DNA of 64,000 nt from Actinomycetes bacterium (GCA_965657825.1 CBFHQG010000003.1:910-64909), one strand, 5' to 3'; shown: positions 1 to 64,000, counted from the first letter of the stretch. Notes: generated from the sequence alone by a model not told the origin. Numbers and translations are program-made.

Positions 1-35
1 GGCGCGGATTCGGCCGGAATCACCCCGCTCCGCCC

Positions 36-551
36 CTACAGACTAAGCAGCATCCGTCGATTTCCCAAAGTGTTCGGCTTGACCCGCTCCAGATCGAGGA
101 ACTCCGCCACACCCTCGTCGTAGCTTTGCAGCAGCTGCTGGAACACCTCGTGGGTCACCGGGGTGCTGTCGATCTCGACGAATCCGTGTCGGGTGAAGAA
201 GTCGACCTCGAAGGTCAGGCAGAACACTCGTTTCACACCGAGGGCCCTCGCACGCTCGATCAGTGTGGTGAGCATCGCCGAGCCGACCCCGTGCCCCTGC
301 AGGTCCGGCAGCACTGCGAGGCTGCGTACCTCGGCGAGGTCCTCCCACATCACGTGCAGTGCACCGCACCCGACGATCCGTCCGTCCTGCTCGGCGATGA
401 CGAATTCCTGCACTGACTCGAAGAGCGTCACCTGGGCCTTGGCGAGCAAACGGCCGTCGTCGGTGTAACTGCGGATCAGTTCGCGGATCGCCACGACATC
501 TGTCGTTCGTGCAGGGCGCACCACGACCGCATGATCGTTCATCGCGCTCAC
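36..551 (-). CDS. argA: GNAT N-acetyltransferase, short-form amino-acid (glutamate) N-acetyltransferase type
   Basis: 171-aa ORF with the GNAT acetyl-CoA motif ([10 protein letters not shown]). The C-terminus [24 protein letters not shown] closely resembles my memory of M. tuberculosis Rv2747. GTGA overlap with the lysS stop; an alternative ATG lies at 542. Confidence 0.7.
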
Positions 552-2059
552 TGTGCCACCGGCTTCACCAGCGGGAACAGCACGGTTTCGCGGATGCCCA
601 AGCCGGTCAGGGACATCAGGAGTCGGTCGATACCGAGGCCGACACCACCGGTTGGTGGCATGCCGGTCTCCAGCGCCCGCAGGAAGTCCTCGTCGATCGG
701 CATCGCCTCGACATCACCGCGGGCCGCCAGCCTGGCCTGCTCGGTCAGTCGCTCGCGCTGAACGAGCGGGTCGACCAATTCGGAGTATCCGGTCGCCTGC
801 TCGTATCCGTTGACATACAGGTCCCATTTCTCCACGACTCCCTCCCGCTCGCGGTGAGCCCGCACCAGAGGCGAGGTGTCGACAGGGTAGTCGAACACGA
901 AGGTCGGGCCCGTGAAGGTCGAGATGACGTGGTGCTCGAAGAGTTCCTCGACGTACTTACCGGCGACCCACGTCGGGGCAGGTTCGATTCCTGCTGCGGC
1001 GCTGAGACTTCGCAGCTCCTCGATGGGTGTCTGCGGGGTTATCGAACGCCCGACGGCCTCAGACAGCGCCGTGTACAGGTCGATCTCCGACCACTCCCCG
1101 GACAGGTCCTGGCGTGAGCCGTCGGCATGCGTGACGACCATGTCGGGGCTGATCTGGGCAGCCGCCTCCTGGATGAGTTCGCGCGTGGTCCGCGCCATGT
1201 CGCGGTAGTCGGCATACGCGCAGTAGAACTCCAGCATCGCGAACTCCGGTGAGTGCGAGGAGTCAGCACCTTCATTTCGGAAGTTGCGATTGATCTCGAA
1301 GACCCGTTCGAGTCCGCCGACCACCGCGCGCTTGAGGAACAGCTCCGGCGCGATCCGCAGGAACAGGTCGATGTCGAAGGCGTGGGAGTGCGTGATGAAC
1401 GGCCGCGCCGTCGCACCACCGTGCAGCGTCTGCAGCATCGGCGTCTCGATCTCCAGATAGCCGCGGCTGCTCAGGCTCTCGCGCAGGCTCGCCACCGTCT
1501 GCACGCGCAGGCGTGCCATCTCACGAGCCTCAGGCCGCACGATGAGGTCCACGTAGCGCTGGCGAACCCGAGCCTCCTCACTCATCGGCTTATGCGCCAC
1601 GGGCAGGGGTCGCAGGGATTTCGCGGCCATCCGCCACTCATCTGCCATGACCGACAGTTCACCTCGCTTGGAGGTGATGACCTCCCCCCGCACGAAGACG
1701 TGGTCTCCCAGATCGACCAGGGCCTTCCAGTCAGCGAGCGCATCCTCGCCTACGGAGGCAAGCGACAGCATGGCCTGGAGTTCGGTGCCGTCGCCGGCTC
1801 GCAAGGTCGCGAAGCACAGCTTGCCGGTGTTGCGGATGAAGATGACCCGACCGGTGACACCAACGACGTCCCCGGTGGTGGTGTCGACGGGAAGGTCGGG
1901 ATGGCGGGCTCGCACGGCGGCGAGGGTGTCGGTGACCGGCAGGCTCACCGGATAGGGGTCGTGACCCATCGCCGCGAGCCGGTCGCGCTTCTCGCGACGG
2001 ATCCGCATCTGCTCGGGGAGGTCATCCTCGGCATCGGGTGCGGGCGATTGATCAGTCAC
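548..2059 (-). CDS. lysS: lysine--tRNA ligase (class II)
   Basis: 503-aa ORF with an N-terminal OB-fold region and class II motifs ([23 protein letters not shown]). GTG start overlaps the upstream stop by 8 nt. Confidence 0.95.
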
Positions 2060-2798
2060 GGTCGGTAAGCGTATCGGCCCCCGATCGCTCAGCGAGGTCC
2101 CGCAGCACCGCCGCGGTCCCTTCCGGGTCAGTGAGCATGAGGTCGTGGCCGGTGGCGATCCTGCGATGGGCCCATCCTGTGGAGTCAGCCCGATGAATGC
2201 TGTGGGCGAGGGAGGCCAGTGGCGGATCGGTGTGCTCGAGGTACACCCGCGGCAACGCGGCGAGTGGTTGCGGATCGAAGGTCACCCGATCGGTTGCACA
2301 GCGCAGCGGGAAGTCAGTCAGTCTCGTGCCGATGAACTCCCGCAAGCTTGGATCGGTGACGGCCCACTGGTCGAGGAATGCCGGCGAAGTGGGGATGCGC
2401 CATCCGTCACCGGCTTCGGCGAGTTCGAGATACCGGGCAGCCATGGCGGCAGGTTCGACATCGAGGAGGCATTCCCCGGGCTCGATTAGGAACGCCCCGG
2501 CTGCAACAACGGTGCGCAGTCGACCGGTGAGACGCTGGGCCACGGGACCGGCGAGCACCCCCGCATAGGAATGCAGAACCAGAACGACGTCGGTCAATCC
2601 ATGTGATTCGACGACGCTGACCACATCGTCGACATGCGTGGAGACTCCGACCTCGGGGGTGAGCAGATCGGCTCGGTCGCCCTGTCCGGTCAGCGTGGGT
2701 GCGTAGGTGCGATGTCCTGCCTCGCGCAGAAGTGGTTCGACATCCCGCCAGCACCAGCCACCATGCATGGCTCCATGGATCAGTACGAACGTGGCCAC
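2052..2798 (-). CDS. alpha/beta hydrolase fold protein
   Basis: 248 aa. The N-terminus [14 protein letters not shown] and the nucleophile-elbow-like LHSYAG are typical of the salicylate-esterase-like alpha/beta hydrolases. Confidence 0.75.
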
Positions 2799-2821
2799 CG
2801 TCGAGTTCCGTTTCGCGCCAT

Positions 2822-3583
2822 TCAGGAGTTCTTAGCGAACACCAGGCTCAAGCCGCACAGGGTGAGGTCAGGATCGTGGTGGGTGATCGTCTCGGATTCC
2901 GCGATCACCACCGGTGCGAGTCCACCGGTGGCGACGACAGCGGTGACCTCCCCGAGTTCGGCGGTGATCTTGCGCACGAGCCCATCGACCTGGCCGGCGA
3001 ACCCGTACACCGCACCGGCCTGCAGCGCCTCGACGGTGTTCTTGCCGATCACCGAACGGGGCCGGACGAGTTCGACCTTGCGAAGCTGTGCGGCCCGGGT
3101 CGCGAGCGCCTCGATGGAGATCTCGATACCGGGTGCTAGCGCACCACCGAGGAACTCCCCCTTCGCGCTCACCACATCGAGATTCGTCGAGGTGCCGAAA
3201 TCGACCACGATGCACGGACCGCCGTATCGGTGGTGGGCGGCGATCGTATTGACGATGCGGTCGGCTCCTACCTCCTTGGGATTGTCGGTCAGCACCGGAA
3301 CCCCGGTCTTGGTACCCGGCTCGACGATGACCGTCGGTGTATCGGAGTAGTAGGTGTCCAGCATGGTGCGCATCTCATGGAGCACCGCGGGCACCGTCGA
3401 ACACAGGGCGATGCCGGTGACCGCTGGTGAATCGGCGAGGAGACCGCGCAGCGTCAGTGCCATCTCATCCGCGGTCGCGCGGGTGTCGGTCTTGATCCGC
3501 CACGAGTGGGTGAGTTCGTCATCGGAGTTGTACAGGCCGAGAACCGTGTTGGTGTTGCCGACATCGATGGCGAGCAGGCTCAT
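2822..3583 (-). CDS. coaX: type III pantothenate kinase
   Basis: 253 aa. Starts MSLLAIDVGNTNTVLG (ASKHA phosphate-1 motif) and carries DFGTSTN. ATGA overlap with the upstream nadC-domain stop. Confidence 0.9.
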   Translation of the reverse strand: MSLLAIDVGNTNTVLGLYNSDDELTHSWRIKTDTRATADEMALTLRGLLADSPAVTGIALCSTVPAVLHEMRTMLDTYYSDTPTVIVEPGTKTGVPVLTDNPKEVGADRIVNTIAAHHRYGGPCIVVDFGTSTNLDVVSAKGEFLGGALAPGIEISIEALATRAAQLRKVELVRPRSVIGKNTVEALQAGAVYGFAGQVDGLVRKITAELGEVTAVVATGGLAPVVIAESETITHHDPDLTLCGLSLVFAKNS

Positions 3584-4485
3584 GGCAGTTCCTCCAGATC
3601 AGCACCGATATCGAGCACGGGCGCCGAATGAGTCAGGGCACCCACGGCAAGGTAGTCCACCCCGGTCTCCGCGACCACGGCGGCTGACTCCAGCGTCAAA
3701 CCCCCGGAGGCCTCCAATCGTGCTCGCCCCGCGGTGATCGTGACTGCTTCACGCATCTGCTCGGGGGTGAAGTTGTCCAACAGCACGAGATCGGCACCGG
3801 CGTCGAGCACCTCGGCGAGTTGATCGAGGGAGTCGACCTCGACCTCGATATCGATGCCGGGGAAGGCTTCGCGCACCGCGGCGAAGGCAGGCGCCACCCC
3901 ACCGGCTGCGACGACGTGGTTGTCCTTCACCAAGGCGGCATCCGACAGGGACATGCGATGGTTCATCCCGCCACCGCAGCGCACCGCGTACTTCTCCAGT
4001 GCTCGCAGGCCGGGGGTGGTCTTGCGGGTGTCGCGGATTCGCGCTGATGTGCCGTCTACGGCCACCACCCATCGATGGGTCAGGGTGGCGATGCCCGATA
4101 GATGGCAGAGCAGGTTCAGCGCGGTGCGTTCGGCCAGCAGCAGATCGCGTGTGGGGCCGGTGATCTGGAGCAGTGCGTCACCCGGCATCACCACATCCCC
4201 GTCGTTCATGGCCAGGTCGATCTCGACGCGGCCCTTTGCTGCTTCGGCGAACACCAGACCGGCCACCGGGATGCCCGCGGCAACTCCGCCGGCCCGGGCC
4301 ACGAGGTGCATTCGGGAGCGCTGTCTGCGCGGCACGGTGGCCTCGCTGGTCACGTCGACACCACCGGCCAGATCCTCGGCGAGGGCATCGCGCACGAGTT
4401 CGCGCACCGCATCGGGATCGACTCCCGCCTCGCGCAGCAGGCCCTCGATTCGTGCCTGGTCGGCGCCCTGGCGCTCCGGCTCCAT
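3580..4485 (-). other. nadC: NadC (quinolinate phosphoribosyltransferase) domain, or a possible internal in-frame start
   Basis: The ATG at 4485 begins MEPERQ...ALAEDLAGGVDVTSEA...LLAERTALNLLCHLSGIAT...KDNH...LLDNF, a typical NadC motif order. It is in frame with nadB and no stop separates them. Confidence 0.75.
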
Positions 4486-6105
4486 GGCGGTCACCGTCTC
4501 ACGCCGTGTGCTCACCTGTCCGTGAGGGGTGACTCGACTCACCAGGCGCATCCGCCACCTGATGTCATCCCGCTCGGGGAAGTCCTCGCGCCAGTGCGAG
4601 CCCCGGGTTTCCTGCCGCGCGTGGGCATGGGCCACGAGCAGTCGTGCGACCTCGACGAGATTGGTGGTCTCCCAGTCCTCCGTACAGGGTCGACCGCCAT
4701 CTGCACGCGCGATCGCCGAGAGGCTCTCGGAGGCGCGAGTGAGGGACTCTGCGTTACGCAGGACACCAGCGTCGACACTCATCACCTGCTGTACCTCGTG
4801 GCGGCGCGAATGCGGCACGAGGGAGACGACCTGCGTATCGGGCACGACGGGTCGAGCTTCGCGACGCTCGGCGGCCAGTACGGCACCGATGCGGGTGGCG
4901 AACACCAGGCCCTCGAGAAGGGAGTTGGAGGCCAGCCGGTTCGCACCGTGCACACCGGTGCACGCGACCTCGCCGCAGGCGTAGAGGCCGGGGATACCGG
5001 TCCGGCCCTCGCGATCGGTGCGCACCCCCCCGGACACATAGTGCGAGGCTGGGGAGACCGGGATCATCTCGGTCACCGGGTCGACATCGTGCTCGAGGCA
5101 GGAGGCGTAGATTGTCGGGAATCGCTCACGCCACTTGCGCTCACCGAAGGAGCGAGCATCCAGCCAGACATGCGGTTGGCCTGTCGCGAGCATCCGGCGC
5201 ATGATCGCGCGCGACACGACATCGCGTGGAGCCAGATCGGCGAGCGGGTGCTCACCGATCATGAAGTGTCCACCTTCGGCATCGCGCAGGATCGCCCCCT
5301 CGCCGCGCACAGCCTCACTGATCAACGGCTGCTGGCCCAGCGCCGTCGGGCCCAGCCACAGCACCGTGGGATGGAACTGCACGAACTCCACATCGGCGAT
5401 CTCCGCCCCCGCTCGGATCGCCATCGCCAGACCATCACCCGTCGCTACCGATGGATTCGTGGTCTGCGAGTACACCTGCCCGAAGCCACCGGTCGCCAGC
5501 ACGATCATCGGTGCGAGTGCCGCTCCGACCCCATCTCGCTGGCCCTGGCCCATGACATGCAAGGTGACGCCCTGCACTCCACCATCGGAATCCCGCAGCA
5601 GATCCAACGCGAGAGCGCCCTCGATCAACTCGATGCCCGGATCAGCGAGGATGGCCGCGACCAGCGCACGACTGATCTCCGCACCCGTCGCGTCTCCGCC
5701 AGCATGGGTGATGCGATCCCGCAAATGGCCACCCTCGCGGGTCAGCTTCAATTCCCCCGCATCATCGACGTCGAAGTGCGCGCCGAGGTCGATCAGGTGT
5801 CGGACAGCCGCTGGTCCCTCCGTGACAAGCGCCCGCACCGCGTCCACATCGCACAGGCCTGCACCGGCGACGAGGGTGTCGTGCAGATGCTCCTCCGGGG
5901 TGTCATCGTCGGCGAGTGCTGCAGCGATACCACCCTGCGCCCATCGCGTCGATCCTTCATCGACCCGGCCTTTCGTCACGATGAGCACGCGCAGCCCCGC
6001 ACGCCTCGCGTCGAGGGCCGCTGTCAGCCCGGCTATCCCCGAGCCGATCACGATGACGTCCGCACTGACCTCCCAGGTGGGGTCAGCGGCCTGGAGCCTG
6101 CTCAC
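3580..6105 (-). CDS. nadB: L-aspartate oxidase fused in frame to nicotinate-nucleotide (quinolinate) pyrophosphorylase (841 aa)
   Basis: The GTG at 6105 overlaps the panC stop (GTGA). The N-terminal ~540 aa carry the FAD motif VIVIGSGIAGL and NadB/succinate-dehydrogenase-like blocks (HPTV, RGEGA, LASNSLLEG). The reading frame runs without a stop into a 301-aa NadC-like part. The first 114 codons of the longest ORF (6106-6447) are rejected because they overlap panC. Confidence 0.8.
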   Translation of the reverse strand: MSRLQAADPTWEVSADVIVIGSGIAGLTAALDARRAGLRVLIVTKGRVDEGSTRWAQGGIAAALADDDTPEEHLHDTLVAGAGLCDVDAVRALVTEGPAAVRHLIDLGAHFDVDDAGELKLTREGGHLRDRITHAGGDATGAEISRALVAAILADPGIELIEGALALDLLRDSDGGVQGVTLHVMGQGQRDGVGAALAPMIVLATGGFGQVYSQTTNPSVATGDGLAMAIRAGAEIADVEFVQFHPTVLWLGPTALGQQPLISEAVRGEGAILRDAEGGHFMIGEHPLADLAPRDVVSRAIMRRMLATGQPHVWLDARSFGERKWRERFPTIYASCLEHDVDPVTEMIPVSPASHYVSGGVRTDREGRTGIPGLYACGEVACTGVHGANRLASNSLLEGLVFATRIGAVLAAERREARPVVPDTQVVSLVPHSRRHEVQQVMSVDAGVLRNAESLTRASESLSAIARADGGRPCTEDWETTNLVEVARLLVAHAHARQETRGSHWREDFPERDDIRWRMRLVSRVTPHGQVSTRRETVTAMEPERQGADQARIEGLLREAGVDPDAVRELVRDALAEDLAGGVDVTSEATVPRRQRSRMHLVARAGGVAAGIPVAGLVFAEAAKGRVEIDLAMNDGDVVMPGDALLQITGPTRDLLLAERTALNLLCHLSGIATLTHRWVVAVDGTSARIRDTRKTTPGLRALEKYAVRCGGGMNHRMSLSDAALVKDNHVVAAGGVAPAFAAVREAFPGIDIEVEVDSLDQLAEVLDAGADLVLLDNFTPEQMREAVTITAGRARLEASGGLTLESAAVVAETGVDYLAVGALTHSAPVLDIGADLEELP

Positions 6106-6947
6106 GACGGACCCGCCAACTCGAGGGCGATGTTGTCGATCAACCGAGTCCCGGCGATCGGCACGGCCAGGAGCAGTCGCGCCGCACCTGTTTCGGGCGC
6201 GGGACCGAGATCGGGATCGGTGACGACGACATAGTCGGGGACTAGTCCGGCGGCGGTGAGCACATCGCGGGTCGCTCGCTCGACGGCACCGGCTCCCTCC
6301 CCCGCCGACGCGACACCGGCGTGCAGCGCCTCGGGAATCCGGGCCGCCGAGGCTCGCGAGTCGGCATCGAGGTACCGGTTGCGGCTGCTCATCGCCAGCC
6401 CATCGGGCTCGCGCACGGTCTGGACCCCCTCGATGACAACCGGCCAATCCAGTGCCCGCACCATCGCCTGGATCAAGACCAGCTGCTGGTAGTCCTTCTC
6501 TCCGAATAGTGCGAAATCCGGGGCGGTGACGTGCAGCAACTTGGCGACGACGGTGAGCATGCCGGCGAAGTGTCCGGGGCGCACAGCGCCCTCGAGAATG
6601 TCTCCGATCGGCCCGGGTTGAATCGAGATGCCCGATGCAGCTGGATTGTCGGGGTAGACCTCGTCGACACTCGGGGCGTATACGACATCGACTCCCCGGG
6701 CTCGACAGATTGCGATGTCATGGTCGAGGTCGCGGGGGTAACGCTGGAAGTCCTCCCCGGCACCGAACTGCCGCGGGTTGACGAAATCAGTGACGATCAC
6801 GCGCCCGTCAGCCCCAACACGTCGACGAGCCACATCCATCAGGTGTGCGTGCCCCTCATGCAGCGCACCCATCGTCATGACCACTGCCGTGGGGGATGGC
6901 ATATCGAGGGCGGAGAGTTCCGCGCGGGTGGTGACGACGTGGGTCAC
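6102..6947 (-). CDS. panC: pantoate--beta-alanine ligase
   Basis: 281 aa with PTMGALHEGH-type HIGH motif (VMTMGALHEGHAHL), FVNPRQF and GEKDYQQ. GTGA overlap with the upstream gene. Confidence 0.95.
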   Translation of the reverse strand: MTHVVTTRAELSALDMPSPTAVVMTMGALHEGHAHLMDVARRRVGADGRVIVTDFVNPRQFGAGEDFQRYPRDLDHDIAICRARGVDVVYAPSVDEVYPDNPAASGISIQPGPIGDILEGAVRPGHFAGMLTVVAKLLHVTAPDFALFGEKDYQQLVLIQAMVRALDWPVVIEGVQTVREPDGLAMSSRNRYLDADSRASAARIPEALHAGVASAGEGAGAVERATRDVLTAAGLVPDYVVVTDPDLGPAPETGAARLLLAVPIAGTRLIDNIALELAGPS

Positions 6948-7855
6948 GGCAGTGCCTCCCCGTCACCGGCGGCGCTGACTCCTGCTGAATCGAGGACTGC
7001 GAGGAGGCGCTCGAGCTGATCGGAGTCCACGGTGCCTGCTTCGTGCGCGCGGTGCGCGGTACTGCGGGCCAGCGCCCGATAGGTCGCGGCGATCGCAGGA
7101 GCGACCTCACCGAGATCATCGAGGTGCTCGGCGAGCGTGCCGGCGTCTCCTCGCGCGATCGGACCGGTGAGTGCAGCATCACCTTCACGCAGGGCGTTGT
7201 CCAACGCCGCCCGGAGGAGCGGGGCGACGAGACGCTGAGGCTCGTTCACCCCGGCCAAGCCCAGCAGTTCGCGCGTTTGCGCGACGAGGGTGACCAGATG
7301 ATTCGCCCCGTGCGCTAGGGCTGCGTGGTAGATCAGTCGCGATTCCTCTGTCACCACGATGGGCTCGCCACCCATCTCGATGACCAGTGCCTCGGCGACC
7401 GGCAACGCCTGCGCCGGTGCGGTCACCGCAAAGGGGCAGTCCTCCAGCCGGCTGAGATCCAAACTCGTCCCGGTGAACGTCATCGCCGGGTGCAGAGCGA
7501 GCGGAATCGCTCCTGCCTGGGTCGCGGTTTGCAGCACACCGATGCCGTATCGACCCGCAGTGTGGGCGACGTACTGCCCCGCGTGAAACGCCCCGGAGAC
7601 CTGTTCGACGACCTCGGCCAGTGCGTCATCGCTGACGGTGATCAGGAGCAGGTCGCAGTCGGCTGCGATGTCGTCGCGTGAGCGGATCGGAACACCGGGA
7701 AGGAGCGCCTCGGCCCGCACCCGCGACAGATCCGTCCGCGCACTGACCCCGATGATGTGGTGGCCGACACGACGCAGCGCCGCACCGAGCACGGCACCCA
7801 CCCGGCCGGATCCGATGACACCCACCCGCAGGCGCGGCGGCACAGCGGTCACCAT
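6944..7855 (-). CDS. Rossmann-fold oxidoreductase with a DUF2520-like C-terminus; possible PanG-type ketopantoate reductase
   Basis: 303 aa with the N-terminal dinucleotide motif VGVIGSGRVG. Position and translational coupling to panC match the M. tuberculosis Rv3603c slot. The ketopantoate reductase role is inferred from context only. Confidence 0.65.
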   Translation of the reverse strand: MVTAVPPRLRVGVIGSGRVGAVLGAALRRVGHHIIGVSARTDLSRVRAEALLPGVPIRSRDDIAADCDLLLITVSDDALAEVVEQVSGAFHAGQYVAHTAGRYGIGVLQTATQAGAIPLALHPAMTFTGTSLDLSRLEDCPFAVTAPAQALPVAEALVIEMGGEPIVVTEESRLIYHAALAHGANHLVTLVAQTRELLGLAGVNEPQRLVAPLLRAALDNALREGDAALTGPIARGDAGTLAEHLDDLGEVAPAIAATYRALARSTAHRAHEAGTVDSDQLERLLAVLDSAGVSAAGDGEALP

Positions 7856-7915
7856 TCGCCCAAGGGTAGACGTCCGGCTCGAACTCGCTGAGTTCAGGCG
7901 CTCACTCCACGCGGA

Positions 7916-8974
7916 TCATCGATCGAGGTGGCAGACATCGGTGTCGTCCTCCTCCGAAAACTCGACCGTGAGCCAATACACGCCACTCGAGCGGTTGAGG
8001 ATGCGTGCGCGCTGGGTGTGTCGCTGTAATTGCTCGGCGTACCGTCGGGGATCGGTTTCGGCGAGTGCAGGCTCAGGGATCGACATCTCCGGCAGGAGTT
8101 CGTCGAGCCACTCGGACTGGCTGCGCACACATCCGGCAGGCTGAGTGGCCGCGGCACACGCATCCAACGCCACGTGCGCGGTGATATTCATCGAACCGTC
8201 GGGGATGGGCCAGTGCGTTGCACCATTCGAGTATCCGGTGATGCTGCCAGCGTCATAGCGTCCCGACTCACGTTCGGTGCGCAGGTGCGCGTAGTCGATC
8301 GCCAGCGCAGCACCGGACCGGATCGCGGCGCAGACCGCACGCCATGCTGCATCTCGATGCAGGCCTACCTCGGCGCGGTCACGCACCGGACCCCACCAGC
8401 GGTCCAACCATCTCCCCGCATCCGTGTCCGAGCCCACCGGATCACCCAGGGTCTCCAGCCCGGTGCGTGGGTCCACGAGGATCTCGCGCACCACATCCTG
8501 CTGATCTCGTGCGACGACATCGATGGGGAGGTCGTCGAGCCATTCGTGCGCGAGCACGACCCCGGTGACACCGTCAGGCCAGGTCGAACTCAAGGCCTTT
8601 GGTGCCTCACCGGTGATCCAGGAGATCTCGTCGGGCAATCCGGCCGGTCGCTCCCGCACGTCGACCCCGGTGAGTCGATAGTCGTGTCCATTCAGGAGTT
8701 GATGCAGCGACAGGAGTAGTTCCCCTGATCCTGCGCCGATGTCGACCACGTCGACGATCCGATCCTCCGTCCACCGCTCGGCGATGCGCCGGATCCATCT
8801 GGCGAGAGCCTCGGCAAGCAGACCGGTCTGCGCCTCGGTCGCAAAGTGCTGATGCGGCCTCTCTCGGAGGTAGAACCCCTGGGGACCCAGATTCGCGTCA
8901 TTCCAGGCTCGCGACCAGGTCGGAAGTCCAAGGGGGTGGTGCGGTGGGGATTGCCGTGCCCTGATGTCGGTCAT
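7916..8974 (-). CDS. SAM-dependent methyltransferase, MidA/NDUFAF7 (DUF185) family
   Basis: 352 aa from the ATG at 8974 (ATGA overlap with the ydbT-like stop). Motifs in order: GFY...F.T, VVDIGAGSGELL, AHEWLDDLPIDVV, AIDYAH, GSITGY...NITAHVALDA. Confidence 0.75.
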   Translation of the reverse strand: MTDIRARQSPPHHPLGLPTWSRAWNDANLGPQGFYLRERPHQHFATEAQTGLLAEALARWIRRIAERWTEDRIVDVVDIGAGSGELLLSLHQLLNGHDYRLTGVDVRERPAGLPDEISWITGEAPKALSSTWPDGVTGVVLAHEWLDDLPIDVVARDQQDVVREILVDPRTGLETLGDPVGSDTDAGRWLDRWWGPVRDRAEVGLHRDAAWRAVCAAIRSGAALAIDYAHLRTERESGRYDAGSITGYSNGATHWPIPDGSMNITAHVALDACAAATQPAGCVRSQSEWLDELLPEMSIPEPALAETDPRRYAEQLQRHTQRARILNRSSGVYWLTVEFSEEDDTDVCHLDR

Positions 8975-10461
8975 GGTCGATGCAGGCGTGCCAGGCGGGC
9001 CCGATCGGCCTGGGCATCGGCGAGTCCGCGCGCAGTGGGCAGATCGACCTGCAACGCCGACAGGCTCACCGGGCCGGGCGCGACGTCGAAGGCGACGGTC
9101 GCGAGACGCAGGGCACGTTGCCACGGACCCTGCATGACACGCACCGATTGATTGCGCGCATGGGGGGCGAGACTGATCCGGCGGGTGATGCGGCCAGTAC
9201 GCGTGGCAATGACCTGTTCGGTGGCGGCCCACGCCAGAAACGCCCACTGGAACGGCTCGCGCCAGCGGGCGCGACGTGGTGCGCTCACCCACGGCAGGTC
9301 ATCGACGGTGACCCCGGGAAGCACCTGTTCGATGATCGCGAGAGCTTCATCGCGCGGGGCGACGGGAAGCAGCACAGCCCGGCCGGTCTCCTGACCTTCA
9401 CCGCCGACCCCGGCCACGGTGAGTTGGACCCGCACCCAGTGAAAGCGCCGCCACAGCAGGGGCGCCACGATCTCCACCGCCTGGATGCGCCCCACCGGCA
9501 CTGTGCGGGTCTGGGTCTGTAGCAGCCCATTCCGCAGACGCAGCCCATCTCGCGTGCGCGAGAGCTGGAAGTTCGAATAGGTGAAGAACTCGCTGATAAT
9601 CGCGAACAGCGGCACACCACCGGTGATGAGCGCGACGGCAAGCGACGCGACACCCTGGGTCCGGATGGTGAACAGGATGAACAGCACCGTCAGGATGAAC
9701 AGGGTCACCGTGGTCGTGCGCAGCAGCAGCGAACCGAACAGCCGCCCGGTTGGCACACTGGCCAACAGTTCGCCATCCATCTGGTTCGCCAGGTTGGGTA
9801 GTGCGGCCTGGTCGTGTTCGCCGTCGTCGACACCTGCTATCGCAGCACCCTCAGGGTTCGTGCGCAGTGCCGCTTTCGCCAGAATCGTCACGCGCAGATC
9901 CTCCGCCTGACTCTTCGTCAGATAGCGCAGCACGGCACGCGAATCACCGGCACCAGCCACCTCGATGCGCACTTCGACGAACCCGAGCAGGCGCGCGATC
10001 AGTGGCGAAACAGCATCGACGCTCTGCAGACGGGACAGTTGCAGCCGCCGAGCCTGGCGCTGGAAGATTCCTGAATCGACATGCAGGTCGCCGTCGGCGT
10101 CGAGGTAATACGTCAGCTTCTGCCACGACCACCAGCCGAATCCTGCTGCGACCGCCGCGATGACGATGGTCGCGATCGCGGCACCGATCGCCGCGGGCAA
10201 CCCGATGTCCTCCCAGAGCCCACCGAGTGGGAGCAGCATGCCGATATAGACCGCGGGCACGATGCGCGCGGCGAGCACGATCGGGGATGCCGGGTGCGTG
10301 CGCCGCGGGATCGACAGGTCCATCAGCGCAGCCGGTGCGTACGCGGTCCGTGGATCAGGGGGCGGCGCATCGCCGGGCGGCGGGACATGCTCGAGCAGTG
10401 GGTGCGTTTCGTCCTGCTCAGACTGACCCGGTTGCGAATGCTCGGGGAACTGCCCGGTCAC
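8971..10461 (-). CDS. YdbT-like membrane protein with repeated bacterial PH (bPH_2) domains
   Basis: 496 aa from the GTG at 10461 (GTGA overlap with the ydbS-like stop). Hydrophobic hairpins alternate with repeated soluble modules (three repeats of the pattern ...VPVGRIQAVE...). The upstream part of the 593-aa ORF is rejected. Confidence 0.7.
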   Translation of the reverse strand: MTGQFPEHSQPGQSEQDETHPLLEHVPPPGDAPPPDPRTAYAPAALMDLSIPRRTHPASPIVLAARIVPAVYIGMLLPLGGLWEDIGLPAAIGAAIATIVIAAVAAGFGWWSWQKLTYYLDADGDLHVDSGIFQRQARRLQLSRLQSVDAVSPLIARLLGFVEVRIEVAGAGDSRAVLRYLTKSQAEDLRVTILAKAALRTNPEGAAIAGVDDGEHDQAALPNLANQMDGELLASVPTGRLFGSLLLRTTTVTLFILTVLFILFTIRTQGVASLAVALITGGVPLFAIISEFFTYSNFQLSRTRDGLRLRNGLLQTQTRTVPVGRIQAVEIVAPLLWRRFHWVRVQLTVAGVGGEGQETGRAVLLPVAPRDEALAIIEQVLPGVTVDDLPWVSAPRRARWREPFQWAFLAWAATEQVIATRTGRITRRISLAPHARNQSVRVMQGPWQRALRLATVAFDVAPGPVSLSALQVDLPTARGLADAQADRARLARLHRP

Positions 10462-10970
10462 ATGCCTGCCGATCGCTCCTCGCCGCGTGCGGCGAGCCGA
10501 TCCCGCAGAGCCGCCGCCTCGTCGGGAGGCAGGCCGGGGATCGCGGCGTCGGTGGTGGCTGCCGCGGTGTGCAACTGAACGGTCGCGATACCCAGCCAAC
10601 GATCGATCGGCCCCGCGGTGAGGTCGACCATCTGCATGCGGCCATAGGGCACGATGACCAACCGGCGGATGAGGATGCCGCTGACCACCAGCAGATCCGT
10701 CTCGCGTTCGGCATAGCCATAGGACCGCACCCGCCGGCCGATCAACCACCACGCCCAGATGAATCCGACGACGACGACGGCCGTCGCGATCGCGGCCACC
10801 CAGGTGGGGATCGGTGGGATCAGCCAGAGAGCGATCAGCAACGCGACCTCGAACAGGGTGCCGAAGACAAGCGTGATGCGTCGGGCGGTGATGAGCTTGG
10901 GCGACACCCGCACCCAGTTCTCCTGCGGTGGGGCGAAGGCCTCATCAACCTCGTGCACGTGGGAACTCAC
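10458..10970 (-). CDS. YdbS-like PH-domain membrane protein
   Basis: 170 aa with two TM helices followed by a bPH_2-like module (VPYGRMQMVDLTAGPIDRWLGIATVQLHTA). GTG start. Confidence 0.75.
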   Translation of the reverse strand: MSSHVHEVDEAFAPPQENWVRVSPKLITARRITLVFGTLFEVALLIALWLIPPIPTWVAAIATAVVVVGFIWAWWLIGRRVRSYGYAERETDLLVVSGILIRRLVIVPYGRMQMVDLTAGPIDRWLGIATVQLHTAAATTDAAIPGLPPDEAAALRDRLAARGEERSAGM

Positions 10971-10975
10971 CTTCT

Positions 10976-11003
10976 TACTCTGTCATGCCTACTCTGTCGT
11001 GCC
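10976..11003. repeat. 14-bp tandem repeat in the ydbS / nuoD-like divergent region
   Basis: TACTCTGTCATGCC followed by TACTCTGTCGTGCC (1 mismatch), beginning 6 nt upstream of the ydbS-like GTG. A second tandem repeat, TCAGGAC x2, lies at 11082-11095. Confidence 0.8.
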
Positions 11004-11114
11004 TGCCTCGCACATCCACCGTGCCTTCATGGCAGGGTGGGCCCGTGTCCGCTGCACCTCCCTCCGATGGCCCCCGAGGCCTCAGGACTCAGGACTGACG
11101 AGGTGACGACCGAG

Positions 11115-12248
11115 ATGCAGGTCATCGGCATCGGTGCCGCCCCCGCCGACATCACCCTCGACCTCGGCGAACTGCACCCCAGCGCCCATGGCGGGATGCG
11201 TGTCCGCTGCTCTTTCACTGATGTTTCTCAGACCGGATCGGTCCGAGTCGCGACGGCTGAACCGTTACCCGGCCTGCTGCACCGCGGGGCCGAGAAACTG
11301 CTCGAGGTGCGCGACTACCGAGCCGGTCTCATGCTCGCCAACCGTCACGACTGGCTGTCTGCGGTGACCAGCGAGGTGACGATGGCCCTCGCCGTCGAAG
11401 AGTTGCTGGGGTTGACTCCCCCGCCGCGGGCGACATGGTTGCGCACCGCGCTGTGCGAGATGAACCGCGTGATGGCCGGGCTGTTGCATCTGATCGGTGC
11501 CGCCACGCTGCCAGGGCGCGGGGTGAGCGCCGCGGAGGTTCCTGGTTTGGCTGCCCGCGAGGCGTGGCAGCACGCACTGGATCGCATCAGCGGGGGCCGG
11601 ATCCACGCGATGGTCACCCGCATCGGCGGGCTGGCCAATGACGCGCCGGATGGTTGGGTCGACGACGTGCGCGCTGCGGTCGCGGCGACGCGGCAGCAAC
11701 TACCGGAGTTGGCTGAATTAGCGGTCGCGGCAGTATCCGGCGACAGCGTCGCGGTGCTGTCCCATGAGGATGCGGTGGCGTACTCGGTGAGCGGTCCGGT
11801 GGCACGCGCGAGTGGTTTCGACCTCGACCTGCGCCGTGACTCCCCGTCCCTTGCCTATGCCGACCTCGCCGATGTGCTGCGGGTCGCGGTCGGCACCGCG
11901 GGTGATGCTGCGGCGAGGTACGCGGTGCTCGCCGAACAGATCGGCTACGACCTCGACCTGATCGAGGCGTGCCTGGAGCGGCTACCCGACGGTGAGGTGA
12001 ACGTGCAATTGCCCAAGGTCGTGCGCGCCCCGGTGGGCACCGCGTACGCCTGGCTGGAGGCGGCCACGGGGATCAACGGGGTGCTCGTGGTGAGCACCGG
12101 GGAGACGACACCGTGGCGCGTACGGCTACGCACCGCGTCGTATGCGAATGTGCAGGCGATGAGTGCTGCGCTCCCGGGCACCGCGCTCGGCGACCTGCCG
12201 GGCGCGATCGGGTCGTTCTTGTTCATCGTCGGCGACCTCGACCACTAA
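11115..12248 (+). CDS. orphan NADH-quinone oxidoreductase subunit D (NuoD/NDUFS2)-like protein
   Basis: 377 aa. GAGG lies 11 nt upstream of the ATG at 11115. Blocks colinear with NuoD: HPSAHGGMR, GLLHRGAEKLLE, ALAVEELLGLTPPPRATWLR, DRISGGRIHA, and C-terminal IVGDLDH. No other nuo genes are in the window. Confidence 0.8.
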   Translation: MQVIGIGAAPADITLDLGELHPSAHGGMRVRCSFTDVSQTGSVRVATAEPLPGLLHRGAEKLLEVRDYRAGLMLANRHDWLSAVTSEVTMALAVEELLGLTPPPRATWLRTALCEMNRVMAGLLHLIGAATLPGRGVSAAEVPGLAAREAWQHALDRISGGRIHAMVTRIGGLANDAPDGWVDDVRAAVAATRQQLPELAELAVAAVSGDSVAVLSHEDAVAYSVSGPVARASGFDLDLRRDSPSLAYADLADVLRVAVGTAGDAAARYAVLAEQIGYDLDLIEACLERLPDGEVNVQLPKVVRAPVGTAYAWLEAATGINGVLVVSTGETTPWRVRLRTASYANVQAMSAALPGTALGDLPGAIGSFLFIVGDLDH

Positions 12249-12266
12249 CGAAGGCTGGTCGTCACA

Positions 12267-12325
12267 GAGAACGACGCCTAACCGGACTAACTCACCGCCC
12301 TTAATCCGGTTTACCGTCGTTCTCG
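12267..12325 (+). repeat. copy A of a repeated ~60-nt intergenic hairpin element
   Basis: A perfect 10-bp outer stem (GAGAACGACG / CGTCGTTCTC) plus an inner stem (TAACCGGA / TCCGGTTTA). It shares the cores AACCGGACTAAC and CGTCGTTCTCG with copy B at an identical 35-nt offset. Confidence 0.75.
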
Positions 12326-12338
12326 CAGGCCTCACCGC

Positions 12339-15110
12339 TCAACGGGGGCGGATGATCACCCGGTTGGACTTCACGTCACTGTCGATGCCCCGGAAATACA
12401 CGTACACCTTCTTGCCCGTGCGCCGCTCCCAGGTGAAATCACCCTCAGCATTGACCGTCACGCGAGATACACCCTCCGTGTACGACGTCTGCCCGGGGAA
12501 CTTCACCCACGGCGCCACCTGCTCCCCCGCCATGCCCGTCGTCTCACCGGACACGATCACCCCGGGACGACCCCGCACCTCTCCTCGAGTGCCGGTGATG
12601 AGGATCGACTTCTCCACCGGCGGCGCTTCCGGGGTGAACGGTGCACTCGGTGCCGAGAAGGCACCCCAGCCCGCACCACTCAACGCCCGCACCGCCACCG
12701 TGTACTCGGTGCCATTGGTCAACCCAGTGATCACACACGGAGAAGAAGCACTCAGACACGTTTGCCCACCAGGAGACACCACCGCCTGGAACGTCGAAAC
12801 CGGGAACGACCCACTCGACGCCGACGGCGACCAGGTGATCGTCGCCTCACCATCACGCGCCGTGCCAGAAACACTCAACGGAGCCGACGGCGGAATCACC
12901 GGAGCCGGCGGTGAAGGCTTCGCCGAGTTCAACACCGCACCCAATACCGCAGGAGACCCACGCGTCGCCCCCAACTGATCCACGTCATACGGCACAGGAA
13001 GTCGCGTCGTCAGGAAGTTCTCGACGATCACCGGGGAATTCCATGCGGGACGTGCTGTGGGCAGGAAGTAGGCCCCATCAGCCCCAATGCGGGGCCCCCC
13101 GTTGTCACCAAGGGCACCCAGCAGCGGATTCCCGAAGATTGGGGAGTAGCTGTCATCCTTTACCTTGATAGCCGCAAAAGATGTCACCGATGACGTCACC
13201 AAGGTGACACTGTCGTCACTGGTGGGGCCCCCAAGGTCACTAGCCGTATCGTCGTCCACCGTGTTGTTCCAGAGCACTGAGTTCACCACATATGCCAGAT
13301 TCACGCTTTCAGAGAAGAAGATGCCAGCCCCATCATCGACTCCCCGCGAAGTATCCAGCAGGGAATTATCCGTCACCGTCACATACGACAACTGAAATAC
13401 AAAGGGTTCGGGATACGTGCCTGTGGGCGGATGCAGCTCCATCCCCCAGTAGGCGCCAGCTCCGTGCTGGGTTGCCCTATTCCCGGAAATCGTCGAGTTG
13501 TAAAGGAACGCCTCGTATGACGGAGTGATTCCGACTCCACCGACCGCCTGGATTCCTCCCCCCGTGTAGGGAGCGGTGTCGTCACCGTTTGCGATGAACG
13601 AGGAGTTGTTAATTTTCATGTCGTCTGGATAGGGAATCTGCGCGTATAGACCAGCCCCCTTGATCTTCGCATCATTCCCCACGAAAGCAGTTCCGCTGAC
13701 ATTCAGGGAACGGGGTGTAGATGTGTCATCTCTGGCGAAGGCGATCCCACCCCCCTTGACCGCGTAGTTATTCGCAAAGTAGGACTCTTCGATTTCAAGG
13801 TCCCCGTTTATTGCGGATATCGCGCCGCCCACGGCTGTGTCGTCTCCTGACGTCACCCGATTGCCTACGAATGTCGAGCCATGTATGCGGTTGCCTTGGG
13901 AGCTGAAGACAGCTAGGGCTCCGCCACTTTGTCCTGCGGTGTTGTTAAGGAAGGTCGCACCCGTCTGGGCATACCCCACCGCGATGTCGATGTCCGAACC
14001 CGGGAACAAAAAGATCGCGCCCCCGACATAATCGGCGTGGTTTGCTTCAAAAACGGTTTCGTTTCCTTGATACCCGTATATGTTCACCTCTGCATCGCTC
14101 GCTGAGATCGCACCACCCGAACTAAAACTGGGTGAAGCACCATTACTGGCAACGTTCGCGGTGAATGCAGAGTTGAAGATTAATAGGTCTCGATCCGTCA
14201 CGTTGACAGCGCCGCCGGTGGAAGAAGCCCGATTCGAGGAGAATTCCGAAAACGCGAGGATCACGTCGTGATCAGCCGATATCGCTCCACCGTAAACAGC
14301 ACTGTTAGCGGTGAACTCCGTATTGTAGATGTCCAACGTGTCACCCTCGCTGTACACGGCACCGCCCTTATCTGACGCCGTGTTCTGCGAAAAGCTCGAA
14401 TATTCGATCTCCAATTCCTCAACGGTGTATACCGCACCGCCCTTTACGGCACGATTCCCCATGAAGCGAGAGTTATAGATGAACGTATCAACGCCTGTGT
14501 AGGCAGCACCGCCCCTACCATCAGCAATGTTTCCAGAGAAAACAGCATCGTAAATGCGGACTTGATCAAGAATATTCGCCCCCTTGGCTCTAAGTGCGGC
14601 GCCGTCACCCGCCACCGTGTCATCTCCGGCGAAGGTCAGCGAGCGGATAATCACACTGTCATCACCAGGGTCCGAGAAGTCGACATCCAGGTGTCGCAGG
14701 GACGTGTCGTCACCGTCCTGGGCGGGCAGCAGGGTGATCGAACTGTCATCACCCATCAGTGTGATGCTGGTGTCGTCGAGAAAGAGTGTCTGCGACAACC
14801 GGAACCCCGATGTCCCGGTGATGCAGATGATGTCGCCATCCACGCTCGAGGTGATCGCCGCCTGCAACGTCGTATCGTCATCGACATAGGTCTTCACACC
14901 GGGCACATCTTCACAGCCAGACAGCGTCACCGGCGGCGCCAGACCGTTGCGCGTCCCCACCTGACCGCCACCGGGGGCGGCATACGTGGGCTGCGGCCGC
15001 AGAGCGCCCAGATACGTGCCCAGCAAACTCGCGGTAGCCACCAGCGACACCGCCGCCATCCGCTGACCACGGCGACGTCGAACCTGGCGGGGGGAACCAG
15101 GACTACTCAC
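12339..15110 (-). CDS. secreted parallel beta-helix protein with Pmp-type repeats, a choice-of-anchor-Q-like segment, an FN3 domain and an unknown C-terminal domain
   Basis: 923 aa. The GTG at 15110 is preceded by GAGGAG. Signal-peptide-like N-terminus (RRRRGQRMAAVSLVATASLLG...TYAAP). About 14 GGA[IVL] motifs alternate with F..N motifs. Also carries GNPLLGALGDNGGP and the FN3 signature TNGTEYTVAV. I saw no LPXTG motif. Confidence 0.8.
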   Translation of the reverse strand: MSSPGSPRQVRRRRGQRMAAVSLVATASLLGTYLGALRPQPTYAAPGGGQVGTRNGLAPPVTLSGCEDVPGVKTYVDDDTTLQAAITSSVDGDIICITGTSGFRLSQTLFLDDTSITLMGDDSSITLLPAQDGDDTSLRHLDVDFSDPGDDSVIIRSLTFAGDDTVAGDGAALRAKGANILDQVRIYDAVFSGNIADGRGGAAYTGVDTFIYNSRFMGNRAVKGGAVYTVEELEIEYSSFSQNTASDKGGAVYSEGDTLDIYNTEFTANSAVYGGAISADHDVILAFSEFSSNRASSTGGAVNVTDRDLLIFNSAFTANVASNGASPSFSSGGAISASDAEVNIYGYQGNETVFEANHADYVGGAIFLFPGSDIDIAVGYAQTGATFLNNTAGQSGGALAVFSSQGNRIHGSTFVGNRVTSGDDTAVGGAISAINGDLEIEESYFANNYAVKGGGIAFARDDTSTPRSLNVSGTAFVGNDAKIKGAGLYAQIPYPDDMKINNSSFIANGDDTAPYTGGGIQAVGGVGITPSYEAFLYNSTISGNRATQHGAGAYWGMELHPPTGTYPEPFVFQLSYVTVTDNSLLDTSRGVDDGAGIFFSESVNLAYVVNSVLWNNTVDDDTASDLGGPTSDDSVTLVTSSVTSFAAIKVKDDSYSPIFGNPLLGALGDNGGPRIGADGAYFLPTARPAWNSPVIVENFLTTRLPVPYDVDQLGATRGSPAVLGAVLNSAKPSPPAPVIPPSAPLSVSGTARDGEATITWSPSASSGSFPVSTFQAVVSPGGQTCLSASSPCVITGLTNGTEYTVAVRALSGAGWGAFSAPSAPFTPEAPPVEKSILITGTRGEVRGRPGVIVSGETTGMAGEQVAPWVKFPGQTSYTEGVSRVTVNAEGDFTWERRTGKKVYVYFRGIDSDVKSNRVIIRPR

Positions 15111-15215
15111 GAGAACTCCTCACAGCGTTGCGCGCAGACTTCAACGTCTGACGATCGCCTTCAACATAGGTGCCACTCCCACGAAACACCTAGGAAGAAT
15201 CGACGGAGGACTCTA

Positions 15216-15238
15216 AATGTGAGGACATCCTCCACATT
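15216..15238. promoter_or_regulatory. imperfect palindrome in the divergent promoter region between the beta-helix protein gene and the response regulator gene
   Basis: AATGTGAGGA-CA-TCCTCCACATT. The outer 6 bp are perfect and the inner 4 bp pair after a 1-nt bulge. It is a candidate LuxR-type operator. Confidence 0.4.
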
Positions 15239-15308
15239 CCGACCAGACACCGGGCTTGTCACCCCGCATCAGCCACAGCGCACTACCGTGGAAGCGGAGG
15301 TGAGGAAC

Positions 15309-15944
15309 ATGCGCGTGATGATCGTCGACGACGACGGCTTCACCCGCATGCTGCTCGGATCAACCGTCCGAGAACTCGGCCACGATGTCGTCGCCGAAGA
15401 AGCCGACGTCACCGCCGGCATGGACGCACTACGCATGACCAAGCCCGAAGCGGCGATCGTCGACCTCGACTTCGGCCATGGACCCTCGGGTATCGACCTG
15501 GCCCACGGACTCCGCCATCTCAGCCCACACATTGGCATTGTGATCCTCACCGGCTATGCCGATCCGCGGCTGCTCGGCCACACTGGGGACATGCCAGCAG
15601 GATCGGTGTACCTGGTGAAGCGTTCCGTTCAGGATCCTCATGTTCTCGAGGCCGCACTTCACATCAGCATCGACCCGAAGTCCGCCACGTATCTCGAGAC
15701 ACTCCCCACAAGGGAATCCATCGGCAGGAACCGTCGGATCTCCGACAAGCAGGTCGAGGTCATGCGGTTGGTCGCTGACGGCTACACCAATACTGAGATC
15801 GCCAAACGCCAGCACATCACCGTGTCCACGGTCGAGAAGGCGATTGCGAGGCTCGCCGATCAGCTCGGTCTCGATACTTCGTCAGAGATGAACCACCGGG
15901 TACTCATCACCCAGGCCTACTTCCGATTCACCGGTGCGAGGTGA
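15309..15944 (+). CDS. response regulator, NarL/LuxR family
   Basis: 211 aa. GGAGGTGAGG lies upstream of the ATG. Receiver residues DDD, IVDLD, ILTGY and LVKRS are present. C-terminal LuxR HTH (VEVMRLVADGYTNTEIAKRQHITVSTVEKAI). Confidence 0.9.
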   Translation: MRVMIVDDDGFTRMLLGSTVRELGHDVVAEEADVTAGMDALRMTKPEAAIVDLDFGHGPSGIDLAHGLRHLSPHIGIVILTGYADPRLLGHTGDMPAGSVYLVKRSVQDPHVLEAALHISIDPKSATYLETLPTRESIGRNRRISDKQVEVMRLVADGYTNTEIAKRQHITVSTVEKAIARLADQLGLDTSSEMNHRVLITQAYFRFTGAR

Positions 15945-15951
15945 GGCGCCC

Positions 15952-17700
15952 ATGACTTTAGAACTGGACCGCCCCACCATCCACGCCGAAGCAGAGACCA
16001 CACTCAGCGACCGCATCCCCATCGAGGGTCGCCCCACCTGGCTCGGCTTCGCGATCAACTGCCTCGTGGCCACTTTCAGCATGACCGGGGAGTTCCTCAC
16101 CGGGGGGATGGGGACGTCATTCCCTCGTGCTCTGCTCTTCCTCGCCGGAATCCTCGCCGGGGCAGCGGTCTGCCTCGTGCTACTCCGTGCGATCCTCGCC
16201 CGGACACGACGTCTGACGGCAATCGGCCTCATCGCCCTGCTCATCGTGAGTGCACTTGTATTGACCATCGCGTTGAACTCTGATGCTTATCGACATGCCG
16301 TCGGAATTCCCTCGTCGAGCTGGTCGCTGTGGGTGAGCCTGCTGGTGTACTGCGTGACCCTGCCGTGGTGGGTCATCTCACTTGAATTACTGCTCTCGAC
16401 CTGGCGTCGCATTCGCCGCGACCGGCAGCAACTCCTGCGCGAGGCGCAGGCTCGCAGCACTATCAGCGCCGAGCAGGCCCAGCTGATCGACGAGGTCCGC
16501 TCCCAGGTTAGGAGCGAAGTCCACGCTTTGCTCTCGCCCGCCGCACGTCACCTCGACGATCAACTCAGGCGAGAACATGATCTATCGCTGAGCTCAGCAC
16601 GGGAGAGCATCGCGACCGTCTTGCACGACACAGCCAGGGAGCAGGTGCGATCGCTCAGCCACGACCTGCATCATCTCGCTCACCAATCAGCCGCCACCGT
16701 CAAGTCTCGGCACCTCATCTCGACCATCGTCCACACAGCGCGCTTCTATCCGCTCCCCGTCACCATGCTGTTTCTCCTTATCGAAACCGAGGTGTACTTC
16801 ACCACCTACACACCCCTGATGGCGTCGCTGCTGCTCCTTATCGGAGTGGCCTACATCGTCACTGTCATGCCGTGGGCAAATTCGCTCATGCGCAAACACT
16901 CCCAACATCACATGGGCATCTACCTCAGCACTCTCGTCGTGATGCAACTTCCTCTGGTACTTCGACCCCTTGCTGACCCAGACTGGACAAACAACCCGCT
17001 GGCGTTCGGAACTCTCATCCTCGATGCAGCCTTCGGGACCCTTTTCATTCTCGTCCTCTCCGGACTCGGCTCCTGGCGTGGCAACGCTCTTGCCCGCCTT
17101 GAGGGCGAGCAGCGCAGGCTGGAGCGCGAGAGGCAGGAGCAGATCCATCGACGCCGCGTCACAGCGGATGTCGTCACAGAAGCATCCCGTGCGCTGCACG
17201 GTTCTGTGCAGACGAAGTTGACCGCTGCGGCCCTGGCGCTCACCCTCGGAGGTGATCACGCCGATGATGCAACGATCCTCCGATCGCTGGAACAGGCGCG
17301 ACAGGCACTGCTCGACCCCCTGCCATCCGACGCCGCATCACTGCATAGTGGGCGCACGATGCGCCAGGGTCTCCATGACGTCACCCGACCCTGGGTGGGA
17401 CTGTGCGACATCGACATCGACACCACCGGCTGCCCAGATCACCATCTGGCTGCGCATTCCTGCACGCTCATCGTCGAAGAGGCCGTCACCAACGCCGTGC
17501 GTCACGGCAAAGCTCGCCACATCAGCATTCAGGTAGCCACCTCGGACGAGGGCCTGTTGATCACGGTGACCGATGACGGTCATGTGACCGCATCAACCTC
17601 ACCTGGCCTCGGCTCGCAGATCATCGACCAGTTAGCCACTACATGGACCCGCGAAGGTCACGGCGAGCAAGGCACGACCCTGCGCGCCGTCATCGTCTGA
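15952..17700 (+). CDS. polytopic sensor histidine kinase, HisKA_3/NarX-like
   Basis: 582 aa from the ATG at 15952 (GAGGTGAGG upstream; an alternative GTG at 15934 overlaps the regulator gene). H-box-like ALHGSVQTKL, N-box EEAVTNAVRHGKA and G-box DDGHV...GLGSQI. Two separate clusters of TM helices. Confidence 0.8.
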   Translation: MTLELDRPTIHAEAETTLSDRIPIEGRPTWLGFAINCLVATFSMTGEFLTGGMGTSFPRALLFLAGILAGAAVCLVLLRAILARTRRLTAIGLIALLIVSALVLTIALNSDAYRHAVGIPSSSWSLWVSLLVYCVTLPWWVISLELLLSTWRRIRRDRQQLLREAQARSTISAEQAQLIDEVRSQVRSEVHALLSPAARHLDDQLRREHDLSLSSARESIATVLHDTAREQVRSLSHDLHHLAHQSAATVKSRHLISTIVHTARFYPLPVTMLFLLIETEVYFTTYTPLMASLLLLIGVAYIVTVMPWANSLMRKHSQHHMGIYLSTLVVMQLPLVLRPLADPDWTNNPLAFGTLILDAAFGTLFILVLSGLGSWRGNALARLEGEQRRLERERQEQIHRRRVTADVVTEASRALHGSVQTKLTAAALALTLGGDHADDATILRSLEQARQALLDPLPSDAASLHSGRTMRQGLHDVTRPWVGLCDIDIDTTGCPDHHLAAHSCTLIVEEAVTNAVRHGKARHISIQVATSDEGLLITVTDDGHVTASTSPGLGSQIIDQLATTWTREGHGEQGTTLRAVIV

Positions 17701-17704
17701 CAGA

Positions 17705-17757
17705 CCCCCGACGCCGACTAACGAGACCCATCACCAGGGAATTCACGGGGCGTCTGG
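17705..17757 (+). terminator. hairpin downstream of the histidine kinase gene (possible terminator)
   Basis: GACGCC (17710-17715) pairs with GGCGTC (17749-17754), with flanking C/G pairs. It begins 5 nt after the kinase stop. There is no U-tract. Confidence 0.35.
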
Positions 17758-17787
17758 ATCGGTGACGGGTGCGGATGAGGGGTGGAG

Positions 17788-18078
17788 TCAGGCCTCGCCG
17801 CGGTCGCGGAGGTAGGTCGCGAACTTCGCCCGCAGCAGCGCCTCGGTGTCAGGATCCAGCTGCGGGTTCTTGGCGAACATCTCGCGCGCGGCCTTCACCG
17901 TCTCGATGATCGTCCCGCCGGTCGACCCGAGATCGCCACCCTCCCCCTCGATGGCATGCATGCCCGGCATATGCGAGAACACGCTGGAGAAGAACGCGAT
18001 ATCCAGATGCCTCTCGGCGGTGTGGAACGCGCGGTGGCGCAGTTCGTCGAAGGGCAGATCCTCGAGTGCCTCACTCAT
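17788..18078 (-). CDS. hypothetical small acidic protein
   Basis: 96 aa from the ATG at 18078 (MSEALEDLPFDELRHRAFH...). I recognise no domain. Coding is supported only by ORF length and codon usage in context. Confidence 0.5.
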   Translation of the reverse strand: MSEALEDLPFDELRHRAFHTAERHLDIAFFSSVFSHMPGMHAIEGEGGDLGSTGGTIIETVKAAREMFAKNPQLDPDTEALLRAKFATYLRDRGEA

Positions 18079-18106
18079 GCACTGAACCCTAGCCTGCTCG
18101 GTTCGC

Positions 18107-18631
18107 CTAGTCTCCGCCGCGCAGGCGACACATCGATTCCAGCCAGATCGCCGAGCCGACCAACACAGCGCACGCACCCGCCGCAATGAGGCTCGCCGTC
18201 ACCGAATCCGATCCGCTCGGCGTCGAGATCACCCCGATCAGCGCGGCCATGATGCCCAGGTAGAACCCACCGATGAGCGCCCCGGTGCGCGATGCGGCCA
18301 TCGCCAACGCCGCTGTACGCGCCGCAAGAAGCGGGGGCATCCGGTCCGGATGAGCCCGGCGCACCGCCTGCGGGTCACCTGTCGGCACATGCACCGGTTC
18401 TGGGCCGCGCGACGAGTGCCCGCGGTCATCCGGATGGATCAGGCGCGGCCGGCTCACCACCGCCCACAGCAGCACCCCGATCGCCAGCGCCCACAGACCC
18501 AGACTGGCGATCAGCGGAACGCCCAGGATGCGCCCCGTTGTGGAATCCACGATCCGCACCAGCACCCAGCCGACCGCAATGCCGATCAACACGATCGCGA
18601 CCAGCCACGCGATGCTCGTGCGCTTGATCAT
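18107..18631 (-). CDS. DUF3180-like integral membrane protein
   Basis: 174 aa with 4 TM helices. It lies immediately downstream of folK with an ATGA-type overlap, matching the M. tuberculosis Rv3605c slot. Confidence 0.7.
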   Translation of the reverse strand: MIKRTSIAWLVAIVLIGIAVGWVLVRIVDSTTGRILGVPLIASLGLWALAIGVLLWAVVSRPRLIHPDDRGHSSRGPEPVHVPTGDPQAVRRAHPDRMPPLLAARTAALAMAASRTGALIGGFYLGIMAALIGVISTPSGSDSVTASLIAAGACAVLVGSAIWLESMCRLRGGD

Positions 18632-19125
18632 CGGATCACCAGTTGCAGATCGGTGCGCTGCACACCGGCTGTATCGAGATCGGGCAGATCCGCATCAGGC
18701 TCCACATCAGCCCACGGCACGCACACGAAAGCTCGGTCGTAGGCACGCGGATGCGGCAGCGTCAGATCCTCGGTGTCCAACACGATCTCGCCGTCGGCTG
18801 TGCGCATCACGATGAGATCGACATCGAGGGTGCGCGGACCCCAGCGCACCTCGCGGGTGCGGTGATGATCAGCCTCGATGCGATGCGCCAGGGTGAGCAG
18901 TTCATGCGGGGAGAGTTCGGTGTCGATCAGCACCGCAGCGTTCAGGAAGTCATCCTGCTGCGGCCCGCCCACCGGATCGGTCGAATACACACCCGACACC
19001 GCGAGGACCGCGACACCATCCGATGCTGTGAGCGCATCGACCGCGCCCTGCAGTGCCGCCAGCCGATCGCCCATATTCGCCCCGAGTGCGAGCACCGCGC
19101 GTGTGGAGTTCGTGAGCGGGGTCAC
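18628..19125 (-). CDS. folK: 2-amino-4-hydroxy-6-hydroxymethyldihydropteridine diphosphokinase
   Basis: 165 aa with HPPK blocks (LALGANMGDR, GPRTLDVDLI, LPHPRA). Confidence 0.9.
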   Translation of the reverse strand: MTPLTNSTRAVLALGANMGDRLAALQGAVDALTASDGVAVLAVSGVYSTDPVGGPQQDDFLNAAVLIDTELSPHELLTLAHRIEADHHRTREVRWGPRTLDVDLIVMRTADGEIVLDTEDLTLPHPRAYDRAFVCVPWADVEPDADLPDLDTAGVQRTDLQLVIR

Positions 19126-19505
19126 GGCGATCGCCGCCGCGTGATGCGCACCACTACGTCATCGAAGGGCACGGTGATCGGAGCCTGCGGTTTGTGGACC
19201 GCCACCTCGACTCCGAGCACACCGGCGTGGGTCAGGCATTGATCGGCGATGCGCGCGGCGAGGGTCTCGATCAGATCGACCGGGTCACCCGTGATGATGG
19301 CGTGCACCTCGGTGGAGATCGTGCCGTAATCAACCGTGTCGGCCAGGTCATCGCTGACTGCTGCGCGCGCCATATCGACGAAGAGGATCACATCGACGCG
19401 GAATTCCTGGCCCTCGCGGCGCTCATGCTCGAACACCCCGTGATAGCCGATCCCGCGTAGTCCGCGAATCTCGATCCGGTCACCCCACTCGGATGGGCTC
19501 ATCAA
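19122..19505 (-). CDS. folB: dihydroneopterin aldolase
   Basis: 127 aa. IEIRGLRGIGYHGVFEHERREGQEF is a typical FolB motif. Confidence 0.9.
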   Translation of the reverse strand: MMSPSEWGDRIEIRGLRGIGYHGVFEHERREGQEFRVDVILFVDMARAAVSDDLADTVDYGTISTEVHAIITGDPVDLIETLAARIADQCLTHAGVLGVEVAVHKPQAPITVPFDDVVVRITRRRSP

Positions 19506-20362
19506 CGCGCCCGCCCCTCTCGCCAGGCGGACGCCACCGCGACCGCGTCTCGGCTACCCCGCACATCATGGACACGCACTCCCCACACTCCGTTACCCGC
19601 AGCCAGTGCTGTTATCGCATCGGTGGCGTAATCACGCTGCTCCATGGGTCGCGGCTCACCGGTCTCGTCAGCCAGCAGCGAACCGAGGAACCGTTTGCGC
19701 GAAGCGCCCACGAGAACAGGCTGACCCAGCTCGATGATCGTCGACAGTTCGCGCAGCAGGGCCCAGTTGTGATCGGCCTCCTTAGCGAAACCGATCCCCG
19801 GGTCGAGCACGACCCGAGCGAGATCGACACCGGCGGCACCAAGTGCATCCAGGCGCTGCTGAAGCTCGGCGATGACCTCCGCCACCACATCGTCATACAC
19901 CGCGAGGCTCGCCATCACGTCACTCGGCCCACGCCAGTGCATCGCAATATAGGGAATCTCGACGCTCGCCAACCAGGTGAGCATCCGTGAGTCCGAACGG
20001 CCCCCGCTGACATCGTTGACCATGCACGCACCCACCTCGACAGCCGCGTTAGCCACCTCCGCCCGAGTGGTGTCAATGCTCACCGGGACTCCGGCCGCCA
20101 CCAGACCTGCGACCACCGGAACAACCCGGGTGAGTTCTTCCTCGACGTCGATGCGTTGAGCGCCCGGCCGCGTCGACTCGCCTCCGACGTCGACGATGTC
20201 GGCACCGTCGCGGTGCATCCGAGTGCCGTGCGCGACGGCGATCGCTGGATCCACCCACCGCCCGCCATCGGAGAACGAATCCGGGGTGACGTTCAGCACG
20301 CCCATCACCAGCGTTCGCTCGAGATCGGCCAGTGGCTGCGGCAGGCCGGCAGGATGACGCAT
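19502..20362 (-). CDS. folP: dihydropteroate synthase
   Basis: 286 aa from the ATG at 20362. Motifs VMGVLNVTPDSFSDGG, DIVDVGGESTRPG and SRKRFLG. The longer ORF to 20434 would overlap folE. Confidence 0.9.
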   Translation of the reverse strand: MRHPAGLPQPLADLERTLVMGVLNVTPDSFSDGGRWVDPAIAVAHGTRMHRDGADIVDVGGESTRPGAQRIDVEEELTRVVPVVAGLVAAGVPVSIDTTRAEVANAAVEVGACMVNDVSGGRSDSRMLTWLASVEIPYIAMHWRGPSDVMASLAVYDDVVAEVIAELQQRLDALGAAGVDLARVVLDPGIGFAKEADHNWALLRELSTIIELGQPVLVGASRKRFLGSLLADETGEPRPMEQRDYATDAITALAAGNGVWGVRVHDVRGSRDAVAVASAWREGRAR

Positions 20363-20375
20363 CGTGCTCGTCCAG

Positions 20376-20999
20376 TCAGCCCATGAGGAGGGACATGGCC
20401 TCTGCACGCGAGGCAGGATCCAGCAGCTGACCACGCACCGTGCTCGTCACCGTCTTGGCCCCGGGCTTCCGCACCCCCCGCATCGACATGCACAGGTGCT
20501 CGCACTCGATGACGACGATGATGCCGCGAGGTTCGAGGACACGCTCCAGAGCATCCGCGATCTGCGTCGTCAACCGCTCTTGAACCTGCGGCCGCTTGGC
20601 GTAGACGTCCACCAATCGGGCCAGTTTCGACAACCCGGTGATGCGGCCGTCCTGCGCGGGGATGTAGCCCACGTGGGCGACACCGTGGAACGGAACAAGG
20701 TGATGCTCACACGTGCTGTACACCTCGATATTGCGGACCAGGACGAGTTCGTCATGACCCTCATCGAAGGTGGTGGTGAGCACGTCCTCGCCGACCATGT
20801 GCAATCCGGAGAAGATCTCCGCGTACGCCCGGGCAACCCGAGCGGGTGTCTTGCGCAATCCCTCACGGTCGGGGTCTTCACCCACGGCGATGAGCAGTTC
20901 GCGTACGGCCTGCTCCGCACGCTGCGCATCGAACTCACCCTGCGCTGGCGGCTCCACACTGTGGCGGATGGGATCGATGTCGGAGGAGTCGTGGCTCAT
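20376..20999 (-). CDS. folE: GTP cyclohydrolase I
   Basis: 207 aa from the ATG at 20999. Motifs [12 protein letters not shown] and [11 protein letters not shown]. Confidence 0.92.
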
Positions 21000-21054
21000 G
21001 CAAGGCTCGATTCGACTAGGAAGGCCGACGGGATACTCACCGACACAGCATGCC

Positions 21055-23100
21055 TCACTCGTGCTCGGGGCTGGCTCCGCTCGTCGCTTCCTGGGCAGAA
21101 CCACCGGGTGCCTCGCCTGCGGTGCCGTATCCGGAGCCGTTCACGCTGCCGTTCGCCGTGCCGCTCACAGCCCCATTCGCTGCCCCATTCGCTGACGCTC
21201 GGGCGGTTGCTCCCACCGGGCCCCGCTCATCAGGCTGCCGCAGCGACGAGCCGGTCCAGGCCGGGCGAGTCTGACGTAGGCGCAGATCGGTGAACACCGC
21301 CTCGACCTCGGCTTTGTCCAGGGTCTCCTTCTCCAGAAGCTCCAGCACGAGTCGATCCAGGACATCCCGGTTGTCGACGAGGATGTCGTAGGCCTCCTGG
21401 TGTGCGGTCTCGATGAGTGTGCGCACCTCCTCATCGATCGCCGCTGCGACGTCCTCGGAGTAGTCGCGCACATGACCCATGTCGCGCCCGAGGAACACCT
21501 CGCCTTGCTCCTGGCCGTATCGGATCGCACCCAGCCTCTCGGTCATGCCGTACTGGGTCACCATCGCACGAGCCAACGCGGTGGCCTTCTCGATGTCATT
21601 GGACGCACCCGTGGTCGGGTCGTGGAAGATCAACTCCTCGGCAGCTCGGCCACCGAGCATGTAGGCGAGTTGGTTGAGCATCTCGCTGCGTGTCGTGGAG
21701 TACTTCTCCTGATCGGGTAGCACCATCGTGTAGCCCAACGCCCGACCGCGCGGCATGATCGTGATCTTGTGCACCGGGTCGGTGCCCGGCAGCGCGGCAG
21801 CCACGAGCGCATGACCACCCTCGTGATAGGCGGTGATCGCCTTCTCGTGGTCGTCCATCACCCGTGTTCGTTTCTGCGGGCCGGCGATGACCCGGTCGAT
21901 CGCCTCATCGAGGGCCTCGTCGTCGACGAGCTGGCCGCCGGTGCGCGCGGTCAACAAGGCCGCCTCATTCAAGACATTGGCTAGGTCAGCACCGGTGAAT
22001 CCCGGGGTGCGCTTGGCCACCGACATCAGGTCGACATTCTCGGCGAACGGCTTTCCGCGAGCATGCACCTGCAGGATCGCGTAGCGGCCGTTGAGATCGG
22101 GGCGCTCCACCGCGATCTGCCGATCGAAACGACCTGGTCGCAGCAGCGCGGGGTCGAGGATGTCGGGTCGGTTGGTCGCGGCGATGAGGATCACACCGCT
22201 GGAGACGTCGAAACCGTCCATCTCGACGAGCATCTGGTTGAGCGTCTGCTCGCGCTCATCGTGACCCCCACCCAGGCCGGCACCACGATGACGCCCGACC
22301 GCGTCGATCTCGTCGACGAAGATGATCGCCGGAGCGTTGGCCTTGGCCTGCTCGAACAGATCGCGTACGCGCGACGCCCCGACTCCGACGAACATCTCCA
22401 CGAAATCCGATCCGGAGATGGAGTAGAACGGAACACCCGCCTCACCGGCGACGGCACGCGCGAGCAGCGTCTTACCGGTTCCGGGAGGCCCATAGAGCAG
22501 TACGCCCTTGGGGATCTTCGCACCGACCGCCTGGAACTTCGCCGGCTCGGACAGGAACTCCTTGATCTCCTGCAACTCCTCGACGGCCTCGTCGGCACCG
22601 GCGACATCAGCGAAGGTCGTCTGCGGCATGTCCTTCGTGACGACCTTGGCCTTGGACTTGCCGAACTGCATCAGCCGCGATCCACCGCCTTGCATCTGAC
22701 TCATGAAGAAGAACAGCAGCAGGATGATGAGGGCGAAGGGCAGCAGGGTGAACAGCAGGCTGACCAGGAGGTTGTCCTGCGGGACGACGATGTTGTACCC
22801 ATCGGGAAGTTGCCCGGCGTCGACCTTGGTCTGGAGCAGGTTCTGCAACTGCACGCCCTGCCCATCGACGTACTGGCTGACGATCTCGCCGCCATCGCGC
22901 AGGGTGAGTTCGAGGACCTGGTCGCGGTCGACGATCGTGGCCGAGGCGACCCGATTGTTCTGGATGTCTGAGATCGCCTGACTGGTATCGACCTGCGTGG
23001 GGCCGCCGAGCCCGGAGACGATGCTGGAGCCCACGAGCACGAGCAGCACAACGATGCCGACCCAGAAGATCGGTCCACGGAACAGCCGCTTGACATTCAT
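21055..23100 (-). CDS. ftsH: ATP-dependent zinc metalloprotease FtsH
   Basis: 681 aa with two N-terminal TM helices, the AAA Walker A GPPGTGKT, the SRH and the HEGGH zinc site. Low-complexity Gly/Ala/Asn/Ser C-terminal tail. Confidence 0.97.
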
Positions 23101-23151
23101 CCTGACTCAGACGGTACACCGGCGCCCCTCGTTCCGCCCCGACCGCAGGCG

Positions 23152-23754
23152 TCAGTGCCCGTACACCTCGGGGCGCAGGACGGCCACCTCACGCAGGTTG
23201 CGATAGCGCTCGTCGTAATCGAGGCCGTACCCCACGACGAACTCATTCGGAATGTCGAATCCGACGTAGCGGGGGGTGATGGGGACCTGGACCGCCTCAG
23301 GCTTACGCAGGAAGGTGAATACCTCCACCGAGGCCGGCCCGCGAGAGCGGAGGTTGTTCATCAGCCACGACAGGGTCAGCCCGGTGTCGAGGATGTCCTC
23401 CACGATCAGCACATCGCGGCCGACGAGGTCGATATCGAGATCCTTCAAGATCCGTACGACACCCGATGAAGTCGTGCCCGAACCGTAACTGGACACCGCC
23501 ATCCAGTCAGTCGACACATGGGAGCGAAGGTGGCGCATGAAGTCGGCCATGACGATGACCGCACCCTTCAGGACGCCGACGAGCAGGAGATCGCGACCGT
23601 CGTAGTCGGCGTCGACCTGCGCGGCAACCTCCGCGAGTCGGGCCTGGATCTGGTCATCGGTCAACAAAACAGCGGCGAGGTCGCCGTTGGCGTGATCGCT
23701 ATGCACGAGGTGGACTCCCGAGAGGATCGCTGCGGTCGAACCGAAGCCTGCCAC
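23152..23754 (-). CDS. hpt: hypoxanthine phosphoribosyltransferase
   Basis: PRPP-binding motif [13 protein letters not shown] and C-terminal VVGYGLDY. The start is uncertain: GTG at 23754, or GTG at 23706, which overlaps the tilS stop by 8 nt. Confidence 0.88.
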
Positions 23755-24712
23755 ATCCCCGGCTGGCGCGGAGCGGACCCGGCAGATCGAGGGGTCCTTG
23801 ACCGTGCCAGTCGCTGATCAGCGCCTCCACGGCGAGGATGTGATCGCGGGTAAGCGCAGAGGGTGGCGCCCCCGTCTCGATCGCGGCGCGGCGCAGCAGT
23901 CGGGTGCGAACCGCACGCGGGAGCACGCTGAGCCGATCGAGATCCATTTCGATGGTGATGCCTTCAGTGTGAGCCATGCAGCACCCCGACCACTCCTGTT
24001 CGGCGATTCGCTCCAGGGCCTCGGCATCATCGCGCAGGAGATCAGCGCTTCGCACCAGGCCAGCAACGACACCGGGGCCCAGTGCCTCGGTCATGGCAGG
24101 CAGTACATCGCCGCGCACACGCACTCGAGTGAAGGAGGGGTCGGTGTTATGGGGATCCGTCCACGCCTGCAGATCCCCCAGGGCTGAGTGCACCAGGGCA
24201 CGATCCAGACCCAGCAGTGGGCGCCGCCACACCCCGGCTATCGGCGCCATCGCACTCAGTGATCGGGCTCCCGCGCCTCGGGCCAGTCGCAGCAGCACCG
24301 TCTCAGCCTGGTCGTCACGTGTGTGGGCGAGCAGGATGGCGGCTGCTGCGTGGCGATCGGCGGCGTCGGCGAGGGCAGCCCGGCGAGCCTCACGGGCGAT
24401 CGCCTCCGGTCCACCACGCCCTGGCACCTGCTCGCCGAGGTGCACGGCGACGACCTCGACAGGGTCCAGCCCCAGCGCCCGGCACTGCTCGGCGGCACGC
24501 TCCGCGACATCTGCGGACCCCTGCTGCAGGCCGTGATCGACCACGATGGCTCCGGCACGCGATCGTTCGGCGGCCACCGCACGTGCGAGCGCCAGTGAAT
24601 CCGGGCCTCCCGAGCAGGCCACCAGCACCAGGTCGTCCGCGGCCAGATCGGCCAGGGACGCGCGCACCGCGCGACGCACCTCGCGGTCGGCCATCTGCGC
24701 CGTGGTGGGCAT
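23699..24712 (-). CDS. tilS: tRNA(Ile)-lysidine synthase
   Basis: 337 aa from the ATG at 24712 with the PP-loop motif [12 protein letters not shown]. Confidence 0.88.
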
Positions 24713-24728
24713 CAGGTGGTCGCTGCCT

Positions 24729-25802
24729 TCAGCCCAGGACCCGGCGCACCCAGGCACCCGGATCGCCGATCTCCGTCGGGGTCGGTAGCGCCGCAGGCGA
24801 GGTCCACACCTCGTTGAACCCGGTCATTCCGACCTCGGCAACGACTCCGCGCACGAATGCTGCGCCCTGCGTGTACTGCCGCAGTTTCGCCTCCAGCCCG
24901 AGCAGCCGACCGACGAGGCCATCGACGAAACCGTGCTGGGTGCGACGTCGATCGAAGCGCTCGCGGATCATCGCGACACTCGGCACCACCTGCGGGCCCA
25001 CCTCATCCATGACGACATCAGCATGCCCCTCCAGCAGCGACATCAAGGCGGTGAGGCGTTCGAGGATGGCGCGCTGCTCAGGAGTCTGCAGCAGGTCGAT
25101 GACGCCGAGGCCGGTCTCGCCGCGCGACCGTATCTCGCCCGCGACTCGGCGCAGGGTCGTCCAGGTGTCGGTATCGGTGGCGCGCAGATAGTCATGCACC
25201 TGCTCGGTGAAGAAAGTGGACAGCCACGGGACCGCGGAGAACTGCACGCGGTGGGTCTCCTCGTGCAGACAGACCCACAGTCGGAAATCGCTGGCGGGAA
25301 CGTCGAGTTGTCGCTCGGCGTGGACGATGTTAGGGGCGACGAGCATGAGTCGGCCAGGTCTGCGGGGGTCCTCGCCGAACGCCTCGTACTGACCGAGCAC
25401 CTTGGTCGACAGGAGGGCGAGCACCGCACCCATCTGCAGGGCACTCGTGCGCGCGCCGGTCTCACGTACGAGTGCGGAGGGCTTCTTCTCCCGCAGGAGT
25501 TGCGACAGTGGCTCGACGGCGATGCGCATCTGGTCCACATTGGCCCGCAGCCATTCCGGTCGGGCCACCACGACCGCGTGATGGGTGTCGTCGTCGGCGA
25601 CGAGCCCGGTCACCTCGCGCACCGGCTCGATCGCACGCCGGGCAGCGGAGCGGATATCGGCGACGATCTCGACGGCCTCAGCCGGGCTCACGATCGGGCC
25701 CGCGGGGGCCAGTCGAACCCCGGTGGACACCGCGAGTGGCCAATCGATCACATCGCTCACACCCTCGAGGGTATGCGACCCATCTCCCTGCCCTCCCACC
25801 AC
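24729..25802 (-). CDS. zinc-dependent metalloprotease (DUF2342-like)
   Basis: 357 aa with the HEETHRVQF zinc motif. It occupies the conserved position between dacB and tilS (Rv3626c slot). The start is uncertain; an alternative GTG lies at 25760. Confidence 0.7.
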   Translation of the reverse strand: MVGGQGDGSHTLEGVSDVIDWPLAVSTGVRLAPAGPIVSPAEAVEIVADIRSAARRAIEPVREVTGLVADDDTHHAVVVARPEWLRANVDQMRIAVEPLSQLLREKKPSALVRETGARTSALQMGAVLALLSTKVLGQYEAFGEDPRRPGRLMLVAPNIVHAERQLDVPASDFRLWVCLHEETHRVQFSAVPWLSTFFTEQVHDYLRATDTDTWTTLRRVAGEIRSRGETGLGVIDLLQTPEQRAILERLTALMSLLEGHADVVMDEVGPQVVPSVAMIRERFDRRRTQHGFVDGLVGRLLGLEAKLRQYTQGAAFVRGVVAEVGMTGFNEVWTSPAALPTPTEIGDPGAWVRRVLG

Positions 25803-25811
25803 AACCGTGAC

Positions 25812-27224
25812 TCAGGCGCCGGGTTGGCAGCCGCATCGGGCGAGGATGGCGGCGGCTTGATCGAGCAGGGAGCGCGCATCGAAGACATCCACCGCGGAAT
25901 TACTGATGAAGGAGAAGACCAGCAGCCGTCCGTCGCGATCCACGACCGTGCCGGCCAGGGCGGACACCCCGGACAGCGTGCCGGTCTTGGCGTGCACGAC
26001 CCCCGCACCCGCGTAGGTGCTCTCGGTGTAGAAGCGGTCGGCGAGGGTGCCGGTCACCCCGGCCACCGCCAGCCCCCCGAGTACCGGCCAGCCCCAGCCC
26101 CCGGCCAACCCGGAGGAGGTAGGGCGGGTGAGCGCGCTGAGCACCTGGGCGAAGGTGCGGGTGGGCACCCGGTTGTCCACCGACAACCCACTGCCATCGA
26201 ATAGTGCGACCCCGGTCGTGGAGATCCCCATCCCGGTCAGCGCCGCGGTCGTCGCCTGGGCACCGGTGTCGAAGCTGCCCACGCCGAACCGCACCGCCCC
26301 GGCGAGATGGGCGAGGATCTCGGCGTAGTCGTTATCGGAATCGGTGAGCATCCGCTGCACGATCGCCGCGAGCGGCACCGATTCGGTCGCGGCGATCTGC
26401 CGCGCACTGCCCACTCGACCCGGCTGTGGGGCGGCGACGGCCAGACCACGTTGGCGGAGCAGGTCGGCGAAGACCTCGGCGGCCGCGAGCGCGGGATCGG
26501 GCTGGCGCACCTCGCCGCCGGGGATGCGCGCGGAATCCACGACCAGTGGTGACACCGGGGCAGCGACCCCTGTCGCGGGATAGTCCGGGGACCAGCCGAT
26601 CGCCAGGGTCGGGCCTTCGAACAGCGAGGTGTCGTACCCCAGTTGGATGCTCGCCCCCGCCCCGGGGCCATCACCGGCGGCCAGCACCGCGTCGGCGAGT
26701 GCTGCCAGCGAGGACCCCTCCCCGGACATCGACGACAGGGTCGGGTCACCGGCGCCGACGAGTACCAGCGTCGCCGTCGCCGGATCCCAGTGCGCCGTGG
26801 TCACCAGGCGAGTGGACGGCCCGACCGCCTGCAGGACGGACACGGCCGTGAGGATCTTGACCACCGAGCCGGGGGTTCGAGGGGTATCGCCGTCCCGGTC
26901 GTACAGCAAGACCCCGGTCGCCGGATCGAACACCACCGCACCCACCTGAGGTCCGAGGGCGTCGATCGGCCCATCGAGGAGTTCGGCCAATGTCGCCGGA
27001 TCCGGCGGAGTGGTGTTCGCAGAATCGGCGAGCGGCAGCACCGGACCAGCCGGCCCGGTCAGGGCGCCTTCCTGCCCCTGAACACTCGACGCGGTCAGCA
27101 GTGCCGAGGTCGCGAGCAGGGCGATTCCCGCCACGGATGCCAGCATCCGCCTCGGCGTCCGCCTCGTCGTGATGACCACGTGCTCCCTCTCGCCGCTGCT
27201 CGATTCGCGGGCTGCCCCCCGCAC
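25812..27224 (-). CDS. dacB: D-alanyl-D-alanine carboxypeptidase/endopeptidase (PBP4 family)
   Basis: 470 aa with a signal peptide/TM. Contains SVVKILT (SxxK), a SDN motif (TDSDNDYAE) and KTGTL. Confidence 0.85.
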   Translation of the reverse strand: MRGAARESSSGEREHVVITTRRTPRRMLASVAGIALLATSALLTASSVQGQEGALTGPAGPVLPLADSANTTPPDPATLAELLDGPIDALGPQVGAVVFDPATGVLLYDRDGDTPRTPGSVVKILTAVSVLQAVGPSTRLVTTAHWDPATATLVLVGAGDPTLSSMSGEGSSLAALADAVLAAGDGPGAGASIQLGYDTSLFEGPTLAIGWSPDYPATGVAAPVSPLVVDSARIPGGEVRQPDPALAAAEVFADLLRQRGLAVAAPQPGRVGSARQIAATESVPLAAIVQRMLTDSDNDYAEILAHLAGAVRFGVGSFDTGAQATTAALTGMGISTTGVALFDGSGLSVDNRVPTRTFAQVLSALTRPTSSGLAGGWGWPVLGGLAVAGVTGTLADRFYTESTYAGAGVVHAKTGTLSGVSALAGTVVDRDGRLLVFSFISNSAVDVFDARSLLDQAAAILARCGCQPGA

Positions 27225-27273
27225 AGACCCGCCGTAGGGAACACTAGGTCACGACCAACCCCGAGGAGGAGTT

Positions 27274-27780
27274 GTGACACCCCTGGAGTTCGACGTCACC
27301 GTGGAGATCCCAACCGGGAGCCGGAACAAGTACGAGATGGATCACACAACCGGGCGGATCCGCCTCGACCGGATGCTGTTCACCTCGACGCGCTACCCCC
27401 ATGACTACGGGTTCGTCGATGACACCCTCGGTCTCGACGGCGATCCGCTCGATGCGCTCGTGCTCGTGCAGGAGGCGACCTTCCCCGGAGTGGTCATCCG
27501 CTGCCGAGCGGTCGGGATGTTCCGCATGACAGACGAGGCCGGTGGGGACGACAAGGTCCTGTGCGTACCGGTCGGCGATCCCAGACTCGATCACGTGCGC
27601 GACATCTACCATGTCGCGGAATTCGATCGACTGGAGATCCAACACTTCTTCGAGGTGTACAAGGATCTCGAGCCGGGTAAATCCGTCGAGGGCGCCAGTT
27701 GGGTCGGCCGCGAGGAAGCCGAGGCTGAGATCCTCGAATCCTATGAGCGCCACCGCAAGCATCAATCCCTTGAGAGTTGA
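27274..27780 (+). CDS. ppa: inorganic pyrophosphatase
   Basis: 168 aa. GAGGAGGA lies upstream of the GTG. Motifs [11 protein letters not shown] and [10 protein letters not shown]. Confidence 0.95.
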
Positions 27781-27790
27781 TGCAGCACAG

Positions 27791-28249
27791 ATGAGTGACA
27801 ACGGATCTCCGCGACGGTGCGACGTCGCGATCGCGGCCACGACCAGCGTGCGGTGGAGCGACGTCGACATCTACGGTCACGTCAACAACGTCGCGTACTA
27901 CTCCTATGTTGATTCGGCAGTCAACGGCTGGCTGATGGGCGCAATCGGTGAGGATCTGCGGCGACTCGATTCGATCGGGATCGTCGCAGAGACCGGATGC
28001 CGGTATCTCGCCGAGATCGACTTCCCTGCCCGCGTCGATATCGGGTTGGCCACCGAGCGGATCGGCACCTCCAGCGTGGTGTATCGGTTCGCGATCTTCC
28101 TCGCCGACGACGACGTTCTGCGAGCGACCGGACGATTCGTGCACGTCTACGTCGATCGAGACCATCGTCGACCCACCTCCATCCCCGACCAGGTACGTCG
28201 TGCGGTCGAGGGCCTCCCCCACCTCACCGTCAGCGAGAACGCATCGTGA
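27791..28249 (+). CDS. acyl-CoA thioesterase, 4HBT/YbgC-like hotdog fold
   Basis: 152 aa from the ATG at 27791. VRWSDVDIYGHVNNVAYYSY is a typical 4HBT motif. Confidence 0.8.
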   Translation: MSDNGSPRRCDVAIAATTSVRWSDVDIYGHVNNVAYYSYVDSAVNGWLMGAIGEDLRRLDSIGIVAETGCRYLAEIDFPARVDIGLATERIGTSSVVYRFAIFLADDDVLRATGRFVHVYVDRDHRRPTSIPDQVRRAVEGLPHLTVSENAS

Positions 28250-29361
28250 AGATCACCGGATCGGTCCTGCAGTCCATCGCAGCCCCCCAGCCCTATGCCG
28301 AATCACGCCCCATCAGCGTGCACGAGCTCACCCTCGATCCACCGGGACCCAGCGAGTGCCTGATCGAGATCGAGGCGGCCGGGATCTGCCACTCCGACCT
28401 GTCGGTCGTCAGCGGGGTGCGGGTGCGACCGGTCCCCATGCTGCTCGGGCATGAGGCGGCCGGTCGCGTGGTCGAGGTGGGCGAGCAGGTCACCGACGTG
28501 CGAGTCGGCGAGCGCGTCATCATGACCTTCCTGCCGCGATGCGAGGAGTGCGCGGCGTGCCGTACCGGGGGTCGGGTGCCCTGCGAGATCGGCAGCGCTC
28601 GCAACAACGCCGGGGTGCTGTTCAACGGCGATATCCGCCTCCATGACGATTCCGGTCCGGTACTGCACCACCTCGGTGTCTCCGCGTTCGCGAACTACGC
28701 CGTGGTCGACCAGCGCTCCCTCGTGGCGCTCCCAGAGGACGTACCCGCCGATATCGCCGCGCTGTTCGGCTGCGCGGTCCTCACCGGGGGCGGAGCGGTG
28801 TGGAACATCGCGCGCCCCGTACCGGGGTCGAGCCTGGCGGTGATCGGCCTCGGAGGCGTCGGCCTCGCGGCGCTACTCACCGCACTCGCCGAACCCGATG
28901 TCGACGTGATCGCCATCGACCCGATCGAGGCCAAGCGCGAACTCGCGCTGCGGCTGGGGGCGCACCGAGCCCTCACCCCCGACCAGGCGGCAGCCGAGGG
29001 GGTGCGCGTCGACGCTGTCATCGAAGCCTCCGGGCATCCCGCTGCCCTGTCCGCCGGCATCGACCTGCTCTCCGCGGGTGGAGTCCTGGCCGCGACCGGC
29101 CTCGCCGCACCCGATGCCACCACCACGATCTCGCCGCTGCGACTGGTGGCCCAGGCCCTCACCGTGTCCGGCTGCTACCTGGGGTCCTCCGTCCCCCGCC
29201 GCGACATCCCTCGCTTCATCGACCTGTGGCGTGCCGGCCGGCTCCCTCTCGAGGCGATCATCAGCCACCGCATTCCGATGGCGGACCTGGACTCCCAGAT
29301 CAACATCGCGATGGACCGGCTCGACTCCGGCGAAGCGCTTCGCCAGGTCATCGTCGCCTGA
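28246..29361 (+). CDS. zinc-dependent alcohol dehydrogenase family protein
   Basis: 371 aa. The GTG at 28246 overlaps the upstream stop (GTGA). Motifs GICHSD, GHEAAGRVVEVG, a CxxCxxC cluster and GLGGVGLAA. Confidence 0.85.
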   Translation: MKITGSVLQSIAAPQPYAESRPISVHELTLDPPGPSECLIEIEAAGICHSDLSVVSGVRVRPVPMLLGHEAAGRVVEVGEQVTDVRVGERVIMTFLPRCEECAACRTGGRVPCEIGSARNNAGVLFNGDIRLHDDSGPVLHHLGVSAFANYAVVDQRSLVALPEDVPADIAALFGCAVLTGGGAVWNIARPVPGSSLAVIGLGGVGLAALLTALAEPDVDVIAIDPIEAKRELALRLGAHRALTPDQAAAEGVRVDAVIEASGHPAALSAGIDLLSAGGVLAATGLAAPDATTTISPLRLVAQALTVSGCYLGSSVPRRDIPRFIDLWRAGRLPLEAIISHRIPMADLDSQINIAMDRLDSGEALRQVIVA

Positions 29362-29425
29362 CCGGCCGGAGTTCCATTCGCACCATGTCCTCAAAGCCCT
29401 GTCGCGATGGGGCAGACTGGCCGGC

Positions 29426-29965
29426 ATGAGTTCGCCTCCGGCCGACGGCACCGATCGCCCTGTGGCGCCTGGTTCCGGAGACGGTTGGGTGACCTTGGCC
29501 AATGGCCGGGTGCTGTGGGGGCGGTTCGGGGCGGCCGGGCTGCTGCTCGGCCATGTCGACGACGACGGCACGCAGCGATTTCTGCTCGCCCGTCGCGCAG
29601 CCTGGGTTCATCGAGGCCACGGCACCTGGTCGGTGCCCGGCGGTGCGATCGACTCGCACGAGGACCCGGTGACCGCTGCCCTGCGCGAGTTCGACGAGGA
29701 GATCGGCCGTGTCCCCGACGGCTACGACCTGATCGGCGTGCACGAGGAGGTCGTCGAGACCGGCGTGTGGAGCTACCACACCTGTTGCGCGCGAGTGACC
29801 GAACGCCCCGACTATGACGCCACGTTGTCGCCGGAGAACGATGAGGCCGCCTGGTGGTCTCGCCACGAACTCCAGCAGATCCCACTCTTCGACCCCTTCG
29901 CCGAACAACTACCCCGACTGCTGGCGATCTTCGATGCAGGTGAGGTCAGGGGCGACGGCGGCTGA
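29426..29965 (+). CDS. NUDIX hydrolase
   Basis: 179 aa from the ATG at 29426 with the Nudix box GGAIDSHEDPVTAALREFDEEIG. Confidence 0.8.
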   Translation: MSSPPADGTDRPVAPGSGDGWVTLANGRVLWGRFGAAGLLLGHVDDDGTQRFLLARRAAWVHRGHGTWSVPGGAIDSHEDPVTAALREFDEEIGRVPDGYDLIGVHEEVVETGVWSYHTCCARVTERPDYDATLSPENDEAAWWSRHELQQIPLFDPFAEQLPRLLAIFDAGEVRGDGG

Positions 29966-30365
29966 CCAGAATCAGCAGGACGTAGGCGAAACAGAACGCC
30001 GCCCCGACACCCAGATAGGCCCAGCGCACCGGGGTCCACTCCCCCGGCAGGGTGATCGTGAGCACCGTCATCAACCCACCGCTGATGATCATCACCACCG
30101 CCGCACCGAGCACGGGATGGTCCGGTGCCCGTCGGACCAGCCACATCTGACCGGAAAGGCCGAGCAGAGCGGCGCCCAGCATCTGCAGTGTCCAGGTCGC
30201 ATCGACCACCGTCGACAAACCCAGCCATTCGGCCATGAGAGCAGGAGAGACCACCAACAGCAGGCCCGAAGCGACGAAGACCAGCGAACCGAGGCCGAGC
30301 ACCACCCGGATCAGGCGCGCGGAGATCGGCACACCGGATAAATCGCGGAGATCAGCCTCCGTCAT
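29946..30365 (-). CDS. small integral membrane protein (4 TM), unknown function
   Basis: 139-aa ORF with four hydrophobic helices. Its 3' end overlaps the convergent NUDIX gene by 20 nt. Confidence 0.55.
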   Translation of the reverse strand: MTEADLRDLSGVPISARLIRVVLGLGSLVFVASGLLLVVSPALMAEWLGLSTVVDATWTLQMLGAALLGLSGQMWLVRRAPDHPVLGAAVVMIISGGLMTVLTITLPGEWTPVRWAYLGVGAAFCFAYVLLILVSRRRP

Positions 30366-30412
30366 GACACGACGGTATCGGCGCAGAGGCGGTGAACGTC
30401 GTTAATGCGCGA

Positions 30413-30994
30413 TCACGCCGTCGGCGCGTCGCCGGACAGGAGATCCTGCGCGTGCAGGCTGACTCGGTACCGCCCCGACGGCCCCTCGGGAGTGAGAAGC
30501 GCGATCAGATCGAACCGGTCACCGGGCCACGGGTCGGGGATGTCATCGGGATTGACCACATCGAAGGCGCGCAGCAGGTCAGGGATGTGCCCGTGATCCC
30601 AGACGATGAGGGTCTGCTGACCGCAGCTGCGCACCTGGGACGCCAGCGCCCCCTCAGCGCCGCGCGCATGATGATGGTGCACGTCGAGCCCCAGGCGTGC
30701 GGCGATCGGATGCGCGGTGTCCAGGCAGCGGTGGCTGCGGTTGTCATGCGTGGCCGGCGCAGCGTGCACCCGTTCGGGCCGGATCCAGACATCACCCTGC
30801 TCACCCGCATGGTCGAAGCGCACCGCGAGCGCCCCCGCCCGGCTCCACCCGCGCGGGGTCAGCCCGTGGGCGCTCGGTGCACCGTGCGCATCGACCCCGT
30901 GCTGCTCGGGGGCGTCACCCTCGGCCGGATGCGGCTTCTCAGCGTGGCGGATCACCATCACGGTCCCCGCCTCCGGCACGGCATTCACGCTCAC
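30413..30994 (-). CDS. histidine phosphatase (phosphoglycerate mutase-like) family protein
   Basis: 193 aa with MVIRHAEKP (RHxE catalytic motif) and a second His motif (WDHGH). It starts 1 nt after the TetR stop. Confidence 0.7.
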   Translation of the reverse strand: MSVNAVPEAGTVMVIRHAEKPHPAEGDAPEQHGVDAHGAPSAHGLTPRGWSRAGALAVRFDHAGEQGDVWIRPERVHAAPATHDNRSHRCLDTAHPIAARLGLDVHHHHARGAEGALASQVRSCGQQTLIVWDHGHIPDLLRAFDVVNPDDIPDPWPGDRFDLIALLTPEGPSGRYRVSLHAQDLLSGDAPTA

Positions 30995-30995
30995 C

Positions 30996-31559
30996 TCAGC
31001 CCCCCGACTCGGCCAAATCCAACTCGGCGAACAGCGAGGTGGTCAGGTGAGTGACCAGATCGGCGCGGCGCACGGTGTGGGGATCCCACGCCAGGACGGT
31101 CTCCTCCATCCCGACCAACCAGCCGCGCAGAATCAATCGTGCGAGCGGCCCGGCATCGGATCGACCGGCAGCCTCCAGCCAGCGCGGTACCAGAGCATCC
31201 CGCACCCGAGCCATGGCCTCGACCACCCGCACATCACCGCCGCCGGCTCCGCGGACCAGCGAGGTGTAGCCGACCCGGTTGCGCTCGACGAGTCGGACGA
31301 ACCCGTCGATGAGGGTGCGGACGCGCTCGACGGGAGTGGTCTCGGGTGCGACTCGCACGGGCTTGAGCATGCGCTCCCCCGCTGCCTCGACGACGGCGGC
31401 GTAGTAGTCGCCCTTCGTCGGGAAGTAGTGGAACAGCAGGGTTCGCGAGATGCCCGCGGCCGACGCGACCTCATCGAGGGCGAGTTCGTGGATCGCTCGG
31501 GTCTGCAGCAACTGCCACCCCACCTCGACGAGTTGACGGCGTCGGTCGCCCCCGCTCAT
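30996..31559 (-). CDS. TetR/AcrR family transcriptional regulator
   Basis: The ATG at 31559 gives 187 aa starting MSGGDRRRQLVEVG, with the HTH LDEVASAAGISRTLLFHYFPTKGDY. The longest ORF (GTG at 31670) adds a (GSTGTT)n tail and overlaps the fadB stop. The start is therefore uncertain. Confidence 0.8.
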   Translation of the reverse strand: MSGGDRRRQLVEVGWQLLQTRAIHELALDEVASAAGISRTLLFHYFPTKGDYYAAVVEAAGERMLKPVRVAPETTPVERVRTLIDGFVRLVERNRVGYTSLVRGAGGGDVRVVEAMARVRDALVPRWLEAAGRSDAGPLARLILRGWLVGMEETVLAWDPHTVRRADLVTHLTTSLFAELDLAESGG

Positions 31560-31580
31560 CCGCGAGCGGGTGGCGACCGA

Positions 31581-31634
31581 CGTCGTACCGGTTGAACTCG
31601 TCGTACCGGTTGAACCCGTCGTACCGGTGGAACC
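31581..31634. repeat. three tandem 18-bp units between fadB and the TetR gene
   Basis: CGTCGTACCGGTTGAACT / CGTCGTACCGGTTGAACC / CGTCGTACCGGTGGAACC. Each unit contains the palindromic core ACCGGT. Confidence 0.85.
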
Positions 31635-31653
31635 CGTGTCGAGTGAGTTCGCG

Positions 31654-33834
31654 TCAGGAATAGCTGCCACCGGAATCGGCCAGTGCGACCAGGGACGCCG
31701 GCGGGGTGAACCGGTCGCCGTACTCCGCGGCGAGCTCGCGGGCGCGAGCGACGAATCCCGCGGGTCCGCTCACGGTGCCGTCGGGTGACACGTATCCGCT
31801 GATGTACTGCAGCACACCCCCGGTCCAGGGCGGGAAGCCGATGCCGAAGATCGATCCGATGTTCGCCTCGGGTACCGACCGGAGCACGCCCTCATCGAGG
31901 CACTTGACGGTCTCGATGGCCTCGGCGAAGAGCATGCGCTCCTTCATGTCCACAAAGGGCATGTCGAGGTTGGTGCCGCCGAAGTTGTCGACCAGTCCAT
32001 CCCACAGGCCGAGGCGCTTGCCCTCGGCGTAGTCGTAGAACCCCGCGCCGGCTGCTCGACCACCTCGGTCGAACTCCACGACCATGCGGTCGATCGCCGG
32101 GTACGACGGATGGTCGGGGAAGGCAGCCCCTGCTTCCTCGGCAGCGACCCGCCCCTCCTCGCGAATGCGACGGCCCAGAGTGAGGCTGACCTCATCGAAC
32201 AGCGCGAGGGGTCCGGTGGGATAGCCGGCCTGCAGTCCCGCCTGCTCGATCGACGGCGCCGGCACGCCTTCGGCCAGCATGGCCACAGCCTCGCCCATGA
32301 AGGTGCCGATGACGCGACTGGTGAAGAAGCCACGGCTGTCGTTGACGACGATCGGGGTCTTCTTGATCGCAGCTGCCACGTCGAGCGCCTTGGCGATCGT
32401 GGCGTCGGAGGTCTTCTCCCCGACGACGATCTCCAGCAGCGGCATCTTGTCGACCGGTGAGAAGAAGTGCAGACCGATGAAGTCCTCGGGACGCTTGACC
32501 GCCTCGGCCAGACCCGTGATGGGCAGGGTCGAGGTGTTGGAGCCGAGCAGCGCATCGTCAGCGACGACCTGCTCGATCCGACCGAAGGTCTCCTGCTTGA
32601 GCTCGGAATTCTCGAAGACCGCCTCGATGACCAGATCGGCACCCTTGGCCAGGTCGAGGGAGTCGGTGGGCGTGATGCGCGCGAGCACCTCGTCGCGAGC
32701 CGCCTCGGTCATCCTGCCCCGCGACACGGCCTTGTCGAGGATCCCCTGGGAGTACGCCTTGCCCTTCTCCGCAGCCTCCACCGTCGTGTCGACGAGAACA
32801 ACCTCGATGCCGTTGCGCGCACAGACGTAGGCGATACCGGCGCCCATCATCCCCGCACCCATGACGAGTGCCTTCGTGGGCCGGTAGGTCGGGTAGCCCT
32901 CCGGGCGAGCCCCGCCCTTGGTGATGTGCTGCAGGTCGAAGAAGAACGCCTTGGTCATGTTCTTCGATGTCTGGCCCGTGGCCAGCATCGCGAAGTAGCG
33001 CCCTTCGATCTTCTCCGCGTTGGCGAAGTCGACCTGTGCTCCCTCGACGGCCGCGGACATGATCGCCAGCGGTGCCGGCATCGGCGCACCCTTGATCTGC
33101 TTGCGCAGATTGGCGGGGAAGGCCGGCAGCATCATGGCGAGCTTCGGGTTCGACGGTGCACCACCGGGCATCTTGTAGCCGGGGGCGTCCCACGGCTGCA
33201 CCGCATCGGGATGCTCCTTCACCCAGGCCTTCGCCTGCGCGAGCATCTGCTCGGGAGAATCCACGACCGCATCGACGAGGCCGACCTCGAGCGCCTTCGC
33301 AGGCTTGCGCCGCTGACCCTGCAGCAGCACCTCCATCAGCGCCTTCTGCAGACCGAACATCCGCGTCGTGCGCACCACGCCACCGGCCCCCGGCAGCAGG
33401 CCGAGGGTCACCTCGGGCAGGCCGATCTCCGAACCGCGCACGTCGAGGGCGATCCGATGGTGGCAGGCCAGGGCGATCTCCAGGCCACCGCCGAGTGCGG
33501 CACCGTTGATCGCCGCGGCCACCGGCTTGCCGCATGTCTCCAGGCGACGCAGTGCGGCCTTGATGCGGGTGATCTGCTGCTCGAGGGCCTCGGCATCGGC
33601 CGGCGTGGCCTGGATGATCAGGTTGAGATCGGCTCCGGCGAAGAAGGTCTTCTTGCCGCTGGTGAGCACGATGCCGGTGATGTCATCTACCTCCTCGGCG
33701 ATGCGATCCAAGGTGGCCTCGAGGGAGGAGATGAACGCCTCGTTCATCGTGTTGGCTCCCGCGCCGGCCTCGTCCATCGTGAGGGTGACGATGCCGTCGG
33801 CGTCGCGCTCCCAGGCGATCATGTTGGTCGTCAT
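31654..33834 (-). CDS. fadB: bifunctional enoyl-CoA hydratase / 3-hydroxyacyl-CoA dehydrogenase
   Basis: 726 aa. N-terminal crotonase fold (FFAGADL, GGGLEIALACH) followed by the NAD-binding motif VMGAGMMGAGIA. Confidence 0.9.
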   Translation of the reverse strand: MTTNMIAWERDADGIVTLTMDEAGAGANTMNEAFISSLEATLDRIAEEVDDITGIVLTSGKKTFFAGADLNLIIQATPADAEALEQQITRIKAALRRLETCGKPVAAAINGAALGGGLEIALACHHRIALDVRGSEIGLPEVTLGLLPGAGGVVRTTRMFGLQKALMEVLLQGQRRKPAKALEVGLVDAVVDSPEQMLAQAKAWVKEHPDAVQPWDAPGYKMPGGAPSNPKLAMMLPAFPANLRKQIKGAPMPAPLAIMSAAVEGAQVDFANAEKIEGRYFAMLATGQTSKNMTKAFFFDLQHITKGGARPEGYPTYRPTKALVMGAGMMGAGIAYVCARNGIEVVLVDTTVEAAEKGKAYSQGILDKAVSRGRMTEAARDEVLARITPTDSLDLAKGADLVIEAVFENSELKQETFGRIEQVVADDALLGSNTSTLPITGLAEAVKRPEDFIGLHFFSPVDKMPLLEIVVGEKTSDATIAKALDVAAAIKKTPIVVNDSRGFFTSRVIGTFMGEAVAMLAEGVPAPSIEQAGLQAGYPTGPLALFDEVSLTLGRRIREEGRVAAEEAGAAFPDHPSYPAIDRMVVEFDRGGRAAGAGFYDYAEGKRLGLWDGLVDNFGGTNLDMPFVDMKERMLFAEAIETVKCLDEGVLRSVPEANIGSIFGIGFPPWTGGVLQYISGYVSPDGTVSGPAGFVARARELAAEYGDRFTPPASLVALADSGGSYS

Positions 33835-33872
33835 GTGTTCTGCTGCTCCCTAGATTCTCTGCCGTCGCGCGA

Positions 33873-35087
33873 TCAGACGCGCTCGATGATGGTGGCGATG
33901 CCCATTCCGCCGCCGATGCACAGTGTGATCAGGCCATAGCGACCGCCGATGCGATCGAGTTCGTCCATGACCGTGCCGGTGATCATCGCGCCGGTGGCAC
34001 CGATCGGATGCCCCATGGCGATCGCACCGCCGTTGACATTGACCTGCTCGATGTCGAGGTTGAAGTCGCGCATCCACTTCAAGACGACCGAGGCGAAGGC
34101 CTCATTCAACTCCCAGACGTCGATGTCGGCGGGGGTCAGACCGGCGGACGCGAGGACCTTGTTGGTCGCCGGTGTCGGGCCGGTCAGCATGATCGTGGGA
34201 TCCGCACCGGTCACCGCGGTCGCCACGACCCGAGCGCGTGGCGCGAGCCCTGCAGCTGCACCGGCGGCCTCGTTACCCACGAGGGTCAACGCGGCACCGT
34301 CGACGATGCCCGAGGAGTTGCCCGGGGTGTGCACGTGATCGATCCGCTCCACCCAATGGAACTTCTGCAGCGCGACGGCATCGAAGCCCCCCATGTCGCC
34401 CATCGCGGCGAAGGACGGGTTGAGCTTGGACAGGGATTCCACCGTGGTGTCGGGGCGGATGAACTCGTCGTGGTCGAGGATGGTCACGCCGTTGATGTCC
34501 TTGACCGGCACCACCGACTTGGCGAAGCGACCGCTGGACCACGCCGCCGCCGCCCGCTCCTGGGAACGCACCGCGTAGGAGTCGACGTCGTCGCGGCTGA
34601 AGCCCTCGACGGTCGCGATGAGATCCGCGCTGATGCCCTGCGGCACGAAGTAGGAGTTATATGCCGTCTCCGGGTCCATGGCCCACGGGCCGCCGTCGCT
34701 GCCCATCGGCACACGACTCATCGACTCCACACCGCCGGCGAGCAGCATCTGATCCCAGCCGGCGCGCACCTTCTGAGCGGCGATATTGATCGCCTCGAGG
34801 CCGGAGGAGCAGTAGCGGTTGATCTGCATGCCGGCGACGGTGTCGGGAAGGCCGGCGGCGATAGCGGCGGTCTTGGCGATGTCGGCGCCCTGGTCACCCA
34901 GCGGGGTGAGGCAGCCGAGGATCAGGTCGTCGATCTGATTCGGGTCCAGACCCGGGTGGCGGGCCTGCATCTCGTCGATGAGTCCGGTCACGAGAGACAC
35001 CGGCTTGACGCTGTGGAGGGAGCCGTTGGCCTTGCCGCGACCGCGCGGGGTGCGGATCGCCTCATAGATATATGCCTCGTTCGCCAT
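33873..35087 (-). CDS. fadA: acetyl-CoA C-acyltransferase (thiolase)
   Basis: 404 aa from the ATG at 35087. Motifs [10 protein letters not shown] (active-site Cys), [17 protein letters not shown] and CIGGGMG. Confidence 0.92.
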
Positions 35088-35227
35088 GGTGAGCCCTTCT
35101 GTGAACGCCGCCGCCGGCAGCCGATGCTTATTGAGCAACTGTCAACAACAAGGCTACTCCCGGCTCCGCACCGCCACAAGGGGGTGACGTCGTTGGATCT
35201 GCGCCACCACCCCACTACCCTGCGGGC

Positions 35228-36073
35228 ATGGCGCGTGGATCCTGGGGACAAAGCAAGCAGTTGACCACCAAGTCGTGGGGCATCATCAAGGACAACCGGT
35301 ACCTGCTGGCCTTCCCCGTCCTGGGCTTCGTGGGCAGCCTGATCCCCCTGGCGATCTTCTGGGCCCCCGCCGCGTGGTTCCTGGCCGCCGATAACTACGT
35401 CCCCGCGGTGGCGCTGGCCATCATCGGCATCTTCGCCACCCAGATCGTCATCTCGATCACCAGCGGTGGTCTCGTGGCGGCAGCCGATACCGAACTCGCC
35501 GGAGGCGACTCCTCTCTGGGCCACGGCATCGGCGCATCGCTCGCCCGCCTGTTCCCGTTGATCGGCTGGGCGTTCGTCCAGACGGTCATCAACATCATCG
35601 TCGGCCTGATCCGCGGCAATAACCAGGGCGGTGCCGCATCGGTGGTTCGCAACATCGCTGCGTCGGGGATCCTCGCCATGTGGAGCCTCATCACGTTCTT
35701 CGCGGTGCCCTTCATCATGCTCGAGAAGGTCGGGCCCATCACCGCGATCAAGGAGTCGGCCAAACTTTTCAAGGCCAAGTGGGGCCTGCAGATCTTCGGC
35801 GGGGTGCGTATCGGGGGTGTGGTCGCCCTGATCACCATCCTGCCGGCGATCCTGGTGATCGTGCTCGGGTTCGTGCTGACGCTGTCGAACCTGTGGGCCA
35901 TCGGGGTGCCGTTCATCGTGATCGGCGTGATCGTCTTCGCGATCGGCGCCCTACTACTGTCGACCCTGCGCGGCATCTTCTCAGTCGTGCTGTTCCGTTA
36001 CGCCAAGGACGGCGCTCTCGAGGGTGGCTTCACCGAGGACGAGCTCGCCGGCGCGGTACGCACGCGAGCGTGA
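35228..36073 (+). CDS. polytopic membrane protein (DUF6159-like), unknown function
   Basis: 281 aa with about 6 TM helices. Its stop overlaps the GTG of the next gene (GTGA). Confidence 0.6.
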   Translation: MARGSWGQSKQLTTKSWGIIKDNRYLLAFPVLGFVGSLIPLAIFWAPAAWFLAADNYVPAVALAIIGIFATQIVISITSGGLVAAADTELAGGDSSLGHGIGASLARLFPLIGWAFVQTVINIIVGLIRGNNQGGAASVVRNIAASGILAMWSLITFFAVPFIMLEKVGPITAIKESAKLFKAKWGLQIFGGVRIGGVVALITILPAILVIVLGFVLTLSNLWAIGVPFIVIGVIVFAIGALLLSTLRGIFSVVLFRYAKDGALEGGFTEDELAGAVRTRA

Positions 36074-36657
36074 CCGACGCCAAAGCGCCGACACCCCGCT
36101 CCACGCCCCCGCGTCGAATCGGCCTGCTGGGTGCGGAGAGCACTGGCAAGACCACCGTGGCCGAGGGCCTCGCGCGATCGATCGACGGTTTCATCGCCGA
36201 GGAGTACCTGCGCGACTTCGTCCGCGATTACGGCCGCACCCCCAGCCTCGCTGATCAGGAGGGGATCTTCCTCACCCAGCAGGCGACCGTCGCCACCGTC
36301 ACGCGTGCGGCCACCCATGCCGGGGTGCCGTGGATCATCGCGGACCCACTGCCGCTGATGACCGCGGTCTACAGCATCGTGTACTTCGATGACGATGCGT
36401 TGCTGACCGCGGGTATCGATGACGCGGCCGGCTACGACCTGCTGGTGTGGTGCGCACCGGATTTCCCCGGCTCACCCGAGCCGGCGATGCGCGATGGCGA
36501 GCAGATGCGCCGACGCACCGACGTGGTCATCACCGACCTGATCGCCCCCCGCCTGCCGCTGACGAAGGTCACCGGCGACCCCGAGACCCGATTAACCGAA
36601 ATCCGCAACTTTTGCGCCATTCTCCATGAGGGAGGCGTTGCGGATTTCGGCTCATGA
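36070..36657 (+). CDS. P-loop ATPase resembling the NadR ribosylnicotinamide kinase domain
   Basis: 195 aa. Walker A in the NadR-like context IGLLGAESTGKTTVAEGLA, followed by EEYLRDFV. Confidence 0.65.
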   Translation: MTDAKAPTPRSTPPRRIGLLGAESTGKTTVAEGLARSIDGFIAEEYLRDFVRDYGRTPSLADQEGIFLTQQATVATVTRAATHAGVPWIIADPLPLMTAVYSIVYFDDDALLTAGIDDAAGYDLLVWCAPDFPGSPEPAMRDGEQMRRRTDVVITDLIAPRLPLTKVTGDPETRLTEIRNFCAILHEGGVADFGS

Positions 36658-36734
36658 CCGGGGCAGGAACCCTCTCGACAGGAACCATGATGGGTCCCTG
36701 TGCCGTGTGGGCACCCGCGCCCGAACGCGACTGA

Positions 36735-36750
36735 CCTGACGTGCGTCAGG
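36735..36750. promoter_or_regulatory. 7-bp inverted repeat just upstream of hutG
   Basis: CCTGACG-TG-CGTCAGG. Its right arm overlaps the weak AGGA ribosome-binding site 7 nt before the ATG at 36759. Confidence 0.35.
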
Positions 36751-36758
36751 ATGAGCGC

Positions 36759-37664
36759 ATGAGCGAGCACCGCACCACCGATGATCCGCGCTGGCCGCGG
36801 GCCGGTACCTGGTTGGCCGGTGGGACAGACACGGCACGGGTCGATCTCGCCGTGCTCGGGGTACCGACGCACCGCACCTCGCTGAGCCCCACCCGCGCTG
36901 ACACCACCCCGGCCGCTATTCGCGAGGCGCTCAATCGCTACTCGACGTATTCGTCGATCCACGATGTCGACATCGCGTCCTTGTCCTGCCGCGACCTCGG
37001 GGATATCGAGCAGCCCGATGGTCCCGAAGGCGAACTCCGTGTCAGTGATGCCGTCCGCGAGGCCCTGCGCTCAGCGGAACTTCTCCTCGCCCTCGGCGGC
37101 GACAACTCCCTGACCTATCCCGTCGCCATCGGAGCGTGCCCCGATCTGGAGACTTCCGGACTCATCACCGTCGACGCCCACCACGATCTGCGCGACGGCA
37201 TCAGCAATGGGTCACCCGTGCAGCGCCTGATCGATGCCGGTCTGCGCGGTGATCGCATCGTGCAGATCGGTATCGCGGATTTCGCCAACTCTGCCCACTA
37301 CGCCCAGCGTGCTCGAGACCACGGCATCACCGTCATCAATCGGGAGTCGCTACACGACAGTCGTATCGACGATGTCATGGCACAGGCGATGCGAATCGCA
37401 GGAGCCGGCGGCGGCCCGATCCACGTCGACCTCGACGTCGACGTCTGCGACCGGTCGGTGGCGCCCGGCTGTCCGGCATCAGCCCCGGGCGGGATCAGTG
37501 CCGCAGAACTGCGCCGCATCGCGTTCCTCGCTGGACGCTCCCCTCGCGTGCACTCGATCGATATCGCCGAGATCGATGCGGCGGCAGATGCACCCGATCA
37601 GCGCACCGTGCGCCTCGGCGCCCTACTCCTACTCGAAGCCGCCGCGGGATTCGCCTGCAGGTAG
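36759..37664 (+). CDS. hutG: formimidoylglutamase (arginase/ureohydrolase family)
   Basis: 301 aa from the ATG at 36759 (alternative GTG at 36741). Arginase motifs GGDNS, DAHHD and DLDVDVCD. It sits next to hutHIU. Confidence 0.8.
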   Translation: MSEHRTTDDPRWPRAGTWLAGGTDTARVDLAVLGVPTHRTSLSPTRADTTPAAIREALNRYSTYSSIHDVDIASLSCRDLGDIEQPDGPEGELRVSDAVREALRSAELLLALGGDNSLTYPVAIGACPDLETSGLITVDAHHDLRDGISNGSPVQRLIDAGLRGDRIVQIGIADFANSAHYAQRARDHGITVINRESLHDSRIDDVMAQAMRIAGAGGGPIHVDLDVDVCDRSVAPGCPASAPGGISAAELRRIAFLAGRSPRVHSIDIAEIDAAADAPDQRTVRLGALLLLEAAAGFACR

Positions 37665-37680
37665 GAGCTGATGCGCAACC

Positions 37681-39225
37681 TCAGCCTGCTCGACGCGTCA
37701 ACGATTCCATCTCACGCACGATCGATTCGGCTGCACTGAGTTCGGGTGCGAGGTAGCGATCCGGTCCGGGGCCTGGAACGCGCTCCCGCAGCCGCTGGAG
37801 CACCTCAGCACTCCCAGCTCCCGGCTGCAAGGGCGCGCGTAGTTCGATCGCACGCGCTGCTGTGAGGAGTTCGATCGCCAGAATGCGTCGTAGATTCGCC
37901 ACGATCAGTCGCAGCTTGCGCGCCGCGTGCCAACCCATCGACACGTGATCCTCCTGCATGGCGGAGCTGGGGATGGAATCGACACTGGCAGGCGCGGCCA
38001 GTCGCTTGCACTCACTGACCAGCGCTGCCTGCGTGTACTGCGCGATCATCAGCCCGGAGTCGACGCCCGGATCATCAGCGAGGAACGGGGGCAGTCCGTG
38101 ACTGCGGGCCTTGTCCAGCATCCGGTCGGTGCGTCGCTCGGCCATCGAACCGACATCGGTCGCCGGGATCGCCAGGAAATCCAGCGCGTACGCGACCGGG
38201 GCACCGTGGAAGTTGCCATTGCTCGACACCGTCCCGTCTTCGAGAACGACCGGGTTATCGATCGCGGCGGCGAGTTCACGCTCTGCGACACCGCGAGCGA
38301 AATCGATCGTGTCACGCAGACCACCGGTGACCTGGGGAGCACATCGCAGCGAGTAGGCATCCTGCACGCGAGTGTCGGCCTCCCTGTGCGAGGCGACGAT
38401 GGGTGAACCGTCGAGGTGGGCGTACATCCGCGCCGCACTGTGCGCCTGGCCGGGATGAGGTCGCAAAGGACGGTGGAGTTCGGGGCGGAACACCGAGTCG
38501 GTCCCCAGGAGTCCTTCGACGCTCATCGCAGCGGTGATGTCGGCGACGTCGGCTAAACCGTCCAAATCAGCGAGGGCCAGGATGAGCATGCCGAGCATGC
38601 CGTCGGTGCCGTTGATGAGAGCCAGTCCCTCCTTCTCCTGCAACTCCACCGGGGTGATGCCGGCGTCGTCGAGCAACTCGGGAACGGGTCGGGTGAACCC
38701 CTCGGCATCCTGCGCATCACCCTCTCCCATCAGCACCAGGGCGCAGTGGGCGAGCGGTGCGAGATCACCGCTGCACCCCAGTGAACCGAACTCGCCGACC
38801 ACCGGGGTGATACCCGCATTGAGCAGGTCGACCATGGTCTGGGCGATGACGGGACGCACGCCGGTGCGACCACTGCACAGTGTCTTCGCGCGCAGGAACA
38901 TCAACGCACGGACCACCTCGCGCTCGACGGGTTCGCCCATTCCCGCGGCATGCGAGCGCACGAGCGAGCGCTGCAGTTGCACGCGTTGCTCGACGGGGAT
39001 GTGCCGGTTGGCGAGTGCTCCGAATCCGGTGGAGATGCCGTATGTCGGCGTGGCCGATGCCGCGAGCGCTTCGACCTGTGCACGAGTGCGGGCCATGGCA
39101 GTGAGTGCCTCCTCGGCGATCACCACGCGCGCTCCCTCGCGGGCGACGGCGATGACGTCCTCGATCGTCACCCCCGTGGTTCCCACGGTCACGGTCGCAC
39201 CCACCTGATCGGACTCGCCCATCAC
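37681..39225 (-). CDS. hutH: histidine ammonia-lyase
   Basis: 514 aa with the MIO-forming [12 protein letters not shown] motif and the QEDHVSMG block. Confidence 0.95.
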
Positions 39226-40424
39226 CCACGGCCTCCTCGATCGCCATTACCTGCTGTGAGCCGCACGCCACCCCTCCACACCTCATCGATCTGGTCGACC
39301 CCGGGACGATAGGCCAGGTAGAGCGGATTGGGCGCATCCAGGACGACGAGATCCGCCCGGGCACCCGGCTCGATACGCCCCACATCATCGCGCCGAAGCG
39401 CCCGTGCGCCACCGAGCGTGGCGGCGGTGAGTGCTTCAGCCGGTGTCATGTGCATCTCGCGCACCGCCATCGCGACACACCACGGCATGCTCGTGGTGTA
39501 GCTCGAGCCGGGATTGCAGTCTGTGGCGATCGCCACGGTCACCCCGGCATCGAGGAGACGACGCGCATCCGGGTAGGGGGAGCGAGTGGAGAACTCCGCA
39601 CCGGGCAGCAGGGTGGCCACCGTGTCGGAATCGGCGAGCGCATCGACATCGGCATCATCCAGATGGGTGCAGTGATCAGCGGATGCCGCACCGAGCTCGA
39701 CCGCGATCTGCACGCCAGGGCCGTGCTGCAGTTGATTGGCGTGCACCCTCGGCAGCAATCCCGCATCGATACCGGCGCTCAGGATGGCTCGAGCCTGGTC
39801 ACCATCGAAGGCTCCGCGATCGCAGAACACATCGATCCACCGGGCGTGCGGCCGGCACGCCTCGAGCATGGCCCCGGTGACGAGATCGACGTATCCGCCA
39901 ACGTCATCAGCGAATTCCGCGGGCACCACGTGCGCACCGAGGTAGGTGGTCTCCGGGGTGAAGTGGGCAGCGATGCTCAATGCGCGCGACTCATCGTGCA
40001 CGGTAAGGCCATAGCCGGACTTGATCTCGAATGTCGTCACCCCTGACGTCAGGAACTCGTCGACCAGCCGCTGGGCATTGGCCTGCAGAGCATCATCGGT
40101 GGCCTCGCGGGTCGCCCGGACCGTCGAGGTGATCCCTCCCGCGGAGTACCGCTGACCGCTCATGCGCGCGGCGAACTCCGCACTTCGTTCACCGGCGAAG
40201 ATGAGGTGCGCGTGACTATCGACGAAGCCGGGGATGACACATCGGCCACCGAGACTGCGCGCGCTGTCCGCCGCAGGAGCGGCATCAGCAGAGCCGACCC
40301 ACGCAATGCGATCACCGTCGAGGACGACGGCCGCGTCCGCAATATCGCCGCGCTCGGTCTGGGTGGACACCACACCGATGTCGGTGAGCAGGATCGAGGT
40401 GCGACCGGATGCTGCGCCGCTCAT
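39222..40424 (-). CDS. hutI: imidazolonepropionase
   Basis: 400 aa. Amidohydrolase HxH (DSHAHL) with typical HutI blocks. Overlaps on both sides with hutU and hutH. Confidence 0.9.
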
Positions 40425-42103
40425 GCCTGCTCACGCATCGGGATGCGCACGCCGCGCTGCTCGGCGACCTCGACAGCCTCGTCGTACCCGGCATCGCAGT
40501 GGCGCATCACACCGGTGCCGGGATCATTGGTCAGCACCCGCTCGAGCTTCTGCCCGGCTAGTTCCGTGCCGTCGGCGACGCTCACCTGACCGGAGTGGAT
40601 CGAACGACCCATTCCCACTCCGCCACCGTGGTGGATCGACACCCACGAGGCACCGGATGACACGTTGAGCATCGCGTTGAGCAACGGCCAATCAGCGATG
40701 GCATCGGAGCCGTCCAACATGCCCTCGGTCTCCCGATAGGGGGACGCGACCGATCCGCAATCCAGGTGATCCCGCCCGATGACGATCGGCGCGGCGACCT
40801 CACCGTGGGCGACCAGGTCGTTGAAGGCCAGCCCGGCCTTCTCGCGCTCGCCATAACCCAGCCAGCAGATGCGCGCGGGCAGACCCTGGAACGCCACCCG
40901 CTCCGAGGCCATGGTGATCCAGCGCCGCAGGTGGTCGTTATCGGGAAAGAGTTCGAGCACTGCCCGATCGGTGCGTGCGATGTCGGCGGGATCTCCACTG
41001 AGGGCGACCCAGCGGAACGGCCCTTTGCCCTCGCAGAACAGCGGGCGGATGTAGGCGGGGATGAAACCGGGGAAGTCGAAGGCCCGGTTATAGCCGCCCT
41101 TGCGCGCCTCATCGCGGATGGAGTTGCCGTAGTCGAAGACCTCCGCCCCGGCATCCATGAAATCGACCATCGCCTCGACGTGCATCGCCATCGACGCCTG
41201 AGCCCGATCAGTGAACTCCTCCGGCTTCTGGCGGGCGTAGTCGTGCGCATCATCCAGATCGATGCCCTCGGGGATATAGGCCAGCGGGTCGTGCGCCGAG
41301 GTCTGGTCGGTGACGATGTCCACGGGGACTCCCCTGCGGTACAACTCCGGCAGGACGATCGCCGCATTGCCCACGAGCCCGACCGAGATCGCTTTGCGCT
41401 GCTCCTTGTACGACACGACGCGGGCGATCGCATCGTCGAGATCATCGGCGATCTCATCGAGATAACGGGTCTCCACTCGACGGCGCAGCCGAGTGGGATC
41501 GATGTCGATGATGAGGCAGGTGCCCTCGTTCATCGTCACCGCGAGCGGCTGCGCACCTCCCATGCCGCCCGCCCCGGAGGTCACCGTCAAGGTGCCTGCC
41601 AGCGTGCCACCGAATCGCTTCTCGGCGACCGCTGCGAACGTCTCGTACGTGCCCTGCAGGATCCCCTGCGTACCGATGTAGATCCACGAGCCGGCTGTCA
41701 TCTGCCCGTACATCGTCAAGCCCAGTCGCTCAAGGCGGCGGAACTCCGGCCAGGTCGCCCAGTCCCCCACCAGATTGGAGTTGGCCAGCAGTACCCGCGG
41801 CGCCCACTCATGCGTGCGGAACACCCCGACCGGTCGGCCGGACTGCACCAGCATCGTCTCGTCGGGAGCGAGAGTGGTCAGGGTGCGGGCCATCGCATCG
41901 AAGGACGCCCAGTCGCGCGCTGCTCGCCCGGTGCCGCCGTAGACGACGAGCTCCTCGGGGTGCTCGGCGACCTGCGGGTCGAGGTTGTTGTGCAGCATCC
42001 GCAGGGCAGCCTCGGTCGGCCAACTGCGCGCGGTGAGCGTGGTGCCGCGCGCGGCCCGCACGGGGCGGGATCCGCTCAGGGTGTCGTGGGCCAGATCGGT
42101 CAT
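40421..42103 (-). CDS. hutU: urocanate hydratase
   Basis: 560 aa with highly conserved urocanase blocks ([40 protein letters not shown]). Confidence 0.96.
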
Positions 42104-42208
42104 GGGGATCCCTTCCTCGCGGCCATCGGATCACCTGCGGTGATGACGCTTCGTGGGCTCATCCTCATCGGCGCCATCGGGACTCGACAGGCGGCGAAGG
42201 TGCCAGCT

Positions 42209-42224
42209 GTCTGGGATCCCAGAC
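42209..42224. promoter_or_regulatory. perfect 16-bp palindrome in the hutU / iclR divergent region
   Basis: GTCTGGGATCCCAGAC equals its own reverse complement. It lies 106 nt from the hutU start and 77 nt from the iclR start. Confidence 0.5.
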
Positions 42225-42300
42225 TATGCTGCCTTCTCGTGGCCATCCGTGGTGTCGCCAACCGGAGCGCACACCGGCGTGCGGATCGGGACGCGGATCG

Positions 42301-43068
42301 ATGAGCAAAGTCCCCGCAGCGACGTCGACCCTCGACCTACTGCGCGCCCTGGCCAGCCGTGGACCCTCGACCGCGACCGCCCTCGCCGAAGCGATCGGCA
42401 TCCCGCGCAGCACCACCTACCACCTGCTGTCGGTGCTGACCGAGAACGGGTTCGTCGTGCATCTGCCCGATGAGCGACGCTGGACTCTCGGGCCGAGCGC
42501 CTTCGAGATCGGGATGGCCTATCTGCGCCATGATCCACGCGAGGCACTCGCACGCCCGGTGCTCACCGAACTGGCCGAGCGCGTCGGGCACACCGTGCAC
42601 CTCGCCGCACTGCACGGCAGCGAAGTCGTCTACCTGCTCAAGGAGTCTCCGCGTAGTCCACGGCGGGCCTCGACCCACATCACCGACGTCGGGGTGCGGC
42701 TACCGGCCGCAACGACGGCGAGCGGACGCGCGATGCTCGCGACACTGTCGGCCGAACAGGTGCGAGCGGTGATGAGCTCACCGACCGCCTTCGTCTCGCG
42801 CACGGGGCGAGGACCCACCTCACTATCAGCCCTGCGCTCAGTGCTGACCAGAGAGCGGCGTGCGGGATACGCCCTCGAGGATGGCGAGATCCTCGACGGT
42901 TACGCCTCCGTGGGTGTCGCGATCATCGACTCAGCCGGCCGATTGGCGGGAGCGGTGAGCGTGACGGTCCACACCACCGACGATGCCGCCGACCTCGACA
43001 GCGTGATCGCGTATGTGCCCGAGGTGCGCAACGCCGTCGACACGATCGCAACCCGACTGAGTAGATGA
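42301..43068 (+). CDS. IclR family transcriptional regulator, probable hut regulator
   Basis: 255 aa from the ATG at 42301 with the wHTH LAEAIGIPRSTTYHLLSVL and an IclR effector domain. It is divergent from hutU. Confidence 0.85.
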   Translation: MSKVPAATSTLDLLRALASRGPSTATALAEAIGIPRSTTYHLLSVLTENGFVVHLPDERRWTLGPSAFEIGMAYLRHDPREALARPVLTELAERVGHTVHLAALHGSEVVYLLKESPRSPRRASTHITDVGVRLPAATTASGRAMLATLSAEQVRAVMSSPTAFVSRTGRGPTSLSALRSVLTRERRAGYALEDGEILDGYASVGVAIIDSAGRLAGAVSVTVHTTDDAADLDSVIAYVPEVRNAVDTIATRLSR

Positions 43069-43070
43069 AC

Positions 43071-43129
43071 AACAACGGCGCGAAACCGGACTAACACCCC
43101 GGAATTAGTACCGATAATCGTCGTTCTCG
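43071..43129 (+). repeat. copy B of the repeated intergenic hairpin element
   Basis: AACCGGACTAAC at 43084-43095 and CGTCGTTCTCG at 43119-43129. 12 of the 23 positions between the cores match copy A. It lies between convergent iclR and the aldehyde dehydrogenase gene. Confidence 0.75.
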
Positions 43130-43136
43130 GGCCGAA

Positions 43137-44588
43137 TCAGCCGAGTACGCCGTCCACACGTCGCGGGATCCCCCAGGGGTTGCCCTCGCGAACCGCGGCC
43201 GGCTGCCACGCCTCCGGCACACTCTGGAAGGTCACCGGGCGCAGGAACCGGTCGACGGAGGCCGCACCCACACTCGTCGTCTCCGGACGCGTCGTTGCCG
43301 GGAAGGGTCCGCCGTGCTGCATCGACCACGTCACTGCGACACCGGTCGGCCAGCCACCCCACAGCACGCGCCCTGCATGCGCGGCGAGACGTGGCAGCAG
43401 GTCAGCGAGCACGTTCTCCTCCCCGTTGGCGTGCACGCCCGCGGCGAGTAAACCGGGTAGGGCATCGGCGATGCTGAGCATCTGCGCGTCATCGTCGTAC
43501 TCCACAAGTAGCGACATCGGCCCGAAACATTCCTCGAGAAGTTCCGGATGCGCGAGGATCGCCGCCGCTGACACGGACATGAGCGTGGGACGCACGGCAT
43601 CGGCCGCCTCATCGTGACCGCCTGTGTGCAGCACCTCGACATCATCGATCGCGATCCGGGAGTCGACTCCGGCGAGGAACGTGTCTCGAATGGCGTCGGT
43701 GAGCATGCGCTGACCAGGTGCTCCCCCGACGGCATCGATCAACGCCGATCGCAGTTGCTCACTGCGCGGCGCGATCAGCAATCCGGGCTTGGTGCAGAAC
43801 TGCCCCGCACCGAGGGTGAACGAACCGACGAATCCGGCTGCGATTTCGGCTTCGTGACCGGAGAGGTAGGTCTCGGTCACGAACATGGGATTGACGCTGC
43901 CGAGTTCGCCGAAGAACGGGATAGGTCGCGGCCGCCCAGCGGCCAGTTGGGCTAGCGCGAGGCCGCCGCGCTGACTGCCGGTGAACGCGACCGCCTCGAT
44001 CCGATCATCGGCGACCAGATCGATGCCCGTCTGCAGGCCGTCATCGACCAGACCGAGAACACCTTCGGGAGCACCAGCCGCGGCCAGTGCATCCTGGGCG
44101 ATCACCATGATGGCGTCGGACAATCGGGGGTGGCCGGGATTGGGCTTGACCACCACGGGGCACCCGGCCGCAAGAGCCGATGCCGTGTCACCGCCCAGCG
44201 TGGAGAACGCGAAGGGGAAGTTGCTGGCGGCGAACACCGCGACCGGGCCAAGCGGGATGTTCATCCGGCGCAGGTCCGGGCGCGGGGGGGTCAGCGCGGG
44301 ATCAGCATGATCGATGACGACACCCAGGAACGCACCATCACGCACCACCTTCGCCATGAGGCGGAGCTGCCCCGTTGTCCGCCCGACCTCACCACGCAGC
44401 CGCTCCTCACCCAGGCGACTCTCGGTCATCGCAATCGGCACGAGGTGATCGGCGTTCGAGTCCACCGCATCGGCGATCGCTTCCAGCAGCGACGCTCGGG
44501 TCGGCAGGTCGGTGGCGGCACACCACTCGGCGGCCGACCGCGCCTTCGCACATGCGGCCTCGACGGTGGTGATGCGGGTGCTGGACAT
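43137..44588 (-). CDS. aldehyde dehydrogenase; candidate alpha-ketoglutarate semialdehyde (2,5-dioxovalerate) dehydrogenase
   Basis: 483 aa from the ATG at 44588 (GAGGGAG upstream). ALDH blocks FTGS, ELGS.NP and GQFCT (catalytic Cys). The substrate is inferred from the operon context. Confidence 0.75.
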   Translation of the reverse strand: MSSTRITTVEAACAKARSAAEWCAATDLPTRASLLEAIADAVDSNADHLVPIAMTESRLGEERLRGEVGRTTGQLRLMAKVVRDGAFLGVVIDHADPALTPPRPDLRRMNIPLGPVAVFAASNFPFAFSTLGGDTASALAAGCPVVVKPNPGHPRLSDAIMVIAQDALAAAGAPEGVLGLVDDGLQTGIDLVADDRIEAVAFTGSQRGGLALAQLAAGRPRPIPFFGELGSVNPMFVTETYLSGHEAEIAAGFVGSFTLGAGQFCTKPGLLIAPRSEQLRSALIDAVGGAPGQRMLTDAIRDTFLAGVDSRIAIDDVEVLHTGGHDEAADAVRPTLMSVSAAAILAHPELLEECFGPMSLLVEYDDDAQMLSIADALPGLLAAGVHANGEENVLADLLPRLAAHAGRVLWGGWPTGVAVTWSMQHGGPFPATTRPETTSVGAASVDRFLRPVTFQSVPEAWQPAAVREGNPWGIPRRVDGVLG

Positions 44589-44605
44589 GACGTACTCCCT
44601 CTCGC

Positions 44606-44643
44606 GTCGGGTTGAACACTGTGTCGGGTTGAACACTGTGTCG
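44606..44643. repeat. perfect 17-bp tandem duplication (2.2 copies) upstream of the aldehyde dehydrogenase gene
   Basis: GTCGGGTTGAACACTGT occurs at 44606-44622 and again at 44623-44639, followed by GTCG. It lies 18-55 nt upstream of the ATG at 44588 on the minus strand. Confidence 0.85.
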
Positions 44644-44680
44644 TCGTGGTGCGTGGTCGTTTCGCGCAGGCCAAGCGTGA

Positions 44681-45619
44681 CTACCGGGCGATGCGGGCGC
44701 TGACGACCGCATCCTCCCAGCCCATCCCCATGCTCTTGAAGACGCGTGAGCCGGGCAGGTCGAATTCCGATGTGACGAGGTCGGTGAGATCGGCATCGAT
44801 GTCATCTGCGGTCATCAATCCGTCATTGATCGGGATCACCACATCTCCGGCCTCGCGGAGTGCAGCCTGACGATTCTCGACCGCGACGAAGGATCGCGCG
44901 ACCAGCTCGCCGGGGAGTTCGCGTCCCGTGGGTGAGTGGCCGCCGATCGCGATCGCGGTGACATCGTGCCCGGGATCAGCGAATACCGGAGTCGTCGCGG
45001 TGGTCGCGCACACGATGATGTCAGCCTGCGCCGTACTCCCTGTCGACGCATCGGAGGAGACGGCCTCGATATCGAGGTCGGGGTGGCGCTTGCGCGCTGC
45101 AGCGACCATCGCCTCAGCACGCTCCGGCCGGCGCGCGGCGACACTGACGGTCGTGAGGGGCCATTCGGCGGCGATCGCATCGAGGTGGGCAGCACCCTGC
45201 GGGCCAGCACCGAAGATCACCAACCTCGCCGCATCACGCGGTGCGAGTGCACGCAGGGCCACGATGCTGATCGCGGTGGTCCGGATCACGGTGAGTGCGG
45301 CGGCATCCATGATGACCCGTGGTGCGAGTGACACCGGATCGCAGACCAGGTGCACACCCTTGATGCGTTCACCTGGCCCATCCGGGTCATGCAGGATCGT
45401 CACGATCTTGATCGTCGGAGTGCCCGTGACCCGGCTGGGCATCATCAGCATCTCGCCGTTGGGCAGATCCATGAACTGCCGCGGCGGATCCTCTTCGCCG
45501 GGAAGTCCAGCCCGCAACGCGTCCTCCAGGGCGTCGGCGCACTGGCCGATGCTGGCCGCCGCATACGTTGCCTCTTGATCGAGGTAGACCGGATCGCCGA
45601 GGTGCACCGCGTCACTCAT
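44681..45619 (-). CDS. ornithine cyclodeaminase / mu-crystallin family protein; candidate pyrroline-2-carboxylate reductase
   Basis: 312 aa from the ATG at 45619 (8-nt overlap ATGAGTGA with the upstream gene). Rossmann motif VIFGAGPQGAAH. Confidence 0.7.
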   Translation of the reverse strand: MSDAVHLGDPVYLDQEATYAAASIGQCADALEDALRAGLPGEEDPPRQFMDLPNGEMLMMPSRVTGTPTIKIVTILHDPDGPGERIKGVHLVCDPVSLAPRVIMDAAALTVIRTTAISIVALRALAPRDAARLVIFGAGPQGAAHLDAIAAEWPLTTVSVAARRPERAEAMVAAARKRHPDLDIEAVSSDASTGSTAQADIIVCATTATTPVFADPGHDVTAIAIGGHSPTGRELPGELVARSFVAVENRQAALREAGDVVIPINDGLMTADDIDADLTDLVTSEFDLPGSRVFKSMGMGWEDAVVSARIAR

Positions 45620-47024
45620 CGTCTTCGTTCCTCTCAGTCTGGAATCCCGTTGCGGCGAGGGCACCGAGCGGAACGGGTACGGCAACAGGCCGGACTGCCG
45701 CGCGGGATTGTCCGGCGAGCGTTGTCGACTGTGGACACAGGCGATCCACCGTCTGCGCGCAGATGCGCCCCTGGCACCATCCCATACCGGCTCGGGTCAG
45801 CAGTTTGACCGTCCGGGCGTCACGTGCGCCGAGGTCATCGATGGCATGCTCGATGCGGGAGACGGGCACCTCCTCGCATCGACACACGGTCGTATCACCC
45901 TGCAGGTCCTCGCGCCAACCCGGTGCGATCGGGAACGCCTCGGCGAGTGCATCGGCGAAGTCGCGCATCCGATCACGGCGGCGGCGTAGTCCCACCTCAT
46001 CACGCAGGGGTGAGGATCGCCCGAACGACCGGGCGGCAGTAGCACCGGCGATGAGCCCCTCGACTCGGGCCAGGTCGACTCCCCCGACACCGGTCGTCTC
46101 CCCCGCCGCGTAGACCCCGGCGACGGAGGTGGCCTGGTTGTCATCGACGACGACCGACAGTCCCTCGTCCGCACTGACCCGAAGTTCGCATCGCAGTTGC
46201 GCGAGCAGGTCGGTCTGCGCGGTGAACCCGTAGCCCAGGGTGAGCGTGTCGGCCTCGAGCAACCGATCTGTCCCGGGGATCGCGTGCCACTGCGCGTCGA
46301 CGCGACCGATCGTGACCCCCGTCACCGACCCTTCACCGTGGACACGACGCACACGATGGCGGCGTAGGTACGGAACGCGATGGCGCGCGAGTCTGGCGAG
46401 GTAGCCGGTGAGCTCACCGGCCTTGTCCACGCGCGTCAGCGCCGCTCGGTATCGCCCTAATCGCAGTGGGTCATTGGCCTCGACCACGGCGACGACGACC
46501 CCTCCGGCCTGCAGGATCGCGTCAGCGACCGCAAGGAGGAATGGTCCCGTCCCCGCGACGACGATCCGTGACCCCGGGAGCACGCCGCTTCCCTTGATCA
46601 GCGCCTGCGCTCCGCCACCGGTCATGACCCCGGGCAGGTCCCAACCGGGAACGGGGAGTGGGCGGTCATGTGCACCGGTGGCGATCACAAGCCTGCGCGC
46701 CTCGATCACGCCGAGGTGGTCGCGGTGTCGATCGTCACCACGGGTGCGGATACGAAACAACGGCTGTGACGCATCACCCATCGACTCGATCGCGTAGACA
46801 GTGGTCGCCGATTCGATGTGGATACCAGCCCACATCCGCTCGTCGTTGCAGCCGCGCGGCCGGTAGGCAGGGGCGGTGACCGGGCGTCGGTGGTACTGGC
46901 CTCCCGCCACTGGGTTGGCATCCACCACCGTCACCGAGCATCCGGCCTGCGCCGATGCGTAGGCCGCCGACATCCCCGCGGCTCCTGCACCCACGATCAC
47001 GACATCGCGGACCTGTTTCGTCAT
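45612..47024 (-). CDS. NAD(P)/FAD-dependent oxidoreductase with a C-terminal BFD-like [2Fe-2S] segment (large subunit of a heteromeric D-hydroxyproline/opine-type dehydrogenase)
   Basis: 470 aa with VVIVGAGAAGMSAA and a second dinucleotide motif. C-terminal CRCEEV...GWCQGRIC. Confidence 0.75.
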   Translation of the reverse strand: MTKQVRDVVIVGAGAAGMSAAYASAQAGCSVTVVDANPVAGGQYHRRPVTAPAYRPRGCNDERMWAGIHIESATTVYAIESMGDASQPLFRIRTRGDDRHRDHLGVIEARRLVIATGAHDRPLPVPGWDLPGVMTGGGAQALIKGSGVLPGSRIVVAGTGPFLLAVADAILQAGGVVVAVVEANDPLRLGRYRAALTRVDKAGELTGYLARLARHRVPYLRRHRVRRVHGEGSVTGVTIGRVDAQWHAIPGTDRLLEADTLTLGYGFTAQTDLLAQLRCELRVSADEGLSVVVDDNQATSVAGVYAAGETTGVGGVDLARVEGLIAGATAARSFGRSSPLRDEVGLRRRRDRMRDFADALAEAFPIAPGWREDLQGDTTVCRCEEVPVSRIEHAIDDLGARDARTVKLLTRAGMGWCQGRICAQTVDRLCPQSTTLAGQSRAAVRPVAVPVPLGALAATGFQTERNEDDE

Positions 47025-47290
47025 GTCATCTCACCGTCGAATCCCGTTGCCTGCTGGGTGCTGATCACATCTCCGGGTTCAACGAGCGTGATGCACGCCC
47101 GCACATTCGGTTCACCGTTGATGATCACCAGGCAGTCGAAGCACACCCCCATGCCGCAGAACACTCCGCGCGGAGAACCCTCGATGCGGGTCGTGCGCCA
47201 CGAACGGATGCCCTGTGAGATGAGTGCCGCGGCGACGGTCGCACACTCGTCGACGATGATGGTGTGACCGTCGATGGTGATCTCAGGCAT
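47021..47290 (-). CDS. small (2Fe-2S)-binding subunit
   Basis: 89 aa from the ATG at 47290 (ATGCCTGA overlap). Cys cluster FCGMGVCFDC...C. ATGA overlap with the next gene. Confidence 0.7.
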   Translation of the reverse strand: MPEITIDGHTIIVDECATVAAALISQGIRSWRTTRIEGSPRGVFCGMGVCFDCLVIINGEPNVRACITLVEPGDVISTQQATGFDGEMT

Positions 47291-48461
47291 GGGCGCCGGC
47301 CCTATCGGTGGTGAATCGCATCGGGGAGAACGCCTCCAGCGGCAGGTCGGGGTCACATCCGCTGACCGACTGCGCGATGAGGTACCCGGTCGCCGCAGCG
47401 AGTCCGACCCCCGCACCCTCATGGCCGCAGGCGTGGATCAACCCGGGCACGCGATCGTCCGGCCCGATGACCGGCAGGTGATCGGGGCAGTAGGGCCGGA
47501 ATCCGCCATAGGTCCGCAGTAGTTGCACCCCGGTCAGTCGCGGGAAGATCGCGATCGCCTGTTGCGCAAGGCGAGAGATGATCGACCAGTCCAGGGTCGC
47601 ATCGAAACCCACGCGTTCGCGGGATGAGCCGATGAGGATGGTGCCGCCCCGTGTGCCCTCGATGACCGCGGAGGTCTCCAGGCCCTCGCGGTCAGAGGCG
47701 ACATTGGCGACGTAGTCGGCGGCGTACACCTTGTGTCGCACCAAGGGTGGAAGCGGTTCGGTGACCAGCAGGAACCCCCGCCGCGGCAGGATCGGCAGGT
47801 CGACTCCGGCGAGCGCAGCAATCTGACCACCCCAGGTGCCACCGGCGTTGACCACGACAGGTGCGCCGATATGCCCCTCCCGGGTGCGCACACCGGTCAC
47901 GTGGGGGTCACGGGTGATCTCCAGCACCTCGGTATCGAGGTATCGATCGAGTCGACCGGTCGCGACTCCACGCGCGATGAGGTGTGCCGCGGCGAGCATC
48001 GGCTGGGTCTGCATGTCCTGCGGGTAGTGAATACCACCGGGGATCGCCGATGTGATGTGCGGTTCGAGTTCACCGAGCCCGTCCGAGTCGACCTCGATGG
48101 CCTCGACTCCCGCCGTGCGCTGAGCAGCAGCGAACCGCTGCAACTTCTGCAGAGCCGCCTCGTCGTGGGCGATGACGATGCCGCCCTTGGGCTCCAACTC
48201 CGCCCGCTCCCCGATGAGGTCGATCAGGTCGAACCACAGCCGACGACTGAGCAGGGCAAGATCGAGTTCCGGCCCAGGCCCCTTATCCGAGACGAGGATG
48301 TTCCCCTCGCCTGCCCCTGTCGTCCCCGATGCGACGCTGCCACGATCGACGATCGCCACTCGCAAGCCCACGTCGACCAGATAGTGCGCGCAGCAGGCAC
48401 CGACGACTCCTGCGCCGATGACGATGGCGTCGTAGGTGCTCGTCCGCCCCGGTTCACTCAT
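47283..48461 (-). CDS. FAD-dependent oxidoreductase, DAO family (beta subunit type)
   Basis: 392 aa from the ATG at 48461 (ATGAGTGA overlap with the gntR stop). Carries AIVIGAGVVGACCA. Confidence 0.8.
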   Translation of the reverse strand: MSEPGRTSTYDAIVIGAGVVGACCAHYLVDVGLRVAIVDRGSVASGTTGAGEGNILVSDKGPGPELDLALLSRRLWFDLIDLIGERAELEPKGGIVIAHDEAALQKLQRFAAAQRTAGVEAIEVDSDGLGELEPHITSAIPGGIHYPQDMQTQPMLAAAHLIARGVATGRLDRYLDTEVLEITRDPHVTGVRTREGHIGAPVVVNAGGTWGGQIAALAGVDLPILPRRGFLLVTEPLPPLVRHKVYAADYVANVASDREGLETSAVIEGTRGGTILIGSSRERVGFDATLDWSIISRLAQQAIAIFPRLTGVQLLRTYGGFRPYCPDHLPVIGPDDRVPGLIHACGHEGAGVGLAAATGYLIAQSVSGCDPDLPLEAFSPMRFTTDRAGAHA

Positions 48462-49119
48462 CACGTCTGGCCCAACTACCGCGGACGTGGTCGAGGTGGT
48501 GGCCCATGAGGTCCGCTGCTGCCGCACTATCGCCGCGTGCGACTGCCTCGAGCAGTTCGAGGTGTTCCTGCGCTGACGCGACGAGTGTGCCGTCGGCGGC
48601 CAGATCGCCCAGCCCGTAGAGCCGACTCTGGGTGCGCAGCGCATCGACGATGTCGATCAGCCGCGGATTACCGGCGCCCGCGAGCAGGGCGAGGTGGAAC
48701 TCCCGGTCTCCTTCCAGATAGGACACGAGATCTCCGGCGGCTGCCGCATCGCGCACCTGCTCGGCGATGATGCGCAGGTGCACGATCGACTCATCACTCA
48801 GTGCCCCGCTCGCCCGCTCGACCGCGGGCACCTCCAGCATCCGGCGCACCTCGGTCAGTGCATCCAGATCAGCATCGGTCATCTCGACAACGCGAAAACC
48901 CTTATTGGGCACCGCGGCGAGGATTCCCTGCTGCACGAAATCCAGCATCGCTTCGCGCACCGGGGTGGCAGAGACGCCCAGCTGCTCGGCGAGGGTCGGG
49001 ATGGAGTAGGTGGTTCCCGGCTGCAACTGACCGGAGATGAGTGCGGTGCGCAGTGCTGCCGCAACCTGCTCACGCAGGGACACCCGACCGCTCACCTCCG
49101 GCAGATGCAGCGTGGTCAC
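48454..49119 (-). CDS. GntR family (FadR-like C-domain) transcriptional regulator
   Basis: 221 aa with the wHTH IPTLAEQLGVSATPVREAM and an FCD-like helical C-domain. GTGA overlap with the epimerase stop. Confidence 0.85.
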   Translation of the reverse strand: MTTLHLPEVSGRVSLREQVAAALRTALISGQLQPGTTYSIPTLAEQLGVSATPVREAMLDFVQQGILAAVPNKGFRVVEMTDADLDALTEVRRMLEVPAVERASGALSDESIVHLRIIAEQVRDAAAAGDLVSYLEGDREFHLALLAGAGNPRLIDIVDALRTQSRLYGLGDLAADGTLVASAQEHLELLEAVARGDSAAAADLMGHHLDHVRGSWARRDE

Positions 49120-50117
49120 AGCACGAACCCTGCAGGGAAAGGATCGTCGGGGGCCAGGAAGTACTGCGCGGTGCCGGTCACCCAGGCACGCCCCGTGATC
49201 GTCGGTACGACTGCGGCAACATCACCGACCGTCGTCGACTCGATCAGTCGCCCGGTGAACGTCGTGCCGATGAACGACTCGTTGATGAAGTCGGTGTCCA
49301 GGGGGAGTTCACCGCGGGCATGTAGTTGCGCCATGCGCGCTGACGTGCCGGTGCCGCAGGGGGAACGATCGAACCAGCCGGGGTAGATCGCCATCGCGTG
49401 ACGCGAGTGCTGCGCATCGGATCCTGGAGCGATCACCTGCACGTGGTGGCAGCCGCGGATCTCCGGCTGCGTTGGATGGATCGGCTCATCACTGGCGTTG
49501 ATGGCCTCCATCATCGCCAGTGCCCGCCGCATGATCTCGTCACCGTTGGCGCGATCGAACTCCACGCCGAGAGCGTCAGCATCGACGATGGCGTAGAAGT
49601 TGCCACCGAACGCCATGTCATACGGCACCCGACCGATACCGGGAACCTCGACAGAAGCATCGAGGGCGTGCGCGAAGGAGGCGACATTGCGGATCGTGAC
49701 GGATTTCGCCGCACCAGCCTCCACCGCGACCTCGGCCACAACCAATCCTGCGGGAACATCGAGGCGGATCGTGGTGACCGGCTCGATGACCTCGACCATG
49801 CCCGTTTCGACCAGCACCGTCGACACACCGATCGTGCCGTGCCCGCACATCGGCAGGCACCCGGTGACCTCGATGTACACCACACCCCAGTCGGCATCGG
49901 CACGCGTCGCGGGCTGGAGTATCGCTCCACTCATCGCGGAGTGCCCGCGAGGTTCGGTCATCAGCAGGGTGCGGATGTCATCCATGTGCTCCATGAAGTG
50001 CAACCGCTTGGCCATCATGGTGTCGCCGGGGATCTCACCGACACCACCGACGATCACCCGTGTGGGCATGCCTTCGGTGTGCGAGTCGACTGCATGGAAG
50101 ACCCGCTTTGCGCGCAT
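49116..50117 (-). CDS. proline racemase family, Cys/Cys type; candidate 4-hydroxyproline 2-epimerase
   Basis: 333 aa. Both catalytic motifs carry Cys (LPMCGHGTIG and DRSPCGTGTSA). The operon context suggests hydroxyproline. Confidence 0.8.
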   Translation of the reverse strand: MRAKRVFHAVDSHTEGMPTRVIVGGVGEIPGDTMMAKRLHFMEHMDDIRTLLMTEPRGHSAMSGAILQPATRADADWGVVYIEVTGCLPMCGHGTIGVSTVLVETGMVEVIEPVTTIRLDVPAGLVVAEVAVEAGAAKSVTIRNVASFAHALDASVEVPGIGRVPYDMAFGGNFYAIVDADALGVEFDRANGDEIMRRALAMMEAINASDEPIHPTQPEIRGCHHVQVIAPGSDAQHSRHAMAIYPGWFDRSPCGTGTSARMAQLHARGELPLDTDFINESFIGTTFTGRLIESTTVGDVAAVVPTITGRAWVTGTAQYFLAPDDPFPAGFVL

Positions 50118-50120
50118 GGC

Positions 50121-51017
50121 TTAACGGTAGCCCTTGGCCAGGGCTGCCTCGGTGGCCTTGCGCACCGTCGCTTCGTGCTCGGGGGTCAACGGGAGTCGCG
50201 GCGGACGGCACGGTCCGCCGAAGCGACCGGCGATGTCCATGCTCAGCTTGATCGCCTGCACGAACTCGGTCTTGGAATCCCAGCGCAGCAGCGGGTGGAG
50301 ATCGCGGTATATCGGCACCGCCGTCGCAACATCACCGGCCATCGCCGCGTCGTAGAGGGAGCGACTGGCTTCCGGGAGCGCATTGGGGTACCCGGCGATC
50401 CAACCCTTGGCACCGGCGAGGGCGAGCTCCACCACGACGTCATCAGCACCGATGATCAGGTCGAGTTCCGGGGCGAGTTCGCCGAGTTCGTAGGCGCGGC
50501 GCACATCACCGCTGAACTCCTTGACCGCGACGATGAGGCCCTCACTGTGCAGGCGGGCGAGCATCTCGGGGGTGAGATCCACCTTGGTGTCGAAGGGGTT
50601 GTTGTAGGCCACGATCGACATCCCGGCCTGCGCCACCTCGCGGTAGTGCTCCATCACGATGCGCTCATCGGCACGGTAGGCATTCGGCGGCAGGAGCATG
50701 ACCGCGGCAGCTCCGGCCTCGGCGGCCTGCTCGGTCCACCGCCGCGACTCCCCTGATCCGTAGGCGGCGACTCCGGGCACGACGACTCCACCCACCGCAT
50801 TGGCCGCCGCGACCGCGGTGGTCACGACCTTCGCGCGCTCATCGTCGGTCAGGGTCTGGTACTCCCCGAGGGAGCCGTTGCACACGACACCGTCCGAGCC
50901 GTGGGTGCACAGCCAGGTGACGTGGTCGGCGTACCGGTCGTAATCGACCGAGCCATCGGGGGCGAAGGGCAGGGCGGTCGCGGTGAGGATCCCGCGCCAG
51001 GGAGTCGATGTTGTCAT
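50121..51017 (-). CDS. dihydrodipicolinate synthase family protein; candidate pyrroline-4-hydroxy-2-carboxylate deaminase
   Basis: 298 aa from the ATG at 51017. DapA/NAL-family blocks (GSLGEYQTL, Schiff-base Lys region VAVKEF). Confidence 0.75.
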   Translation of the reverse strand: MTTSTPWRGILTATALPFAPDGSVDYDRYADHVTWLCTHGSDGVVCNGSLGEYQTLTDDERAKVVTTAVAAANAVGGVVVPGVAAYGSGESRRWTEQAAEAGAAAVMLLPPNAYRADERIVMEHYREVAQAGMSIVAYNNPFDTKVDLTPEMLARLHSEGLIVAVKEFSGDVRRAYELGELAPELDLIIGADDVVVELALAGAKGWIAGYPNALPEASRSLYDAAMAGDVATAVPIYRDLHPLLRWDSKTEFVQAIKLSMDIAGRFGGPCRPPRLPLTPEHEATVRKATEAALAKGYR

Positions 51018-51057
51018 GAGTGATATATTACATAGCACTCCTCCGCTGTCAATAGCC

Positions 51058-51106
51058 CTTCTTCGGGCGAATCGCGCCCGATTCGGGCTCCCTTCGCCCG
51101 AAGAAG
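51058..51106 (-). terminator. strong stem-loop immediately downstream of the AraC-family gene
   Basis: Perfect 14-bp arms: CTTCTTCGGGCGAA (51058-51071) and TTCGCCCGAAGAAG (51093-51106). It lies 2 nt from the stop at 51109. There is no clear U-tract. Confidence 0.55.
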
Positions 51107-51108
51107 CG

Positions 51109-51777
51109 CTACGCCGAGCGGCGGAAGGCTCCGGGGGTCATCCCCAGCACCGATCGGAACTGTCGAGTGAAGGACGCCTGGTCATAGAACCCACAGGCGG
51201 CCGCGATCTCCCCGGCGCTCAGGGTCGTCGTCGTCAGCAGTCGCGCCGCGTGCTCCACGCGCAGCCGCTGCAGCAGCGAGCGTGGACTCAAGCCCAGGGT
51301 TCGGCGGCACAGTCGCTCCAGTTGGGTGACCGAAAGACCTGCGGCAGAAGCGATTTCACGAACACGCCACGGCTCGTCGATGCGCCCGCGGATCTCCGCG
51401 AGAGCCTGGGCCAGGCCGGCCTGAGCACCATCCATCTGCGCATGCAGATCCACCGACAGCACGGCGACCCCGCACACCTGCCCCGCATCGTCGACCAGCC
51501 GGGTCTTGGACGTCAGGTACCAGCCCAGCCGGCGGTCGGGGCGCACGATGAGTTCCAGATGCCCCGCGAGCGGCTCACCGGTCGCGAGCACCTGCGCGTC
51601 CTGTGCGGCATACGACTCGGCAAGATCCGGGGCGAAGAAGTCCGTCACCCGGCCACCGATGATCTGGGCAGCCGGGCGCCCCACGCGCTCAGCGAACCCG
51701 GAATTGACGTAGATATAGCGGCCATCAGCATCCTTCGCCGAGGCCATCACCTGCGGGAGCGAGTCCACCAGTTGCAT
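51109..51777 (-). CDS. AraC family transcriptional regulator with an N-terminal PAS-like sensor
   Basis: 222 aa from the ATG at 51777. PAS-like YIYVNSGFAERVG...AQDAQVLATGEP, followed by an AraC HTH pair (GFYDQASFTRQFR). The longer ORF would cross the putA start. Confidence 0.8.
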   Translation of the reverse strand: MQLVDSLPQVMASAKDADGRYIYVNSGFAERVGRPAAQIIGGRVTDFFAPDLAESYAAQDAQVLATGEPLAGHLELIVRPDRRLGWYLTSKTRLVDDAGQVCGVAVLSVDLHAQMDGAQAGLAQALAEIRGRIDEPWRVREIASAAGLSVTQLERLCRRTLGLSPRSLLQRLRVEHAARLLTTTTLSAGEIAAACGFYDQASFTRQFRSVLGMTPGAFRRSA

Positions 51778-51877
51778 GAACGTCGCCAGCGCCCTGCTAG
51801 TAATTTGTATTTTTTCGACTCCCACGGGGTCACTGTGGCACAAGACGAGCAGCCCGGACACATGATGGGGTGCCCCC

Positions 51878-54800
51878 ATGTCGACCGATGCCCGCGTGCA
51901 GCCCACCATCACCGCCTCACCAGCGGGAGCCGAAGCCCGTGCCACCGAGCTGCTCGCCCGCGCCGGTGCACTGACCACCCGCACCGAACGGCGCAGTGCC
52001 AGGCGCCTCGGGCGGCTCATCGGTGATGATGCCGGTCGAGACCTGCTGCTGGATCTCACCGACCAGGTGCTGCGCATCCGTGATCGACGACGCGCGGCCC
52101 GACGCCTGCACGACCTGGTGCGCGCCGGTGTCCCCCGCTCCCTCGGGCTCGTCGACGGGATGGGCTTGCGCATGCTCGGTCGCATCGCGCCCTACGCCCC
52201 GCGCCTGGCCGAATGGGCCGTCGATTGGCGTGTCGGGTCGGAAACCAACGGTGTCATCCTGCCCGCCGAGGATTCACCCTTCTCCCGCTATGTGGCACGA
52301 CGCCGGGCCGACGGCTTCGATCTGAACATCAACGTGCTCGGCGAGGCCATCCTGGGTGACGACGAGGCCGATCAGCGGTTCGAGATGGTCGCCGCGCGCC
52401 TGCGCCGCCCGGACGTGAACTACGTCTCGGTCAAGATCTCCGCCCTCTGCGCCAATCTGGATGTCCTCGCCTGGGATGACTCGCTCGCGCGGATCACCGA
52501 TCGACTCGCTGCGCTGTACCGCATCGCTGCTGCGCACGACTCCTTCGTCAATCTCGACATGGAGGAGCACCGCGATCTCGACCTCTCGGTGGAGTCGTTC
52601 ATTCGCGTGCTCGACCAACCGGAATTCTCCACTCTGCGCGCTGGGATCGTGCTGCAGGCCTATATCCCTGATTCGCATGATGCGCTGAAGCGCCTGTGCG
52701 AGTGGGCCAACGAGCGCCAGGCACACGGCGGCGCCGAGATCAAGATCCGCCTGGTGAAGGGTGCCAATCTCGCCATGGAGCAGGTCGAAGCCGAGCAGCG
52801 CGACTGGCCGCAGGCACCGTACTACTCCAAGGCCGATGTCGACGCGTCGTACAAGCTCATGCTGCACAACGCACTCACCTGGGCCAATCCCGGCGCAGTG
52901 CGTCTTGGCATCGCGTCGCACAACCTGCTCGATGTCGCGTGGGCACTGACCGTGCGTGATTCGCTGGATGATCCGAGTCGCATCGAGATCGAGATGCTCG
53001 AGGGGATGGCGCCCGCCCAATCGCGTGCGGTGCGAGACGAGGCAGGCTCACTACTGCTGTACGCGCCCGTCGTGGAGAAGCGCGATCGGGATGCCTCCAT
53101 CGCCTACCTCTCCCGACGCCTGGATGAGAACTCCGGACCGGAGAACTTCCTGCGCGCACTGTTCGACCTCACCCCCGACTCCCCCGCCTGGCAGCGTGAG
53201 ATCGAGCGCTTCCGCGCCTCCCTGTCTCGAACCAGTGAGATCGAAACGACGTCGCATCGCACCCAGGATCGTCGGTCGGAGTCGCTGACCTTCACCGCCG
53301 ATGGTCTGTTCGCGAACGTCGCCGATACCGACTTCACCACCCCGGGCAACCGCGCCTGGGCCGAGCAGATCCTGCAGCATCCGGCACCCGCGGCCCCCGA
53401 TCTGGTGACGACGACCGAGCAGGTCGACGCGATCGTGGCCCGCGCTCGCACCGCCCAGGCCACCTGGGCGGACACCTCGTGGGAGGAACGCCGCGAGGCA
53501 CTCGCCCGAGTGGCCACCGAGCTGGCTGCCCGACGCGGTGACCTGCTGTCGGTGATGGCGACCACGACCGGCAAGACGCTGCGGGAGGGCGATCCCGAGG
53601 TCAGCGAGGGGATCGACTTCGTCACGTATGCGGCTGCCCTGACCCACTCGCACGAGCAGCGCAGCGAGCAGATGGAGTGGACGCCCTTCCCCGTGACCCT
53701 CGTGGCCGGGCCGTGGAACTTCCCGTTCGCGATTCCCACGGCCGGTCTCGTCCACGCCCTGGCCGCCGGCGGGGCGGCGATCCTCAAGCCCGCGCCCGAG
53801 GCGCGCGCGGTGGGTGCGCAGATCATCGCCGCCATCCAAGCCGCGGGAGTCCCCGAGGGACTGATCCAACTGGCCTGCACACCCGATGACGAGGTCGGCC
53901 AGCACCTGGTCACCCATCTGGATGTCGACCAGGTGATCCTGACCGGCAGCCTGGCCACCGCGGAGTTGTTCCACGACTGGCGTCCCGATCTGCGGTTGCG
54001 CGCGGAGACCTCCGGCAAGAACGCCCTGATCATCACGGCTGCAGCTGACCTGGATCTTGCGATCAAGGATCTGGTGCGTTCAGCATTCGGACACGCCGGG
54101 CAGAAGTGCTCAGCGGCGAGCCTGGCCATCGTCGAGGCGAGCGTCTACGACGATCCGAGTTTCGCCACCCGGTTGGCCGATGCCGTCCGCAGCCTGGTCG
54201 TCGGCGCGGCCACCGACCCAGCGACGATCATCGGCCCGGTCATCAACTCCCCGGTCGGTTCACTCGCTCGTGCCTTGACCACGCTCGAACCCCAGGAGAC
54301 CTGGCTGGTCGAGCCACGCCAGGTGGGGTCCACCGACTTCGGCGGCACGATCTGGACACCGGGCGTGCGCTGGGATGTCCAGCCCGACTCGTGGTTCCAC
54401 CTGACCGAGTGCTTCGGACCGGTCCTCGGGGTCATGCGCGCACGCGACCTCGAGCATGCCATCGCACTGCAGAACGCCTCCGAGTACGGACTCACCGGCG
54501 GCCTGCACAGCCTCGACCCCGCCGAGATCGACATGTGGCTGGATCATGTCGAGGTCGGCAACGCCTATGTCAACCGGCACATCACCGGTGCGATCGTGCA
54601 GCGCCAACCTTTCGGTGGGTGGAAGCGCTCCAGCATCGGTGTCGGTGCCAAGCCCGGCGGCCCCGGCTACCTGGATACCTTCGGCACCTGGGTCGATCCC
54701 GCTCTCGATGCAACGGATACCTCCGCAGCGATCGAATCCCTGCGACGGGCATGGGCGCAGACCTATTCGATCGACCACGATCCGACCGCTCTCCGCAGCG

Positions 54801-55162
54801 AGCGCAACATCCTGCGCTACTACCCCTTGCACGGGGTCGCCGTACTCGCCGACCCCGGGGCCGATCCGGACACGCGTCGCCGGCACAAGGAGATCCTCGA
54901 CGAGGCGTCGCTACTGAGCGGGACTCCCCGTCTGTGGTTCGCCGACTCCGATGACCTCCTCGCACGCATCGCCACCCTCGATGTGGAGCGGCTTCGCATC
55001 CTCGGACCGGTACACGACGATGTCCTGCGTGCCGCGCACACTGCCGGGATCGCGGTGGATACCGCACCGGTGACCACCGACGGCCATCTGGAGCTTGCTC
55101 ACTGGGTGAAGGAGCAGGCGGTGTCGATCACGCGCCATCGCCACGGTCGGCTGCTGTCCTAG
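51878..55162 (+). CDS. putA: bifunctional proline dehydrogenase / L-glutamate gamma-semialdehyde dehydrogenase
   Basis: 1094 aa. The N-terminal half has PRODH TIM-barrel blocks (VSVKISAL, LDMEEH, KIRLVKGAN, EMLEGM). The C-terminal half is ALDH-like (ETSGKNA, GQKCSAAS). Confidence 0.92.
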   Translation: MSTDARVQPTITASPAGAEARATELLARAGALTTRTERRSARRLGRLIGDDAGRDLLLDLTDQVLRIRDRRRAARRLHDLVRAGVPRSLGLVDGMGLRMLGRIAPYAPRLAEWAVDWRVGSETNGVILPAEDSPFSRYVARRRADGFDLNINVLGEAILGDDEADQRFEMVAARLRRPDVNYVSVKISALCANLDVLAWDDSLARITDRLAALYRIAAAHDSFVNLDMEEHRDLDLSVESFIRVLDQPEFSTLRAGIVLQAYIPDSHDALKRLCEWANERQAHGGAEIKIRLVKGANLAMEQVEAEQRDWPQAPYYSKADVDASYKLMLHNALTWANPGAVRLGIASHNLLDVAWALTVRDSLDDPSRIEIEMLEGMAPAQSRAVRDEAGSLLLYAPVVEKRDRDASIAYLSRRLDENSGPENFLRALFDLTPDSPAWQREIERFRASLSRTSEIETTSHRTQDRRSESLTFTADGLFANVADTDFTTPGNRAWAEQILQHPAPAAPDLVTTTEQVDAIVARARTAQATWADTSWEERREALARVATELAARRGDLLSVMATTTGKTLREGDPEVSEGIDFVTYAAALTHSHEQRSEQMEWTPFPVTLVAGPWNFPFAIPTAGLVHALAAGGAAILKPAPEARAVGAQIIAAIQAAGVPEGLIQLACTPDDEVGQHLVTHLDVDQVILTGSLATAELFHDWRPDLRLRAETSGKNALIITAAADLDLAIKDLVRSAFGHAGQKCSAASLAIVEASVYDDPSFATRLADAVRSLVVGAATDPATIIGPVINSPVGSLARALTTLEPQETWLVEPRQVGSTDFGGTIWTPGVRWDVQPDSWFHLTECFGPVLGVMRARDLEHAIALQNASEYGLTGGLHSLDPAEIDMWLDHVEVGNAYVNRHITGAIVQRQPFGGWKRSSIGVGAKPGGPGYLDTFGTWVDPALDATDTSAAIESLRRAWAQTYSIDHDPTALRSERNILRYYPLHGVAVLADPGADPDTRRRHKEILDEASLLSGTPRLWFADSDDLLARIATLDVERLRILGPVHDDVLRAAHTAGIAVDTAPVTTDGHLELAHWVKEQAVSITRHRHGRLLS

Positions 55163-55173
55163 ACCGCCTCAGG

Positions 55174-56370
55174 TCATCGACGGGCGTCGGCGTTCGACCG
55201 TCGCAGCTCCTCGAGCATCCGATCAACCTCGGTGACGATGGCTCCACCGAGCAGGAGCGCACCGGTGTCATCGACGTTCTTCAGGCTCTGCACCGACCGC
55301 GAGCGCCCCTCGACGACGGCATCGAGGGCGTGGATGACACCCGTCGGCGGATCACCGCCCTGCTCGATGCTGCTCGCCAGCGAGGAGGCGTGCACGCTGA
55401 GTGCCGCGCCGGTCGAGGCGAGCATGGCGGAGATGCCCTCCGGGACGTACACGTCACCTCGCGCGGTGGCATCGAAGAGCCCGCGGGCGATGTCGTTGAC
55501 CTGTCCGGTGGTCTGCTGCAGGACGGTGTACTGGTCGCGGATCGCCTGACCCTTCGAGCGATGTGCCCGCGACGTCGCCACGGCAACACGGGAGCCGAGG
55601 GCGAGGTCGTCGAGCGTTTCGCCGAGGCGTCGGACGTCGACTGCGAGCGCGCGGCACTCGGTGAGCCATTGGCTGGCCTGGCGCCGGGTGCAACCGTTGG
55701 CCGAGTGCGTGCCGATATCGGTGAGCACGGCAGCGAGGCGGGAGTTCAAGTCCGAGAGTTGTTCGGTGATGCGCTGGTCGGGGGTTTCCGGGTGCGCGAT
55801 GAAGGAGAAGATCATGCCGACAACGACACCGAGCAGGGTCGCTGCGATGCGGTGGATGATGACCTCATCGGTCAGGCCCTCACCGAGGACGTAGACGAAC
55901 AAGGCGGTCGCGGGGATCTGCAGTGATCCTTCGGCACCGAGCCGCATCACGCGACCGATGATCAGTGACACCGCGACGATGACGCCTGCGGTCCACACGT
56001 GCAGTCCCCACACCTGGTACAGCGCGAAGGCGACGAGGAGGGCTGCGGCCGTCGCACCGAGCAGGGAGATCCCCGTGCGCAGGGAGCGGTTGACCGATAG
56101 GGCCACGGTGAGCACCGCGGCGACGGCTGCCGGTACCGGGCTGGCGATCCCCGCCATCGACGCGACCATCCACGCGATGGCGGCGGCGACCGCGGTGACG
56201 GCGATCCACCAGGCGGTCACCCAGGAACGAGCAAGTGCGCGGGTCGCACGACCGGCGAGACTGCGCGGAGTGAAGCGTGAGGCCAGGCCATCGAGACGGG
56301 CTTGGACGGCTCGCGATGCCGAACGCAGGACCCGGCCCGGGGAACGGGGGGTCAGCTGGGGTGCAGCCAC
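55174..56370 (-). CDS. FUSC/aromatic acid exporter-like membrane protein
   Basis: 398 aa with about 5 N-terminal TM helices followed by a long helical cytoplasmic domain. Confidence 0.6.
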   Translation of the reverse strand: MAAPQLTPRSPGRVLRSASRAVQARLDGLASRFTPRSLAGRATRALARSWVTAWWIAVTAVAAAIAWMVASMAGIASPVPAAVAAVLTVALSVNRSLRTGISLLGATAAALLVAFALYQVWGLHVWTAGVIVAVSLIIGRVMRLGAEGSLQIPATALFVYVLGEGLTDEVIIHRIAATLLGVVVGMIFSFIAHPETPDQRITEQLSDLNSRLAAVLTDIGTHSANGCTRRQASQWLTECRALAVDVRRLGETLDDLALGSRVAVATSRAHRSKGQAIRDQYTVLQQTTGQVNDIARGLFDATARGDVYVPEGISAMLASTGAALSVHASSLASSIEQGGDPPTGVIHALDAVVEGRSRSVQSLKNVDDTGALLLGGAIVTEVDRMLEELRRSNADARR

Positions 56371-56487
56371 GGGGGAACTCCGATGAAAGTAACGGTAATG
56401 TCGCGAAATTATCGCATATCTATCCCAGATGTGACAAGCCCGTGATCAATCCCTTCCCTCCACACACGGACCGCCTAACCTCCAGAC

Positions 56488-57519
56488 ATGCAGGTGGTCA
56501 GCTACGACTCCTTCGCCGGGCCCATCGGGGTCGCCGAGGTGCCCGACCCGACACCCACCGCGGACGGGGTGGTGATCGAGGTCGCCCTGACCGGGCTGTG
56601 CCGCAGTGACTGGCACGGCTGGCAGGGGCACGACGACGCGATCACCACACTTCCCCACATCCCCGGCCACGAGTTCACCGGGCGCATCGTCGCTCTGGGC
56701 GAGCAGGTGCAGCGCTGGCGTACCGGTGATCGCGTGGCGGTGCCGTTCGTGTGCGCCTGCGGCACCTGCACCACCTGCGAAACCGGGGCCTATCAGGTGT
56801 GTCCGAACCAATGGCAGCCGGGATTCCACGGGTGGGGATCCTTCGCTCAGTACGTCGCCGTTCCCTACGCCGACGCCAATCTTGTGCGCCTTCCGGCATC
56901 GATCAGTGACGCTGCCGCCACCGCACTCGGCTGCCGCACGGCGACGGCGTGGCGAGCACTCGCTCTCATCGGTCGCCTGCAGCCGGGAGAGGAGCTCGTC
57001 GTTCATGGTGCCGGTGGTGTCGGCTTATCCGCGGTGATGATCGCCCGCGCACTCGGAGCCCGCACGACGGTCGTCGATCCAGATCCCGATGCCCGCATGC
57101 TGGCCGAGAACCTCGGAGCCGCCGTCACTATGGCGCCGAGCGACTCGACGGTGGACGACGTCATCGACGCCACCGCTGGCGGTGCTCACGTCTCGCTGGA
57201 CGCCATCGGGTCGCCGAACATCCCCGAGGTGAGCATCCTCGGGCTGCGTCGCCGCGGTCGACATGTGCAGGCAGGGTTGCTCCCTCATGGCGCCCCCATC
57301 CCCATGGGTCGGGTGATCGCCTGGGAACTGTCTGTACTGGGTACCCACGGTCTGGCCGCGCACGACTATCCGGAGCTTCTCGCACTGGTCGACCAGGGAC
57401 GCATCCGACCCGAATCGCTGCACACCCGCACGATCGGTCTTACCGACGTGCCGGCGGCCTTGATGGCGATGGACACCGCCGAGCACCCCGCCGGCGTCAC
57501 CTTGATCACTCCGAGTTGA
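56488..57519 (+). CDS. zinc-binding alcohol dehydrogenase family protein
   Basis: 343 aa with GLCRSDWH, GHEFTGRIV, a CGTCTTC structural-zinc cluster and GAGGVGLSA. Confidence 0.85.
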   Translation: MQVVSYDSFAGPIGVAEVPDPTPTADGVVIEVALTGLCRSDWHGWQGHDDAITTLPHIPGHEFTGRIVALGEQVQRWRTGDRVAVPFVCACGTCTTCETGAYQVCPNQWQPGFHGWGSFAQYVAVPYADANLVRLPASISDAAATALGCRTATAWRALALIGRLQPGEELVVHGAGGVGLSAVMIARALGARTTVVDPDPDARMLAENLGAAVTMAPSDSTVDDVIDATAGGAHVSLDAIGSPNIPEVSILGLRRRGRHVQAGLLPHGAPIPMGRVIAWELSVLGTHGLAAHDYPELLALVDQGRIRPESLHTRTIGLTDVPAALMAMDTAEHPAGVTLITPS

Positions 57520-57551
57520 GATCACTCCGAGTTGAGATCAGTCCGAACTGA
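57504..57551. repeat. 16-bp tandem triplication across a convergent gene junction
   Basis: GATCACTCCGAGTTGA occurs twice perfectly (57504-57519 and 57520-57535). The third unit, GATCAGTCCGAACTGA, has 3 mismatches. Confidence 0.85.
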
Positions 57552-58578
57552 TTCCGCGACTCGCATCAGTCGGCCAGAAGTCGGGCAGGGTGTACCCGGT
57601 CGGGAACGGGTCCTGCGGATCGAGCACCCACTCGGCGCGACCGGTGATGAACGTACGCCCGGTGATCGACGGGATGATGGCGGGAACTCCGCCGACCTGC
57701 GCTTCAGCAAGAGCACGCCCGATGAACCGGGTGCCCAGGATGCTCTCGTGCACGAACTGCTCACCGATCGTCAGCTGACCCCGTGCCACACGCGCCGCCA
57801 TGCGTCCGCAGGTGCCGGTTCCACAGGGCGATCGGTCCAGCGCGCCGGGCAGGATCACCGTGTTGCGGCCCGGGGCACCCGCCGCATCCGGGTCGGCGTA
57901 GATCATCACGAGCCCGATCGCATCGATCGAGGGATTATCAGGATGAACGACATCGATCTGCTCCAGTGCTGCCGCCTTGATGCGCATCCCCAGGTCGAGT
58001 AGTTCACGTGCGTTGTCTCGATGCAGCTCTACTCCGAGCATGTCGGCGCGCACCTGCGCGAAGAACTGCCCACCGAACACCACATCGATAGGAACGACCC
58101 CGAAGCCGGGAATCGATAGCGATCGGTCCAGGTCGACGACATACGCGGGCACGTTGGTGACCGTCACGTCGATGATCCGACCGTTCGTGCAGCGCGCCTC
58201 GGCCGTCACCAGACCCACCGCGGTCTCCAGCGTCACCGTCGTCACCGGCTCGGTCATCTCGATGATTCCTGCGTCGAGCATTCCGGTGACCGCGCACATC
58301 GTGTTGCTGCCCGACATCGCGGTGAAGCCGCCCTGCTCGAGCACGATGATCCCCGCATCGGCATCCGTGCGAGTCGGAGGTAGTACGAACACCGCACACG
58401 TCGCCGGATAGCCTCGCGGCTCGTGCAGCAGCAGGGTTCTCAGAAAGTCGAGATTCGCCACGCAATAGTCGAAGCGCTCCTCGATGGTGTCGCCTTCGAC
58501 CCAGCGTTCGGCATCGAGCACCACCCGCCCGGGCTCACCCTCGGCGTGCACCTCGATCGTGCGAACGGGGGTGTCCAT
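57538..58578 (-). CDS. proline racemase family protein, Ser/Cys type (epimerase or hydroxyproline dehydratase)
   Basis: 346 aa. The first catalytic position reads AMSGSNT (Ser where the paralog at 49116-50117 has MCGHGT). The second reads DRSPCGTGT (Cys). Confidence 0.75.
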   Translation of the reverse strand: MDTPVRTIEVHAEGEPGRVVLDAERWVEGDTIEERFDYCVANLDFLRTLLLHEPRGYPATCAVFVLPPTRTDADAGIIVLEQGGFTAMSGSNTMCAVTGMLDAGIIEMTEPVTTVTLETAVGLVTAEARCTNGRIIDVTVTNVPAYVVDLDRSLSIPGFGVVPIDVVFGGQFFAQVRADMLGVELHRDNARELLDLGMRIKAAALEQIDVVHPDNPSIDAIGLVMIYADPDAAGAPGRNTVILPGALDRSPCGTGTCGRMAARVARGQLTIGEQFVHESILGTRFIGRALAEAQVGGVPAIIPSITGRTFITGRAEWVLDPQDPFPTGYTLPDFWPTDASRGISSD

Positions 58579-58589
58579 GAACTGTCGCC

Positions 58590-59498
58590 TCAGACCAGCG
58601 CGACGCCGGCGGCGCTCAGGGCCGAGGCGAGACGATCACGGGAAGCTTCATCGACCGGCAGCACAGGTGGTCGCATCGGTCCGGCTGAACGACCGATCAG
58701 GTCCATCCCCGTTTTGACCATCGCCACGTAGTTTGCAGATTCCAGCGCCTCGCAGATCGGCCAGATCAATCGCCACAGTCGTCGACCTTCGCCAAGATCA
58801 CCGCGCACAGCCAGTGCATCCCACAGCGCCACACTCAACTCGGGGATGATGTTCGATGCCCCCCATACCGACCCCTTCGCGCCGAGTGCGAGACCAAGGA
58901 AGGTCAGGGTGTCCCAACCGTTGAACGTGGTCACTCGACCAGACTGGCGAAGGAGAAGGTCGGTGAGGGCCGAACCATCTCCACCGGTGTCCTTGACGTA
59001 CCGCACCCCCGTCGCGTCGGCGAGATCACCGAGCTGCTCGGCGCTCAACTGCAGCCCGGTCGCGCCCGGCACGTTGTAGTACATGACCGGAATGTCGATT
59101 GCCGCGACGATCGCGGAGTAGTGCGCGATCAACTCATGCCAGCGAAGAGGGTCGTAGAACGGGGGCACGACCATCACTGCGGCCGCACCTGCACCCTGGG
59201 CGTGACGGCTCAACTCGATGGTCTCCGCAGTCGACATGCTTCCTGTGGACGGCACGACAGGCACGCGGCCATCTGCGATCGAGATCACCGATTCGACGAG
59301 GGTCTCCCGCTCGGCGCGAGTGAGGGTGGTGAATTCACCGGTCGTGCCCGATGGGACGATCCCGTGGATACCACTCGAGATCATCCACTCGAGGTGCTCG
59401 CGCAGCCGCGGCAGATCGATCTGTGCTCCGTCCGAGGTGAACGGGGTGGCGAGGGCGACGAGGATGCCGCCTAGTTCAGTACTGCTCGACGGGCTCAT
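58590..59498 (-). CDS. dihydrodipicolinate synthase family protein (second copy)
   Basis: 302 aa. DapA/NAL-family blocks (GTTGEFTTL, Lys region VRYVKDT). Confidence 0.75.
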   Translation of the reverse strand: MSPSSSTELGGILVALATPFTSDGAQIDLPRLREHLEWMISSGIHGIVPSGTTGEFTTLTRAERETLVESVISIADGRVPVVPSTGSMSTAETIELSRHAQGAGAAAVMVVPPFYDPLRWHELIAHYSAIVAAIDIPVMYYNVPGATGLQLSAEQLGDLADATGVRYVKDTGGDGSALTDLLLRQSGRVTTFNGWDTLTFLGLALGAKGSVWGASNIIPELSVALWDALAVRGDLGEGRRLWRLIWPICEALESANYVAMVKTGMDLIGRSAGPMRPPVLPVDEASRDRLASALSAAGVALV

Positions 59499-59525
59499 GG
59501 TGACCTTTCGAGTCGGGGTAGCGGA

Positions 59526-60803
59526 TCAGGCGGCGCGGCGCAGGAAGCGGCGCGCATCGAAGGGGAGGAGTTCGCGTGGGGAATGCCCGGTGAGCACCAG
59601 CGTCGACATCGCATGGGCGCTTCCGGGGGCGAGCGTGACGCCCATCATCCCGTGACCGGTCGACACATAGGAGTTGACGGAGCCGGGCAAGCGGCCGATG
59701 ATCGGCAGCCCGTCAGGAGTCATCGGTCGCATCCCCGCACCTGCGACGACGTGTGTCGGATCGGCCGGCCAGTCACGGAAGTACTGCGCCGGGGCACGCA
59801 GGATCGCTGCGACACGCACCTCGTTGACGGTTTCGTCATGGGGTCCGAACTCCATCGTGCCGGCCAGTCGCAATCGGTTGGACAGCGGTGTCACGGCAAC
59901 CTTCGCATCAGACAGGTTGACCATCGTGCGCAGATGCACCGGTACCGGATTGCAATCGATCGCATATCCCTTGCCCGCCCGTACCGGCAGATCAGCACCG
60001 AACATCCCCGCAGCCCGCCCGCTCCAGGCACCAGCGGCCAGAATCACCGCATCCACCGGGATACGTTCGGTGTCCGTACGCACCGCGACGATGCGATCAC
60101 CGCGGCGTTCGACCGAGGTGACGCGGGTGTTCTCCGCGAACTCGACACCGAGTTGCCCGCAGCGAGCCCGCAGCCCGGCGACGAGCGAACCAGGATCAAG
60201 ATGGCGCTCCGATGGGAAGTAGATCCCACCGGACACCTCGTCGGTGAGGGCCGGTTCACGCTCACGCACCGCATCGCCCATGAGGATGGCCGAATCCAGC
60301 CCGAAACTCGCCGGGATATCCAGGTGCTCGGCGTGGTGGTGCAGTTTTTCCGCCGACAGATAGGCCAGAAGCAAACCGTCGGTGTGCATCTCGAACGAGA
60401 CACCATCGGCGGTGTACTCATCGAGCATCTCCATCGTGCCTGCGGCCAGTGCGAGTTGGGCGGCCAGGCCAGCCCGGAAGTCACGAGCGTTGCTGCGCCG
60501 CCACATCCCGAGCATGAACCTCACGTGGCTGGGGGCGAGTGAGGGTTTGATGTAGAGCGGGCTATCGCGGTGCAGCATCCATTTCATCGACTGCGCGATC
60601 ACCCCGGGAGCGGGGACGGGGGCAGCCTCTGCGGGCACCACCCAACCGGCATTGACTGTCGAGGCTCCCCGACCGGTTGTGCGCTGGTCGATGACGGTGA
60701 CCTGAGCGCCGCGACGAGCTAGATCGTAGGCCTGGGTCAGGCCGATGACCCCACCGCCGATGATGGCGATGTGCTGTCCGGATGCCTGCTGTGACTCCGC
60801 CAT
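59526..60803 (-). CDS. FAD-dependent D-amino acid dehydrogenase-like oxidoreductase
   Basis: 425 aa with IAIIGGGVIGL and DadA-like blocks. It may be a homomeric D-hydroxyproline dehydrogenase type. Confidence 0.75.
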   Translation of the reverse strand: MAESQQASGQHIAIIGGGVIGLTQAYDLARRGAQVTVIDQRTTGRGASTVNAGWVVPAEAAPVPAPGVIAQSMKWMLHRDSPLYIKPSLAPSHVRFMLGMWRRSNARDFRAGLAAQLALAAGTMEMLDEYTADGVSFEMHTDGLLLAYLSAEKLHHHAEHLDIPASFGLDSAILMGDAVREREPALTDEVSGGIYFPSERHLDPGSLVAGLRARCGQLGVEFAENTRVTSVERRGDRIVAVRTDTERIPVDAVILAAGAWSGRAAGMFGADLPVRAGKGYAIDCNPVPVHLRTMVNLSDAKVAVTPLSNRLRLAGTMEFGPHDETVNEVRVAAILRAPAQYFRDWPADPTHVVAGAGMRPMTPDGLPIIGRLPGSVNSYVSTGHGMMGVTLAPGSAHAMSTLVLTGHSPRELLPFDARRFLRRAA

Positions 60804-60845
60804 GCGCGGCAGTCTAGGGGCCCTACCGCAATGCCAGGAGGCCCG

Positions 60846-62336
60846 TCAGGAGGAGGGCCAGTCGGCGAGGGTGTCCAGGAACATCCGACGGACCTTGGTC
60901 ACCTGTTTGTCGATGGTCTCCGTCTTCCATTTCGCCGTTGAGATCGGGGGGAGCACGACCACCTGCAGCGTTCCGGAGTTCACCAGCGGTACGTGAGCGG
61001 GCATGAGTTCACCGGCGTTGCGGATCACGACCGGCACCATCGGCACCCCGGCCTGCATCGCGACGTGGAAGGCCCCCTTCTTGAATCTTCCTAGCGCAGG
61101 GGTCGCCGAACGCGTCCCCTCCGGCGCCATCGCAAGAGATCGACCCGCACGCAGCGCCTCGACAGCCGGAGCCAGGGCCTGTTTGGCCTGCTCGGTATTC
61201 GCCCGGTCGATGAAGGCGACATCGCCCAGCCAACCCAGGGGGCCAAAGAGCGGATCGTTCTTCAGTTCCTTTTTCGCGACTCCGGTGAAGTCCTGACGCA
61301 GCAGTGCCGCGAGGATCACCACATCGAGTTGGCTCTGGTGGTTGAACACGAAGACAGCCGGGCGATGCGACCACAGGTTCTGCGAGCCAACGACATCCAT
61401 TGAGATGCCAGCTGCCGCCAGGGCCAGATCCGAACCCACCGAAGCGGTGATATCGACGGCGGTGCGCCGGTCTCGATTGACCGCCCCGAGCCCGAGGCCG
61501 ACCGCTAGTCCGGCTCCTACTCCAACGAGCGCCGCTGCCGTGCGCACCACCGTCGTCGGTGTCGGCCGGACAGGCCGCTGAAGTCGTGACACGGGCCAGT
61601 GACGCTCTCGTGCTGCCTTCACCAGATCATCATCGGGATTCAAGGGGCGAGGGTGACCCACCGTCTCGAGATAGGCGACATCCTCTCCGCCATTGCCATA
61701 GGCGTAGCACTCGGCGAGATCGATATCGCGTTGTGCGGCGAACTCACGAACCGCCTGCGCCTTGTTGTCGCCCCAAAGAATCGGACCAGAGACCAATCCG
61801 GTGAGCACCCCGTCGACGACATCGACCTGGGTGCACAGCACCTCGTCGATGCCGAGATCGACCGCCGCGGCTTCCACCTGGAAACTCGTTGCCGAAGACG
61901 CCATGACCACGGTGTGCCCACGTCGCCTATGCGCGGCGATGAGCACCCTCGCCTCGGGAAAGATCGTGTGCGCGATGCTCGACTTGAACACGCGCTCCCC
62001 CATCTGGCGGACATCGTCCAGTGACCACCCGGACAGCGCTCCCACTCCGAGGTTCATCAATCGATCGACATCGTGACCACGGGCCTCGACATTGACCGTC
62101 TGCACGACCGCGTCGATCAACTGGCGGGCATTGACTCCGCGATTGCGAAGTCGGTCACGAAAGAAAGCGACCGCGGAATAACCGTCGATCAGTGTGCCGT
62201 CGAAGTCGAAGAACGCGACGATCTGCGGCCCCTCCGGCGACGCATCGACCTCTGCGACGAGCGCATCGATTCCGTTGATCTCGCCGTTGATCTTCACCCT
62301 CGTACTCCCACGTCTCGACTGTTCATGCCCGTGCAT
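60846..62336 (-). CDS. HAD-IB family hydrolase fused to a 1-acyl-sn-glycerol-3-phosphate acyltransferase (PlsC-like) domain
   Basis: N-terminal HAD motif I FFDFDGTLIDG. The central part contains TM segments. The C-terminal part has the acyltransferase motifs NHQSQLD and APEGTRS. The start is uncertain: ATG at 62336 or GTG at 62297. Confidence 0.75.
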   Translation of the reverse strand: MHGHEQSRRGSTRVKINGEINGIDALVAEVDASPEGPQIVAFFDFDGTLIDGYSAVAFFRDRLRNRGVNARQLIDAVVQTVNVEARGHDVDRLMNLGVGALSGWSLDDVRQMGERVFKSSIAHTIFPEARVLIAAHRRRGHTVVMASSATSFQVEAAAVDLGIDEVLCTQVDVVDGVLTGLVSGPILWGDNKAQAVREFAAQRDIDLAECYAYGNGGEDVAYLETVGHPRPLNPDDDLVKAARERHWPVSRLQRPVRPTPTTVVRTAAALVGVGAGLAVGLGLGAVNRDRRTAVDITASVGSDLALAAAGISMDVVGSQNLWSHRPAVFVFNHQSQLDVVILAALLRQDFTGVAKKELKNDPLFGPLGWLGDVAFIDRANTEQAKQALAPAVEALRAGRSLAMAPEGTRSATPALGRFKKGAFHVAMQAGVPMVPVVIRNAGELMPAHVPLVNSGTLQVVVLPPISTAKWKTETIDKQVTKVRRMFLDTLADWPSS

Positions 62337-64000
62337 TCCGCAGCGCGTTGGCCACGTCGAACTCATCATCCGATAGTCGAGCCAGGGCCGCCCGTCGGAC
62401 GATCGCGACCCGCTCGACCGCCCGATCCAGCTCATCGGCGAACTCCCGACGCCGTTGTGCGAGCTCGTCACCCCCCTGCCCCAGCAGGCCCCGGTTGTCA
62501 GCCAGGCGTATGGCTCCGCGCATGAGATCCCGTGAGATCGACTCAGGTGAGTGAAGTCGATGCTGTAACCAATCCTGGTGAGCGATCCCGAGGCATTCGT
62601 CCACGATCGCGTCTTCGTCGACAGGGTCGCCCGGATCGGACTCGGCGAGCCGATCAGCGACGACCGCGTACGCCTCGAGGAACGGCCCGATCACCCGATG
62701 AGAGAGGTACAGCGAGGTGTCGTCGAGGGCAGCGACCACCTCGGCGACGGAGAGGTCCTCGCCCTCCCAGCCTGGCCTGGCAATGTCGATCTCGTCACGG
62801 ATCTGCTCGGCGAAGTCACGCTTCCGCGGAAAGAAGAACTCGAACTTCAACAGATCCCGCAGGGCGAGAGCGCAGTACCACGAGTCGTCGACGACATCGT
62901 CGGCCTTGCTTTCTGCCGCAGCGAGCAGAGCGTTCTCCGCCACCGCTCGGTAGACGAACCAGTGCGCAACCGTATTGCGGTAGAACGCTGCCTCGTGCTG
63001 GCGATCGCGGGCGACGGAGTAGACGGTCTTCGGCCCGCCGCTGTAGGACTCCACGACTCCCTCGCGCTGCAGTGAGGCCAGGGCGCGACGCAATTCATCT
63101 GGTCGGGCGAGATCGATGTCGGTGGTGAGCGGCAGGCGCCGCTTGCGCGCGTAGGAGAGCAGCGGGTCGAGGATTTCCAGCAATTCCTCGAGGGTGAGGG
63201 CGCGCCCCTCGTTGTCGAGCAGCGCGAAGGTCACCAGTGCCGACGGAGTGATCGGCGTCGCGTCGTTGATGCGGTGGGCGATCTCGAAGGCGACCCGCGG
63301 CACGACCGTGCGCGCATCGAACGAACCGGCGCGTTCACGGGCATCCTCGAGGGCTTCCCCCAGGCGCAGCGGCTCGCCGAAGCGCACATGGGCCTGCCCG
63401 CGTCGGAGTGACTGAGCGCGGGCGAAACTGACCAGCCAGCGCAGACTCTCCGGAGCCTTCGCGCCCCCACCGTCCTCGGCTGAGATGGCCTCCACCTCAT
63501 GCTGCTGGTCGTACACGATCGAGACGGGGACGACATACACCTCGGGGGCATGAATGTCAGGTTGGGCCTGGTTCTCCAGATAGGCATCGACGAGGTAGCG
63601 CAGCACACCCATGCGCGGAGGCCGCAGCTTCCCCGTGCGGGTGCGGCCACCTTCGAAGTACCACTCCAGGTTCGCGCGTCTTTCCAGTAGGCAAGCGAGA
63701 TACAGCCGCATCATCGCCGGATAGATCGGATCATCTCGAGTGCTGCGACGGATGAACACCATCCCCGCGCGCTTGGCGATCAGCGTCGCCGGCCACATCG
63801 CCAGGTTGATCCCGCCCAGGATGAAGTTGCTGGGCAGTCCACCCTGCTCCAGAACGCGACGCAGCACCAGCGGGTCGAGATACGAGCGGTGATTGGGCAG
63901 GAAGACCAGGGAGTGCTGGGCACTCAGAGCACGCAGCTTCGGCAGGTACTCGGTGGCGGCATCGATGGAGTACGACCGAGACAGCCAGCGACCGAAGGAA
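62323..64000 (-). CDS. plsB: glycerol-3-phosphate acyltransferase (partial; N-terminus lies beyond the window)
   Basis: The frame stays open to the window edge. My manual translation upstream of 63867 gives LVFLPNHRSYLDPLVL (HxxxxD motif), followed by FIRRS and YFEGGRTRTGKL blocks and a long helical C-domain. Confidence 0.8.
   Translation of the reverse strand, partial: SFGRWLSRSYSIDAATEYLPKLRALSAQHSLVFLPNHRSYLDPLVLRRVLEQGGLPSNFILGGINLAMWPATLIAKRAGMVFIRRSTRDDPIYPAMMRLYLACLLERRANLEWYFEGGRTRTGKLRPPRMGVLRYLVDAYLENQAQPDIHAPEVYVVPVSIVYDQQHEVEAISAEDGGGAKAPESLRWLVSFARAQSLRRGQAHVRFGEPLRLGEALEDARERAGSFDARTVVPRVAFEIAHRINDATPITPSALVTFALLDNEGRALTLEELLEILDPLLSYARKRRLPLTTDIDLARPDELRRALASLQREGVVESYSGGPKTVYSVARDRQHEAAFYRNTVAHWFVYRAVAENALLAAAESKADDVVDDSWYCALALRDLLKFEFFFPRKRDFAEQIRDEIDIARPGWEGEDLSVAEVVAALDDTSLYLSHRVIGPFLEAYAVVADRLAESDPGDPVDEDAIVDECLGIAHQDWLQHRLHSPESISRDLMRGAIRLADNRGLLGQGGDELAQRRREFADELDRAVERVAIVRRAALARLSDDEFDVANALRNARA

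Follow-up and report, generated by a model that had tools for sequence, protein, structure and literature searches.

A MidA/NDUFAF7-family methyltransferase gene paired with a NuoD2-type paralog of complex I subunit D in actinomycetes: a possible counterpart of complex I arginine methylation

Introduction

In the window, that is the whole 64 kb stretch of actinomycete DNA analysed here, a gene coding for a MidA-like methyltransferase lies close to a gene coding for a homolog of complex I subunit D, and the question raised by this locus is whether the two products are enzyme and substrate and, if so, where the substrate acts. NDUFAF7 dimethylates Arg85 of NDUFS2, and this NuoD homolog is the sole experimentally known substrate of the MidA/NDUFAF7 family (PMC3829151), the function of the prokaryotic MidA proteins having been inferred in silico only (PMC12455994).

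Results

A divergent methyltransferase of the MidA/NDUFAF7 family

The ORF 7916..8974 (minus strand) codes for a protein of 352 aa which was assigned to the SAM-dependent methyltransferases of the MidA/NDUFAF7 family (PF02636, COG1565) by Pfam, by a profile search of the PDB and by AF2/Foldseek analysis. The match to PF02636 (Methyltransf_28; E=1.1e-16, 61.6 bits for a cut-off of 23.3) covers positions 2-243 of the 249 of the profile. The motif set tested for the family consisted of the SAM motif I hhDhGxGxG, NE(W/F)xDxxP, DY and D/N-hTAHV; in the translation, the class I SAM-binding motif I, VVDIGAGSGELL (8714..8749, minus strand), was found together with AHEWLDDLP, AIDYAH and NITAHVALD. Among 65 homologs, D78, G80, G82 and G84 are invariant or near-invariant, and E144, D147, D227, Y228, T265, H267 and V268 are invariant. 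Compared with the PDB, the profile of the methyltransferase family (A3) matched solely COG1565 (4f3n, 1e-25), DUF185 (1zkd, 8e-21) and Dictyostelium MidA (5ztz, 2e-11) proteins. The best six Foldseek matches of the AF2 model (pLDDT 92.7) were the MidA-family structures 4g67, 4f3n, 5ztz, 5zu0 and 1zkd (two chains), with E-values of 3e-16 to 2e-12 and TM scores of 0.63-0.69, the seventh match having an E-value of 4e-6. By these comparisons the fold is that of the solved MidA-family members, whose additional domain outside the Rossmann core is also present. No transmembrane or hydrophobic segment was found in a hydrophobic-segment scan of the 352 aa. Judged by its sequence, the ORF is a divergent but clear PF02636 methyltransferase, in agreement with the sequence-only reading, which had named the family from motifs that are all present in the translation.

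A NuoD2-type paralog of complex I subunit D

The ORF 11115..12248 (plus strand) codes for a protein of 377 aa, identified by PF00346, NCBIfam and AF2/Foldseek as a short NuoD2-type paralog of complex I subunit D having the NDUFS2 fold. An alternative start, an in-frame ATG, is located at 11067, inside the divergent spacer described below. The PF00346 match (E=6.3e-49, 166.9 bits for a cut-off of 24) and the presence of the motifs quoted earlier uphold the colinearity with subunit D that had been read from the sequence. NuoD2 is end-to-end colinear with the 366-aa NuoD model NF008974, and its AF2 model (pLDDT 92.1) gave a Foldseek TM score of 0.82 to NDUFS2/NuoD chains. About 26 residues of canonical NuoD are absent from this short form, which scores below every NCBIfam NuoD equivalog cut-off (247.7 bits vs 360 for NF004739, 225.5 vs 522 for NF008974 and 219.4 vs 459 for TIGR01962).

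Homologs of NuoD2 occur in at least 595 species genomes. Small-genome freshwater lineages are among the carriers. The NuoD-like protein, taken at first for an unrecognised orphan, is a member of a large, discrete paralog family: its Streptomyces orthologs are annotated NuoD in thousands of genomes, and a separately encoded nuoD2 has been published (PMC3765725, PMC8388888). These orthologs, with 47-48% identity, have HRG and LANRHDW in common with the protein of the window, and their genes lie in the same fol-pan locus. The latter protein was equated with the Streptomyces nuoD2 of PMC3765725 by elimination, not by locus tag.

The Arg85 equivalent is kept and the quinone-ligand Tyr is replaced

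In a phmmer alignment with the mature human NDUFS2 chain (5xtd_Q), His25 of NuoD2 corresponds to His59 and Arg57 (codon 11283-11285, plus strand) to Arg85, which is dimethylated in the human protein. The block around this residue is a near-identical GLLHRGxEKL, so that the Arg of GLLHRGAEK had been correctly equated with Arg85. The HRGAEK motif (11280..11297, plus strand) is conserved in the family as HR[G/S]xEK; Arg57 was found in 120/120 NuoD2 orthologs and, without exception, in the full-length representatives of the RH[D/E]W type (about 100 clusters at 50% identity). Methylation cannot be deduced from the Arg alone, since the equivalent residue is dimethylated in Paracoccus complex I and not in E. 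coli (PMC8042128).

The RHDW motif (11343..11354, plus strand) places Trp80 at the position of the quinone ligand Tyr108, and this Trp is found in 120/120 orthologs, 40 of which were ascertained without the motif. The canonical pair of quinone ligands is incomplete, the His59 equivalent being present (H25) and Tyr108 being replaced; unlike Arg57, the His59 equivalent is variable or lost in distant NuoD2 members. The Trp substitution and this loss argue against an ordinary quinone reduction by NuoD2. The residues facing the N2 iron-sulfur cluster in canonical NuoD/NDUFS2, HRGxEK and the His190 equivalent, are retained.

The sole canonical actinobacterial NuoD checked, that of M. smegmatis (8e9g_D), has HTG, with Thr at the Arg position, and keeps the Tyr (TRMDY). 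On the basis of this one sequence, canonical NuoD of the M. smegmatis type would lack the Arg, and the NDUFAF7-target residue would be found there only in the NuoD2 paralog. Both the invariant Trp at the Tyr108 position and the missing Arg of canonical actinobacterial NuoD had been overlooked earlier.

Under some conditions, a methylated NuoD2 might replace canonical NuoD in the ordinary complex I of 14 subunits and alter the properties of the N2/quinone site, no separate nuo2 enzyme being served. The retained fold and N2-facing residues are compatible with such an exchange, as are the presence of NuoD2 in small-genome freshwater lineages, where a second nuo set is undocumented, and the subunit-isoform exchange proposed for Streptomyces NuoL2/NuoM2 (PMC3765725). 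However, T. thermophilus NuoD has, as in M. smegmatis, a Thr at the Arg position, and an Arg of the NuoB homolog occupies that space (PMC8042128), so that an HRG-type D subunit might clash with a Thermus-type NuoB; the lack of about 26 canonical residues also speaks against the replacement, which we regard as unlikely.

Local layout and absence of other nuo genes

In the window, the methyltransferase and NuoD2 genes are separated solely by two genes coding for PH-domain membrane proteins, whose bPH_2 (PF03703) matches agree with their initial description as ydbT-like and ydbS-like. The YdbT-like protein (8971..10461, minus strand) has three bPH_2 domains (Pfam 3.7e-37, 126.9 bits) and three hydrophobic segments, and the YdbS-like protein (10458..10970, minus strand) one domain (6.1e-16, 58.9 bits) and one hydrophobic segment. 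The stop of the YdbS-like gene overlaps the start of the YdbT-like gene in a GTGA at 10458-10461, and the stop of the latter overlaps the methyltransferase start in an ATGA at 8971-8974. A divergent spacer of 144 nt (10971..11114) lies between the ydbS-like and NuoD2 genes, and a consensus scan of it found neither a sigma-70-like site nor a terminator. Overlaps and spacer are as first described.

About one third of related loci contain the PH-domain genes, which are missing from about two thirds of those keeping the methyltransferase/NuoD2 pair and are therefore facultative neighbours. Of the four-gene neighbourhood that had been put forward, the pair was recovered as a conserved unit, and the PH-domain genes do not form a general link. 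In one lineage (L170), YdbT is fused to the methyltransferase, so that tethering to the membrane may still occur where these genes are found.

No further nuo gene was detected in the 64 kb by Pfam analysis of more than 35 further ORFs, and NuoB, NuoI and NuoH sequences used as tblastn queries had no match there, the NuoB query having been shown to be valid; the earlier statement that the window holds no other nuo gene therefore stands. Likewise, none of about 130 loci had a NuoB, NuoH or NuoI gene less than 10 kb away from NuoD2.

These absences could indicate that NuoD2 enters no complex-I-type enzyme and works alone or with the PH-domain proteins, for example as a sensor, a chaperone or a small-molecule binder whose pocket has been altered (Trp in place of Tyr, a variable His), the methyltransferase being its regulator. 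The invariant Trp at the catalytic Tyr position, the His59 equivalent which distant members have lost, the scores below all NuoD equivalog cut-offs, the constant placement of the gene amid fol, pan and nad cofactor genes and not amid respiratory ones, and the YdbT::methyltransferase fusion all fit such a role. Against it, the fold is the complete NDUFS2 fold, and the best-conserved residues within the family (HRGxEK and the His190 equivalent) are those which face the N2 cluster of NuoB in complex I, a pattern that would be difficult to understand if there were no NuoB-type partner. Furthermore, in Streptomyces nuoA2, B2 and H2-N2 form one operon and nuoD2 is the sole nuo2 gene encoded elsewhere (PMC3765725, PMC8388888), and this D-less operon needs a D subunit. 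We consider the self-sufficient role rather unlikely. In view of the published separate nuoD2 and nuo2 operon, an action of the NuoD homolog outside complex I is also less likely than a role as subunit in some complex-I-like enzyme whose other genes lie elsewhere.

Pairing of the two genes across actinomycetes

The methyltransferase gene lies at most 7.3 kb from NuoD2 in 81/88 NuoD2 loci and directly adjoins it in 45 of the 88, in three orientations. A 4-nt ATGA/GTGA stop-start overlap joins the two genes in 15/26 co-directional pairs. A stop-start overlap of the pair was also seen in locus L171. Conversely, NuoD2 is present in 22/25 informative methyltransferase-centred loci (10/10 where both flanks reached 5 kb or more, 12/15 where one flank did). 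The methyltransferase is the commonest neighbour family of NuoD2 (77/85 loci), followed by DUF2520 (57), panC (48), folP (46) and YdbS (28). The divergence of the two proteins is correlated: the distance matrices of NuoD2 and methyltransferase gave r=0.86, vs 0.61-0.78 for other neighbour pairs, and the partial r was 0.74 with panC and DUF2520 controlled. The frequency of the pairing from both sides, the frequent translational coupling and this correlation, the highest obtained among the neighbours, support the proposal that the methyltransferase and the NuoD homolog are functionally linked.

The adjacency is not obligatory, since no methyltransferase was in reach of NuoD2 in three distant lineages which keep the Arg (L172, L174, L175), nor near NuoD2 in two Streptomyces loci (L071, L083). 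The whole locus belongs to an old block conserved phylum-wide (ftsH-folEPBK-DUF3180 ... DUF2520-panC-nadBC-coaX-lysS), and the co-location is therefore partly inherited. It could even be wholly so, the two genes being close merely as members of this fol-pan block and the methyltransferase modifying canonical NuoD, another protein or a nucleic acid, as proposed for Wolbachia MidA, whose expression in E. coli led to DNA methylation (PMC12455994). The persistence of the block, the three NuoD2 lineages devoid of a nearby methyltransferase, and the Thermobispora (L007) and L109 loci, in which the methyltransferase adjoins DUF2520-panC with no NuoD2 in reach, are in line with this explanation. It accounts poorly, however, for the 4-nt overlaps, for an adjacency surviving three orientations, for the methyltransferases of most sampled Streptomyces loci, which adjoin NuoD2 about 6 kb away from DUF2520/panC, and for a distance correlation which remains the highest among neighbour pairs with the neighbours controlled. 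The canonical mycobacterial NuoD lacks the target Arg, and the one substrate established by experiment for the MidA family is a NuoD homolog (PMC3829151). Inheritance alone thus appears quite improbable.

Discussion

The explanation that we favour, and hold to be somewhat probable, is that NuoD2 is matured by the methyltransferase and then joins a complex-I-like enzyme encoded elsewhere; the window carries the actinobacterial NuoD2 locus, and the methyltransferase would be a dedicated partner of NuoD2. The analysis shows that the two proteins belong to these families, that Arg57 corresponds to Arg85, that the gene pairing is conserved and often translationally coupled, and that the two proteins diverge in a correlated manner; from this we infer the methylation of NuoD2, its site and its partner complex as follows. 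The soluble methyltransferase would bind freshly made NuoD2 in the cytoplasm and methylate Arg57 in GLLHRGAEK, as NDUFAF7 does for Arg85 of NDUFS2. Once methylated, NuoD2 would dock onto its partner enzyme by way of the NuoB-type Fe-S subunit and the membrane subunits. This enzyme could be the nuo2 set devoid of N-module that is known from Streptomyces or else, possibly, the canonical Nuo complex. As optional neighbours, the YdbS/YdbT-like proteins may keep the methyltransferase at the membrane where they are present.

Comparison with known systems

The PH-domain proteins resemble YdbS/YdbT in their PF03703 content (one and three copies), their hydrophobic segments and their overlapping two-gene arrangement; they differ in lying here between the methyltransferase and NuoD2 genes and in the YdbT::methyltransferase fusion of one lineage.

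With canonical NuoD (M. smegmatis 8e9g_D, T. thermophilus Nqo4, E. coli NuoCD), NuoD2 shares the fold (TM 0.8), the His59 equivalent and the motif order. However, its HRG and RHDW stand in place of the HTG and (R/T)MDY of canonical NuoD from actinobacteria and Thermus, the canonical Tyr motifs being DRLDY/TRMDY; NuoD2 reaches 248 bits for an equivalog cut-off of 360, and it belongs to no nuo operon.

A published case is that of Ca. Actinomarina, whose 11-subunit nuo operon is followed by a PF02636 gene (bioRxiv 10.1101/2021.02.01.429150). There, an actinobacterial MidA-family gene is positionally linked to a NuoD-containing complex I without N-module, and the NuoD model with which NuoD2 is colinear is a short one (366 aa); by the published description, however, that methyltransferase gene follows a full nuoA-N-type operon, whereas here it accompanies a D paralog alone.

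The Streptomyces nuoD2 genes have the LANRHDW signature, the fol-pan locus, the absence of a nuo operon and the NuoD annotation in common with the gene of the window, and the methyltransferase, the Arg and the Trp go unmentioned in the nuo2 papers (PMC3765725, PMC8388888).

The likeness to NDUFAF7/NDUFS2 extends to the methyltransferase family (profile and fold), the fold of the substrate protein, HRGxEK and the aligned Arg85. The actinomycete methyltransferase has only about 15-21% identity with the solved MidA-family members, and NuoD2 differs from NDUFS2 as a paralog outside any nuo operon, with Trp for the quinone Tyr and about 26 residues fewer. Unlike those of NDUFAF7 and NDUFS2, the two actinomycete genes are neighbours and often form one overlapping operon. 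Conserved in hundreds of actinomycete species, this pairing suggests a bacterial counterpart of the arginine methylation that takes place during assembly of mitochondrial complex I.

Organization of the locus

The four-gene layout proposed by the sequence-only reading was recovered exactly by ORF and Pfam analysis. On the minus strand, the locus encodes a MidA/NDUFAF7-type methyltransferase of 352 aa (7916-8974; PF02636, E=1.1e-16), a YdbT-like protein with three bPH_2 domains (8971-10461) and a YdbS-like protein with a single one (10458-10970). The plus strand carries the gene of a NuoD-like protein of 377 aa, here named NuoD2 (11115-12248; PF00346, E=6.3e-49), so that both anticipated Pfam families were matched. 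The announced ATGA and GTGA stop-start overlaps were also found in the sequence, and a 144-nt spacer divides the NuoD2 gene from the divergent ydbS-like gene. The GC content of the region is ~0.66-0.68 and a scan of 10900-12400 with promoter and terminator consensus sequences gave no match. The absence of any further nuo gene from the 64 kb was confirmed by Pfam analysis of more than 35 ORFs and by searches for NuoB, NuoI and NuoH, the NuoB probe being validated against the PDB. The same three subunits were searched in all the fetched related loci and none was found, and a hidden local nuo operon was ruled out by these analyses.

One flank of the block contains lysS, an alpha/beta hydrolase gene, coaX, a fused nadB-nadC, panC and the gene of a DUF2520 Rossmann protein. 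On the other flank, a small ORF, DUF3180, folK, folB, folP, folE, ftsH, tilS and dacB are found beyond a 5.5-kb insertion. The latter (12339-17700) is a likely insertion, as it breaks the NuoD2/small ORF/DUF3180/folK order of loci L001, L009 and L170. This stretch has a lower GC content (0.59-0.63) and codes for a 923-aa protein that combines Chlamydia PMP repeats with an fn3 domain (12339-15110, minus strand), a LuxR-type response regulator (~15290-15944, plus strand) and a histidine kinase (15934-17700, plus strand).

Several other features of the region were observed. NadB (L-aspartate oxidase) and NadC (quinolinate phosphoribosyltransferase) form a single ORF with no stop between them (3580-6100, minus strand), as in L007 and L009; the genes are separate in L001 and L005. 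Many loci carry the small ORF, of ~90-130 aa and without a Pfam match, at the position between NuoD2 and DUF3180/folK (L001:9173-9466; L005:9116-9418; L176:11064-11360), and the L001 copy, used as a tblastn query, had relatives in ~15 other loci; the window copy (17788-18186, minus strand) was grouped with them by position only. Regions 36741-42103 and 47283-60803 carry a histidine-utilisation cluster (arginase-family enzyme, hutH, hutI, hutU) and two clusters with proline-racemase-family, DAO-type oxidase and DHDPS-like genes, a pattern typical of hydroxyproline catabolism.

The methyltransferase and NuoD2 genes are conserved neighbours

The co-conservation of the two genes was borne out by the comparison of related loci: a methyltransferase gene was present within 7.3 kb in 81 of the 88 NuoD2-centred loci. 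Five of the seven exceptions end at a contig edge on the relevant side, and the remaining two, the Streptomyces loci L071 and L083, possess NuoD2 and truly have no methyltransferase. When all ORFs within 8 kb were clustered, the methyltransferase was the commonest neighbour family (77/85 loci), followed by DUF2520 (57), panC (48), folP (46) and YdbS (28). Reciprocally, in methyltransferase-centred metagenome loci, NuoD2 was detected in 10/10 cases flanked by 5 kb or more on both sides and in 12/15 cases where a flank of this length was available on one side.

The two genes are directly adjacent in 45 loci, under three layouts: methyltransferase upstream and co-directional (n=26), downstream and convergent (n=17, the Streptomyces layout), or upstream and divergent (n=2). 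Among the 26 co-directional pairs, 15 show an overlap of the methyltransferase stop with the NuoD2 start as ATGA or GTGA, and L171 does too. Over 74 loci, the distance matrices of NuoD2 and the methyltransferase were correlated with r=0.86 (0.61-0.78 for other neighbour pairs) and, with panC and DUF2520 controlled, with a partial correlation of 0.74 (0.22-0.48 for other combinations); these values are supportive only, because the distances are non-independent and r is given without a significance test.

Part of this co-location is inherited, since the synteny block around the locus is ancient, and a rival explanation is that synteny alone keeps the genes together while the methyltransferase has a target other than NuoD2. 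In L007 (Thermobispora bispora) and L109, a related metagenome contig, the methyltransferase adjoins DUF2520-panC and NuoD2 is not in reach, which keeps alive the possibility that its partner is DUF2520/panC; the Streptomyces layout, the overlaps and the distance correlation make this less likely. In the distant NuoD2 lineages L172, L174 and L175 (35-40% identity), the same block is present with no methyltransferase in reach, and NuoD2 retains the arginine equivalent to Arg85 of NDUFS2. In a fourth distant lineage, the marine L176/L177 (41% identity), the methyltransferase is immediately upstream of NuoD2. The partner methyltransferase is thus near-universal where NuoD2 is at least 45% identical to that of the window, and patchy beyond.

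Two further observations concern the composition of these loci. A cytochrome P450 gene lies between the two genes, in several orders, in at least 15 loci (L003:6783-7955; L008:9598-10833; Streptosporangiaceae L015, L027, L029 and others) and may represent a lineage-specific third member of the neighbourhood. The 90% identity cluster of the homologous protein P0443 is represented by a 361-aa NuoD2 and includes proteins of 286-288 aa annotated as 'SAM-dependent MidA family methyltransferase'; a fusion or read-through product may connect the two families within this cluster. In L176 they are separate genes, 12 nt apart.

The PH-domain genes are accessory

The sequence-only reading had linked the pair through the PH-domain membrane proteins. 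As a general link this did not hold: YdbS/YdbT genes are missing from about two thirds of the loci keeping the pair, and their role as an obligatory bridge was rejected on this ground. In L005, the methyltransferase gene is directly divergent from NuoD2 with no PH-domain genes, and Kitasatospora, Micromonospora and Frankiales harbor the pair as a bare two-gene operon. Where found, the PH-domain genes are nearly always immediately divergent from NuoD2. In one lineage, a three-PH-domain YdbT-like protein and the PF02636 methyltransferase are fused into a single polypeptide of 783 aa, represented by five different sequences from six contigs (L170:6001-8352, in an otherwise window-like locus). On the basis of this fusion, membrane tethering of the methyltransferase is plausible in lineages with PH-domain genes, and is no general feature of the system.

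The 7916-8974 product is a true MidA/NDUFAF7 family member

The translated ORF contains the SAM-binding motif I, VVDIGAGSGELL, together with the other family motifs, all of them invariant or nearly invariant among 65 homologs. A profile of these homologs run against the whole PDB matched only three proteins: the COG1565 protein 4f3n (1e-25), the DUF185 protein 1zkd (8e-21) and Dictyostelium MidA 5ztz (2e-11). The six best Foldseek matches of the AF2 model (pLDDT 92.7) were these same structures, the next-best methyltransferase being six orders of magnitude worse. No hydrophobic segment was found in the protein.

NuoD2 is a distinct paralog of complex I subunit D

The AF2 model of NuoD2 (pLDDT 92.1) superposed on NDUFS2/NuoD chains with a TM of ~0.82. 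In a phmmer alignment with mature human NDUFS2 (5xtd_Q), His25 pairs with His59 and Arg57 with Arg85, within GLLHRG(A/T)EKL, so the earlier assignment of the Arg85 equivalent was correct. NuoD2 nevertheless scored below all the NCBIfam NuoD equivalog thresholds (248 vs 360 bits in one case). Some 26 residues of mitochondrial, E. coli and mycobacterial NuoD have no counterpart in it, and it is colinear from end to end with FpoD and the 366-aa short NuoD model NF008974. Unlike canonical NuoD, it is encoded outside any nuo operon, and the quinone-ligand Tyr108 (DRLDY or TRMDY) is replaced by Trp80 (NRHDW).

Arg57, Trp80, His25 and His164 were invariant in 120/120 orthologs, 40 of which were reached via the methyltransferase or by exact look-up and were hence unselected for RHDW. 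An exhaustive search recovered HR[G/S]...RH[D/E]W in ~100 clusters at 50% identity, down to ~33% identity, below which canonical RxDY types start. In complex I, the His59 equivalent is a ligand of the quinone head group. In distant RHDW-family members, this position drifts to Q, A, T, M, P or S (P0441-P0443, P0451, P0454, P0456 and others) while Arg and Trp are fixed. The canonical NuoD of Mycobacterium smegmatis (8e9g_D), in contrast, reads GYLHTGIEK ... TRMDY; it has the Tyr and not the Arg, which is also true of Thermus Nqo4, in which the space of the Arg is filled by an Arg of the NuoB homolog (PMC8042128). A recent duplication of the operonic NuoD was rejected, because the signatures (HTG/MDY vs HRG/RHDW) and the short-form architecture differ and the family spans ~100 clusters.

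NuoD2 homologs were recorded in the genomes of at least 595 species, from Streptomycetales (Streptomyces, Kitasatospora, Streptacidiphilus, Actinacidiphila), Streptosporangiales, Micromonosporales, Aeromicrobium, Frankiales, Acidothermaceae and Geodermatophilaceae to Mycobacteriales MAGs, Angustibacter and Nanopelagicales MAGs. The 'orphan' protein proved to have an annotation already: its Streptomyces orthologs fall into clusters of 180-3,000 sequences that bear the name 'NADH-quinone oxidoreductase subunit D', and a separate nuoD2 has been named in this genus. There, the second set nuoA2, B2, H2-N2 forms one operon devoid of C, E, F and G, with nuoD2 encoded apart; the methyltransferase is unmentioned in both reports (PMC3765725, PMC8388888). 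By elimination, the window gene family is equated with Streptomyces nuoD2.

Proposed role of the pair

At an early step of assembly, Arg85 of NDUFS2 receives a symmetric dimethylation from NDUFAF7 (PMC3829151), and the equivalent residue is dimethylated in Paracoccus and not in E. coli (PMC8042128). Arg85 belongs to an HRGXE motif and lies 3.7 Å from cluster N2. In the preferred reading, drawn by analogy, Arg57 of free NuoD2 would be methylated by the soluble enzyme, and NuoD2 would next assemble with a NuoB-type subunit and with the membrane subunits of a complex-I-like enzyme whose genes lie elsewhere. A partner of the NuoB type is favoured by the strictly conserved residues that face N2, and the replacement of the catalytic Tyr by Trp argues for an acceptor chemistry departing from ordinary quinone reduction. 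In a rival and less likely explanation, NuoD2 is exchanged as an isoform into canonical complex I.

In another alternative, NuoD2 and the methyltransferase, with YdbS/YdbT where present, would form a self-standing arginine-methylation module that never enters complex I. In that case NuoD2 would be a protein of the hydrogenase/NuoD fold with its ancestral quinone pocket, now marked by Trp for Tyr and the drifting His, turned to a new role. Over evolutionary distances exceeding a phylum, NuoD2 has stayed among genes for the biosynthesis of folate, pantothenate and NAD. We consider this improbable, given the conserved N2-facing residues; if NuoD2 were independent of every Nuo complex, the NuoD fold would gain a new function. 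The pair also draws attention to the unstudied Nuo2/NuoD2 system, with a D subunit lacking the catalytic Tyr.

Comparison with known systems

For MidA/NDUFAF7 methyltransferases, a single substrate has been proven, namely the NuoD homolog of mitochondrial complex I (PMC3829151), and their bacterial role has so far been an in silico inference only (PMC12455994). The pair provides independent genomic evidence for a bacterial enzyme-substrate relation beyond proteobacteria, and offers genetically tractable, non-essential systems to study the role of a dimethyl-arginine beside N2. The modification would be tied to one paralog, the sole canonical actinobacterial NuoD checked having a Thr at this position. 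No description of the gene pair was found in the literature searched, the nearest precedent being a PF02636 gene behind the 11-subunit nuo operon of Ca. Actinomarina (preprint, bioRxiv 10.1101/2021.02.01.429150). The enzyme-substrate type and nuoD2 as a named gene are already known. What is new is that the pairing is dedicated and in many cases translationally coupled, that it is restricted to the paralog with the Arg and without the Tyr, and that it extends broadly across a Gram-positive phylum, the coupled pair spanning Streptomyces, Micromonospora, Frankia relatives, Streptosporangiales and freshwater actinobacteria.
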